Of a stretch of 64,000 nucleotides of DNA, positions 1 to 64,000 are shown piece by piece. Each line of letters begins with the position of its first letter. Positions within the stretch are counted from its first letter, which is position 1. This DNA comes from Cetorhinus maximus (lineage: Eukaryota). The notes beneath the pieces were generated by a model. It saw only the letters and a list, made by a program, of their open reading frames with translations. It was not told the DNA's origin and searched no databases. The translations under genes were made by a program, and so were the position numbers. The DNA lies in assembly GCF_964194155.1 (NCBI RefSeq), contig NC_135916.1, forward strand, positions 1,054,001-1,118,000, read 5' to 3'.

Positions 1-969
1 TGTTCACTCATAGGGTGGTGAACATGTGATTGAGTTGCATTCATTTTGTAACCTCCAGTATCTTGTATGTGAACGTATATATAATTCCCTCCATGTATCC
101 GTGATGTTTGCAAGAGTGGAACTAACTCTATTTTTAATATTTTAATGTGCTATCTCCAAAAGTGAGATTTCGTTCGAATCACTCAAAATCTGGAACCAAA
201 TGTGAAGTTCCAATTGATATTCATATAGTCAACTGCTACAAGTATGTTTTCCTTGTGTGTCGATTGGTGACATATTGCCTGACTGTAGATTTGGCCCTGT
301 AACATTCGGATTTTCCTCATTGTTATGTTTTTAGTGTATGTTTGTGGTTTTATCCCTGTATTTCATTCACTGGTACTTTGCATCAGATGGGGATAATTCA
401 TTGCTTCTCAGCGTCTTGTATAATCTGTGAGTTTGGCCATGGTTCTATAATTGTCAGTCTCTCAAACTGAATGTGAGTGTGTAATAATTCAGTCTTTAAG
501 AGCAACGAGCTGACAATGAGTGTGTGATTCATTCCACTGAACTGTGCATCTGGTTTGTATGGGTATGTTCCACTCTCTGCATATCTCTCATTGTCCTTTA
601 CAGTGCATGATTTGGGGATTAAATTGAACATGACAGTTTCCAATAGACGATGTGATTGTGGGGTTATTTCTGTATTTTTATGGTTTCAGCTATTCTATTT
701 GAATGAGATCTTTTCTGCCTCATTCAGATTCAGGTAGTGTAGTGAGTGTGGGATTTATTATAAAGCTTTCACACTTGGAAATTTGGGTGATTAACATCTG
801 CATCATGGATTTTTGCTCCCCAGGCACAGTGTATGTGGGGATAATTATGTAGTTGCCGTTCTCTGGTATGCTTTGAATTTATTTTTGTTCTTATAGCTGT
901 ATTTGATCTGTGTTTGAATGTGTGAGTAATTTTGCACCTGAGAATTCTGCCCATCTAAGTATATACAAC

Positions 970-1180
970 TTCTCTCTCCCCCCGCCCCCCCACCTTAAAC
1001 CAGCTTATATTTCACCTTTCTCCTAACTATGCTTCAGTTCTGCCGAAGGGTCGTTATGACTCGAAACGTTAACTGATTTCTTCTCCACCGATGCTGCCAG
1101 ACCTGCTGAGTTTTTCCAGGTAATTCTGTTTTTGTTTTGGATTTCCAGCATCCGCAGTAGCTTTTAGCTTTTTGTTTTTA
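970..1180 (+). mobile_element. Solo Penelope pLTR fragment; duplicate at ~41956-42166
   Basis: Near-identical to 27950-28147. Confidence 0.85.
1035..1075 (+). ncRNA. Minimal type I hammerhead-ribozyme-like motif in pLTR; duplicate at 42021-42061
   Basis: CAGTT-CTGCCGA-a-GGGTC(gttat)GACTC-GAAA-CGTT-AACTG; core deviates from CUGANGA at A6. Confidence 0.6.
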
Positions 1181-3067
1181 AGTAGGTATATTATTCAATC
1201 TGTATCTGTTTTTCTCCACTGTTGCAGGTAAGTGTGAGATAAGACTATATCTGGACTTTTAATGAAACGTGTTGGAATATATTTTTATGAATCCCTCAAC
1301 ATAGCAGTATTTGTTAACCTTTGGTTTAACCTATAACATTGGCTTCATGTGTTTTGTAGTCACAGGTTATATTCAATAGTTGCCTGGGATTTGTGGAATC
1401 ACATTTGATTTTTAGCTCTGTGAAAACAATTGTGAATATTTAATCAGATACACAGCCTCATATGTAATTTGTTCATTTTGTATAAAGGGATTGCTGTTGA
1501 ATCTTTACTGATGCTGCCATTTTTGGTGTGAAATATATAGATATGTCTAAATTCTAAGGGACGGTGCTGCAATTTATTCTGTCCCTTCCAATCAGTTATT
1601 TCTTGTCTAATGAGGCTCAGAATAATTAATTAATTTCTGACCAACGCAACACAATATAATTAAATCTGATATTTGGTGTGTTTTCTGTGAACATTTTGAT
1701 TGATGTATGCTCCTCTCATCTAGGTTACTGGAAATAAAAACAAACAACAACAATAAAATCAGACTCTCCTGCTCAGTTTGTATCTTGCATTGAAAAGTTG
1801 TCACTTCCCTTTGAAACAGTGTGGGAATGAACAATTAATTGGTTGTGACTGTGGACATAATGACCTGGAAGTTTCTCTGCTCTCAGTGAATGGTCCTGTA
1901 CCTAGCTAGTGTTGCAGCTAGCTCACTTTTTAACCTTGTTCATTTTGTGACTTTTGAAGTTGTCACTATTATCTACCTTTGTCACTAACATCATCATGCA
2001 GCAGGAATACCCATAGCACAGCTTGTGAGCTAAGATTTGTTTGTCTCTTTTCATGTTGTACCTTTCAACCATTATTCATTCCTGATATTTCGACTGCAGA
2101 TTGATTTATTAATTTGGAGGCCTGTACTATTATTTCAGTAATTTTTCCATGTAGAAATATGAAGGTGAGTTTCACTTTTGGAACACATGGATGAAAATAG
2201 TATTTTGCCATTTTTATTTGAACAGTGATATCCTTCTTTGCTGGACCACTCCTCTGATTGCATTGACAATCACTGGGATGCATTTAAGTATTTTATTCTG
2301 TATCTATTGTTTTCTGAGATGAAAAGGTGAAAGCTTTGTAACTGTCAATCTTTAAGTCTCATAACAATGCACATGTCGAATTTTGTTTTGTCTGATTTTT
2401 CTCATAAATAGTTAAATGCCAGGTTTGTTGTCATCTAAGGCTGTGTTTCTGTCTCCATCTGCCGGTTTTTTTTATGAGTGTGAGTTTTAAACTGTCGGGT
2501 GTGCTTTCACATATGTGAGTATGATTTCCGTTTCTTAATCTGCTGCTGTATTTATCAGTTTCTGGGATTCTTAATGTGACTGTGACTCAGTAACTTTCAG
2601 GTTCTGGTAAGTGATTGCTGGTGTTAGAATGTCCATGTGAATGTCTTGTTGTTTTACTTTCTAGCACTTCCTTACTTGCTATTGAGCTTTTTTCCCTCAG
2701 TCTCTCCATTAGTTTGTGGCATGTGAATGTGAGTGCTATTCTGTATCTGTCAATAACTGCATTGTGAGCGTGAGTCATAATTGCAATTGCCAGTTTTAGG
2801 TATGTGTCTGGAATGCAAATGTGAATTTTACACTGCAGTTCTCACTTTTGAATGTCTGAATGTATGTTTGAGATTACTTCACTGACTTTGACAATGTAAC
2901 TATGATTATTCTCAGTACATTTTCTATGAGTATAGCCTACATTCTTTATCTATTAGTGTCTTATCAGCAAATGTAAGACTTATTCAAAATCTGTCAGTAT
3001 TATAGTATTGTCATTGTGCGATTGATGATGTGGCTGTGCATGCCTGCTTTTATCTGTGTTTGGGTCT

Positions 3068-3127
3068 GTGTGAGAGACAGAGAGAGAGAGCATGTCTGAA
3101 GATGTGTGTGTGTGTGTGTGTGTGTGT
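3068..3127. repeat. (GA)n/(TG)n microsatellite; copy at ~44054-44110 is 6 bp shorter
   Basis: Visible. Confidence 0.9.
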
Positions 3128-3734
3128 TCATGGTGTTTTTTTTGTGTTTTCGTTCCTTCTGTCTCTCTAATGTGTTTATGGACTTATCTTTTTATTTGTC
3201 ATTGTTCAATATAGAAATGTGCATGTTGATTGGTACTCATAATTATCTGGCATGATGGCATGGATTCATTCTGTACATGTCCAATTCTTCCCTTTTCAAT
3301 TTTGATAGTCTTGGCTGTAAGCAGTAACTGTTAGGTTTGGTGTATGTAAGTTTGCATTTTATCAGTAGTTGACCTTTTCAGATATGAGACTGCGGTATTC
3401 AATCTACCCGCTCATTTCCAGTTTGTGTTGTGAGCATGTCTTTTACTTTGTTAAAGTGAACATGTAGTTTCTGAGACTCTGCATTTACAGTGAATCTGTT
3501 GTATGAATGCCGATTTTAGTCTGTACCAATTTGATTCAGTTTCTTGTTTTATTTTCGGTGCTCAAATCTCTGTTTTACAAGTGATATATTCCATTCTGCT
3601 TGTGTCAATTTTTGATGAACTGAACAATAGTTTTTGTGAGATTCTGTTGATATTTTGTATCTGAATATGGGATTTCCTTTGTACATGTCAGATTTTAGCA
3701 TGAAGGAATGTTTATCAACTGCAACTAAGCAAAG

Positions 3735-3960
3735 CCAAAATATTCTCGGCTGGATGTTGGAAACCTCAAAAAAAGGGAAGAAAATTGCTGAGAATACTGA
3801 GCAGGATTGTCAACATCTGTGGAGAAAAAGCTGAACTGCCCGTTATCTGAAATTCCTGATGTGATGGAAGGTCATTTGCCTGTAATGTTCACCCTCAATC
3901 TTTCTAAACAGTTGTTGCCGTCCCTGCTGAATATTTCCAGCATTGTCGGTGTTTTTTCCT
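3735..3960. mobile_element. Old palindromic pLTR-derived element; orthologs at ~21728-21962 and ~44715-44940
   Basis: aattgctgagaatactgagcagg...tgtggaga and inverted cctgctgaatatttccagcatt. Confidence 0.6.
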
Positions 3961-4803
3961 CCCCCTGTCTGTGTTAATTCCCAGCTGGTAAATATCACTC
4001 TGCACCTGACAGAGTCTGATACTTACATTTCACTTTTATTCTGACAGAATCTCCAAGTGCATTTTCCTCTCTGACTCTCATTTATGTGTGTGTCTGAATC
4101 ATTGTCGATTTTACGGTGAGCCTGTTAGCCGACAATATTTATGAATGATGGCCACCTTTCAGTTTTCCATTTAGTATGAAAGCATGAACCTATTTTCCAT
4201 GTCCCTCTCGGTTTATGGAATGGACTGATTTGTTTTGATCAGCAACTTAAAGTTTTTAATGCATGTTCATGTGTGTTTTTACAGTAGCCATCAAGATCAG
4301 CGATGTGTGTAGCCATGCTTCTCCTATTTTGAAAAGGCTTATAGAAAATTTGGTTTTATTCTGCATCTCTATGTCCCTGGAATGTGTCTGTGGTTTTACA
4401 ATGTAATTGTCTGTCTCTGTTATGGGAATGCAGGATAGTTCCGTGTCGGTCAGACTCTCCTCTGAGAGTGGTGTTATGTTATTCCCTGCTTTGTGAGTTA
4501 AGTTTTAACCATTTTTTGTTTGTAGTGATCTGTCGAAGTGAGTGTTTGTGACAATATTCCTCTGGCATGTCTATGCACGCCTCCATTAACAAAAATATAC
4601 TCTATCTTGATTTCTGATATTGAATAAGATTTTTGGAATGGAATTTAACTTGTTGCTTTGCGAGAACTTTGCATGTATTCATGAATAATTCTGCAAACAT
4701 TAATTGTCTGATATTTAAGTTGTAGCTAATGATCTACTCTTGTGACATGAATGGACTGCCCTTCAATCTGATAATGTTTGCGATTTTGGACTGAAATTGG
4801 TGC

Positions 4804-5296
4804 TGTTGTGCTTTCTTCTAAGAATCGAATACAGTGACAAAGATACAAGTTTAGGATTGTTTATTAAAGGGAACAACAGGGAGGGTCTGCTCCCTTTGAA
4901 TGCCTAAAACAGAACTCTACTGATTACAGGATAACAATCTTTTTTAAACACTAAACCGTTCACGTACACATTACACTATTCTAATTCCAATCTTGGCAGT
5001 ACATAATCACATGACAATCAGATGCCGCCAGTCCGCGGAACATACATTTACTTTCCCAAGCAGGGCCTCTTCATCTCGTTCTAGCCTGGCTCTATCCCTG
5101 ATACTCTTTGTCATTACACTGATGTGTTTATCTTCATCCCTCTTCTATCTCCTAACCAGTTAATCCCTTATGATCCCAAAGGTCTCCCTAGAGAGAGCTG
5201 CTGATACCAGCCCTTATGGTGTACAAGTTTTCACTGGAGAATTTTGCTGACCTTTGGTTTCACTAAAAACATAGAAATCGCTGCTTACCTCTTACA
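4804..5296 (-). mobile_element. Solo LTR (~493 bp); duplicate at 45804-46296
   Basis: TGT...ACA ends, flanks GTGC/GTGG, minus-strand AATAAA near 4860, absent from paralogous site ~24308. Confidence 0.7.
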
Positions 5297-5998
5297 GTGG
5301 GTCTACCATTCAGCAGTACCGAGTAGCAGTGTTTTGTGGGGAATATAATTCAGTCTCCCCTGTGTGTTAGCCTACTGGATTGATCATGTGTATCAGGGTT
5401 TGAGTTCAATTCGAGTCTGACTATTTCTGCTCTGGGTGATGGTCACAGTGATGTTCTGTCTGTATCTGTGCACTCTTGGAGTAGGATCGTACCTGCTGCC
5501 AGTTAGAAGGAGATAGCTGCACCTCTGTGTTGGCTGGTGGAACTTGAGATTGAAACTGACCCCTTCATTAACCTGCCAGAGAGGAAGAAAGATATCTCCA
5601 GTAAGGCAAAATCAGCTGAGGTCAGTAAAAGGCAATAGATCAATGTAATATTTCAACTGATAATCAATTTCAAAAATACTGTACATATCATGGCGGACAA
5701 CGAAAAAACTACAGTGTCTGATTCCACTTCTAACTATTGAGTGAGATTCAGAATCAACCCGCATCTGCACTGCTCCAAGTGTGTCACTACGCGGGCCCAG
5801 AGATATTGGTACAGGACAGATTTCAATTTCCAGCTCCCTTTGTAAGAACCGCCAACTCAATCTAACTGTGGAAGGTACAATGTTTCTTTGAGACGCCTCA
5901 GCTGAACAGCTGGTGCCTGCAACACGTGTCGTTAACATTACTGCTCCACTCCTTACTCTCCGTCTGTTTCCACGATTCACTGTCCAAAAGCCAACACG

Positions 5999-6460
5999 TT
6001 GTGTGAATCAGCAGCTAAACTTGGAATATGCATTACAGGATTGAGGGGGGATATCCCAATAGTTTTCAATTGCAGCTTGCTCAGGTTCTGTCTCCCTCAG
6101 CAGGGCCACACACAGCCCCAGAAAGGCCTCTCCCCGACCACCAGCTCACTCCAAGTTCCGGAACACGTTCCCGCTCCGCTCCGCCTCTTACAAACAGCCC
6201 CCCGGTTCCCCCTGAACTTACCCCGAGTCAATGATGATTTCTGTGTCCACACTGACAAACCGGTGCCCTGCTGGAATCAGAACGCTGTTTACTCGCTTAC
6301 CCGGGCCCCAGTATTTCCATTTCCGTCTGTTTGAAACAAAGGTCTTCCGCTCGCTGAGTGAAAGGACGTCAAGGGCAGTGGTTGGTGGGAAGGGAAGCGC
6401 GCATGCGCCCGACTAGTCACCGAGAAATTCCAAAACGCAGGGCTGCAATGCGCATGTGCT
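5999..6460 (-). promoter_or_regulatory. Conserved CpG-rich promoter/first-exon-like element with NRF1 sites
   Basis: GCGCATGCGC 6399-6408, second near-site ~6449; minus-strand GTAAG donors at 6300 and 6221; highly similar copies at 24989 and 46999. Confidence 0.55.
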
Positions 6461-7319
6461 GTTGGAAACTAACTAAGAACAAAACCAGGTCATCTGGTCC
6501 TTCCCCATGTCAATTTCCTCAGCCTTGAGCATAGGAATTGGAATGTGGGGAACGGGCAGAGACGTTACGAGCAGGAGGGCCATCCCTGTATTAAATCCAA
6601 ACTGGGCGTCTTTGCTGTTCATTCGACGGTCTCCGCAAATTAATCCACATGTCGAATAGGTCTGTTTGCTGTTATAGCTCAGAACTTAATATCAGATCGT
6701 AAAAGTCTCAGGTTAATATAATCAGATTGAAAATGTCAGTCACTGACTGTCGTATTCAACAATTTTAGTCGAAGATTTCCCGAGAGTTCCAGAGTTTATA
6801 GAATGTTATATTTCATTATTATTGCCTCAACACCACTCAGTTTCCTGGACTGTGGGACAGAAATGTATCTGCCTCTCCTCCAATGTTAATGAGAGATGAG
6901 GCCTGGTATTTCGCACCGCTGGGGGATCTATAAGCCTTATCGATCAGCTTCAGAATATTCAGTGTTTCAAAAAGAAAACCTCTCAATCTTCTAAACTCCA
7001 ATGAAGATTATTCCAACTTGATCATGATTTCCTCACCAGTCAACAACTGGAAGCTGCTCATGAACATTCCCTGAACTGTATCAAGGGATCGATATTATTC
7101 AGTTGTCCCCCATCCCTCTACTGCTGTTGATGTGCATGTTACTAATGTTACTGATAGGATTATATAAACTGATACTCACACTCCTCCCATGTGAGGTGAG
7201 GGACTGTCACTGTTCATTCTCCTCTCAGAAATTCAAGTATGACATTTCATTAGATTATCTCCAGTCAAACATCGAATTCTGCTCTGAAAAACTCTGTCAC
7301 TGTCGGGAACGTGACGATG

Positions 7320-10300
7320 GGAGAAGTCATCGCAGCCAACGCGACTCAGGAGGGAATCGAGGAGGACCCACTGTCAAAGAATGGAATAGTCCCAAGCATT
7401 ACATTGCTGTAGTGTTTCCATCCCTCCCTCATCCTCAAACCTAAAAAACAGAGAGAGGGGAAGAGGCAGTGTCTCCAGGAGTGCACCAAATCTGCGAGGG
7501 ATACTCTTCTGAAAGTGGAATTTAAAGAAAAAGCAGCTGATTGCTGAGTAAATCCTGGGAGCAGACTCGGAGGGAGGAGAACCGAAGCGGTGAGTGTAAA
7601 CCTAGCTTACCTTGAGGATTCGCAGTCTTGTCTCTAGGGAGCAGACTCGGAGGGAGGAGCAGCAGAGTGGTGACCTCGGGGCACAGAGTAACTGAAGCCA
7701 AAACTGAAAAAGTGACGTCACATGAAAGCTGTGACCTGATTGGTTGGTAGGAAATCTGCACCAAATTTGAAAAAAAAAACACGGCAAAGCTAATTAATAA
7801 ATTAATTGTCTAAGTACAGATGGCTGGGCAGGTGATGTGCTGTAGCTGTATGATGTGGGAGCTGGCAGATCCCAATGCGAGCCACAGTGACCACATCTGC
7901 AGCAAGTGTTGTTGCTGGAGGAATTCCGGCTCAGAATTGATGAGCTGGAGTCCGAGTTCTGGACACTGCGGCTCCTTCGGGAGGGGGACAGTTACCTGGA
8001 CGCTTTGTATGAGGAGGCGGTCTTACCTGGTAGATTAAGTACCTCAAATCCGGTCAGTGGTCAGGGTCAGCAGGGTGTGACTGCAATTGAGGCAGGTAGA
8101 GGGATCCTGTGTTCAGTAAGTGAGGACCCTCAGCTCTTGACCTTGTCCAACAGGTACGACGTACTTGCTTCCTGTGTGGATGGGGAACAGGGCTGTAGGG
8201 AGGATGAGCCAGCTGACCACGGCACCGTGGCACAGGAGGCCCTTCAAGAGGGGGGAGCACAGAGACAAGTGGTAGTTGTAGGGGATTCTATAATTAGGGG
8301 AATTGATAGATTCCTTTGTAAGCAGGATCGAGGGTCCCGCATTGTATGTTGCCTGCCCTGTGCCAGGATGAAGGACATCTCTGACCGGCTTGAAAGGATA
8401 TTGGAGAGGGAGTGGGAGGATCCAGTTGTTGTGGTCCACGTCGTGACAAATAACATAGTTCAGACTAGGAAACAGGACCTGTTTGGGGATTATCAGGAAC
8501 TAGGAACTAAATTAAAGAACAGGTCCTCAAGGGTTATAATCTCTGGATTACTACCCGAGCAACGTGCAATTTGGCATAGGGACACAAGAATAAGGGAAGT
8601 AAACACGTGGCTAAAGGAGTGGTGCGGGAAAGAGGGGTTCCATTTCGTGGGGCACTGGCATCAGTATTGGAACAGGAGGGATCTGTACCATTGGGACGGT
8701 CTCCACCTGAACCGATCTGGGACCAATGTTCTAGCGAAAAGCGTAAGTAGAGTATTCAACAGGACTTTAAACTAGAAAGTGGGGGGGGAGGGAAGGGTAA
8801 AACTGCAAGAAATATGACTAATGGGAAACAGAGCAGCAGGTTAGCATGTGGGGTGGTGGATTCAACTTCATGGAAAATTATGAAAAAACTGAAAAGAAAG
8901 GAGAGCCCAGGAGAGGCTATTAAAGTCTCCAGAACACAAAATAGGACAGAGTGTTTGGAAAGGGCTAGGAATCTAACTTCAAGCACATCAGATAAAGGGA
9001 CGACAATGAGAAAGGGGACGGGAAATACAGGACTGAAGGTGTTGTATCTGAATGCACACAGTATACGAAATAAGGTAAATGAGCTTGTGGCGCAGATTGA
9101 AATTGGCAGGTATGATCTGGTGGGCATTACGGAGACATGGCTGCAAGGGGATCAGGGCTGGGAGCTAAATATCCAAAGATATACAACCTATCGAAAAGAT
9201 AGGCAGATTGGCAGAGGAGGTGGGGTTGCTTTGTTAGTAAGAAATGAAATTAAATCGATAGCAAGAAATGATGTAGGGTCAGAGGATGTAGAATCTGTGT
9301 GGTTAGAGTTGAGGAACCACAAAGGTAAAAAAAAACATAATGGGATTTATGTACAGGCCTCCGAACAGTAGTCAGGATGTGGGCCACAAGATACACCAGG
9401 AGATAGAAAAGGCGTGTAAGAAAGGCAAGTTTACAGTGATCATGGAGGATTTCAATATGCAGGTAGAATGGGAAAATCAGCTTGGTAGTGGATCCCAAGA
9501 AAAGGAATTTGTGGAATGTCTACACGATGGCTTTTTGGAGCAGCTTGTGGTGGAGCCCACTAGGGAACAGGCAATTCTAGATTTAGTGATGTGTAATGAG
9601 GCAGATTTGATAAGGGAGCTAAAGGTGAAGGAACCCTTAGGAGGAAGTGACCATATTATGATAGAATTTACCCTGCAGTTTGAGAGGAAAAAGCTGGAAT
9701 CAGATGTAACGGTATTACAGTTGAATAAAGGCAACTACAGAGGCATGAGGGAGGAGCTGGCCAGAATTGACTGGGAGATAAGCCTAGCAGGAAAGACAGT
9801 GGAACATCAATGGTAGGAGTTTCTGGGAGTAATTTGGGAGAAAAAGCAAAAATTCATCCCTAGGAAGAAGAAGCATACTAAAGGGAGGACGAGGAAACCA
9901 TGGCTGACAAGGGAAGTCCGGGACAGCATAAAAGCTGAAGAGAAAGCATACAATGCGACGAAGAGCAGTGGGAAACCAGGGGATTGGGAAGCCTACAAAG
10001 ACCAACAGAGGACAACTAAAAAAGAAATAAGGAGGGAGAAGATTAAATATGAGGGTAAACAAACAGTAATATAAAAGAAGATTGCAAAAATTTTTTTTAC
10101 ATATATAAAGGGCAAGAGAGAGGCAAAAGTGGATATTGGGCCGCTGGAAAATGACGCTGGAGAAGGATTAGTGGGGAACAAAGAAATGGCGGAGGAACTG
10201 AATAGGTACTTTGCGACAGTCTTCACAGTGGAAGACACGAGTGACATGCCCAAAGTTCAAGAGAGTCGGGGGACAGAGGTGAGTATGGTGGCAATTAACA

Positions 10301-11305
10301 ATAAGAAGGGGCTAGGAAAACTGAAAGGTCTGAAGGTGGATAAATGACCTGGACCAGATGGATTACACCCCAGAGTTCTGAAGGAGATAGCTGAAGAGAT
10401 AGTGGAGGCGTTAGTGGTGATCTTTCAGTAATCACTGGACTCAGGGATGTTCCCAGAGGACTGGAAAATCGCTAATGTAACCCCCTTGTTTAAGAAGGGA
10501 GTGAGGCAAAAGTCGGGAAATTACAGGTTTAATAGCCTGACTTCGGTCATTGGTAAGATTTTAGAGTCCATTATTAAGGATGAGATTTCAGAATACTTGG
10601 AAGTGCATGGTAAAATCGGGCAAAGTCAGCATGGTTTCATCCAAGGGAGGTCATGCCTGACAAATCTGTTAGAATACTTTGAGGAGGTAACGAGTAGGTT
10701 AGACAAAGGAGAGCCAATGGATGTTATGTACTTGGACTTCCAGAAGCCTTTGACAAGGTGCCACACAGCAATTTTGGGCCCCGTTTCTCAGGAAGGATGT
10801 GCTGGCCCTGGAGAGGGTCCAGAGGAGGTTCATGAGGATGATCCCAGGAATGAAAAGCTCAACATATGAGGAACGTTTGAGGACTCTGGGTCAATACTCG
10901 ATGGAGTTTAGAAGGATGAGGGGGGATCTGATTGAAACTTACAGAATACTGAAAGGCCTGGATAGAATTGACGTGGGGAAGATGTTTCCATTAGTAGGAG
11001 AGACTAGGACCCAAGGGCACAGCCTCAGAGTAAAGGGCAGACCTTTTAGAACAGAAATGATGAAAAACTTCTTTAGCCAGAGAGTGGTGAATCTATGGAA
11101 TTCAATGCCACAGAAGGCTGTGGAGGCCAGGCCACTGAGTGCATTTAAGACCGAGATAGATAGGTTCTTCATTGGTAAGGGAATCAAAGGTTACGGGGAG
11201 AAGGTGGGAGTATGGGGTTGAGAAACTTATCAGCCATGATTTAATGCGGGGCAGACTCGATGGGCCGAATGGCCTAATTTCTGCTACTATGTCTTATGGT
11301 CTTAT
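7320..11305 (+). mobile_element. CR1-clade LINE, near full length, decayed, internal RT deletion
   Basis: ORF1 Cys motif + SGNH esterase (GDSIIRG...DGLHLN); ORF2 APE (YLNAHSIRNK, GITETWL, SDH) and RT fragments; (tcttatgg)n tail; absent from the orthologous site near 29190. Confidence 0.93.
7820..8772 (+). pseudogene. CR1 ORF1 (Zn-finger + SGNH esterase), frameshifted near 5' end; copy at 48820-49772
   Basis: ORFs 7820..8038 and 7906..8775 join into one protein. Confidence 0.8.
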
Positions 11306-11749
11306 TATGCGCGAAAGTGCCTCCATACATAACTGGACTTCTCTGGGTGTTGAGATTGGGATAAAAGGCAATTGGTGAAATTGTGACGTCTCAGTTCAGG
11401 AGGAGCAACGTTAAAAGGGAAATCTAGAGCGACTGGGAGCAGATAATTTGTATTGTCACCAGAAATATACATCTTGATGTGAGCTATTCAGACAATTACT
11501 TGAAATCATATATGATTGGCACTACCGCGGAATCTGCGAATCAGACTCTCTGCGGGTCCAATGCCTCAGAGTGTTTAATGTTAGCTGAATTCACAATCGA
11601 CAGCAAATAAATAGAAACCGGAGCAAGGATCGAAAAGAGAAGGAAATCTCTACCGAGACATTCACAATTGTTCATCTTGTTGCCAATGAACCTTTAAATG
11701 TGAACATTGTGTAAGAGAGTGTTTGAAGTGGGCGGGCGAGTCAGAGGAT

Positions 11750-12175
11750 TGAAACTGTGTTTGTGTGACCGTTCTGATCAGGACATTTCCGAGTCCCGCT
11801 TAGGTAAAATAAAAATAATTTCCAAAGAAATACACCCCCTGCTCCCCAGCTTGACGCCAAAGTGAGATTTCAAGACAATTTCTTTGTTGTTTTCTAGATT
11901 TCAGACTAAATGTAGAGGACATGTCATCGATCGGGTGAAGGAGCCGCAGTTAATCGGGTTTAAATCGAAATTGGAGTCTTCAATTCGAGTGAAATATTTT
12001 CGACAGCGAACATTACAGTGTCAGAGATAAGAAGGATTCAGTCTGGGACACTGCAGAGCCGGAATTTCCATGGAATTGGGAAGTTTGTGAGGAGAGAAAA
12101 ACACAGAGAGGCAGCAGCAGCCTGGAGCTGACAGCAGCCTGTCTCCGCCCCGTCCGCTCGCTGCCTTTAAGTTGC
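11750..12175 (+). promoter_or_regulatory. H1 promoter (TG box, H1/AC box, GC box, TATA-like); copies at ~30510-30930 and ~53360-53780
   Basis: TGTGTTT 11756, AAACACA 12099, CCGCCC ~12145, TTTAAG ~12166; conserved in all three H1 copies. Confidence 0.75.
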
Positions 12176-12251
12176 TCAGTGCCGCCACCAGCGGCTTCAT
12201 TTCTCAGCCCGTTCACATTGACAGAGAAACTTTTGTGCAGAGTCCCGGAAC

Positions 12252-12908
12252 ATGACCGATACTGCAGCCGCCGAAACGGCTCCTCCAGCCGCTCCCGCCG
12301 CCCAGGTCAAGACTCCCAAGAAGAAGAAGAAGGCGGCTCCCCGGAGCAGTGCAGCCGGTCCCAAGCTGGGCGAGCAGATCCTCAAGGTTGTGGCGGATTG
12401 CAGCGATCGCAAGGGGATGTCGCTGCCCGCGATCAAGAAGGCGCTGCGCGGCAATGGGGTGGATGTGGAGAAACTCGGCTCCCAGATCAAGCAAAGCATC
12501 AAGAGGAATGTGAAGAATGGCTTCCTGGTTCAGGTCAAGGGCACGGGCGCCTCGGGCTCCTTCAAAGTCCCTAAGAACCCAACCCCGGGGAAAGTGGGAA
12601 AGAAGGCGAAGGCAGCAGCTGGCAAGAAATCTCCAGTGAAGAAAGCGGCAGCCAAGAAGGTGACAGCAAAGAAAGCAACGGCCAAGAAGACTCCAGTCAA
12701 GAAAGCAACGGCCAAGAAATCTCCAGTCAAGAAAGCAGCGGCCAAGAAATCCCCAGCGAAGAAAGCAGCGGCCAAGAAAACAGCCAAGAAGGCGGCAACT
12801 CCCAAAAAGCCGGTGAAGAAAGCAGCCCCCAAGAAAAAGTCTCCGGCCAAGAAGGTGACGGGCGTCAAAAAAGTGGCGATAGGGAGGGCCAAGCCCAAAA
12901 CGAGATAA
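12252..12908 (+). CDS. H1: Linker histone H1 (218 aa)
   Basis: Globular domain ending KGTGASGSFKV, K/A/P-rich tail with S/TPxK repeats, intronless, H1 box upstream, stem-loop downstream. Confidence 0.97.
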   Translation: MTDTAAAETAPPAAPAAQVKTPKKKKKAAPRSSAAGPKLGEQILKVVADCSDRKGMSLPAIKKALRGNGVDVEKLGSQIKQSIKRNVKNGFLVQVKGTGASGSFKVPKNPTPGKVGKKAKAAAGKKSPVKKAAAKKVTAKKATAKKTPVKKATAKKSPVKKAAAKKSPAKKAAAKKTAKKAATPKKPVKKAAPKKKSPAKKVTGVKKVAIGRAKPKTR

Positions 12909-12965
12909 GCAAAGACAGGAAAGAAGGGAAAGATCCCGAGCAAATTGTAAACCTCTGAACCCAAA

Positions 12966-13006
12966 GGCTCTTTTCAGAGCCACCCACATTTCACATGAAA
13001 GAGCTG
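12966..13006 (+). terminator. Histone 3' stem-loop and HDE (H1)
   Basis: GGCTCT-TTTC-AGAGCC then AAAGAGCTG. Confidence 0.95.
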
Positions 13007-13644
13007 ATCCCCTGATCATTTGATCCCTGTCTCCGCGCCGTGAGCTGATTTCAGGTGGAAATGTTTTATTTTCCTGTAAATCCAGTATTCCCGCTGAATC
13101 ACTGAAATGCACTTCAGCCGCACTTCCACTCCCTCCCCCAACTCCGACTCTCATTCCTGCAATAACACACATCGATATCCTTTCCGATTAGTATCCAAGG
13201 TGTGTCCGAGAGCACTTAATGTTTATCTTCCTTTATTCACATTTTCAGGGTGGGAGTCTACAATAGAGAAACCAGGTGTAAAGGAAACTCCTCACAGCTG
13301 ACACCAAAACCCATTATTTTCTCTCATTCGGTTGGGAGAGATGTTGGCAAAATTCCCAATCATAGGAGGGGAGTTGTGGGTGGGGATGGAATTGGAGCTG
13401 GGGTTGAAATCGAAGCAGAATTTGACTCGTATGGAAAGTTTATTATTGAGGCGGAAATGATCCGGACAAGACGATGTTTAATAGATTCGAGTTAGTAATT
13501 AGCTGCTTCATGATATTCAAGTGTGTAAGTTCTGTTCAAAGCGTCTGTTCAATTCCCTTTAGAATTGGACAAAATACAATTCTGTTTCTGGCAGGCAGGA
13601 GGAGGAGCTGGTTTACCAAAGACGTTGTTCTGTCTGTCACTCAG

Positions 13645-13715
13645 TCTCTCCCGCCCCGCCTCTCTCACACACACTCTCTCCGTTCCTCAGTTAGGTCGGG
13701 GCGGGCTGTATAAAA
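13645..13715 (+). promoter_or_regulatory. H4 promoter (GC box, site II-like TCAnnnnGGTC, TATA)
   Basis: ccgccccgcc, tcagttaggtcgg, TATAAAA; same arrangement before 32848 and 35962. Confidence 0.75.
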
Positions 13716-13762
13716 GCGGAACGTGAAGCAGCTCCCAACTCTTTCAGCAGCGATTTGACTGA

Positions 13763-14083
<321 letters not shown>

Positions 14084-14116
14084 ACAAATCGACCCGACTC
14101 TCTAACAAAACCCAAA

Positions 14117-14132
14117 GGCTCTTCTAAGAGCC
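14117..14132 (+). terminator. Histone 3' stem-loop (H4)
   Basis: GGCTCT-TCTA-AGAGCC, purine-rich GAGAGCAG downstream. Confidence 0.93.
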
Positions 14133-14744
14133 GCCCACAACCTCACATTGAGAGCAGTGACTTCTGAAGGGGGAGAGGGGAAAATAAATCTTTGTATGTT
14201 TTTATTAAGAGGCACTGCTTTGCCACCAATGCATCCTCTTCTCACAATACCATCGTGAGTCCCCAAAATGCCTTGGTTTAATTTAAATCAGTTTTCACGA
14301 ATTACCGTTCTTTCTACCCGAGGACCACGGCTGTACCCAATGTAACGTCGAATTTCATCAGGAGAAACTATTCTTAAACCTTTTATTCCCCCTTCGTCGC
14401 TCAAATATTATTCATTTATTTTTCCCCATCGGTTTCTGTTCCTGGGTCTTTGACGCATGACAGGACCTGGGCGGTACCAGCTTTATATGGATCAGCCTGT
14501 ATCGATTCAGCATGTCTGAACAGAGCTTTATCCTGGCCTGTCGCTGAACAATCAGATAAAGAATCCGAACTCAAGACGGGTTATAAGGCAGACATTGACT
14601 GGCTCTTGCTGCCGATTATATTCAGATCAGATTTTACAGCAGCCATGAATCAGACCAATATCGATTTACAGACTTGAAAAATAAAACTACCCTAAATCAC
14701 CTCTATTCTGCAACACGGGCCGAACAGAAGGTTTGAACAGATAG

Positions 14745-14808
14745 CTGTTTGATGGCCGCCCAGGACACGATGGACTGTTTCTATGTTGTACAACTTTATT
14801 TCTCTATC
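14745..14808 (+). mobile_element. Short LINE/SINE 3' tail remnant; copy at ~33815-33878
   Basis: gatggccgcccaggacacgatgg...ctgtttctatgttgtacaact. Confidence 0.45.
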
Positions 14809-15619
14809 AGAAGGGAAAACTCTGCTTTTGGCGCTCGGTTTGGACTATACTAAACATGCATTTCGGAATAATTGTGGAAGAGAGTTTGAATGAAAGTGGG
14901 GTATTGGGTAAATCCATTAAATTGAGGTCCACCGGGCAAGGGCACATGGTTGTGATGTACAGTCAAAGGCAAAATGTTATTCAAACGCAACACATAATGA
15001 AGCCGGAATGAGAGAGGGATGCAGTTTCCGCCAGTTCATTTTACCTAACACGATAATTAGAACATAATCGTTAATCAATGTAAATTTCGACAGATACACG
15101 GTTTAAATAAACGGTCGGCAAGCCCTCCTCCCCCATAAAGACCCCACCGCGCACCCTTTCACCAGCAGAAACAGGAATCACACCATTTTCTCTTTAACAT
15201 CTATAGCGCGTTGACATTAAAATACCGAGTCGGTTGATGAGGTTTCGATGTGAGTGCCAAAATTTCCCCCATCAATAGGAGTTTAATTCCGCCCTGTTGT
15301 AAACCGATCAGGGAAAGAATGAGAATTTAATCCACGTTCCAAAGCAGGAAGTCGGAGCCTGGTTAATTTAAACCGTTATTGTTCTTGAGGTTTACATGTG
15401 TCCGAAAAATTTTCGCCCATCAATAGGAGGCATTTCCAGCCCGTTATCAACCGAGCAGGGAATGAATGAGAATTTAATCCGAGTTCCAAAGACAGGAAGT
15501 TGTATCCGGGTGAAAAATGGGGCGCACAGACATCGAGGTTTACGATTTTTTTTATATTTTGAGATTGAATTTATCTGCCTTCAAACTCGGTTTAATTAAT
15601 TTCCTTTTTACTTGTTCCT

Positions 15620-16240
<621 letters not shown>

Positions 16241-16283
16241 ACTGAACCCTACCCGACTCTAGACTTACACCGAAAACCACAAA

Positions 16284-16299
16284 GGCTCTTTTAAGAGCC
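16284..16299 (+). terminator. Histone 3' stem-loop (H3)
   Basis: GGCTCT-TTTA-AGAGCC, AAAGAGCTG downstream. Confidence 0.95.
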
Positions 16300-18928
16300 A
16301 CCAAGTCGGTCAGAGAAAGAGCTGCGATCTATTGTTAAAAGATGTCACCTCTTCTGCATATAATTTCCATTTTTTTTCACCCTATACCTTTCCTTTGCTA
16401 CCTTTGTTGGGCTTTGGAGAGACGGTTATTTTATTATTCCAGGAACGTTTTCCCAAGTAGTGACAATTGAGGAAAACACACATCCCATTGGCTTCTGCAC
16501 ATTATCAGTCAGATCTCTGTTTGAGTGACCAATGTGGAGGATCCACGCATTCACTCATTTTATACCTTCGGGAGGAATGGCGGTGCGGTCAATGCTTATT
16601 GGTCCATTTTATTACAGCTGCTAATGTTCTTCCTATTACCAATCAGATCCCTGCATGATTCACCAACGTGGAGACGTCACGTGGTTGACGTCCGAAAGTA
16701 ATGGCGCCAAATCGTCAGTTACCGACCCATTATATATTTCAAATTTGCAAGACCGCCAAAAAAATACGGCACAAAAATCGTAATAGCTAATTCCCTTTTT
16801 AAATTATAACAATGCGCGATTCACCCAACTCTCTCCATCTTTTGGACATCCTGCAGTTTACCTGTATCTGTTAGTTTCTGACTTTTGAGTGCGGAGTTTC
16901 ATGTATCTGACATGAAGCAGAAATTAAAGCGCCAATTTTGCAGGAACCGAGCCTTTGTTTTATTGAACATTGAAAAGCCCGCCTAAACGTGTGTAAAACG
17001 AATAATTAATTTGATACAGAATATTGCGTTAACATATAACACAGTCATTTCCATAGTTTAAAAGATTGGTCTCCCTTATTGCACTATATCATATTTGATC
17101 ACAAGCCCCAAATTGGCTATTAAAATCCGGAATCCATTCGGGTTTAATCTCGGACCGTTTTTCCAGTCCTCTTAGTCTATGTTCAACATATTCTGGCATG
17201 TGAATATGGGCTTTTGTTAGGACTCTCTGCACCTTGTATATCATTGTCCATTCTTTGAATATGATGCTCACTTTTCAACTTTTTAATGTAGCATGTGAAC
17301 ATGGATTTTAATCAGGACTTATCAGTTGTTGACTGTGTATAAGTGTCATATTCCTTCTGTATGTATCAGCCTCTGGTGCTGTGTATGAATCTTGCTAACC
17401 TTTGTTATGTGCCTGTTGTGGTTCTGGAAATGGCTGCAGAATTAATACTCTAAATGTAAATTTTGGACACTGTGGGCATTGAATTCGTTTTTTTTTCACC
17501 ATATCTGTTAAGAATTGATGAATTGTGTGTTTTATTATGTGTTTTCACTTAGTTGAATACTGTGATAGAGTTGAATTAATCCTGTACCCACCAGTGTGTT
17601 GTATTGTATGTGGAGGAATACATTTTGCCCTCTGTGTAGGACTCTGTACTGCTATGCATGGAAGAGTGCATTCATTCTATCTGCAATATTTTCTGGTACT
17701 ATCCGTGAGAGGGATTCCATCTGAATCTGTCAATATCTGGAACTAAATGTGAGAATGAAGTTGATACGGATCCAGCCAAGCTGTTTGAGAGCAATATTTT
17801 TTTGTGTGTCAGTCAATCTGGGCAATTTTATGTCATTCTGGGTTTTTGGCTCTGCGTCCTTAAGACTTTTCTAAAAAGATTTGTGTATGTCTGTGGCTCC
17901 TGCTCTCCATTTAATTCCCTGCTACTCTGTATGTGGTTGAATAAAGCATTGCTTCCCAATATATTGTTAGTTTCTTGCTCTATATTTATTAGTCACTTAA
18001 ATTGATGGAGTGTGTATTCACTCATTTAGCTGACAGTGAGTGTGATTCATTCAAATTATCCCTGCATCTGCTATTGCATGGGAATGTGCCACTCTCTGCA
18101 TGTCTTTCAGTGCCTAGTACAATGCATGATTTTGGGATTAAATTGTACATGACAGCGTCCGGTAAGGTATGTGTTTGTGGAGTTATTTCTATAATGTTAT
18201 GGCCTCTATGATTCTATATGAATGAGATTATTTTGGTATACTTCAGTTTCAGGTAGGCTAAGTGAATGTGGGGTTCATTATTTATCTTTCAGCCTTGGTG
18301 CTTTCCAAGAGTAAGTGCTAAGGGTTAACAAGAAGTGTTCAGAGAACTTACATTATGATTCATAGTGAGAATATTGATATGGCACGTGTTGTGTATTAAG
18401 GTCTGTATTCATTAAAATTATATTTTACCTTTATTTCAGATATTGTATGAGATCTTTGGTGTGGAATTTAATATGTTGTTCTGTGGGGCATCTGGGTACA
18501 TTCTTAGCTTCACATATACAGCTGATTGAAATGCACAGATTTAATGCTAAGACTCCACTCTTGTGAAAGGAATGGATTGTCTTGCAATCTGAAAATGTTT
18601 TTGGATAAGATTGATGGGCCTACCATTCTGTGACACTCAATGAGTGTGAATTGGGGATAATATTCTGTCTCCCCTGTCGTGTTTGAATGTTGTATTGAAC
18701 ATGTCTGCCCATTTTTGGTTTAACCTATAACATGGGTTCTACCAATGTTATAGCCATAGGTTATATTCTGTAGTTGCATCGGAGTTCAAGAATGGTACTC
18801 AATTTGTAGCTCTGTGAAAACAATTGTGAATAGCTACATCCCCTTCAATCAACTATATAGCCTCACATGTAATTGATGCAGTTTGTAGTCAAGGAATTAC
18901 CATTGTACCTTTATTCATGCAGAGCTTT

Positions 18929-19410
18929 TCATAGAATCACAGAATCACACAGTGCAGAAGAGGTCCTTCAGCCCATCGAGTCTGCAACAACACGTGAGAA
19001 ACACCTGACCTACCTACCTAATCCCATTTACCAGCACTTGGCCCATAGCCTTGAATGTGATGATGTGCCAAGTGCTCATCCAAGTACATTTTAAAGGATG
19101 TGAGGCAACCCGCCTCCACCACCCTCCCAGGCAGTGCATTCCAAACCGTCACCACCCTCTGGGTAAAAATTTGTTCCTCACATCCTTCATAAACCTCTTG
19201 CCCCTCACCTTGAACTTACGCCCCCTCGTGACTGACTCTTCAGCCAAGGGGAACAGCTGCTCCCTATCCACCCTGTCCATGCCCCTCATAATCTTGTACA
19301 CCTCGATCAGGTCGCCCCTCAGTCTTCTCTGCTCCAACGAAAACAACCCAAGCCTATCCAACCTCTCTTCATAACGTCAATGTTTCATCCCAGGCAACAT
19401 CCTGGTGAAT
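18929..19410 (-). mobile_element. CR1 LINE 3' fragment
   Basis: ORF LGLFSLEQRRLRGDLIEVYKIM; tandem tail at left end. Confidence 0.9.
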
Positions 19411-20899
19411 ATTTTGTTAGACTGCTATGAAATATATAGCCCTGTCTAAATTCTGAGGCACTGATTTGCATTTTATTAAGTACCTTACAGTGAGCTATCT
19501 TATTTTCTGTTCTGGCTAAGAGCAGTTAAATAATATCTGATGAGAATGAAAGAGTGAATATGATATTTGTTGTGTATTCTGTTAATCCTTTGATATTCTG
19601 CTGGATTAGATGCTAGATGGATATATAAAGCAAGTTAATGAAGACTCACCGGATCTGTTTGTCTCTTGGATTGAACAGTTGTCTCTTCCCTTTGAAACAG
19701 TGTGGGAATGAATGATTATTTATTTGTGACAGTGGACATAATGACCTGGCAGCATCTCTGTTCTCTGTGAGCGATGCTGCACCTACCTTGTGTTGGAACA
19801 AGCTCACTTTTCATCTTGCTTATGTTATAACTTTTATAGTTATCACTATTATGTATCCACCTTAGTTACTAGCCTCATCTGTCAATGCATAGCATTGTTT
19901 GTGAGCTGAGATTTGTTCACTTCTTTTTAAATTGATCCTTTCAACCATTTTATGTTTACTATTGTTTCCACTCCATATTAATTTATTAATTTGCAGGCCT
20001 GTACTATTATTTGAGTAATGTTTCCATTTTTAAAAATGAGGCTGAATTTCACTTTCATAACACATGGGTGATAAGATTATTTTGTCATCTTATTTGAATT
20101 AGGATCCCCTTCTTTTCTGCAATTAATTCTATGAATTGCATGTAAAGTCATTGGGATACATTTAGGTATTTTAACCTGTATCAAATATATTTTTTTCTCT
20201 GGAATGGAAGTGTGATGTTGGCCTGTAACTCTCAGGCTGTATTTGCAATTACACTGCACGTTAATTTTGTTGTGAGTGAATGACTTTTTAAAAAATCCAT
20301 CCATGTCTTTTTTTTTTAGCATAAGATGTGTTTCATTCTCTATTTTCCAGTTTTCTTTTAGATAATGAGTGTAAGTTCTGTATAATTGTGTGCATTTTCA
20401 GGTATGTGAGTATGATTAGTTTTTCTCCTCCAGTTGTATTTATTAATTTCTCAGAGGCTAAAATGTGACTTTGCCATGGTACCTGTCAGTTACTGGTAAG
20501 TGAGTGCTGGTGTTACACTGTCCCTGTGAATATCTGGTGTATGAGCATTACTTTGTAGCACTTCATTACTTGCAAGTGACTTTTTTTTCTCCCTCTATCT
20601 GTCAGTTTGTGGCATGTGAGTTTGAATGTGTGTGTTGGGCTTACTTGGCATTTGACTGTTTTGTTACGTGTCTGCTAAGTTAATGTGAATATACACTTTT
20701 TTTTTCAGTTTTTAAAATGTAAACATGTGTTTGAGTCTTATTCCCGGTCTCTGACATGAAAATGAGGAAATACCATAAATGTTTCAGATTTTTTTTCTGT
20801 ATGTGTCACATATATTCTTTAATCATTCGTCTCTTGTAAAGAAATTCTAAGATTTACTCAGATTCTCTCAGTAAAGTTATGTCATTGTGTGATTGTAGA

Positions 20900-21160
20900 A
20901 CTGTGTGTGAGCCTGTCTGTGTGTGTGTGCCTGTCTGTGTGTGTGCGCCTGTCTGTGTGTGTGCGCCTGTCTGTGTGTGTGCGCCTGTCTGTGTGTGTGC
21001 GGGGGTGTGTGTGTGTGTGTGTGTGTGTGCGCCTGTCCTTGTGTGTGGGTGTGTGTGCCTCCCTGTGTGTGTGCGCCTGTCTGTCTCTTTGCGTGCCTGT
21101 CTGTGTATGCGCTTGTCTGTGTGTGTGCGCCTGTCCTTGTGTGTGGGTGTGTGTGCCTGT
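20900..21160. repeat. TG-rich micro/minisatellite (18-bp unit gtgtgtgtgcgcctgtct)
   Basis: Directly visible tandem units. Confidence 0.95.
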
Positions 21161-23489
21161 TTATGCTCCTTTTGTCTCTCTTATGTGTGAATGGACTTTT
21201 CTCTCTATCTGTCATTTTTCAATATGTACTTGTGCACATTGACTGGCACTCACAAGTATCTGGCATGGTGTTAAAGGCTAATTTTGTACATATCCAGTTT
21301 TAGCCTTTCTCTTAGGATAGCCTTGGCTTTAAGTTGTAATATTCGGCTTCTGGTATGGAAGTGCACATTTTACCTGTACCTGACCCTTTTAGATATGAGA
21401 TTCTGGTACTGAAATTGTCTGCTCGTTTCTAGCCTCTGATGTGAGCATGGCTTTTACTTTTGTTAAAGTTAGCATTTTTAATGAGACTCTGCATTTACTG
21501 TGAATTTCAGTATCTGATCTACGATTGTGGATTTTAATCAGTCCTGATTTGTTTCTGTTTGGGATTGATATCTCTGTTATAGGAGTGATATATTCCATTC
21601 TGTTATTGTCTCTTTCTAATGAGGTGAACGATCCTTTTTGATCAGAATCTGTTTAATTTGGTGCCTGAATATGGGATTTGCTTTGCAATTGTCAGATTTT
21701 GACATGAAGGAATGTTTATAATCTGTAGCAAAAGCAAAAACAAAATATCTACAGGTGGATTCTTGAAATCTCAAGAAAAAGGAAACACAATTGCTGGGAA
21801 TACTGAGCAGGCCAGACAACATCTGTGGAGACAAGAGCTGAATTACCCTCCACCTGAAAATTCTGATATCAGAAAAGGCCATTGAACTGTGATGTTCACT
21901 CTCATCCTGTCTCCACAGGTGTTGGCTTCCTTGCTGAGTATTTCCTGCATTGTTGGTGTTTCTTCCTCCCCCTGTACGTGTTAATTTCCAACAAGTGAAT
22001 ATGGCATCACTGATCACCTGCCAATGTCTGACAAATATGTTTCACTTCTATTCTGACAGGGTTTCAACGTAGAATTTGGTGTGCGTGTGTGCACATGTGC
22101 ATGTTTCTAGAAAGGAAGAAATTTATTTTTTCTGCACTTTACATAGAATGCTATGCGAATGTCAGTTCAGCCTGTATCTGTCACTTTTTAACATGTTACT
22201 ACGAGTCTTATTCTTTACCTGTCTATGAATGGGGATTTTAAAATGCACCTAGTTATTTGCTGCTGTGTGACTTTTTTCTTTTATAGATGTTTGGAATTAA
22301 TTATGGGTTTTTAAAAAAAATATATACGTAATTCAAAAATTATCTGAAAGAACATTTCTAAATCGCCATCACAAAAAGTGCAATCAGATTCAACTTTTAC
22401 ACATGGATCAAGAGTTGCTTCTATACAATCAATGAATATTACAATCAATTCAATATGGTCATTACAGGCAGTCAGACAGCGCAATGATATTGGAGTTATC
22501 AACATACATCATGTTGCACTTTTGAGGTGTTTCAATACTATTACTATTCAGTGCAGATATTTTTTTGTGAGCCGTACAGCTTTACTCTGGGTATTTAACT
22601 CTCGGTAATGCACTTGTGGCTATTACTCTGCACCTGCCAGTGCCTGACATGTGAGGATGCATTTTGCATTCACTGTTGCTGACATGTAAAGCAAATTTTA
22701 CTACTTAACTCTCAGTTACTGGTATATAGATGTGCAGATTTTATTCTGTATCTGTAATTCTGTGATATGTCAGTTTGATTCATTTTCCTGTTGTTTGGCT
22801 CAGGGTCAGAAATATGAGCATGGAAAAAAAATATGTTGAAACACTTAGGCTATTTTAAATGAATGAGAATTTAATTATTTGCTTTCAATCCCCAGAATGA
22901 GAATGTGCCCTATGCTTATCATATTCTTGTATGTGAGTATTGTCTTTCCTCCAGGTCTGTATGCACCTTGTAGGTCATGGTCGGTTTTGCTGTGAACATG
23001 TCAGCCTGTATTACTTGATTGTGATGTTCACATTGCAGCTTTCAATTTAGTGTGTGAGCATGGACCATTCGCTCCCTCCCCCCAACCCCTCAACCCAAAC
23101 CTACAGATTTTGATGCATGTTCATGTGTGATTTTACCGTAGCTATCAACGTCTGCTTTCTGGGTATCCATTTTCTTCCTATTTTTAAAATTCTGTTATGG
23201 GAAACTTGATTTTATTCTACACCTCTCTATCGCTGGTATGTGTCTGTGGTTTTACAATGTAAGCATCTGCCCCTGTCATGGGAATTCAGGTTTCTTCTGT
23301 ATCTGTCAGTCTCTCCTATGACAGTGCTGTAATGTTATTTGCCGTACTTGTCAATATCTGCTTTGTCAGTTAAGGTTTAACCTATCTTGTTTGTAGAGAT
23401 CTGTTGATATAACTATTAGTGAGTATATTGACCTGGCACGTGATGTGTATGTGTGTCTGTCTTAATGAATATGTACTTTATCATTATCA

Positions 23490-24115
23490 GGGGGAGGCGA
23501 TGGTGTTGTGATGTTGTCATTGTTGTCACTATTAATCCAAAGACCTAGGGTAATACTCTGGGGACCCGGGTTCGAATCCTGCCGAGGTTTGGCGGATTGT
23601 GAATTCAATAAAAATCTGGAATTAAAAGAATAATGGTGACCATTGTCGATTGTTGTAAGAACCCACCTGGTTGACCAATGCCGGAAACCTGTTGTCCTTA
23701 CTTAGTCTGGTCTACATGTGGTGTTGTGTTAGACCCACTTGGCCACTCACTTGTAATAAACTGCTAAAAAGTCACAAAAATGGAATGGAATCAGATGGAC
23801 CACCCGACACTGACTGAGGCACCGCAAACAAAAATGACTAAATTCAGCCCTGTCGACCCTGAAGGTAGATGGGAACACCTCCAGCTAGAATTTCCACTCC
23901 AAGTCACTGCACGATCCTGACTTGGAAATATATCCTGTTCCTTCACTGTCGCTGGGGAAAAATTTTGGAACTGCCTCCCTAACAGCAGTGTGGGTGTACC
24001 TACACCACGTGGACAGCAGGAGTTCAAGAAAGCAGCTCACCACCACCTTCTCAAGGGCAACTAAATGGTGGCACAGCCAGAAAAGCAAACATCCCGTGAA
24101 TGAATTTAAAAAAAG
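23490..24115 (+). mobile_element. tRNA-derived SINE joined to a LINE-type 3' end
   Basis: B box GGTTCGAATCC ~23569; ends tgaatgaatttaaaaaa; interrupts sequence that is contiguous at 18430-18450. Confidence 0.7.
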
Positions 24116-24988
24116 ATATTATATGGGATCTTTGGTGTTGAATTTATGGTGTTGCTTTATGAATGCTGGGTGCACTCAAGGATTAATTCTGTAAATTTCA
24201 ATCAGCTTTAATACCTGGTATTTAAATTACAGGCGATGTTCTACTCTTGTGACATGAAAGGGCTGCCCTTCAATCTGATAATGGCTGTGATTGTTGACTG
24301 CAATTGGTGGACCTGCAATTCAGCAGTACTGAGTAGGAGTGTACTGTAGTAAAATTATTCCACCTCCCCTGAGTGTCTGACCATTGGATGGAGCATTTGT
24401 ACCTGGGTTTGAGATCAATTTGAGCCTGACTATTTCTGTTCTCGGTGATGGTGGAGCTGATGTTCTGTCTGTATCTCTGCACTCTCGGAGTAACATCGTG
24501 CCTGCTGTCAGTTAGAAAGAGGTGGCTAGACGTTTATTTTTCCTGGGATATCATCAGCTTGAAACTGATCCCTTCATTGATTTGCCTGGAGGAAGAAACA
24601 TAAGTCTTGTAACACAAAATCAGCAGAGGACATTGAAAGACAATAGGTCAACATAATCTTTCAACTGACAATAAATAAAAAAATATATATCTAGATGCAA
24701 AACATAACGATACAATAAATACTACAGTGTCTGATTCCACGTCAGCAACCTGCTTTGGTAGTTTTCAAGCAATTGAGTGACACTCAGAAACAATCCACAT
24801 CTGTATGGCTCCAAGGGTGACACTCCCCGAGGATACAAAGACAGTTCAGATATCAATATCCAGCTCTCAGCCGGTGCTAAAATGTTTATATCTTAATAGC
24901 TGGTGCCTCCAAAGCGTGACCCCTACATGGTTACTCTCCTCCTTACTCTCTGCCTGTTACCACTGTTCACTGTCCAAATGCCGACAAG

Positions 24989-25480
24989 TTGCATGAATCA
25001 GCAGCTATACTTGGAATATGCATTACAGGTTTGAGGGGAGAAAATCCCAATAGTTTACAATTGCAGCTTCCTCAGGTTCTGTCTCCCTCAGCAGGGCCAC
25101 ACACAGCCCCAGAAAGGCCTCTCCCCGTCCACCCGCTCACTCCAAGTTCCGGAACACGTTCGCGCTCCGCTCCGCCTCTTACAAACAGCCCCCGGTTCCC
25201 CCTGAACTTACCCCGAGTCAATGATGATTTCTGTGTCCACACTGACAAACCGGCGCCCTGCTGGAATCAGAACGCTGTTTACTCGCTTACCCGGGCCCTA
25301 AGATTTCCATTTCTATCTGTTTGAAACAAAGGTCTCCCGCTCACTGAGTGAAAAGCCCTCAAAGTTCAATTCTTGGGAGAAATGAGGGGCGCATGCGCTC
25401 TTCCAGCCATGTCTGAGAAAACTGAGGGCAGCAATGCGCAAGCGCTTCCCTGGAACAGACGTCACAGATAAGACGTCATT
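24989..25480 (-). promoter_or_regulatory. Second copy of conserved NRF1 promoter/first-exon-like element
   Basis: GCGCATGCGC 25389-25398, GACGTCA x2, donors at 25290 and 25211. Confidence 0.55.
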
Positions 25481-25659
25481 TGCTCCGCCCCTCAGTCAAT
25501 GTTCTCCAGCTTGAGCATCACAATGGGGCTGTGTTGAACGGGCAGAGTTTCAGGCAGGTAGACGATTCCTGAATGAAGCTCAAACTGATATCGCTCCCTG
25601 CAGCATCTTAGCTGTTCATTCACCGGTTTAGCAAATCAATCCGCCCAGTGAATCTATGT

Positions 25660-28148
25660 CAAAAAAAAAACAGAATTACCTGGAAAAACTCAGCAAGTCT
25701 GGCAGCATCGGCGGAGAAGAAATCAGTTAACGTTTCGAGCCGTCTCAATTTCTCTGCTCCTCTCACCCATTCTAATCTGTCTCTCTCTGAACTCACTGCA
25801 CTCCGTTCTCTCAGGTCCAACCCCAACATTGTCATCAAACCCGCTGACAAAGGTGGTACTGTTGTTGTCTTGCGCATGGACCTCTACCTCGCGGAGGCTG
25901 AGCGTCAACTCGCAGACGTTTCCTCCTACCTCTCCCTGGACCATGACCCCACCACAGAACATCAAGCCATTGTTTCCAGGACTGTCACTGACCTCATCTC
26001 CTCTGGAGATCTTCCTCCCACAGCTTCCAACTTGATAGTCGCCCAACCTCGGATGGCCTGCTTCTACCTCCTACCCAATATCCACAAACAGAACTGTCCT
26101 GGCAGACCGATCGTGTCAGCCTGTTCCTGCCCCACGGAACTCATTTCTCGTTATCTTGACTCCCTTCTCTCTCCCCTTGTCCAGTCCCTTCCCACCTACA
26201 TCCGTGATTCCTCTGACACCTTACGTCACATCAACAATTTCCAGTTCCCTGACCCCAACCGCTTCCTCTTCACCATGGATGTCCAATCCCTCTACACCTC
26301 CATCCCCCACCAGGATGGTCTGAGGGCCCTCAGCTTCTTCCTTGAACAGAGGCCCCAACAATCCCCATCCACCACTACTCTCCTCCGTCTGGCTGAACTT
26401 GTTCTCACACTGATCAATTTCTCCTTTAACTCCTCTCACTTCCTCCAAATAAAAGGTGTGGCTATGGGTACCCGCATGGGCCCCAGCTATGCCTGTCTCT
26501 TTATGGGGTATGTGGAACATTCCTTGTTCCAGTCCTACTCCGGCCCCCTCCCACAACTCTTTCTCCGGTACATCGATGATTACTTCGGTGCTGCTTCAAG
26601 CTTTCGTCAGGACCTGGAAAAATTTATTAATTTTGCTTACAATCTCCACCCCTCCATCATCTTCACATGGTCCATCTCTGACACTTCTCTTCCCTTCCTT
26701 GACCTCTGTCTCAATTTCTGATGATAGACTGTCCACCAATATCCATTACAAGCCTACCGACTCCCACAGCTACCTCGACTACAGCTCCTCACACCCCGCT
26801 TCCTGTAAAGACTCCATCCCATTCTCTCAGTTCCTTCGCCTCCGTCGCATCTGTTCTGATGACGCTACCTTCAAATACAGCTCCTCTGACATGTCCTCCT
26901 TCTTCCTTAACCGAGGTTTTCCATCCACGGTCGTTGACAGGGCCCTCAACCGTGTCCGGCCCATATCCCGTGCATCCTCCCTCACGCCTTCTCCTCCTTC
27001 CCAGAAACATGATAGGGTCCCCCTTGTCCTCACTTATCACCCCACCAGCCTCCGCATTCAAAGGATCATCCTCCGCCATTTCCGCCAACTCCATCATGAT
27101 GCCACCACCAAACACATCTTCCCTTCACCCCCCTTGACGGCATTCCGTAGGGATCGTTCCCTCCGGGAACCCTGGTCCACTCCTCCATCACCCCCTACTC
27201 CTCAACCCCCACTTATGGCACCTCCCCATGCCCACGCAGAAGATGCAACACCTGCCCCTTCACTTCCTCTCTCCTCACCGTCCAAGGGCCCAAACACTCC
27301 TTTCAAGTGAAGCAGCATTTCACTTGCATTTCCCCTAACTTAGTCTACTGCATTTGTTGCTCCCAATGCGGTCTCCTCTACATTGGAGAGACCAAACGCA
27401 AACTGGGCGACCGTTTTGCGGAACAACTGCGGTCTGTCCGCAAGAAAGACCCAAACCTCCCTGTCGCTTGCCATTTCAACACTCCACCCTGTTCTCTTGC
27501 CAACATGTCTGTCCTTGGCTTGCTGCATTGTTCCAGTGAAGCCCAACGCAAACTGGAGGAACAGCACCTCATCTTCCGACTAGGCACTTTACAGCCCACT
27601 GGTCTGAATATTGAATTCAACAACTTTAGATCTTAAACTCCCCCTCCCCCCATCCCCACCCCGTTTCTTTTCCCCCCCCCACCCGCTTTTTTTTTCAATA
27701 ATTTATATAGATTCTTCTTTCCCCACCTATTTCCATTATTTTTAAATCTAAAACTAAAACCTTTAGTCTTTCCACCCCACCCCCACTAGAGCTGTACTTT
27801 GAATATCCTGTTTTCCATTCTTAATTAGCACTTTTCTCAGACAAAGAACTCCACCTTCAACACCTCTTTGATCCTTTTGTCTGTGACATCTTTTGATTAT
27901 CTGCTCACACCACACCCTCAATGTGTCTCTTTCACCCCCCCCACCCCACCCCCCACCCACCTTAAACCAATTTATATTTCTCCCTTGTTGAAACTATGCT
28001 GCAGTTCTGCCGAAGGGCCATGAAAGCTCGAAACGTTAACTGATTTCTTCTCCGCCGATGCTGCCAGACTTGCTGAGTTTTTCCAGGTAATTCTGTTTTT
28101 GTTTTGGATTTCCAGCATCCGCAGTAGCTTTTAGCTTTTTGTTTTTAT
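25660..28148 (+). mobile_element. Penelope-like retroelement (RT + GIY-YIG, Neptune-like), 5'-truncated, frameshifted
   Basis: RT motifs (IKPADKGG, MDVQSLYTSIPH, GVAMGT, YIDD), Cys linker CPRRRCNTC, VYCICC...YIGET; 14-bp TSD cagtgaatctatgt at 25646-25659 and 28149-28162; 75-bp inverted pLTR piece. Confidence 0.93.
28002..28042 (+). ncRNA. Minimal hammerhead-like motif in Penelope pLTR
   Basis: CAGTT-CTGCCGA-a-GGGC...GCTC-GAAA-CGTT-AACTG. Confidence 0.55.
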
Positions 28149-28984
28149 CAGTGAATCTATGTGTTTGCTGTGACCAGGCAGAAGTTAATGTCTGGTCTTA
28201 AAAGTCACTCTTTAATATAATCAGTTTGAACCTCTCAGTCACTGAGTGTCAATTCGAACATTTTGTGTCCAAAGTTTAAAGAGAGCTCCAGAGGTTATGG
28301 ATCATTACATTTCGGATACTATTCACCTCACCCACTGGCATTACTTCTGTTTGTGTGATAGAAATGTGTCTGCCTTTGGCCCAGTAATAGCTGGAGCTGA
28401 ATCACGTCATCTCTCACCTCTGTGGGTCTGTCAGTTTTAAATTAGTTTTCCCTATCAGGTTCAGAATCTTCGGTGTTTCAAAAAGGAAACCTCTCAATCT
28501 TCTAAGTTCCAATGATTAAAAGTTCAACTTGTTTATGATTCCCTCATCAGCCCACAGCATCATTTCAGGAATCTAGTCAGGAAAATTCACTGAATAATTT
28601 CAATATAATTATATCCCTCTCTGGTTCTAAAAGATGTTTGGGACAAAATTATTAATTATCATATTTTTATAATCTTTTGAAATAATTATAAAATGTATGC
28701 CTCTATCCGATGATAGATGCGAGGGCCACTCATTGCTATATTGACACGTGGTAGCAATAGAGAGAGCGATTTCTCTGTTTCTCCCTCCCTTGCTCCGTTT
28801 ATCTCCTTCACTCTTGCTCCCTCCCCCCTCCCCTATCTCGCGACTTCTGTTACTAATGTTAATGATAGGTCAATATACACTGGCAATGTGAACACTCGCC
28901 CCGTGTTATGAGTCAGAATGTCACTGTTCCTTCTCCTCTCGGAAATTCAGGCCTGACATTTGATCTGATTACTAAATTGATTTC

Positions 28985-29120
28985 ACCCGAAGGAGAGTCA
29001 CACTGACTCGAAAAGTTAACTCTGTCTTCCTCTCCACAGAGGCTCTCAGACCTGCTGAGTTTTTCCAGCTATTTTTGTTTTTGTTTCAGATTTCCAACGC
29101 CTTCCGTATTTTACTTTTAT
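28985..29120 (+). mobile_element. Degenerate pLTR/SINE-like Penelope fragment
   Basis: gactcgaaaagttaac...agacctgctgagtttttccagc...tttcagatttcca. Confidence 0.7.
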
Positions 29121-29397
29121 TTCATCGGATCATCTCCAAACAAAAATCAAAACAAACTCTGAAAACACCTTTCATTTTCAGGAACGTGACTATGCACGTC
29201 TTTGTGTTCATATATAACTGGCCCACTCTGGTTGTTGAGGTAGGGGTACATTGCAAACTGTGAAATTGTGACCTGTCAGTTCAGGAGGAGCAACATAAAC
29301 AGGGAAGTCTGGAGGGACCAGTTGCAGTAAATTTGTATTGTCACCAGAAATAAACATCTTGATGTGAGCTTTTCAGATAATAGCGTGAAATGACATA

Positions 29398-30288
29398 TCA
29401 CAGAATCACACAAAGTGCAGAAGAGGCCCTTCGGCCCATCGAGTCTGCACTGACACGTGAGAAACACCTGACCTACCTACTTAATCACATTTACCAGCAC
29501 ATAGCCCATAGGCCTGAATGTTATGACTTGCCAAGTGCTCATCCAGGCACTTTTAAAAGGATGTGAGGCAACCCGCCACGACCACCCTCCAAGGCAGCGC
29601 ATTCCAGACCGTCACCACCCTCTGGGTTAAAAAAGTTATTCCTCACAGTCGCCATGAACCACCTGCCCCTCACCTTGAACTTATACCCCCTTGTGACTGA
29701 CCCTTCAACTAAGGGGAACACCTGCTCCCTATCCATACTGTCTATGTCCCTAATAATCTTGTACACCTCGATCAGGTCGCCCATCAGCCCTCTCTGCTCC
29801 AACGTAAACAACACAAGAGAATCCAACCTCTTTTCATAACCTAAATGTTTCATACCAGGCCACATCCTGGTGAATCTCCTCTGCACCACCTCCAGTGCAA
29901 TCACATCCTTCATATAATGTGGCCACCAGATTGTACTCCAGCTGTAGCCTCACCAAGGCTCTATACAACTCCAACATGACCTCCCTACTTTTGTAATCTA
30001 TGCCTCGATTTATTAAGGCAAGTGTCTCATGTGCCTTTCCCCCACCCCACTAACATGCCCCTCCACCTTCAGAGATCTAGGGACACACACGCCAAGGTCC
30101 CTTTGTTCCTCAGATCTTCCTAGTGTCATGCCGTTCATTGAATACTTCCTTGTCAAATTACTCCTTCCATAGTGTATCACCTCACAGTTTTCAGGGTAAA
30201 ACTCCATCTGCCACTTATCTGCCAGTTGACCATCCCGTCTATATCTTCCTGTAGCCCAACCCACTCAACCTCGCCGTTAAACACCAAT
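29398..30288 (-). mobile_element. CR1 LINE 3' fragment (same subfamily as 18929)
   Basis: ALEVVQRRFTRM...GDLIEVYKII; ADKWQMEF. Confidence 0.9.
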
Positions 30289-31008
30289 TTGCGAATGAGA
30301 CCATCTACGGCTCCCATGCCTCAGAGAGCTAAACGTTCGCTGAGTTTACAATCGACAATATTCTTCATAGAAAAGGGAGCAAAGTACGAAAAAGAGGAGG
30401 AATTCACGCCTGAGAGATTCACATTATTGACCGTTGTTGCCTGTAAACATGTACATCTGAACATTGTGTAAGAGAGTGTTGGAACTGGGCGGGCGAGTCA
30501 GAGGAATGAAACTGTGTTTCCGTGTCCGTTCTGATCATGAGATTTCCGAGTTCTGCTTGCCTAAACTAAAAATATTTTATATTCAAAAGTTCCCTCTTTT
30601 CCCCAGCTTGACGCCAAAGTGAGATTTAAAGGCAATTTCTTTGTTGTTATCTAGATTTCAGTCGATAAGTAGAGGACATGTCAGAGATCGGGTGAAGGAG
30701 CCGCAGTAAATCCGGTTTTAATCGAAATTCGAGTCTTCAGTTCGCGTCAAATCTTTTCAACAGCGAACATTACAATGTCAGAGATAAGAAGGATTCAGTC
30801 TGGGACACTGGAGAGCCGGAATTTCCATGGAATTGGGGAGTTTGTGAGGAGAGAAAAACACAGAGAGGCAGCAGCAGCCTGGAGCTGACAGCAGCCTGTC
30901 TCCGCCCCGTCCGCTCGCTGCCTTTAAGTTGCTCAGTGCCGCCACCAGCGGCTTCATTTCTGAGCCCGTTCAGATCGACAGAGACACTTTTGTGCAGAGT
31001 CCCGGAAC

Positions 31009-31665
31009 ATGACCGATACTGCAGCCGCCGAAACGGCTCCTCCAGCCGCTCCCGCCGCCCAAGTCAAGACTCCCAAGAAGAAGAAGAAGGCGGCTCCCCG
31101 GAGCAGTGCAGCCGGTCCCAAGCTGGGCGAGCAGATCCTCAAGGTTGTGGCGGATTGCAGCGATCGCAAGGGGATGTCGCTGCCCGCGATCAAGAAGGCG
31201 CTGCGCGGCAAAGGGATGGATGTGGAGAAACTGGGCTCCCAGATCAAGCAAAGCATCAAGAGGAATGTGAAGAATGGCTTCCTGGTTCAGGTCAAGGGCA
31301 CGGGCGCCTCGGGCTCCTTCAAAGTCCCTAAGAACACAACCCCGGGGAAAGTGGGAAAGAAGGCGAAGGCAGCAGCTGGCAAGAAATCTCCAGTGAAGAA
31401 AGCGGCAGCCAAGAAGGTGACAGCAAAGAAAGCAGCGGCCAAGAAGACTCCAGTCAAGAAAGCAACGGCCAAGAAGACTCCAGTCAAGAAAGCAGCGGCC
31501 AAGAAATCCCCAGCGAAGAAAGCAGCGGCCAAGAAACCAGCCAAGAAGGCGGCAACTCCCAAAAAGCCGGTGAAGAAAGCAGCCCCCAAGAAAAAGTCTC
31601 CGGCCAAGAAGGTGACGGGCGTCAAAAAAGTGGTGATCGGGAGGGCCAAGCCCAAAACGAGATAA
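31009..31665 (+). CDS. H1: Linker histone H1 (218 aa)
   Basis: Near-identical to 12252..12908; stem-loop at 31723. Confidence 0.97.
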   Translation: MTDTAAAETAPPAAPAAQVKTPKKKKKAAPRSSAAGPKLGEQILKVVADCSDRKGMSLPAIKKALRGKGMDVEKLGSQIKQSIKRNVKNGFLVQVKGTGASGSFKVPKNTTPGKVGKKAKAAAGKKSPVKKAAAKKVTAKKAAAKKTPVKKATAKKTPVKKAAAKKSPAKKAAAKKPAKKAATPKKPVKKAAPKKKSPAKKVTGVKKVVIGRAKPKTR

Positions 31666-31722
31666 GCAAAGACAGGAAAGAAGGGAAAGATCCCGAGCAA
31701 ATTGTAAACCTCTAAACCCAAA

Positions 31723-31738
31723 GGCTCTTTTCAGAGCC
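31723..31738 (+). terminator. Histone 3' stem-loop (H1)
   Basis: GGCTCTTTTCAGAGCC. Confidence 0.95.
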
Positions 31739-32184
31739 ACCCACATTTCACATGAAAGAGCTGATCCCCTGATCATTTGATCCCTGTCTCGGGGCTGGGA
31801 GCTGATTTCAGATGGAAATGTTTCTTTATCCTCCCATGTAAATCCTATTTTCCCGCTCACTCACTGACACACTCTCCACCCGTCCCCTCCCGCACTGTGC
31901 AATAAGACACAGGGATATCCTTACAGCTCCCTAAACGGGATGTGTCTGAGTGCATTCAATGTTTATCTTCGTTCCTTTATTCACATTTTCAGGGTCTGCA
32001 ATGGAGTGATAATGGAGTAAAACCCCGTCTCACAACTAATAACCATACCTTTATATTTTCTCTAATTCTGTTGGATGAGGTGTCAAGCGAATTTCCCTAT
32101 CCCATTTGGGGGTGTGGAAGGAAGGGTGAGGCTTGAGTCTAGAGATTTGTGTGTATAGAATATTACAAGGATTGAAATAGAAGC

Positions 32185-32615
32185 AAAAACAAAAACAAAA
32201 ATACCTGGAAAAACTCAGCAGGTCTGACAGCATGGGCGGAGAGGAACACAGTTTACGTTTCGAGTCCTCATGACCCTTCAACAGAACTAAGTAAAAGTAG
32301 AAAAGGGGTGAAATATAAGCTGGTTTAAGGGAGGGGGGTGGGACAAGAAGAGTTAGGTAGAGGGCCAGTGATAGGTGGAGATAACCAAATGATGTCCCAG
32401 ACAACAGGACAAAGAGGTGTTGAAGGTGGTGATATTATCTAAAGGAATGTGCTAATTAAGGGTAGAAAGCAGGACAAGCAAGGTGCAGATAGCCCTAGTG
32501 GGGGTGGGGGTGGAGTGAACGAATCGAAACAGGCTAAAAGGTAGAGATAAAACAATGGATATAAATACATTTAAGAATATTGGAAATATGTGGGGAAAGA
32601 AAAATCTATATACAT
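32185..32615 (-). mobile_element. Penelope 3'UTR/pLTR fragment in H1-H4 spacer
   Basis: Reverse-complement similarity to 27700-28100; absent from the paralogous spacer at 35620-35765. Confidence 0.8.
32249..32289 (-). ncRNA. Minimal hammerhead-like motif
   Basis: Reverse complement AGTT-CTGTTGA-a-GGGTC(atgag)GACTC-GAAA-CGTA-AACT. Confidence 0.55.
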
Positions 32616-32838
32616 TATTGGATAAATAACTGCGTTTATGGCAGGCAGGAGGAGGAGCTGATTTACCAAAGACCTTGTTCTGACTGGTACTCAGTGTCTC
32701 CCGCCCCGTCTCTCACACACACAAACACACACACACTCTGTTTCTCTCTCTCTCTCCCTTCCTCAGTCAGGTCGGGGCGGGCTCTATAAAAGCGGAACGT
32801 GAAGCAGCTCCCCACTCATTCAGCAGCGATTTGACTGA

Positions 32839-33159
<321 letters not shown>

Positions 33160-33192
33160 ACAAATCGACCCGACTCTCTAACAAAACCCAAA

Positions 33193-33208
33193 GGCTCTTC
33201 TAAGAGCC
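33193..33208 (+). terminator. Histone 3' stem-loop (H4)
   Basis: GGCTCTTCTAAGAGCC. Confidence 0.93.
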
Positions 33209-34654
33209 GCCCACAACCTCACATTGAGAGCAGTGACTTCTGAAGGGGGAGAGGGGAAAATAAATCTTTGTATTTTCTTATTAAGAGGCACTGCTTTGCC
33301 ACCAATGCATCCTCTTTTCACAATACCATCGTGAGTTTCAAAAATACCTTGGTTTAATTTAGATCTGTTTTCACGAATTACCGTCCTTTCTACCCGACGA
33401 CCACGGCTCTACCCAATGTAATGTCGAATTTCATCAGGAGAAACTATTCTTAAACCTTTTATTCCCCCTTCGACGCTCTAATTTTAATTTTTTTCCCCAT
33501 CGGTTTCTGTTCCTGGGTCTTTGACGCATGACAGGACCTGGGAGGTACCAGCTTTATATGGATCAGCCTGTATCGATTCAGCATGTCTGAACAGAGCTTT
33601 ATCCTGGCCTGCCTCTGAACAATCAGATAAAGAATCCGAATTCAAGACGGGTTATAAGGCAGACATTGACTGTCTCTTGCTGCCGATTATATTCAGAGCA
33701 TATTTTACAGCCGGCATGAATCAGACCAATATCGATTTACAGACTTGAAAAGTAAAACTACCCTTAATCACCTCTATTCTGCAACACGGGCCGAACAGAA
33801 GGTTTGAACAGATAGATGTTTGATGGCCGCCCAGGACACGATGGACTTTTTCTATGTTGTACAACTTTATTTCTCTATCAGAAGGGAAAACTCTGCTTTT
33901 GGCGCTCGGTTTGGACTATACTAAACATGCATTTCTGAATAATTGTGGAAGAGAGTTTGAATGAAAGTGGGGTATTGGATAAATCCATTAAATTGAGTCC
34001 ACCGGGCAAGGGCACATGGTTGTGATGTACAGTCAAAGGCCAAATGTTATTCAAACCCAACAAATAATGAAGCCGGAATGAGAGAGGGATGCAGTTTCCG
34101 CCAGTTCATTTTACCTATTACAATAATTAGAACATAATCGTTCATCAATGTAAATTTCGACAGATACACGGTTTACATAAACGGTCTGCAAGCCCCCCTC
34201 CCCCATAAAGACCCCACCGCGCACCCATTCACCAGCAGAAACAGGAACCACACCATTTTCTCTTAAACATCTATAGCGCGTTGACATGAATAAACCGAGT
34301 CGGTTGATGAGGTTTCTGTGTGAGTGCCAAAATTTCCCCCATCAATAGGAGTTTTATTCCAGCCTGTTGCAAACCGATCAGGGAATGAATGAGAATTTAA
34401 TCCACGTTCCAAAGCAGGAAGTCGGAGCTGGGACCGAAATGGGACTTGCAAACATTGAGATATTATGATATTTCTACTTTGAGATTTATTTTATCTGCCT
34501 TCAAACTAGGTTTATTTCAATGTCAGTTACTCGTCCCTCTGAAATTGGCGGGCATTTTGAAATTGATGAACTGTCAGTTGCTGCTCCACCAATCAGGGCC
34601 CAGAAATCCATGCAGCCCGCTGCTCTTTTCAAAGTTCTCGGCGGGATTCCTTCT

Positions 34655-35119
34655 TATAAATCCTTCTTATCTCTAACACTGTAATGTTCGCTGTCGAAAA
34701 TATTTCACGCGAATTGAAGACTCCCATTTCGATTTAAACCTGATTTTCTGCGGCTCCTTCACCCGATCTCTGACATGTCCTCTACTCTTAGACTGAAATA
34801 TCGAGAACAACAAAGAAATTGTCTTGAAATCTCACTTTGGGGTTAAGCTGGGGAGCAGGGGGTGTATTCCTTTGGAAAATATTTTTATCTTACCCAAGCG
34901 GGGCTCGGAAATTTCCTGATCAGAACGGACACACAAACACAGTTTCATTCCTCTGACTCTCCCGCCCACTTCAAACACTCTCTTACACAATGTTCACATT
35001 TAGAGGTTCATTGGCAACAAGATGAACAATTGTAAATGTCTCGGTAGAGATTTCCTTCTCTTTTCGATCTTTGCTCCGGTTTCTATTTATTTGCTAACAT
35101 TAAACACTCTGAGGCATTG
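34655..35119 (-). other. Inverted copy of H1 upstream region
   Basis: Reverse complement of ~11557-12038. Confidence 0.9.
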
Positions 35120-35205
35120 GAAGAAGGGAAAGATCCCGAGCAAATTGTAAACCTCTAAACTCAAAGGTTCTTCTCAGAGCCACCCACATTTCACATGAAA
35201 GAATT
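35120..35205 (+). pseudogene. Orphan H1 3' end with decaying stem-loop (CDS deleted)
   Basis: Matches H1 3'UTR (aagaagggaaagatcccgagc...); stem-loop GGTTCTTCTCAGAGCC at 35166 and HDE both mutated. Confidence 0.88.
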
Positions 35206-35952
35206 GATGCCCTGATTATTTGATCCGTGTCTCGGAGCTGGGAGCTGATTTCAGATGGAAATGTTTCGTTTTCCTCCCACGTAAATCCTATTTTCCCGCT
35301 CACTCACTGACACACTCTCCACCCGTCCCCTCCCGCACTGTGCAATAAGACACAGGGATATCCTTACAGCTCCCTAACCGGAATGTGTCCCAGTGCATTC
35401 AAAGTTTATCTTTTCTTTATTCACATTTTCAGGGTGAGAGTCTGCAATGGAGTAAAACCCCGCCTCACAACTAATACCCATACCAGTATATTTTATCTTA
35501 TTTTGTTGGATGAGGTGTCAGCGAATTTCTCAATCCCTTTTGGCGGTGTGGAGGGAAGGGTGAGGCGTGAGTCTAGAGATGTGTGAGTATAGAATTTTAC
35601 AAGGATTGAAATAGAAGCAGGCATCTGACTCTTTATAGAAAGTGTAGTATTGAGGGGGGAATATTGCCGACAGTATTGATTTTAATACGATTTTCTAAAT
35701 AGCTGGTTTATGATGTTGGCGTGTTTAAGTTACTTTAACAGCTTTCTGTTCAGCTCTCTTCAAAATTTGATAAATAAATGCGTTTTTGGCAGGCAGGAGG
35801 TGGAGCTGGTTTACCAAAGACGTTAGTTGTGTCTGTCACTCGGTCTCTTCGCCCCGCCTCTCTCTCTCTCCCTTCCTCAGTCAGGTCGGGGCGGGCTGTA
35901 TAAAAGCGGAACGTGAAGCAGCTCCCCACTCATTCAGCAGCGATTTGACTGA

Positions 35953-36273
<321 letters not shown>

Positions 36274-36306
36274 ACAAATCGACCCGACTCTCTAACAAAA
36301 CCCAAA

Positions 36307-36322
36307 GGCTCTTCTAAGAGCC
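36307..36322 (+). terminator. Histone 3' stem-loop (H4)
   Basis: GGCTCTTCTAAGAGCC. Confidence 0.93.
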
Positions 36323-37549
36323 GCCCACAACCTCACATTGAGAGCAGTGACCTCAGAGCAGGAGAGGAAAAGCGATATGTAGTTTTATATAAACACAGCG
36401 TTTCCATCTGCGCATTCTCCATTAACAATATAATCGTGAGTCACACAAAATTCATGGTTTAATTTAGTTCGGTTTTCAGGAATTCACTTCCTTTATACTT
36501 GCCGAATCTCGATTCAAAGCTTGACTGAGGAACACGACAGCTCCCAAACTAACACCGAGTTCACAAGATAAAGGCCATCATTTATTACACTTTAATCAGG
36601 AGTAACTATTTTGAGACACATCATTCTCGCTTCTTCGCCCCATTATCACCCTGTCTTCTTTCTTCGCATCTGTTCCTGGGTCGTTGAGACATGACAGGGT
36701 CTGGGAGGTACCAGTATACCAGCTTTAAATGGATCAGCCTGTATCCATGCTGCATGTTGTCTGGTTCCTGGGAGCACTGAACAGATTTATTCTGGCCTGT
36801 ATCAGGGCGATCAATGAAATAACCCAAATTTAAACGGGAATGTAAGGCGAATATTGAGAGGCTGATTGAAAAATCTGACTACACTTAATCACCTCGATTC
36901 TGCAACCCAGGACGGACTGAAGGGTGATGTGGAAGATCTGATTTTGGTGCATGGTTTGCACTGCGAAGATGCATTTACGCACATTGTGGAAGATAGTTCA
37001 AATATATAAACTTAGATATTAACTTGATTTACAGAATGGGTGCGCAATCCGCCCACCCACATCGCCTCCCCCAGCCATAAAACACTAGAAACAAGAGCCA
37101 AGCCATTCTCTCTATAACATCTATAGGGCTTTGACCTGAATAAACCGATAATGTTGATCAGTTTTAAATGTGAGACCCAAAATTTCGCCCATCAATAGGA
37201 GTTTGATTCCAGCCTACTGTAAGCCGATCAGGGAATGAATGAGAATTTAGTCCGTGTTCGAAAGCAGGAAGTCGGAGCGGGGACCGAAATGAGGCTCGCA
37301 AACATTGAGACCTTGTGATATTTGTCCATTCAGATTGATTTTATCTGTCTTCAAACTAGGTTTATTTTAATGTCAGTTACTCGTTCCTCTGAAATTGGCG
37401 GGCATTTTGAAATTGATGAACTGTCAGTTTCTGCTCCACCAATCAGGGCCCAGAAATCCATGCAGCCCGCTGCTCTTTTCAAATTTCTCGGCGGGATTGC
37501 GCTGCATCCAATCAGGACAGGAGGGAGGTGACGGACATGTCTTAAATAG

Positions 37550-38017
<468 letters not shown>

Positions 38018-38059
38018 ACTCACCCTACCCGACTCTAGACTTACACCGAGAACCACAAA

Positions 38060-38075
38060 GGCTCTTTTAAGAGCC
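38060..38075 (+). terminator. Histone 3' stem-loop (H3)
   Basis: GGCTCTTTTAAGAGCC. Confidence 0.95.
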
Positions 38076-38481
38076 AACAAGTCGGTCAGAGAAAGAGCTG
38101 CGATCCCTTGTTAAAAACTCCAGCACCTAAAACCCTCAAACCTACAATTTATTTTCTTTCCTTCTGTTTACCCGTTTCCCTCCCTCTGATGCATTTGGGG
38201 TTATGAGGTGATTCCGTTTATATTTGTTTGTAATTTTACATCATTTAATTGGAAATGGGATGATTTAATTATTCAAGAACGTTTCCCTGAACATTGTCAA
38301 TTGGTCATATTTAGATGCAGCACAGACTCCTCATGTCTGGAAAAGGCAACAGCACCAGCGTCTCGTTGTAAGCAGCGCTTTCACAGATCGCATTAGAAAT
38401 ATAATGTCATTCCGAATCGATAGGGATGTTATTGCACATGCGGATAGACAACAGGTCGCCCCTTTCACTGATTAAGTGAGT

Positions 38482-38497
38482 GGCTCTGAAAAGAGCC
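38482..38497 (-). terminator. Histone 3' stem-loop (H2A)
   Basis: Reverse complement GGCTCTTTTCAGAGCC. Confidence 0.95.
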
Positions 38498-38527
38498 TTT
38501 GGGTTCTCAGTTTAAAGAATGGTGGCT

Positions 38528-38921
38528 TCACTTGGTCTTGGTGGCTGCAGAGGCGCCGGTTTTCTTGGGCAGCAGCACGGCCTGGATATTAGGCAGCACC
38601 CCGCCCTGAGCGATGGTCACCCCTCCCAGCAGCTTGTTGAGCTCCTCGTCGTTGCGGACGGCCAGCTGCAGGTGCCTGGGGATGATGCGGGTCTTCTTGT
38701 TGTCCCGGGCCGCGTTGCCGGCCAGCTCGAGGATTTCAGCCGTCAGATACTCCAGCACGGCGGCCAGATAGACCGGGGCTCCGGCACCCACTACGCTCAG
38801 CGTAGTTCCCCTTCCTCAGCAGCCTGTGAACGCGGCCCACCGGGAACTGCAGTCCGGCCCGGGAGGAGCGAGACCTGGCCTTGGACCGAACTTTCCCACC
38901 GGTCTTTCCTCTTCCAGACAT
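38528..38921 (-). pseudogene. H2A: Histone H2A with 1-bp insertion frameshift (pseudogene or assembly error)
   Basis: 394 bp vs 393 bp in the 57736 copy; extra base at 38792 (cccacTacgctc vs cccacacgctc); split into two ORFs; promoter and stem-loop intact. Confidence 0.88.
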
Positions 38922-40029
38922 TGTAACAATCTCACAAGCACTTTCACAGAGAATGCTGATATCCGCCTTCTTTCAGTTCTCTTATACCCTCAGGAGGAAT
39001 GGTGGTGCGCTCAGAGCTGATTGGGCAATTATATTATAGCTCATAATATTCTTCATGTTACCAGTCAGATTTCTGCCTGACTCACCAATGCGGGCAAGCA
39101 ACGTATGAAGTCGGAAGTTAAGGGCGCCAAATCATCAGTTAAACAAACGATTATATATTTCAAAATGAATAAGAGCGCCAAAAATTTAATCGATGGAAAT
39201 ATCGCACAGAAATCGTCTTAGCTAAACAAAGGACAATTCCTTTACAAATTGTTCTAATGCTTAACATTAAAGCAGTTCTCTTACAGAATGTTAGAAGGTT
39301 TCTCGCTCTCGTTTCCTCGTCTACAGTTTACCCGTAACTATCAGTTTCTGGTTTTACCTGTGGACAAGAGGACAATAAAGGATCCAATTTTCCAGAATCC
39401 AAACTTTTGTTTTTTTCATGTTCGTGAGTGTCAAAAGCGGAGTGCACATTTTTTGGCTTAAATCTGCCAGTATTGAAACTGAGGCTTCCTACACCGCCAG
39501 GGCTGATACGGAATGAATTGATCAAATCAACTTTTATAATGCTGGGGAGGGATAGCATCTTTGAGGGTTCAAAGATAGACTCTGCTTGATTACATTTATA
39601 CAACAAGGCAGGGTCTACCCTGAAGCAGCAAACATACATTGTATTCCAATCCAACAATACAAATGAAAATCCTCTGCAGGCTATGTGATTCTGGGATTAA
39701 GCCTAATCATCATTATTTGTTACTTAAATGTAGTTTTCGCTCCCTGAAGCTTTTCTTCCGAAATTGACATCAACGATAGATGTTTTTGTTTTTGTCTCTG
39801 TAACATTCAGTTTTAAGTCAGTTTGGATTTTATCTGGTGCATGTCAATCCCTGGAGAAAATTTTATATTTCATTCGACATATATTGCTGCCACCATAAGA
39901 TTATGCTTCTATTCTCATTTTAATCCCCACATTATCTGTTAAACCCTGCTATGGGTGCATGGAATATCTGTCTGTTCATGATAAATAAATGGGAACTTTA
40001 ATCTGAAATGTATAATTTTCTAAAAAAAT

Positions 40030-41010
40030 AAAGCAGCGTAAAAAACAGGGAATTACAGACTGATTAGCCTACCATCAGTGGTAGACTTAATACCAGAGTC
40101 CACTCTGTGATAATAAGAGACTTTGAAAATGTCAAATGGATTGGACAAAGATAGCATGCGTTTATGAAAGGGAAATCATGTTTGACAAACCTATTGTAGC
40201 TTTTTTGGGAATTAAATTGCAAAGTAGATAAGGGAAAACCAGATGATGTGGTCTATTTAGATTTTCAGAAAGCTTTTGTTAAATGCCCACTTAACTGGTT
40301 TGTGTACCAAATTGAAGTGCATGGGATGGGGGTTTGGATTGGCATGTACAGTGAAAGGATTAGTAAACAGGAAAAAGAGAGCAGGAATAAATCAGTCTTT
40401 TTGAGAATGGCAGAAGTTGACAAGTGGTGTGCCACAGGGATCAGTGCTTGGGTCCCAGTATTCAGAATAGACAAGAATGATTGTGATGAAGGAAGCAAAG
40501 ATAATATTTCCAAGGTTGCTGATGACACAAATCTAGGAGGGAATGTGAGAGATGAGGAGGAAGTTAAAATTGCCCAAGGAGATTTAGATAACTTGAGTGA
40601 GTGGGAAAAAAACATGGCAGATGGAGTATAAAGTGGCTAGATGTGAATCCATCCACTTTGGTACGAAAAACAGAATGGCAGAGTATTATTTAAATAGTGA
40701 TAGGTTGGGAAATGTTGATTTACGAAGAGACCTGCGTGCAGCACATGATCACCAGGCTGATTCATGGGCTGGCAGGATTGTCACATGAGGAGAGAATGGG
40801 CCGATTCGGACTGTATACACTCAGTGATTGTAGAATGAGAGGGCAAGTATTTGAAATACATGAAATAGTGACAGCGCTGGTCAGGCTGGGTGCAGGGATG
40901 ATGTTTCCTCTGGCTGAAAGGCCTAGCACATGTGTTCAATCTCAGGATACGTTGTAGTCCATTTCGGGCTGTGTTGAGGACAAAGTTGTTGACTCATAGG
41001 GTGGTGAACA
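40030..41010 (+). mobile_element. Old degenerate CR1 RT fragment
   Basis: VYLDFQKAF, SKVADDTNLGG, WQMEY. Confidence 0.85.
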
Positions 41011-44000
41011 TGTGATTGAGTTGCATTCATTTTGTAACCTCCAGTATCTTGTATGTGAACGTATATATAATTCCCTCCATGTATCCGTGATGTTTGCAAG
41101 AGTGGAACTAACTCTATTTTTAATATTTTAATGTGCTATCTCCAAAAGTGAGATTTCGTTCGAATCACTCAAAATCTGGAACCAAATGTGAAGTTCCAAT
41201 TGATATTCATATAGTCAACTGCTACAAGTATGTTTTCCTTGTGTGTCGATTGGTGACATATTGCCTGACTGTAGATTTGGCCCTGTAACATTCGGATTTT
41301 CCTCATTGTTATGTTTTTAGTGTATGTTTGTGGTTTTATCCCTGTATTTCATTCACTGGTACTTTGCATCAGATGGGGATAATTCATTGCTTCTCAGCGT
41401 CTTGTATAATCTGTGAGTTTGGCCATGGTTCTATAATTGTCAGTCTCTCAAACTGAATGTGAGTGTGTAATAATTCAGTCTTTAAGAGCAACGAGCTGAC
41501 AATGAGTGTGTGATTCATTCCACTGAACTGTGCATCTGGTTTGTATGGGTATGTTCCACTCTCTGCATATCTCTCATTGTCCTTTACAGTGCATGATTTG
41601 GGGATTAAATTGAACATGACAGTTTCCAATAGACGATGTGATTGTGGGGTTATTTCTGTATTTTTATGGTTTCAGCTATTCTATTTGAATGAGATCTTTT
41701 CTGCCTCATTCAGATTCAGGTAGTGTAGTGAGTGTGGGATTTATTATAAAGCTTTCACACTTGGAAATTTGGGTGATTAACATCTGCATCATGGATTTTT
41801 GCTCCCCAGGCACAGTGTATGTGGGGATAATTATGTAGTTGCCGTTCTCTGGTATGCTTTGAATTTATTTTTGTTCTTATAGCTGTATTTGATCTGTGTT
41901 TGAATGTGTGAGTAATTTTGCACCTGAGAATTCTGCCCATCTAAGTATATACAACTTCTCTCTCCCCCCGCCCACCCACCTTAAACCAGCTTATATTTCA
42001 CCTTTCTCCTAACTATGCTTCAGTTCTGCCGAAGGGTCGTTAAGACTCGAAACGTTAACTGATTTCTTCTCCACCGATGCTGCCAGACCTGCTGAGTTTT
42101 TCCAGGTAATTCTGTTTTTGTTTTGGATTTCCAGCATCCGCAGTAGCTTTTAGCTTTTTGTTTTTAAGTAGGTATATTATTCAATCTGTATCTGTTTTTC
42201 TCCACTGTTGCAGGTAAGTGTGAGATAAGACTATATCTGGACTTTTAATGAAACGTGTTGGAATATATTTTTATGAAACCCTCAACACAGCAGTATTTGT
42301 TAACCTTTGGTTTAACCTATAACATTGGCTTCATGTGTTTTGTAGTCACAGGTTATATTCAATAGTTGCCTGGGATTTGTGGAATCACATTTGATTGTTA
42401 GCTCTGTGAAAACAATTGTGAATATTTAATCAGATACACAGCCTCATATGTAATTTGTTCATTTTGTATAAAGGGATTGCTGTTGAATCTTTACTGATGC
42501 TGCCATTTTTGGTGTGAAATATATAGATATGTCTAAATTCTAAGGGACAGTGCTGCAATTTATTCTGTCCCTTCCAATCAGTTATTTCTTGTCTAATGAG
42601 GCTCAGAATAATTAATTAATTTCTGACCAACGCAACACAATATAATTAAATCTGATATTTGGTGTGTTTTCTGTGAACATTTTGATTGATGTATGCTCCT
42701 CTCATCTAGGTTACTGGAAATAAAAACAAACAACAACAATAAAATCAGACTCTCCTGCTCAGTTTGTATCTTGCATTGAAAAGTTGTCACTTCCCTTTGA
42801 AACAGTGTGGGAATGAACAATTAATTGGTTGTGACTGTGGACATAATGACCTGGAAGTTTCTCTGCTCTCAGTGAATGGTCCTGTACCTAGCTAGTGTTG
42901 CAGCTAGCTCACTTTTTAACCTTGTTCATTTTGTGACTTTTGAAGTTGTCACTATTATCTACCTTTGTCACTAACATCATCATGCAGCAGGAATACCCAT
43001 AGCACAGCTTGTGAGCTAAGATTTGTTTGTCTCTTTTCATGTTGTACCTTTCAACCATTATTCATTCCTGATATTTCGACTGCAGATTGATTTATTAATT
43101 TGGAGGCCTGTACTATTATTTCAGTAATTTTTCCATGTAGAAATATGAAGGTGAGTTTCACTTTTGGAACACATGGATGAAAATAGTATTTTGCCATTTT
43201 TATTTGAACAGTGATATCCTTCTTTGCTGGACCACTCCTCTGATTGCATTGACAATCACTGGGATGCATTTAAGTATTTTATTCTGTATCTATTGTTTTC
43301 TGAGATGAAAAGGTGAAAGCTTTGTAACTGTCAATCTTTAAGCCTCATAACAATGCACATGTCGAATTTTGTTTTGTCTGATTTTTCTCATAAATATTTA
43401 AATGCCAGGTTTGTTGTCATCTAAGGCTGTGTTTCTGTCTCCATCTGCCAGTTTTTTTTATGAGTGTGAGTTTTAAACTGTCGGGTGTGCTTTCACATAT
43501 GTGAGTATGATTTCCGTTTCTTAATCTGCTGCTGTATTTATCAGTTTCTGGGATTCTTAATGTGACTGTGACTCAGTAACTTTCAGGTTCTGGTAAGTGA
43601 TTGCTGGTGTTAGAATGTCCATGTGAATGTCTTGTTGTTTTACTTTCTAGCACTTCCTTACTTGCTATTGAGCTTTTTTCCCTCAGTCTCTCCATTAGTT
43701 TGTGGCATGTGAATGTGAGTGCTATTCTGTATCTGTCAATAACTGCATTGTGAGCGTGAGTCATAATTGCAATTGCCAGTTTTAGGTATGTGTCTGGAAT
43801 GCAAATGTGAATTTTACACTGCAGTTCTCACTTTTGAATGTCTGAATGTATGTTTGAGATTACTTCACTGACTTTGACAATGTAACTATGATTATTCTCA
43901 GTACATTTTCTATGAGTATAGCCTACATTCTTTATCTATTAGTGTCTTATCAGCAAATGTAAGACTTATTCAAAATCTGTCAGTATTATAGTATTGTCAT

Positions 44001-46998
44001 TGTGCGATTGATGATGTGGCTGTGCATGCCTGCTTTTATCTGTGTTTGGGTCTGTGTGAGAGACAGAGAGAGAGAGCATGTCTGAAGATGTGTGTGTGTG
44101 TGTGTGTGTGTTCATGGTGTTTTTTTTGTGTTTTCGTTCCTTCTGTCTCTCTAATGTGTTTATGGACTTATCTTTTTATTTGTCATTGTTCAATATAGAA
44201 ATGTGCATGTTGATTGGTACTCATAATTATCTGGCATGATGGCATGGATTCATTCTGTACATGTCCAATTCTTCCCTTTTCAATTTTGATAGTCTTGGCT
44301 GTAAGCAGTAACTGTTAGGTTTGGTGTATGTAAGTTTGCATTTTATCAGTAGTTGACCTTTTCAGATATGAGACTGCGGTATTCAATCTACCCGCTCATT
44401 TCCAGTTTGTGTTGTGAGCATGTCTTTTACTTTGTTAAAGTGAACATGTAGTTTCTGAGACTCTGCATTTACAGTGAATCTGTTGTATGAATGCCGATTT
44501 TAGTCTGTACCAATTTGATTCAGTTTCTTGTTTTATTTTCGGTGCTCAAATCTCTGTTTTACAAGTGATATATTCCATTCTGCTTGTGTCAATTTTTGAT
44601 GAACTGAACAATAGTTTTTGTGAGATTCTGTTGATATTTTGTGTCTGAATATGGGATTTCCTTTGTACATGTCAGATTTTAGCATGAAGGAATGTTTATC
44701 AACTGCAACTAAGCAAAGCCAAAATATTCTCGGCTGGATGTTGGAAACCTCAAAAAAAGGGAAGAAAATTGCTGAGAATACTGAGCAGGATTGTCAACAT
44801 CTGTGGAGAAAAAGCTGAACTGCCCGTTATCTGAAATTCCTGATGTGATGGAAGGTCATTTGCCTGTAATGTTCACCCTCAATCTTTCTAAACAGTTGTT
44901 GCCGTCCCTGCTGAATATTTCCAGCATTGTCGGTGTTTTTTCCTCCCCCTGTCTGTGTTAATTCCCAGCTGGTAAATATCACTCTGCACCTGACAGAGTC
45001 TGATACTTACATTTCACTTTTATTCTGACAGAATCTCCAAGTGCATTTTCCTCTCTGACTCTCATTTATGTGTGTGTCTGAATCATTGTCGATTTTACGG
45101 TGAGCCTGTTAGCCGACAATATTTATGAATGATGGCCACCTTTCAGTTTTCCATTTAGTATGAAAGCATGAACCTATTTTCCATGTCCCTCTCGTTTTAT
45201 GGAATGGACTGATTTGTTTTGATCAGCGACTTAAAGTTTTTAATGCATGTTCATGTGTGTTTTTACAGTAGCCATCAAGATCAGCGATGTGTGTAGCCAT
45301 GCTTCTCCTATTTTGAAAAGGCTTATAGAAAATTTGATTTTATTCTGCATCTCTATGTCCCTGGAATGTGTCTGTGGTTTTACAATGTAATTGTCTGTCT
45401 CTGTTATGGGAATGCAGGATAGTTCCGTGTCGGTCAGACTCTCCTCTGAGAGTGGTGTTATGTTATTCTCTGTACTTGTCAATATCTGCTTTGTGAGTTA
45501 AGTTTTAACCATTTTTTGTTTGTAGTGATCTGTCGAAGTGAGTGTTTGTGACAATATTCCTCTGGCATGTCTATGCACGCCTCCATTAACAAAAATATAC
45601 TCTATCTTGATTTCTGATATTGAATAAGATTTTTGGAATGGAATTTAACTTGTTGCTTTGCGAGAACTTTGCATGTATTCATGAATAATTCTGCAAACAT
45701 TAATTGTCTGATATTTAAGTTGTAGCTAATGATCTACTCTTGTGACATGAATGGACTGCCCTTCAATCTGATAATGTTTGCGATTTTGGACTGAAATTGG
45801 TGCTGTTGTGCTTTCTTCTAAGAATCGAATACAGTGACAAAGATACAAGTTTAGGATTGTTTATTAAAGGGAACAACAGGGAGGGTCTGCTCCCTTTGAA
45901 TGCCTAAAACAGAACTCTACTGATTACAGGATAACAATCTTTTTTAAACACTAAACCGTTCACGTACACATTACACTATTCTAATTCCAATCTTGGCAGT
46001 ACATAATCACATGACAATCAGATGCCGCCAGTCCGCGGAACATACATTTACTTTCCCAAGCAGGGCCTCTTCATCTCGTTCTAGCCTGGCTCTATCCCTG
46101 ATACTCTTTGTCATTACACTGATGTGTTTATCTTCATCCCTCTTCTATCTCCTAACCAGTTAATCCCTTATGATCCCAAAGGTCTCCCTAGAGAGAGCTG
46201 CTGATACCAGCCCTTATGGTGTACAAGTTTTCACTGGAGAATTTTGCTGACCTTTGGTTTCACTAAAAACATAGAAATCGCTGCTTACCTCTTACAGTGG
46301 GTCTACCATTCAGCAGTACCGAGTAGCAGTGTTTTGTGGGGAATATAATTCAGTCTCCCCTGTGTGTTAGCCTACTGGATTGATCATGTGTATCAGGGTT
46401 TGAGTTCAATTCGAGTCTGACTATTTCTGCTCTGGGTGATGGTCACAGTGATGTTCTGTCTGTATCTGTGCACTCTTGGAGTAGGATCGTACCTGCTGCC
46501 AGTTAGAAGGAGATAGCTGCACCTCTGTGTTGGCTGGTGGAACTTGAGATTGAAACTGACCCCTTCATTAACCTGCCAGAGAGGAAGAAAGATATCTCCA
46601 GTAAGGCAAAATCAGCTGAGGTCAGTAAAAGGCAATAGATCAATGTAATATTTCAACTGATAATCAATTTCAAAAATACTGTACATATCATGGCGGACAA
46701 CGAAAAAACTACAGTGTCTGATTCCACTTCTAACTATTGAGTGAGATTCAGAAACAACCCGCATCTGCACTGCTCCAAGTGTGTCACTACGCGGGCCCAG
46801 AGATATTGGTACAGGACAGATTTCAATTTCCAGCTCCCTTTGTAAGAACCGCCAACTCAATCTAACTGTGGAAGGTACAATGTTTCTTTGAGACGCCTCA
46901 GCTGAACAGCTGGTGCCTGCAACACGTGTCGTTAACATTACTGCTCCACTCCTTACGCTCCGTCTGTTTCCACGATTCACTGTCCAAAAGCCAACACG

Positions 46999-47460
46999 TT
47001 GTGTGAATCAGCAGCTAAACTTGGAATATGCATTACAGGATTGAGGGGGGATATCCCAATAGTTTTCAATTGCAGCTTGCTCAGGTTCTGTCTCCCTCAG
47101 CAGGGCCACACACAGCCCCAGAAAGGCCTCTCCCCGACCACCAGCTCACTCCAAGTTCCGGAACACGTTCCCGCTCCGCTCCGCCTCTTACAAACAGCCC
47201 CCCGGTTCCCCCTGAACTTACCCCGAGTCAATGATGATTTCTGTGTCCACACTGACAAACCGGTGCCCTGCTGGAATCAGAACGCTGTTTACTCGCTTAC
47301 CCGGGCCCCAGTATTTCCATTTCCGTCTGTTTGAAACAAAGGTCTTCCGCTCGCTGAGTGAAAGGACGTCAAGGGCAGTGGTTGGTGGGAAGGGAAGCGC
47401 GCATGCGCCCGACTAGTCACCGAGAAATTCCAAAACGCAGGGCTGCAATGCGCATGTGCT
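46999..47460 (-). promoter_or_regulatory. Third copy of conserved NRF1 promoter/first-exon-like element
   Basis: Matches 5999-6460 (offset 41000). Confidence 0.55.
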
Positions 47461-48319
47461 GTTGGAAACTAACTAAGAACAAAACCAGGTCATCTGGTCC
47501 TTCCCCATGTCAATTTCCTCAGCCTTGAGCATAGGAATTGGAATGTGGGGAACGGGCAGAGACGTTACGAGCAGGAGGGCCATCCCTGTATTAAATCCAA
47601 ACTGGGCGTCTTTGCTGTTCATTCGACGGTCTCCGCAAATTAATCCACATGTCGAATAGGTCTGTTTGCTGTTATAGCTCAGAACTTAATATCAGATCGT
47701 AAAAGTCTCAGGTTAATATAATCAGATTGAAAATGTCAGTCACTGACTGTCGTATTCAACAATTTTAGTCGAAGATTTCCCGAGAGTTCCAGAGTTTATA
47801 GAATGTTATATTTCATTATTATTGCCTCAACACCACTCAGTTTCCTGGACTGTGGGACAGAAATGTATCTGCCTCTCCTCCAATGTTAATGAGAGATGAG
47901 GCCTGGTATTTCGCACCGCTGGGGGATCTATAAGCCTTATCGATCAGCTTCAGAATATTCAGTGTTTCAAAAAGAAAACCTCTCAATCTTCTAAACTCCA
48001 ATGACGATTATTCCAACTTGATCATGATTTCCTCACCAGTCAACAACTGGAAGCTGCTCATGAACATTCCCTGAACTGTATCAAGGGATCGATATTATTC
48101 AGTTGTCCCCCATCCCTCTACTGCTGTTGATGTGCATGTTACTAATGTTACTGATAAGATTATATAAACTGATACTCACACTCCTCCCATGTGAGGTGAG
48201 GGACTGTCACTGTTCATTCTCCTCTCAGAAATTCAAGTATGACATTTCATTAGATTATCTCCAGTCAAACATCGAATTCTGCTCTGAAAAACTCTGTCAC
48301 TGTCAGGAACGTGACGATG

Positions 48320-51300
48320 GGAGAAGTCATCGCAGCCACCGCGACTCAGGAGGGAATCGAGGAGGACCCACTGTCAAAGAATGGAATAGCCCCAAGCATT
48401 ACATTGCTGTAGTGTTTCCATCCCTCCCTCATCCTCAAACCTAAAAAACAGAGAGAGGGGAAGAGGCAGTGTCTCCAGGAGTGCACCAAATCTGCGAGGG
48501 ATACTCTTCTGAAAGTGGAATTTAAAGAAAAAGCAGCTGATTGCTGAGTAAATCCTGGGAGCAGACTCGGAGGGAGGAGAACCGAAGCGGTGAGTGTAAA
48601 CCTAGCTTACCTTGAGGATTCGCAGTCTTGTCTCTAGGGAGCAGACTCGGAGGGAGGAGCAGCAGAGTGGTGACCTCGGGGCACAGAGTAACTGAAGCCA
48701 AAACTGAAAAAGTGACGTCACATGAAAGCTGTGACCTGATTGGTTGGTAGGAAATCTGCACCAAATTTGAAAAAAAAAACACGGCAAAGCTAATTAATAA
48801 ATTAATTGTCTAAGTACAGATGGCTGGGCAGGTGATGTGCTGTAGCTGTATGATGTGGGAGCTGGCAGATCCCAATGCGAGCCACAGTGACCACATCTGC
48901 AGCAAGTGTTGTTGCTGGAGGAATTCCGGCTCAGAATTGATGAGCTGGAGTCCGAGTTCTGGACACTGCGGCACCTTCGGGAGGGGGACAGTTACCTGGA
49001 CGCTTTGTATGAGGAGGCGGTCTTACCTGGTAGATTAAGTACCTCAAATCCGGTCAGTGGTCAGGGTCAGCAGGGTGTGACTGCAATTGAGGCAGGTAGA
49101 GGGATCCTGTGTTCAGTAAGTGAGGACCCTCAGCTCTTGACCTTGTCCAACAGGTACAACGTACTTGCTCCCTGTATGGATGGGGAACAGGGCTGTAGGG
49201 AGGATGAGCCAGCTGACCACGGCACCGTGGCACAGGAGGCCCTTCAAGAGGGGGGAGCACAGAGACAAGTGGTAGTTGTAGGGGATTCTATAATTAGGGG
49301 AATTGATAGATTCCTTTGTAAGCAGGATCGAGGGTCCCGCATTGTATGTTGCCTGCCCTGTGCCAGGATGAAGGACATCTCTGACCGGATTGAAAGGATA
49401 TTGGAGAGGGAGTGGGAGGATCCAGTTGTTGTGGTCCACGTCGTGACAAATAACATAGTTCAGACTAGGAAACAGGACCTGTTTGGGGATTATCAGGAAC
49501 TAGGAACTAAATTAAAGAACAGGTCCTCAAGGGTTATAATCTCTGGATTACTACCCGAGCAACGTGCAATTTGGCATAGGGACACAAGAATAAGGGAAGT
49601 AAACACGTGGCTAAAGGAGTGGTGCGGGAAAGAGGGGTTCCATTTCGTGGGGCACTGGCATCAGTATTGGAACAGGAGGGATCTGTACCATTGGGACGGT
49701 CTCCACCTGAACCGATCTGGGACCAATGTTCTAGCGAAAAGCGTAAGTAGAGTATTCACCAGGACTTTAAACTAGAAAGTGGGGGGGGGGAGGGAAGGGT
49801 AAAACTGCAAGAAATATGACTAATGGGAAACAGAGCAGCAGGTTAGCGTGTGGGGTGGTGGATACAACTTCATGGAAAATTATGAAAAAACTGAAAAGAA
49901 AGGAGAGCCCAGGAGAGGCTATTAAAGTCTCCAGAACACAAAATAGGACAGAGTGTTTGGAAAGGGCTAGGAATCTAACTTCAAGCACATCAGATAAAGG
50001 GACGACAATGAGAAAGGGGACGGGAAATACAGGACTGAAGGTGTTGTATCTGAATGCACACAGTATACGAAATAAGGTAAATGAGCTTGTGGCGCAGATT
50101 GAAATTGGCAGGTATGATCTGGTGGGCATTACGGAGACATGGCTGCAAGGGGATCAGGGCTGGGAGCTAAATATCCAAAGATATACAACCTATCGAAAAG
50201 ATAGGCAGATTGGCAGAGGAGGTGGGGTTGCTTTGTTAGTAAGAAATGAAATTAAATCGATAGCAAGAAATGATGTAGGGTCAGAGGATGTAGAATCTGT
50301 GTGGTTAGAGTTGAGGAACCACAAAGGTAAAAAAAAACATAATGGGATTTATGTACAGGCCTCCGAACAGTAGTCAGGATGTGGGCCACAAGATACACCA
50401 GGAGATAGAAAAGGCGTGTAAGAAAGGCAAGTTTACAGTGATCATGGAGGATTTCAATATGCAGGTAGAATGGGAAAATCAGCTTGGTAGTGGATCCCAA
50501 GAAAAGGAATTTGTGGAATGTCTACACGATGGCTTTTTGGAGCAGCTTGTGGTGGAGCCCACTAGGGAACAGGCAATTCTAGATTTAGTGATGTGTAATG
50601 AGGCAGCTAAGGGAACTAAAGGTGAAGGAACCCTTAGGAGGAAGTGACCATATTATGATAGAATTTACCCTGCAATTTGAGAGGAAAAAGCTGGAATCAG
50701 ATGTAACGGTATTACAGTTGAATAAAGGCAACTACAGAGGCATGAGGGAGGAGCTGGCCAGAATTGACTGGGAGATAAGCCTAGCAGGAAAGACAGTGGA
50801 ACATCAATGGTAGGAGTTTCTGGGAGTAATTTGGGAGAAAAAGCAAAAATTCATCCCTAGGAAGAAGAAGCATACTAAAGGGAGGACGAGGAAACCATGG
50901 CTGACAAGGGAAGTCCGGGACAGCATAAAAGCTGAAGAGAAAGCATACAATGCGACGAAGAGCAGTGGGAAACCAGGGGATTGGGAAGCCTACAAAGACC
51001 AACAGAGGACAACTAAAAAAGAAATAAGGAGGGAGAAGATTAAATATGAGGGTAAACAAACAGTAATATAAAAGAAGATTGCAAAAATTTTTTTTACATA
51101 TATAAAGGGCAAGAGAGAGGCAAAAGTGGATATTGGGCCGCTGGAAAATGACGCTGGAGAAGGATTAGTGGGGAACAAAGAAATGGCGGAGGAACTGAAT
51201 AGGTACTTTGCGACAGTCTTCACAGTGGAAGACACGAGTGACATGCCCAAAGTTCAAGAGAGTCGGGGGACAGAGGTGAGTATGGTGGCAATTAACAATA

Positions 51301-52911
51301 AGAAGGGGCTAGGAAAACTGAAAGGTCTGAAGGTGGATAAATGACCTGGACCAGATGGATTACACCCCAGAGTTCTGAAGGAGATAGCTGAAGAGATAGT
51401 GGAGGCGTTAGTGGTGATCTTTCAGGAATCACTGGACTCAGGGATGTTCCCAGAGGACTGGAAAATCGCTAATGTAACCCCCTTGTTTAAGAAGGGAGTG
51501 AGGCAAAAGTCGGGAAATTACAGGTTTAATAGCCTGACTTCGGTCATTGGTAAGATTTTAGAGTCCATTATTAAGGATGAGATTTCAGAATACTTGGAAG
51601 TGCATGGTAAAATCGGGCAAAGTCAGCATGGTTTCATCCAAGGGAGGTCATGCCTGACAAATCTGTTAGAATACTTTGAGGAGGTAACGAGTAGGTTAGA
51701 CAAAGGAGAGCCAATGGATGTTATGTATTTGGACTTCCAGAAGGCCTTTGACAAGGTGCCACACAGGATGCTGATCAGTAAGATAAGAGCCCATGGTGTT
51801 AGAGGCAAGGTACTAGCATGGATAGAAGATTGGCTGTCTGGCAGAAGGCAGAGAATGGGCATAGGGGGGTCCACCCCAGGATGGCGGCCGGTGAGTAGTG
51901 GAGTTTTGGAGGGGTCAGTGTTGGGACCACAACTTATCACTTTATATATTAATGATCTAGTTGAAGGAACTGAGGGCATCCTGGCTAAGTTTGCAGATGA
52001 TATAAAGATAGGTGGAGGGACAGGTAGTATTGAGGAGGCGGGGAGGCTGCAGAAGGATTTGGACAGGTTTGGAGAATGGGCAAAGAAGTGACAGATGGAA
52101 TACAACGTGGGGAAGTGTGAGGTCATGCATTTTGGTAGGAAGAATAGAGGCATAGACTATTTTCTAAATGGGGAGAGAATTCAGAAATCTGGAGTGCAAA
52201 GGGACTTGGGAGTGCTAGTCCAGGATTCCCTTAAGGTTAACTGCAGGTTGAGTCATTAGTTAGGAAGGCAAATGCAATGTTGGCATTTACTTCGAGAGGA
52301 CTAGAATATAAAAGCAGGGATGTGGTGCTGAGGGTTTCTAAGGCTCTGGTCAGACCACATTAGAATATTGTAAGCAATTTTGGGCCCCGTATCTCAGGAA
52401 GGATGTGCTGGCCCTGGAGAGGGTCCAGAGGAGGTTCATGAGAATGATCCCAGGAATGAAAAGCTTAACATATGAGGAACATTTGAGGACTCTGGGTCAA
52501 TACTCGATGGAGTTTAGAAGGATGAGGGGGGATCTGATTGAAACTTACAGAATACTGAAAGGCCTGGATAGAATTGACGTGGGGAAGATGTTTCCATTAG
52601 TAGGAGAGACTAGGACCCAAGGGCACAGCCTCAGAGTAAAGGGCAGACCTTTTAGAACAGAAATGATGAAAAACTTCTTTAGCCAGAGAGTGGTGAATCT
52701 ATGGAAATCAATGCCACAGAAGGCTGTGGAGGCCAGGTCACTGAGTGCATTTAAGACCGAGATAGATAGGTTCTTCATTGGTATGGGAATCAAAAGTTAC
52801 GGGGAGAAGGTGGGAGTATGGGGTTGAGAAACTTATCAGCCATGATTTAATGCGGGGCAGACTCGATGGGCCGAATGGCCTAATTTCTGCTACTATGTCT
52901 TATGGTCTTAT
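48320..52911 (+). mobile_element. CR1-clade LINE, full-length copy with stops and frameshifts
   Basis: Duplicate of the 7320 element retaining the RT core (YLDFQKAFDKVPH, GSVLGP, FADD). Confidence 0.94.
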
Positions 52912-53857
52912 GATGCGCGAAAGTGCCTCCATACATAACTGGACTTCTCTGGGTGTTGAGATTGGGATAAAAGGCAATTGGTGAAATTGTGACATCTCAG
53001 TTCAGGAGGAGCAACGTTAAAAGGGAAATCTAGAGCGACTGGGAGCAGATAATTTGTATTGTCACCAGAAATAAACATCTTGATGTGAGCTATTCAGACA
53101 ATTACTTGAAATCATATATGTTTGGCACTACCGCGGAATCTGCGAATCAGACTCTCTGCGGGTCCAATGCCTCAGAGTGTTTAATGTTAGCTGAATTCAC
53201 AATCGACAGCAAATAAATAGAAACCGGAGCAAGGATCGAAAAGAGAAGGAAATCTCTACCGAGACATTCACAATTGTTCATCTTGTTGCCAATGAACCTT
53301 TAAATGTGAACATTGTGTAAGAGAGTGTTTGAAGTGGGCGGGCGAGTCAGAGGATTGAAACTGTGTTTGTGTGACCGTTCTGATCAGGACATTTCCGAGT
53401 CCCGCTTAGGTAAAATAAAAATAATTTCCAAAGAAATACACCCCCTGCTCCCCAGCTTGACGCCAAAGTGAGATTTCAAGACAATTTCTTTGTTGTTTTC
53501 TAGATTTCAGACTAAAAGTAGAGGACATGTCATCGATCGGGTGAAGGAGCCGCAGTTAATCGGGTTTAAATCGAAATTGGAGTCTTCAATTCGAGTGAAA
53601 TATTTTCGACAGCGAACATTACAGTGTCAGAGATGAGAAGGATTCAGTCTGGGACACTGCAGAGCCGGAATTTCCATGGAATTGGGAAGTTTGTGAGGAG
53701 AGAAAAACACAGAGAGGCAGCAGCAGCCTGGAGCTGACAGCAGCCTGTCTCCGCCCCGTCCGCTCGCTGCCTTTAAGTAGCTCAGTGCCGCCACCAGCGG
53801 CTTCATTTCTGAGCCCGTTCAGATTGACAGAGACACTTTTGTGCAGAGTCCCGGAAC

Positions 53858-54514
53858 ATGACCGATACTGCAGCCGCCGAAACGGCTCCTCCAGCCGCTC
53901 CCGCCGCCCAGGTCAAGACTCCCAAGAAGAAGAAGAAGGCGGCTCCCCGGAGCAGTGCAGCCGGTCCCAAGCTGGGCGAGCAGATCCTCAAGGTTGTGGC
54001 GGATTGCAGCGATCGCAAGGGGATGTCGCTGCCCGCGATCAAGAAGGCGCTGCGCGGCAAAGGGCTGGATGTGGAGAAACTGGGCTCCCAGATCAAGCAA
54101 AGCATCAAGAGGAATGTGAAGAATGGCTTCCTGGTTCAGGTCAAGGGCACGGGCGCCTCGGGCTCCTTCAAAGTCCCTAAGAACACAACCCCGGGGAAAG
54201 TGGGAAAGAAGGCGAAGGCAGCAGCTGGCAAGAAATCTCCAGTGAAGAAAGCGGCAGCCAAGAAGGTGACAGCAAAGAAAGCAGCGGCCAAAAAAACTCC
54301 AGTCAAGAAAGCAACGGCCAAGAAATCTCCAGTCAAGAAAGCAGCGGCCAAGAAATCCCCAGCGAAGAAAGCAGCGGCCAAGAAAACAGCCAAGAAGGCG
54401 GCAACTCCCAAAAAACCGGTGAAGAAAGCAGCCCCCAAGAAAAAGTCTCCGGCCAAGAAGGTGACGGGCGTCAAAAAAGTGGCGATAGCGAGGGCCAAGC
54501 CCAAAACGAGATAA
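53858..54514 (+). CDS. H1: Linker histone H1 (218 aa)
   Basis: Near-identical to other H1 copies; stem-loop at 54573. Confidence 0.97.
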   Translation: MTDTAAAETAPPAAPAAQVKTPKKKKKAAPRSSAAGPKLGEQILKVVADCSDRKGMSLPAIKKALRGKGLDVEKLGSQIKQSIKRNVKNGFLVQVKGTGASGSFKVPKNTTPGKVGKKAKAAAGKKSPVKKAAAKKVTAKKAAAKKTPVKKATAKKSPVKKAAAKKSPAKKAAAKKTAKKAATPKKPVKKAAPKKKSPAKKVTGVKKVAIARAKPKTR

Positions 54515-54572
54515 GCAAAGACAGAAAAGAAGGGAAACGTCCCGAGCAAATTGTAAACCTCTAAACCCAAAA

Positions 54573-54588
54573 GGCTCTTTTCAGAGCC
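54573..54588 (+). terminator. Histone 3' stem-loop (H1)
   Basis: GGCTCTTTTCAGAGCC. Confidence 0.95.
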
Positions 54589-55174
54589 ACCCACATTTCA
54601 CACGAAAGAGCTGATCCCCTGATCATTTGATCCCTGTCTCCGCGCTGGGAGCTGATTTCAGGTGGAAATGTTTTATTTTCCTGTAAATCCAATATTCCCG
54701 CTGAATCACTGAAATGCGCTTCACCCGCACTTCCACTCCCTCCCCCTACTCCGACACTCATTCCTGCAACAACACACATCGATAACCTTTCCGATTCGTA
54801 TCCGGGGTGTGTCCAAGAGCAGTTAATGTTTATCTTCCTTTCTTTATTCAAATATTCAGGGTGGGAGTCTGCAATAGAGAAACCAGGTGTAAAGGAAACT
54901 CCTCACAGCTGACACCCAAACCCATTATTTTCTCTCATTCGGTTGGGAGATGTTGGCTAAATTCCCAATCACTGTGGGAGCGGAGGTGTGGGTGGGGATG
55001 GAATTGGAGCTGGGGTTGAAATCGAAGCAGAAATTGACTCGTAAGGAAAGTTCATTATTGAGGCGGAAATGAGACGGACAAGACAATGTTTAATAGATTC
55101 GAGTTGCTAATTAGCTGCTTCATCATATTCAAGTGTGTAAGTTCTGTTCAAAGACTCTGTTCACTTCCCTTTAG

Positions 55175-55477
<303 letters not shown>

Positions 55478-55510
55478 ACAAATCGACCCGACTCTATAAC
55501 AAAACCCAAA

Positions 55511-55526
55511 GGCTCTTCTAAGAGCC
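55511..55526 (+). terminator. Histone 3' stem-loop (H4 pseudogene)
   Basis: GGCTCTTCTAAGAGCC. Confidence 0.9.
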
Positions 55527-56755
55527 GCCCACAACCTCACCTTGAGAGCAAGTGACCTCAGAGCGGGAGAGGGAAAGCGATATGTCGTTTTATATAAACA
55601 CAGCGTTTCCATCTGCGCATTTTCCATTAACAATATGATCGTGAGTCACACAAGTTTCATGGTTTAATTTAGTTCGGTTTTCAGGAATTCGTTTCCATGA
55701 TTCCTGCCGAAACTCGATTCAAAGCTTGACTGAGGAACACGACAGCTCCCAAACTAACACCGAGTTCACAAGATAAAGGCCATCATTTATTACACTTTAA
55801 TCAGGAGTAACTATTTTGAGACACATCATTCTCGCTTCTTCGCCCCATTATCACCCTGTCTTTTTTCTTCGCCATCTGTTCCTGGGTCGTTGAGACATGA
55901 CAGGGTGTGGGGGGTACCAGTATACCAGCTTTTAATGGATTAGCCTGTTCCGATGCAGCATGTTGTCTAGTTCCAGGGAGCACTGAACAACTTTATTCTG
56001 GCCTGTACCAGGGCGATCAATGAAATAACCCGAATTTAAACGGGAATGTAAGGCGAATATTGAGAGGCTGATAGAAAAATCTGACTACACTTAATCACCT
56101 CGATTCTGCATCTCAGGACGGACGGAAGGGTGAAGTGGATGATCTGCTTTTGGTGCATGGTTTGGACTGCGAAGATGCATTTACGCACATTGTGGAAGAT
56201 AGTTCAAATATGTAAACTTAGATATTAACTTGATTTACAGAAAGGGTGCGCAATCCGCCCACCCACATCGCCTCCCCCAGCCATAAAACACTAGAAACAA
56301 GAGCCAAGCCATTCTCTCTATAACATCTATAGGGCTTTGACATGAATAAACCGATAAGGTTGATCAGTTTTAAATGTGAGACCCAAAATTCCGCCCATCA
56401 ATAGGAGTTTTATACCAGCCTGCTGTAAACCGATCAGGGAATGAATGAGAATTTAATCCACGTTCAGAAGCCGGAAGTCGGAGCTGGGACCGAAATGGGG
56501 CTCGCAAACATTGAGACCTTGTGATATTTGTCCATTCAGATTGATTTTATCTGCCTTCAAACTAGGTTTATTTTAATGTCAGTTACTCGTCCCTTTGAAA
56601 TTGGCGGGCATTGTGAAATTGATGAACTGTCAGTTTCTGCTCCACCAATCAGGGCCCAGGAATCCATGCAGCCCGCTGCTCTTTTCAAATTTCTGGGCGG
56701 GATTGCGCTGCATCCAATCAGGACAGGAGGGAGGTGACGGACATGTCTTAAATAG

Positions 56756-57223
<468 letters not shown>

Positions 57224-57267
57224 ACTCACCCTACCCGACTCTAGACTTCAACACCGAGAACCACAAA

Positions 57268-57283
57268 GGCTCTTTTAAGAGCT
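57268..57283 (+). terminator. Histone 3' stem-loop (H3), basal G-U variant
   Basis: GGCTCTTTTAAGAGCT. Confidence 0.88.
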
Positions 57284-57689
57284 ACCAAGTCGGTCAGAGA
57301 AAGAGCTGCGATCTCTTGTTAAACACTCCAGCACCTGAAACCCTCAAACCTAAATTTATTTTCTTTCCTTTTGATTACCCAGTTCCCTCCCTCTGCTGCA
57401 TTTGGAATTATGAGGTGCTTCCGTTTATATTTGTTTGTAATTTTACATCATTTAATTGGAAATGGGATGAGTTAATTATTCAAAGAACATTTCCCTGAAC
57501 ATTGGCAGTTGGTCATATATAGATGCAGCACAGACTCCTCATGTCTGGAAAAGGCAACAGCGCCAGCGTCTCGTTGTAAGCAGCGCTTTCACAGATCGCA
57601 TTAGAAATATAATGTCATTCCGAATCGATAGGGATGTTATCGCGCATCCGGATAGACAACAGGTCGCCCCTTTCACTGATTAAGTGAGT

Positions 57690-57705
57690 GGCTCTGAAAA
57701 GAGCC
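57690..57705 (-). terminator. Histone 3' stem-loop (H2A)
   Basis: Reverse complement GGCTCTTTTCAGAGCC. Confidence 0.95.
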
Positions 57706-57735
57706 TTTGGGTTCTCAGTTTAAAGAATGGTCGCT

Positions 57736-58179
<444 letters not shown>

Positions 58180-58184
58180 TCAGT

Positions 58185-58400
58185 TCCCTTATACCCTCAG
58201 GAGGAATGGTGGTGCGCTCAGAGCTGATTGGTTAATTGTAATATTCTTAAGATTATCGTCAAATTTTTCACATTGCCAATCAGATCTCTGCCTGACTCAC
58301 CAATCTGGAGTCGCCACGAAATTGAATTCGGAAAGAAAGAGCGCCAAATCGTCAGTTACTAACCGATTATAAATTTCATATTTGAAACTACCGCCAAATA
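58185..58400 (-). promoter_or_regulatory. H2A promoter (TATA, CCAAT boxes, E2F-like GCGCCAAA); homologs at 38980-39185 and 16555-16765
   Basis: cttata ~58188, ATTGG/CCAAT at 58226, 58276, 58300; gcgccaaa ~58341. Confidence 0.72.
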
Positions 58401-59864
58401 ATAGATCAAATGATAAATCGCACTTAAATCGGAATAGCTAATTCAGTTTTCAGACTAAGAATGTAATATTCACTCAATCTCTCTCTAATTTGTCTGGTCT
58501 GCAGTTTACCTGTATCTGTTAATTTCTGATTGGGAGTGCGGAGTTTCATGTATCTGACATCAAGCGGAAATTCAAGGCCCCAATTTAACAGATTCTAATC
58601 CTTCGTATTATTCAATATTGAAAATCCCGCCAGCACATTTGTAAAACGAGGAGCTAATTTCATGCAGAAAATCGCCGTTACAGTTAACACAGTCAGTTCC
58701 AAACTATTAAAAGTTAGGCCTCCCTTATTGTACTATATCATCTTTAAACGCAAATACCTCACTCGCTTTTAAAACCAGGAATCCATTCGTGTTTAAACTC
58801 GGACCTTTTTGCAGTCCTAACAGCCGGCGGAAATTCACGTTTACCGAGTGCTGCGGTTAAGCAATATCAGACTGGATGTACAAGTGTGATATTATTTTAA
58901 AATATTAAAATTACATTATAATATTGTATCCAGATTGCAGGTTATTAATTCACTCCAATTTGAAGTGGTTCCGAATGAGTATTTATCTTGTTGCACGACT
59001 CGTGTTCGGTCTGCAGATGGAGCCAGGTCACAATAACTTGCACCTTATCGTTTCTGAACACACGTCGAGAAGCAACGGGCCTAATGCTGCTCTTGGAACT
59101 TGCCGAGCTCGCCTCCCGCCCCCCGTTAAAGAGGCAATGGTAGTGGCCAACTCATCGCCCTCCATACTGATCGGAACAAGCTGTTATATTCTGCACTTGC
59201 TGTTTTCTGCATTGGAATAGTGACTTTAGCTCTGAACCTCTCCGTCACTGCAATTCATTTATGCATTTTATTCTATAGCTGTCAGGGCCTGGAAGTGACT
59301 GTGAGGTGGACTTTGCTTCTGCTGCCATCAGCTTTTGACAAGCTGTAAAAATGCCAGATTCATTCCGTGTGTATCAGTCTCTGGTGCTACACACGAAAGG
59401 TGTTACCCTTCAGCACCTGTCAGTTTGTGGTACTGTGTATGACTGCAGGATTAATACTCTAAATTTCAGTTTTGGCTCCCTTGCGGTGTAGAATTCATTT
59501 CATTTCACAATTTCTGTTTAGGATTGAGAAATTGTGTATTTCATTATGTCCTGTCGCTATCCGTGTACTGTGATCGAGTTAATTTTGCACTAAGCAGTAA
59601 TCTTGTATTATAGGTGGATTTAATTGTACCTCTGTGTATCGCTAAGTATCTCTTATGTACTCAAGAGTGGGATTAATTCTATGCCCTGGTGCAATCAGTG
59701 AGAGTGAATTCCATTTGAATCTGTCAATATCTGGAAATTAATGTGTGGTTCAAAGAGATACTGATTGATTCAACATCTTTGAGTGAGCGTTGTTTTGTGT
59801 TCGTCAATCTGTGGCATGTTATGTGACTGTGGGTTTCCTCTGTGTCTTTTTGACTGTTTTTCCT

Positions 59865-59991
59865 NNNNNNNNNNNNNNNNNNNNNNNNNNNNNNNNNNNN
59901 NNNNNNNNNNNNNNNNNNNNNNNNNNNNNNNNNNNNNNNNNNNNNNNNNNNNNNNNNNNNNNNNNNNNNNNNNNNNNNNNNNNNNNNNNNN
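59865..59991. other. Assembly gap (N run)
   Basis: N bases. Confidence 1.
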
Positions 59992-60059
59992 NTCTATCTC
60001 TGCATTTAATTTTCTGCTATTTTGTTTGTGGTTGGATAAATGCTTTGTTTGTCCTAGGT

Positions 60060-60215
60060 GCACCTGTGTTTAAGTATTTGTGTGCGTGTGTTTGTGTATG
60101 TATGTAAGAGATCTTGTGCGCATGTGTGTTTATGTATGTGTGTGTGAGTTTGCTTTGCATGTGTGTCTGTGTGTGTTAGAGCATGACTCTGCGAGTGTGT
60201 GAGTGTTTGTGTGGG
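60060..60215. repeat. Degenerate (TG)n tract
   Basis: Visible. Confidence 0.75.
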
Positions 60216-62614
60216 ATTGTGCAGGACTCATTTCCCGTTTGTCTTCGTCCGGTACAGGATGTAGTTTTGGAATTAATTTACATGAAATTTAAGTGTCAAT
60301 CCTGTGAACGTCACCTATGGTGGAATTAATTCCCTATATCTCAGTGATTGTACCGATCGTGTATCTCAAATTTGTGCTCTGTGTATATTTTTCCTTTATT
60401 GTACATGTGTAGCTTTCTCCTGTACCAAATATGTATCCCATGCATGTGTGTGAAAACTATTTCTTCAATGCGTTAATCTATTACTGTTTCCCGGCTCTGT
60501 TGCAGATTTAGACATGAAACTTTGTATTTAACAAAGACAGGTTTTATTCATTTGTTTTGTTTGAATTAAGGTATAGCATTCAGGCTGCAACTCGGCAAAA
60601 GTCTTTGTGAATGATAATGAGACCCTTGAAATTACATGCTGTGTACCTCATATCTGATTGGTTCAGTTTGTAACGATTTTACGTTATGAATCATAGTGAG
60701 CATATTGACCTGGAACGTGTTGTGTATTCATGCTGTACTAATTAAAATTACACTTTCTCCTTATTTCAGATATGGCATGAGATCTTTTGAGGGGAATTTA
60801 ACGTGCCCCCAGACTCTTGGTCTTTGGTACGGGCTGTTATGTTTTAATTATCAACTTACATGTTTTGATGAATTTTCACGTGTAATTTTACTGTAGTTAT
60901 CAACATCTGATCTCTCTGTACCCAATCTCTTCTTATTTTGAAAAGTCGGTTATGGAAAAATTGATTTTATTCTGCACCTCTCCATCTCTGGTATGTGTCT
61001 GTGGTTTTATAATGTGGGTGTCTGCCCCTGTTACGAGAATCCAGCTTTCTTCTGTATCTGTCAGTCCCCCCTATGAGAGTGGTGATATGTTATTGACTGT
61101 ACTTGTCAATATCGGCTTTATGAGTGCGGCAGCGCCCCGAAGCCGAATTTCACATTGGGAACACATCAATGACCGTCCTGATTGATCACTTTTTAATCGT
61201 TAGCAGTGGCCTCCTTCTGTGCAGGGATTAGTTCTCTGATTTGCATTGACAGGATGGTCAATAAGCATCCAGTGCAACAGGCAGTTATCAAACTATGGTC
61301 AACTGCTTGTAAGGCAGGTATGTTAATCCCTGTCTGACCATCAGACTCTATCCTACGCTACACCATCTGCATATAGGAACACATCACACTATAGAGTTTT
61401 GGACTTTTGAATTTGATTTTGTCAATTCCCCGTTACATCATCTAATTTAAAGTGCTTCTGCTGCGTACGTATGTTGTTGCACGGCTCATCTTCTGTCAGG
61501 AGATGGCAGCAGTTCACTATAACTTGGATCTGGCTCTTTCTGATCAAACATCTAGAAAACAATAGGCCTGATGCTGCTCTTGAACATGGCCAAGCTCACC
61601 TCCGTTAAAAAGACTACGACAGCGGCCAATTACTTCCGCTCCATACAGATCGACACAATGTGTTTTCTTCTGCACTTGATGGTTTTTGCAATGCAATATT
61701 CACCCTAACTGGGTACTTCTCGGTCACTGGATTCACTGATGTGTTTTATGCCATACCTGTTGTTTTCAAGCAAGGGACAGAGATATTGCTCTGTAATTGA
61801 CGGTCTTGGAGTTTCATTTCACAGCATGTGTTGACTGTTGCTGTGTGAGTGCGCTTTTTATTCAATACTTGTCAGATATTTTGACATAAGAGACTGTGTC
61901 TTTTTTGTTACCTGCCAGTTTTTTGATATTGAGTGTAAGTTCTATACAGCCGTGTGCTAATTCAGGTACGTGAATTAGATTCCCTACCAACAGCTCCGCA
62001 CCCACCCCCAAACCCCGCCCCTCCTGTATCTATAGGTCTCCGGGTTGTGTAAAAATGACTTTGCCACGATCTCTGTCAGTTCCTGGTAAATGTGTGCCGG
62101 TGTTAGACTGCCCCTGTGAATTTCTGGTGTGTGAGCATTTATTTTATTATGTAGCAGTTCGTTGCTTGGAAGTGATTGGCGCTTTTCTTTTCTCTCCCCC
62201 TCTATTCGTCAGTCTGTAGCATGAGAATGAGAGTTTTTATTCTGCATCTGCCAATGTCTGACATGTGAGTGTGGGTCTCTCTTGGCATTTGTCAATGTTT
62301 GCAATGTGTGTGGTGTGTGAATGTGAATATTACATTGGGTTATTCAGTGTCAAATCGATCATCGTGTGTTTGAATCAACCTCTCAGTTTCTGACATTTAA
62401 ATGTGAAAATACCTTAAAATTATCAGTTCTTTTGTATGTCAACTACATCCTGTACCTATAAATCTATTGTAAGCCAATCTAAGATTTACTCATTCTCTCA
62501 GTAATGTTATGTGGTTATGTAATCTCTGTTATGACTGAATGGACTTTTCTCGCTATCTGTCAGTTTTCAATGTATGAAAAGCAAATACATGGCAGATGCT
62601 TTAAAACATCGATT

Positions 62615-63115
62615 ATGAACATAAGAACAGAAGAAATAGGAACAGGAGGCGGCCATTTGGCCACTCGAGCCTTCCTCATCATTCAATAAGATAATGGCTG
62701 ATTTCTTTGTGTTTCAATCCCCACATTATCATCTACCCCCATAACCTTTGATTCTCTTGCCTATTAAGAATCTATCTGCCTCTGCCTTAAAAGATCTCAA
62801 TGACCCTGCCTCCACTATCTTCTGAGGCAGAGATTTCCAAAGTCACACAGCCCTCTGAGAGAGAAAAAAATATCCTCACCCATGTCCAAAGAGGGCGATA
62901 TCTAATTTAAAAACAGTGCCCCCTATTTGTGGAAACATCCTCTTGGTATCCACAATTTCAAGGCCACTCAGGATCTTGTATACATCAATCAATCACCCCT
63001 CACTCTTCTGAGACCCAGTGGAAACAAGCACAGTCTGTCCAACCTTTTCTTATAAGACATCACACTCATTACAGGTATCTATCTAGTAAAGCTCCTCTGA
63101 ACCACCTCCAATTAG
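62615..63115 (-). mobile_element. CR1 3' fragment
   Basis: aacataagaacagaagaaataggaacaggag tail reverse complement plus 3' ORF2 remnant. Confidence 0.75.
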
Positions 63116-63915
63116 TGTGAAGTTATCCACATCAGTTGAAAAGGCAGCATGGGAGGGTACTATTTAAGTTGTGATGGATTGGGAAATGTTGAAGTAAAAA
63201 GGGAACTGGGTACCCATGCACACCAATCACTGAGAGCAAGCATGCAGGTGCAGGTAGCACTTAAGAAGGCAAATGATATGTTGGCCTTCATCGTGACATG
63301 GTTAATTGCAGGAGCAAGGATGTCTAACTGCAGCTATACAGGGCCTTGGCAAGACCACTCCTGGAGTATTGTGTGCAGTTCTGGTCTCCTTACCTAAGGG
63401 AGGATATATTTATCATAAGAGGAGTGCAGCGAAGATTCACCAGAGTGATCCCTGGGATGGCAGGATTGTCCTCTGAGGAGAGTTTGGGTCGAGTAGGCCT
63501 GTGTTCACTGGAGTTTAAAAGGATGAGAGGGTGTCTCAATGAAAGGTGTAACATTCTGACAGGGCTGGAATGATTGGGTGCAGGGATGATGTTTCCTCTG
63601 GCTGGGGGTCTAGAACAAGGGGTCACATTCTCAGGATACAGGGTAGATGGTTTAGAACTGAGATGAGGAGAAAGTTCTTCAATCAGAGGGTGGTAAACCT
63701 GTGCAATTCTCTATGATACAAGAGTGTGAAAGCCAAGTCACTGAATATATTTAAGAGCAAAATAGATAGATTTCAAGACTCCAAATGGACAAGGCTATGA
63801 TAACAGTGTGGTTGGATGGTGTTGAGATATAGGGTCAGCCATGATTAAATTGAATGGCAGAGCAGGCTCAACAGGGCAAATGACCTACTCCTGCTCCTAT
63901 TTTCTCTCTTTCCAT
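63116..63915 (+). mobile_element. CR1 3' fragment
   Basis: RPLLEYCVQFWSPYLR...VQRRFTRVIPGM; 3' tail cctactcctgctcctatttt. Confidence 0.88.
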
Positions 63916-64000
63916 GCCTGATATGTGATAATGGATTTCAGCTGTACCAGTTAGTTCATGTTTGGGATGTGTGTATTTTGTTCTGTATTCATATCTCTGT

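Follow-up and report, generated by a model that had tools for sequence, protein, structure and literature searches.

A candidate non-coding, spliced transcription unit embedded in the histone gene repeats of Cetorhinus maximus

The stretch of 64,000 nucleotides analyzed here (the window) is part of a histone gene cluster on contig C39 of the 3.99-Gb genome of Cetorhinus maximus. The units of this cluster are approximately 20 kb long and carry H1, H4, and H3 on the same strand, with H2A often on the opposite strand. H2B is represented by three genes only in 864 kb of C39, located at the edge and the centre of the cluster, and is absent from the units. A T-rich spacer of 8–13 kb extends from the H2A promoter to the next H1, and the block described in this study lies at its end. 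The H1 gene divergent from the first copy of the block is located at 12252–12908 on the plus strand; the other H1 genes of the window are at 31009–31665 and 53858–54514.

The first copy of the block is a homogenised island at 6000–6355 with a core at 6065–6235. Its observed/expected CpG ratio is 0.7–0.8, versus 0.26 in the array downstream. As had been claimed from the letters of the window, the island is far more alike between units than its flanks: positions 6000–6349 are 95–99% identical among six diverged copies, themselves chosen by their likeness to the block, versus 70–91% at 5300–5999 and 71–83% at 6350–6649. In unbiased unit-to-unit profiles, the block is the sole run of windows with at least 90% identity in the spacer of about 9 kb between lineages, the lone exception being a single 90–93% window at approximately 22960 common to some lineages. 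The second copy, with diverged flanks, lies on the minus strand at 24989–25398 (island to 25352, donors at 25290 and 25211, NRF1-type site at 25389–25398, and a predicted second exon from 24585), and the third, also on the minus strand at 47000–47408, is a recent duplicate of the first. Because units 1 and 3 (1–10768 and 40987–51766) are 99.4% identical duplicates, the three copies represent two independent ones, and the window offers one independent comparison. The block with its copies is confirmed as a real feature.

The sharp 5′ edge of the island is formed by a TCACT-N-AGTGA palindrome (6350–6362, minus strand), which is the predicted start region. Upstream of it are two sites that we take to be NRF1-type: a proximal palindrome at 6399–6408, perfect in 29 of the 30 cluster copies and aligned in the families of a second cluster on contig C32, and a distal site at 6450–6459, whose position is kept in all families aligned. 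The sequence GCGCATGCGC is found at 6399, 25389, and 47399 and nowhere else in the window. The sequence-only reading had described perfect NRF1 palindromes abutting the block; there is one perfect palindrome per copy, but the distal site is imperfect. It had also listed GACGTCA, which is no fixed feature of the block since its position varies (6365 versus 25458/25472). The two minus-strand donors are present, with their first intron bases at 6300 and 6221, but they are not strictly invariant: donor 2 reads GTAAGT in 27 of 30 cluster copies, and the donor-1 pattern is matched in 26 of 30 and missing from the terminal copy. Two strong donors on one strand of the block and none on the other is a count of two reached by 28 of 1000 shuffles. 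On the minus strand, the predicted first exon would be either short (6301–6356, 56 nt, ending at donor 1 and holding a 7-codon mini-frame) or long (6222–6356, 135 nt, ending at donor 2), and a pyrimidine tract with CAG at 5573–5594 is the predicted acceptor, from which the second exon would start at 5572.

A whole-genome search with a 21-letter core pattern, one mismatch allowed, returned 45 matches, all at C39:0.98–1.92 Mb, and close copies in this cluster occur about once per histone unit. The block had been placed upstream of every intact H1. This is accurate for 27 of the 29 cluster-type H1 genes in 864 kb of C39, at distances of up to 6.6 kb; among the 32 blocks in the same sequence, 27 have such a divergent H1, but three have no adjoining H1, one has its H1 12.7 kb away, and one is at a segment end. 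The proposed divergent spacing of about 2 kb is the natural state of insert-free units (2.0–2.1 kb), but its support from all three copies shrinks to two. Other perfect palindromes in the C39 segments number three; all are parts of diverged block relatives that lie close to histone genes (one of these relatives aligned at its start only).

The second histone cluster, on contig C32, carries a sister family of at least 91 copies that is about 65–67% identical to the block. The palindrome plus start motif has 107 matches in the genome, 82 of the 100 matches listed being at C32:8.7–21.5 Mb, and the core motif has 132, of which 100 are listed, 91 of them on C32; reversed-pattern controls for the module and core searches gave 0. 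All 30 C32 loci fetched were matched by the block profile over approximately 600 bp (E 6e-38 to 1e-59). Of these 30 loci, 29 were examined for neighbours, and all 29 have a histone gene within 10 kb: a divergent H4 no more than 1.5 kb away in 17, an upstream H1, H2B, or H4 at up to 10 kb in another nine, and H2B about 6.5 kb downstream in three. Among four further copies, three likewise lie within 10 kb of a histone gene; the fourth, the terminal copy, has none in the 20 kb downstream. Since the sister copies adjoin H4, H2B, or H1, the element is linked to histone units in general and not, as had been supposed, to H1 specifically. The proposal that the histone repeat has an additional member that is not a histone gene is borne out by about one copy per unit on C39 and by homologs beside the histone genes of C32. 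A dispersed transposon was rejected, as the close copies are confined to one cluster and the sister matches listed are on C32 and C39. Two matches to the downstream sequence are found on the small contigs C450 and C1068.

An alignment of the families brings the start palindrome and both NRF1-type sites into register. CpG ratios are 0.58–0.78, and the invariant columns are more clustered than in 4999 of 5000 column shuffles, a null that ignores rate variation. Identity between the clusters is 66–67% in the block, which does not exceed the 67–69% of the array, and overall sequence constraint is therefore weak. The donor of the candidate C32 intron corresponds to no donor in the window's family, and donor positions differ between families. 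This shift of the donors while the promoter motifs persist suggests that the maintained feature is the promoter or the act of transcription. The C39 cluster, whose units lack H2B, and the C32 cluster, whose units are rich in it, may complement each other.

Downstream of the block on the minus strand, a decayed tandem array with a spacing of 40–46 bp occupies 60–5430, interrupted by inserts; in unit 2, profile hits on the same strand extend over 16400–24440. A profile trained on C32 sequence gave 39 sense hits in unit 2 versus 3.7 in local shuffles, and 30 versus 2.6 in unit 1, while TRF and autocorrelation did not detect the array. The 41-bp array of the earlier reading is thus real and the block is oriented into it, but it is decayed and its period is not fixed at 41 bp. 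A decayed array also follows the block on C32. Transcription of the T-rich plus strand was considered and rejected, as the T-richness is explained by the composition of the repeat itself.

Suggestive evidence for splicing comes from the sister family. In run X4 (type unrecorded, 163 million letters), two loose contig ends are located at 1071 and 1411 of the C32 copy L148. The first joins the donor at 1067/1068 to sequence found past the acceptor at 1412/1413; in the second, the acceptor is preceded by sequence from before the donor. Together they imply the removal of a 345-nt GT-AG intron (1068–1412), the joined form of which has no copy in the assembly. At 9 and 15 letters, the loose ends fall short of the 31-letter bridging standard; they come from the ends listed, beside 90 more that possibly include those of DNA run X3, and their continuation fits five of the 30 C32 loci exactly. 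As AG|GT is common to the two splice sites, a deletion in DNA through microhomology is a possible alternative. For the window copies, no junction is present among the loose ends listed (352 more exist), an unspliced 522-nt contig (5561–6082) spans the predicted acceptor, and there is no cover at 6336–6763. On L148, X4 depth is zero at 500–623 and 11–21 in the predicted intron versus 57–205 on either side; X4 cover is sparse beyond approximately 3720, whereas X3 covers all bins, and run X5, which we guess to be RNA, covers 793–1096 and two array patches. Contigs cannot show starts or levels, and these depth patterns therefore carry no evidential weight. Nor does the fact that none of the runs on record as RNA contains 5300–6700. 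The claim of a promoter and first exon of a spliced transcript is partly supported, by the promoter anatomy and by the splicing indicated in the sister family; for the window copies, transcription and splicing are predicted.

No shared long ORF was found in the spliced models of three C39 lineages and two C32 copies. A Pfam search covered 77 of the 198 candidate frames, namely two window ORFs and 75 of the 196 near diverged edge copies, and gave three reverse-transcriptase hits and one SCAN hit, the latter upstream, not downstream, of the nearby promoter. The possibility that the block is the 5′ exon of zinc-finger genes was discarded: a motif scan covering 864 kb of C39 and approximately 400 kb of C32 did not turn up any frame with at least two C2H2 fingers. 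A structured small RNA gene was rejected because there is neither an Rfam match nor a stable fold, and the spacer as an intron-split H2B because the units hold no remnant of H2B. The single metagenome match is non-homologous.

We propose, with a probability of roughly 0.68, that the block comprises a CpG-island promoter together with the first exon of a spliced Pol II gene, present in many copies and probably non-coding, which was amplified with histone units in two clusters. NRF1 and promoter-proximal donors have established roles at promoters. A promoter unit would have been captured in an ancestral histone unit and then amplified along with the histone genes. NRF1 would bind at both palindromes, transcription would start near 6356 on the minus strand and run away from H1, and a promoter-proximal donor (6300 or 6221) would splice to the acceptor at 5573, followed by a long second exon through the decayed array. 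Gene conversion would hold the 5′ 350 bp near-identical, as it does the histone genes, and the unit may be maintained for an active, unmethylated promoter with a local open-chromatin role in each unit and not for its RNA sequence. The block is an old passenger unit linked to the histone genes and is probably transcribed and spliced; its job, if it has any, is probably local, which is pure inference.

A stronger version, in which shark-type units contain an ancient, dedicated lncRNA gene whose transcription or repeat RNA organises the histone loci in cis, appears doubtful. A lncRNA that opens the units or seeds the histone locus body would be kept once per unit through rearrangement.

It is unlikely that the block is instead an inert hitch-hiker, namely a dead promoter relic of the ancestral unit that owes its likeness to conversion only and gives no RNA from the C39 cluster. 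Conversion itself is plain. In 29 copies from three flank lineages, the core has no fixed differences and eight shared polymorphisms at 158 sites, while the adjoining flank has 167 fixed differences and six shared polymorphisms at 581 sites, and core divergence is 4–5% regardless of flank divergence. The near-identity of the block between units is gene conversion, as in the histone genes. Because the block is homogenised in this way, the likeness of its copies is no proof of selection, and its earlier reading as a sign of conservation has to be given up. These counts are what a relic would show, as are the equal divergence of block and array between the clusters and the lack of a window junction among the X4 ends listed. 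On the other hand, comparable islands are otherwise found at the histone genes alone, as had been noted from the window: in units with flanks below 85% identity, four-fold sites are 99.2% identical in H3 (71 pairs), 98.9% in H4 (154 pairs), and 96.8% in H2A (39 pairs). The H3 island begins at the TATA box, and that of the block just inside its promoter motifs. The block thus behaves like a gene and unlike the remaining spacer. CpG content and both NRF1-type sites are retained in all families, the module survives unit rearrangements on both contigs, and the splice-like joint of the sister family also speaks against a relic. Islands of conversion can point to unannotated genes within a diverged array, even though such likeness is not selection.

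An improbable alternative is a distal promoter whose leader is spliced onto H2A (C39) or H2B (C32 type B) 6–13 kb downstream, which would yield replication-independent histone mRNAs. Many C39 units do have H2A beyond the array on the strand of the predicted transcript, and the examined type-B units of C32 have a co-directional H2B downstream. However, several C39 units retain the block and have lost H2A, and the array contains several AATAAA signals. Two type-A units of C32 have no co-directional histone gene before the next module or within 90 kb, so the RNA there would not be a histone leader.

We give little credence to the RNA itself acting, as a piRNA-type small-RNA precursor or a repeat-bearing nuclear scaffold at histone loci. 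More than 130 copies, and a predicted second exon that consists of a strand-specific repeat array in both clusters, fit this idea, but the array diverges like unconstrained spacer, Rfam hits above threshold are histone stem-loops only, and the predicted fold of the block is not more stable than that of shuffles (z +0.5 to +2.4). It is very improbable that the first exon codes for a small protein beginning with MEILGP: the 7-codon frame is the same in 25 of the 30 copies, and units 1 and 2 differ in it at synonymous positions, but it lies inside the converted tract, the frames after the predicted splice differ (29, 23, and 23 amino acids in the three lineages computed) with no long ORF in common, and no such frame occurs in the C32 families.

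In vertebrates, NRF1-type CpG-island promoters that have a 5′ splice site close by are a recognised class. The proposed promoter resembles them in being TATA-less, with NRF1-type sites about 40–100 bp upstream and a strong donor and G-rich sequence downstream; it differs in its copy number, its tie to histone units, and the lack of a coding gene found downstream. Zinc-finger gene clusters have shared 5′ exons, and the block likewise combines a multicopy NRF1-type promoter with a non-coding first exon, but without the C2H2 frames in the regions scanned. In newts, satellites are linked to histone loci. Lampbrush-loop satellites of newts are described, in the part of the source available, as transcribed by read-through from upstream gene promoters (PMC5615363). 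As far as that account goes, both are tandem repeats adjoining genes, transcribed in the newt and predicted to be so here; the shark array, in contrast, is a decayed one within each unit and is served by a dedicated predicted promoter of its own that bears splice donors. A 2026 review of more than 250 species (PMC13525598) describes 5S genes in the histone repeats of Artemia and Mytilus, an rRNA cistron in the boll weevil, and both in Potamopyrgus; in the portion available, rRNA genes are the only non-histone members named for histone repeats, and the word "shark" does not occur in the main text. By that portion, the block shares with histone/rRNA repeats a non-histone multicopy unit fixed in the histone repeat and evolving in concert, but it is not 5S or rRNA according to Rfam, shows the promoter anatomy of Pol II genes together with splice sites, and is not known to have a product. 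Our literature search, with most subscription papers and supplements outside its scope, found no description of such a unit; new here are the counts for conversion and for linkage and the candidate C32 junction. If true, this would be a novel type of passenger, a spliced Pol II unit present in nearly all units sampled from two clusters that differ in organisation, and it would provide a candidate cis-element, open to testing, through which vertebrate histone genes might be coordinated. If its RNA is inactive, it would be a curiosity of cluster evolution.

Several minor observations concern the clusters themselves. Many tRNA calls (14 in 200 kb, some weak) lie among the histone units at C32:8.96–9.03 Mb. 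Histone clusters occur together with tRNA loci in a ray (10.1101/2025.06.08.657570), similar to tRNA-rich C32, and the accessible part of that report describes no unit of the block's kind. Partial relatives of the block, containing its 3′ part only, are located just past H1 in type-B units at C32:11542899, 12972177, and 16463044. In the window, an H2A promoter is retained at 16560–16800 although the H2A gene is deleted in that unit type, the H2A at 38531–38921 is apparently frameshifted, and 34659–35121 is an inverted fragment of the H1 region. A truncated, diverged H4 copy is present at C39:1109229–1109474, and a divergent H1-like gene with 59% identity lies outside the repeat at C39:883476–883934. 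Cluster orientation flips at approximately C39:1.655–1.696 Mb around a 41-kb gap that contains a lone H2B, a tRNA-Gly call, a diverged relative of the palindromic promoter, and the SCAN-domain frame, which is probably retroelement-derived. An H2B motif has 361 matches in the genome, the first 100 listed being scattered over C1–C15. Six such loci (L111–L116) comprise the coding region and short UTR ends only, some of them broken, with no stem-loop within 200 bases downstream, and they look like retrocopies.

Follow-up and report, generated by a model that had tools for sequence, protein, structure and literature searches.

Histone units and spacers of the window

The window, i.e., the whole stretch of 64,000 nucleotides analysed here, comes from contig C39 of the shark Cetorhinus maximus, and all comparisons were made within this one genome (GCF_964194155.1). 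Its forward strand carries genes for histone H1 (12,252–12,908) and H3 (15,830–16,240), each with a 3' stem-loop, and for H4 (13,772–14,083). An intact H2A gene is encoded on the reverse strand (57,736–58,128), as the upstream neighbour of the last spacer, and H2B has been lost from the histone units of the window. At 16,560–16,800, on the reverse strand, lies an orphan H2A promoter, without the H2A coding sequence found at 57,736–58,128, as indicated by the alignment of 15,369–16,339 and 16,560–17,170 with 56,347–57,323 and 58,189–58,818, respectively. An earlier, sequence-only reading of this DNA placed the start of a repeat array just upstream of an H2A promoter; the promoter is indeed present at 16.5 kb, but there is no H2A gene behind it. 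Compared with the type of unit found in the second histone cluster, on contig C32, a junction at 17,156–17,342 has lost ~4.5 kb, with H2B and the first part of the array among it, and a cleaner H2B-loss junction at 39,441–39,617 lacks ~1.36 kb (the H2B gene and its promoter) near 39,515.

Decayed arrays of a 41-bp minisatellite, all on the forward strand, occupy four spacers: A (24–4,475, ~53 units), B (16,805–23,386, ~78 recognisable units in patches, with a weak patch at 24,399–24,495), C (41,010–45,510) and D (58,443–62,441, ~43 units), the last of which runs on past the end of the window. Spacer A is a paralog of B at 67–75% identity, and C is a 99.4% duplicate of A and therefore not an independent case; the recurrence of the array proposed for four spacers is seen in all of them. 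Within B, the array contains an inserted high-copy interspersed repeat (18,930–19,410, summed DNA contig depth >10^6), a TG microsatellite/18-bp repeat on the forward strand (20,902–21,145) and a high-copy short interspersed repeat (22,320–22,520), and further high-copy interspersed repeats lie at its end (23,500–24,110). The contigs of a run guessed to be RNA (X5) cover interspersed repeats only (7/30 and 5/30 bins), which speaks neither for nor against expression of the array.

The array is closed by a CpG-rich promoter-like element on the reverse strand (25,020–25,401; CpG observed/expected 0.67 vs 0.27 in the array), with a second and a third copy on the same strand at 6,030–6,410 and 47,030–47,410. 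Donor-like GG/GTAAG sites are present on the minus strand of this element, which also contains GCGCATGCGC at 25,389; a variant lies at 25,436, and we take both to be NRF1-like. The core of the element is 95–98% alike across 37 copies on C39 and had no matches in a metagenome scan.

The 41-bp array

Tandem Repeats Finder reported no 41-bp array in the window. Plain autocorrelation, suggested as a check on the claim of a hidden tandem array of ~41 bp, gave an equivocal answer: z was 1.9–4.3 at lags 40/41, against shuffle maxima of ~2.7–3, and one control region reached 6.6 at lag 40. A held-out circular profile was much more informative. It was trained on the array at 864.2–868.7 kb of C39, ~200 kb outside the window, where the autocorrelation z is 9.5 at 41 and a de novo fit is best at 41 among periods 38–43, and was then applied to the window; the consensus of this training array has the same base as the motif of the sequence-only reading at 37 of the 41 places. 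Spacers A, B and D gave 58, 85 and 45 half-unit matches, compared with 12.3, 14.7 and 8.8 across 100 shuffles (with maxima of 25, 25 and 17), i.e., a 4.7–5.8-fold excess, with a spacing peak at 40–41. Pairs of matches at lags 39–43 (8, 18 and 11, vs ~0.1 in shuffles) were confined to one strand, with none on the reverse strand of the spacers and none in five control regions, and the hidden array is thereby borne out. Furthermore, all 33 matches to the original motif with up to 14 mismatches in the window are on the forward strand, the six near-complete units first picked out were each recovered at, or within 6 bases of, their reported places (6–11 mismatches in 41), and the reported motif spacings of 40–41 are found in the sequence.

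That the entire multi-kb spacer is array is true of about half of it: Viterbi cover of the masked spacer at 16.85–24.3 kb amounts to 2948 of 6054 bases, compared with 0–192 in six shuffles, the other half being inserted repeats and unrecognisable DNA. Inverted half-sites of the form TGTCAG..CTGACA, also proposed for some units, did not withstand scrutiny, as the exact palindrome does not occur in spacers A, B or D, and its 5 loose versions depend on a minority base.

The copies are arranged head to tail at a fixed period of 41, as follows from the de novo fit, the autocorrelation and the held-out spacing peak, and the array is a fossil member of the minisatellite/satellite class. Identity of the units to the consensus is 66–71% in 10 of 10 arrays, whether the neighbouring H2B is intact or dead, a uniformity that is partly set by the method given that chance segments reach ~60%. 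At this identity, the copies have not been kept alike in the manner of concerted evolution; the only homogeneous sub-arrays are local 43-bp and 40-bp ones outside the window. These are local re-expansions of single worn units, showing that slippage or unequal crossover on array units still occurs.

Three genome-wide pattern scans placed 109 of 113 matches on the two histone-cluster contigs, C32 and C39 (13/14, 42/44 and 54/55 per scan), with no matches to reversed-pattern controls, in agreement with the expected co-location of a 41-bp profile with histone clusters; the array is thus not a dispersed element. Two of the four remaining matches are on C408, which carries a broken H3 and an H1. Matches on C10 (a 1000-bp satellite that is partly similar) and on C12 and C15 (no array there) were set aside as unrelated, and none of the three orphan copies of H2B, located on C1, C11 and C13, has an array. 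The array lacks the high copy number and genome-wide spread of a dispersed transposable element and forms tandem tracts between histone gene cassettes.

Descent and rate of change

The window spacer is colinear with the spacers of the C32 cluster at 66–78%, which supports the view, already put forward from the sequence, that the decayed minisatellite predates the duplications of the histone unit and was inherited through them. We propose that the 41-bp repeat expanded once, long ago, probably by slippage or unequal crossover, between H2B and the CpG promoter-like element of an ancestral histone cassette. It would have persisted by hitchhiking in whole-unit duplications, with gene conversion presumably limited to the histone genes and the element, leaving the spacer to decay. 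An attempt to date the array with the mutation rate given for the epaulette shark, 7x10^-10 per generation (PMC10587355), was abandoned because 0.41 substitutions per site translates into ~6x10^8 generations, an impossibly great age.

In four families of paralogs, parsimony events per column for array and non-array DNA are 0.166/0.172, 0.111/0.128, 0.195/0.291 and 0.194/0.193; overall, non-array DNA is 14% faster, mostly through one family. By comparison, H2B coding sequence changes at 0.048 and the array at 0.185–0.237, i.e., ~4 times faster. The array mutates about as fast as the adjacent non-coding DNA and is therefore most likely carried along as a passenger, without a working role. No class of positions within the unit stands out in retention, and the longest, most continuous arrays (~25 and ~13 kb) are flanked by an H2B pseudogene on one side and a decayed element on the other. 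Together with the rate close to that of the flanks, these observations lend no support to the suggestion that a role in structure or as RNA has preserved the array. Overall, this is a real, heavily decayed 41-bp repeat, which in our view probably arose by an ancient single expansion beside H2B and has since been a neutral passenger of cassette duplications.

There are small deviations from neutrality, all of 1–2 s.d. by our own arithmetic. Consensus-matching positions change slightly less than expected (O/E 0.93, vs 1.11 for mismatching positions), changes number 34 vs 46.8 expected in poly(A)-like hexamers and 79 vs 91.4 in donor-like hexamers, and reversions to consensus number 139 of 322 vs 120.6 expected. 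Hypermutable sites and wrong polarity would mimic these deviations, but weak selection on the array is another possible source. The persistence of at least some array next to every one of the 52 testable elements also counts against strict neutrality, although these copies descend from few lineages.

The CpG element, alternative readings and known systems

The module H2B–array–CpG element is a single ancestral unit, and the lead beyond a probably neutral relic is the adjoining element. This could be a promoter directing transcription into the array, toward H2B. The array would then serve either as a termination field shielding H2B/H2A or as the transcribed part of an unstable non-coding RNA, a reading that we regard as unlikely. 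On the strand that the element faces, each unit has a hexamer resembling a poly(A) signal, and splice donors are few; the other strand is rich in donors and has few poly(A) signals, which would promote read-through from the H1, H4 and H3 genes.

Several observations are in line with a promoter of this kind. Order and orientation are fixed, the array lying beside the element in 52 of 52 testable copies, which descend from few lineages, compared with 8 of 55 in which the outer side reaches the density of an array. A core pattern of the element has 144 matches genome-wide, the first 100 listed being all on C32 and C39. The element retains its CpG content and, in C32, changes more slowly than the array (0.088 vs 0.194). 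In simple hexamer counts against 50 shuffles, donor-like hexamers are in excess on the T/G strand of A, B and D (32, 64 and 24 vs 13.6, 27.0 and 10.7) and A(A/T)TAAA on the opposite strand (24, 41 and 16 vs 15.3, 18.5 and 7.3), and both hexamer types show the slight shortfall of changes described above.

However, the strand bias is a direct product of the monomer and decays along with it, and the array has no substitution asymmetry of the type that germline transcription can leave (ratios 0.90–1.06). Between C39 and C32, the element is only 51–73% identical, about the same as alignable array, whereas third positions of H3 are at 88–92%, so that the identity within each cluster may be due to conversion. 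The poly(A) strand, as read off the consensus, has no GU-rich downstream element; the CpG element has no match in Rfam, and its fold is not unusual (z −0.10). An extended version, in which every shark histone cassette contains a sixth, non-coding transcription unit, with an age of hundreds of millions of years and weak selection distributed across many units, with the CpG promoter pointing toward H2B and the array, through the opposite splice-donor and poly(A) content of its two strands, acting as a one-way valve (upstream polymerase stopped before H2B, histone read-through allowed to pass), appears to us more doubtful still.

We consider it very improbable that the array works as DNA, by phasing nucleosomes or binding a factor and so helping to build the histone locus body. 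Restriction to histone clusters would fit such a role, 41 bp corresponds to roughly four turns of the helix, and each unit contains CTGTCA, presumably a TALE-homeodomain-type site. Also, 41-bp repeats are known in birds, namely PO41 and CNM (PMC4301066; bioRxiv 10.64898/2026.03.19.712899), and a repeat element is described as nucleating the histone locus body in Drosophila (PMC5588930). Nevertheless, indels and insertions interrupt the phase of the array (cover 23–89%, lag peaks faded by 82–123 in the window), the CTGTCA positions are retained at 58–82%, as is the rest of the unit, the rate is near neutral, and PO41 RNA foci are described as not overlapping with histone locus bodies (PMC4301066).

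We find it equally improbable that the array began as a tandem repeat, internal or terminal, within an old mobile element that entered the ancestral cassette a single time and had the CpG element for a promoter. Insertions of L1/Tx1-like elements into these histone clusters do occur. The succession of a CpG promoter and tandem repeats is reminiscent of the 5' regions of some retrotransposons; yet, neither the array nor the element core is dispersed in the genome scans, summed DNA contig depth of the array is ~10^2–10^3 vs 10^4–10^6 for real interspersed repeats, and nothing like the reading frame, tail or terminal repeat of a mobile element is seen in the array. Other candidates were rejected: a miRNA/snoRNA cluster (a seed near 18,310, which we take to be miR-430-like, is without Rfam support, only histone stem-loops passing the gathering score and the best spacer match having E 1.9), a micro-exon or recursive-splicing array (the invariant dinucleotides are not conserved, with the G of AG kept at 62% and those of two GTs at 50% and 72%, compared with a mean of 61% for G), and a zinc-finger or other coding repeat (the period is not a multiple of three, and there are no C2H2 arrays in the inspected regions of C32 and C408).

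As a neutral relic, the array is a marker of descent: it shows that the histone clusters of four or more contigs in this genome derive from one cassette and that a deletion removed H2B from the units of C39, and it illustrates how kilobases of old tandem DNA escape standard repeat finders. Were the element an active promoter, vertebrate histone clusters would gain an undescribed non-coding component. No printed description of the array was found in a search of the largely open-access literature on histone spacers and repeats.

Among known systems, the GA repeats of the Drosophila H3-H4 promoter likewise are repeat DNA inside histone gene units; these are short conserved dinucleotides bound by CLAMP, with a function shown (PMC5588930), whereas the shark array, lying outside promoters and evolving near-neutrally without apparent constraint, does not resemble a conserved cis-element of the histone locus body. 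The avian PO41 and CNM, conserved subtelomeric or centromeric repeats reported to be transcribed (PMC4301066), share with the array a unit of 41 bp, a likeness in length that by itself is no evidence of kinship. Chicken LL2R is described as a transcribed tandem-repeat architectural RNA that gathers splicing factors and, like the array, has one strand that is donor-rich and poor in poly(A) signals (bioRxiv 10.64898/2026.03.19.712899). In the shark, the promoter-like element faces the opposite, donor-poor strand, and donors are not maintained above background.

The satellite at newt histone loci is homogeneous, and the shark array differs from it in having a 41-bp unit that is ~32% diverged, is missed by Tandem Repeats Finder and is tied to a promoter-like element. 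The Notophthalmus satellite is abundant and, as reported, transcribed by read-through from histone promoters (PMC11602149), whereas the shark array is low-copy. In arrangement, the two are alike in being tandem repeat DNA between vertebrate histone gene cassettes, and if the shark element were an active promoter, histone-to-satellite transcription in the newt would gain a testable sequence basis.

The 41-bp tandem array of the histone spacers

The spacers between the histone cassettes (window 24–4,475, 16,805–23,386, 41,010–45,510 and 58,443–62,441) contain a decayed tandem array of ~41-bp units. The units and spacings cited in the sequence-only reading are present in the window, with 6–11 mismatches per 41, and all 33 loose motif matches lie on the + strand. 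Tandem Repeats Finder reports no such array in the window, and autocorrelation, one of the checks proposed in that reading, is marginal on the plain window sequence. A 20-letter pattern revealed far better kept arrays on the same contig, at C39:773–798 kb (+) and 860–873 kb (-). For a circular profile fitted on the better-kept arrays, with the window excluded from the training set, 41 is the best period among 38–43, and autocorrelation of the training arrays gives z values of 9.5 at 41 and 4.3 at 82. In three window spacers, profile matches amount to 4.7–5.8 times the shuffled count, and same-motif pairs at lag 39–43 number 37 versus ~0.3 expected, with none on the reverse strand and none in five controls. 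About 49% of the masked spacer at 16.85–24.3 kb is assigned to the array, compared to 0–3% in six shuffles. The match excess, lag pairs and coverage together confirm that the array is present.

Three genome-wide pattern scans yielded 14, 44 and 55 matches, 109 of the 113 on C39 or on a second contig, C32; the reversed-pattern controls yielded none. Among the 42 motif loci of C32, 23 lie upstream of a listed H2B gene, on the opposite strand and no more than 3 kb away (~1.5% by chance); the other 19 are not so placed, 12 of them lying 12–18 kb upstream of a listed H2B. Arrays adjoin histone genes on contigs C408 and C450 as well, and none was found beside three orphan H2B copies. Separately, a 1000-bp satellite on C10:52.45–52.46 Mb (L129), with copies matching at 91%, holds in its unit several short stretches resembling part of the 41-mer.

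Loss of H2B and the H2B-array-element module

The 4.0-Gb genome contains the window at G000:C39:1,054,001–1,118,000. The window cassettes are in tandem and consist of H1, H4 and H3 (+) and H2A (-), with 3' stem-loops; window 1–10,768 duplicates 40,987–51,766 at 99.4% identity. There is no H2B in the window, and in the 1.04 Mb of C39 examined, full H2B genes are found only at 936, 952 and 1,689 kb, the ~40 cassettes comprising H1, H4, H3 and often H2A, without H2B. The larger histone cluster, C32:8.7–21.4 Mb, accounts for 130 of the 150 H2B matches among those listed (1,899 candidates), in the order H1, H4, H2A, H3, H2A, H2B, array, element. C32 is the main H2B supply, and the C39 cassettes lack H2B through deletion: the C32-window alignment skips this gene, with a gap of ~4.5 kb at window 17,156–17,342 and a second of ~1.36 kb near 39,515. 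The apparent start of the array at the H2A promoter is solely a consequence of the H2B deletion. Gene decay within cassettes is also seen at 16.5 kb, where the H2A gene is absent (16,340–16,560) and its promoter left, in a frameshifted H2A (38,531–38,921) and in a 5'-damaged H4 (55,229–55,474).

In the DNA examined, 3 of 14 3' ends of an L1/Tx1-like retrotransposon place the poly(A) tail at, or at most 9 bases from, an H2A or H3 start codon (G000:C39:1,472,305 (-); C39:1,904,391 (-); contig C1447, ~39.4 kb, L160:371), a possible insertion preference for histone starts.

The window spacer is colinear with the C32 spacer at 66–78%. The array is closed at its far end by a CpG-rich, promoter-like element of ~380 bp (window 25,020–25,401, minus strand; further copies at 6,030–6,410 and 47,030–47,410), which carries two GCGCATGCGC-type sites along with donor-like sites and has neither an Rfam match nor an unusual fold. 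Its core pattern has 144 matches genome-wide. In all 52 element HMM matches whose inner flank extends for 2.5 kb or more, the array lies on the inner side in the same orientation (4 further matches had too short a flank), and decayed elements also terminate two long arrays that start at H2B pseudogenes. The element core is 95–98% alike in 37 C39 copies and the spacers of the same copies 70–85%; H3 third positions are 96–100% alike among C39 copies. Between clusters the element is 51–73% alike. The element is homogenized within C39, as the histone genes are.

Two further features of the spacers are recorded here. A 200-bp block at window 18,719–18,929 is 76–81% alike across C39, C32 and C450, a slightly higher figure than for the DNA on either side. 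The arrays at C39:773–798 kb and 860–873 kb form an inverted pair, bounded in each case by an H2B pseudogene and a decayed element; duplications of ~9 kb within them are 93% identical.

Decay, age and origin of the array

In four families of close paralogs (13, 10, 14 and 12 copies), parsimony gives 0.166, 0.111, 0.195 and 0.194 events per column for the array, and 0.172, 0.128, 0.291 and 0.193 for non-array DNA of the same families. The value for H2B coding DNA is 0.048. Consensus-matching array columns have an observed/expected ratio of 0.93, changes number 34 versus 46.8 expected in poly(A)-like hexamers and 79 versus 91.4 in donor-like hexamers, and 139 of 322 changes are reversions to consensus, versus 120.6 expected. 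These small deficits and the excess of reversions run against neutrality, yet polarity errors and hypermutable sites produce the same pattern. Across ~526 pooled units, neither splice dinucleotides nor CTGTCA positions clearly exceed the base average, and array substitutions show no strand asymmetry. Ten arrays are 66–71% identical to the consensus (chance segments score ~60%), next to intact and dead H2B alike. The 43-bp (L054:7,678–8,584 = C39:777,678–778,584; 21 copies) and 40-bp (L148:400–730) young sub-arrays are local re-expansions of single worn units, the usual behavior of tandem DNA.

The distance from the consensus, ~0.41 substitutions per site, exceeds that between clusters (~0.27–0.35, from alignment identities), which makes the array considerably older than the separation of C32 and C39. 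We consider it probable that the array arose by a single ancient expansion between H2B and the element; it would then have been copied passively along with the cassette and have decayed neutrally, with conversion keeping the genes and the element alike and sparing the spacer.

The main alternative, an unlikely one, treats the element as a promoter, with the array serving as a strand-asymmetric termination field or as the body of an RNA. Donor-like hexamers reach 2.2–2.4 times the shuffled count on the T/G (+) strand, and A(A/T)TAAA 1.6–2.2 times on the opposite strand. The bias stems from the monomer itself, with no sign of upkeep or use. Of the sequence-only interpretation, the decayed minisatellite older than the duplications stands, and retention for a structural or RNA role is not supported, the change being near neutral. 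A dispersed element is rejected because nearly all matches lie on histone contigs and because, in DNA contig depth, the array falls two to four orders of magnitude short of the interspersed repeats inserted within it; the genome-wide scatter of a transposable element, which that reading had set against a minisatellite, is not seen in the pattern scans.

Comparison with known systems

The array behaves as a fossil minisatellite and belongs to none of the functional families tested. Its likeness to PO41, judging from the available part of the source, is in unit length only (PMC4301066). Histone and tRNA genes co-cluster in a ray according to the Squalomix preprint, the accessible portion of which makes no mention of a 41-bp repeat. 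Chicken LL2R, described as a donor-rich repeat RNA (bioRxiv 10.64898/2026.03.19.712899), is a functional analog for RNA of this kind. The nearest case to the array is the newt histone loci, which are reported to contain satellite DNA with read-through transcription (PMC11602149, citing earlier work; PMC2114352, PMC12046345).
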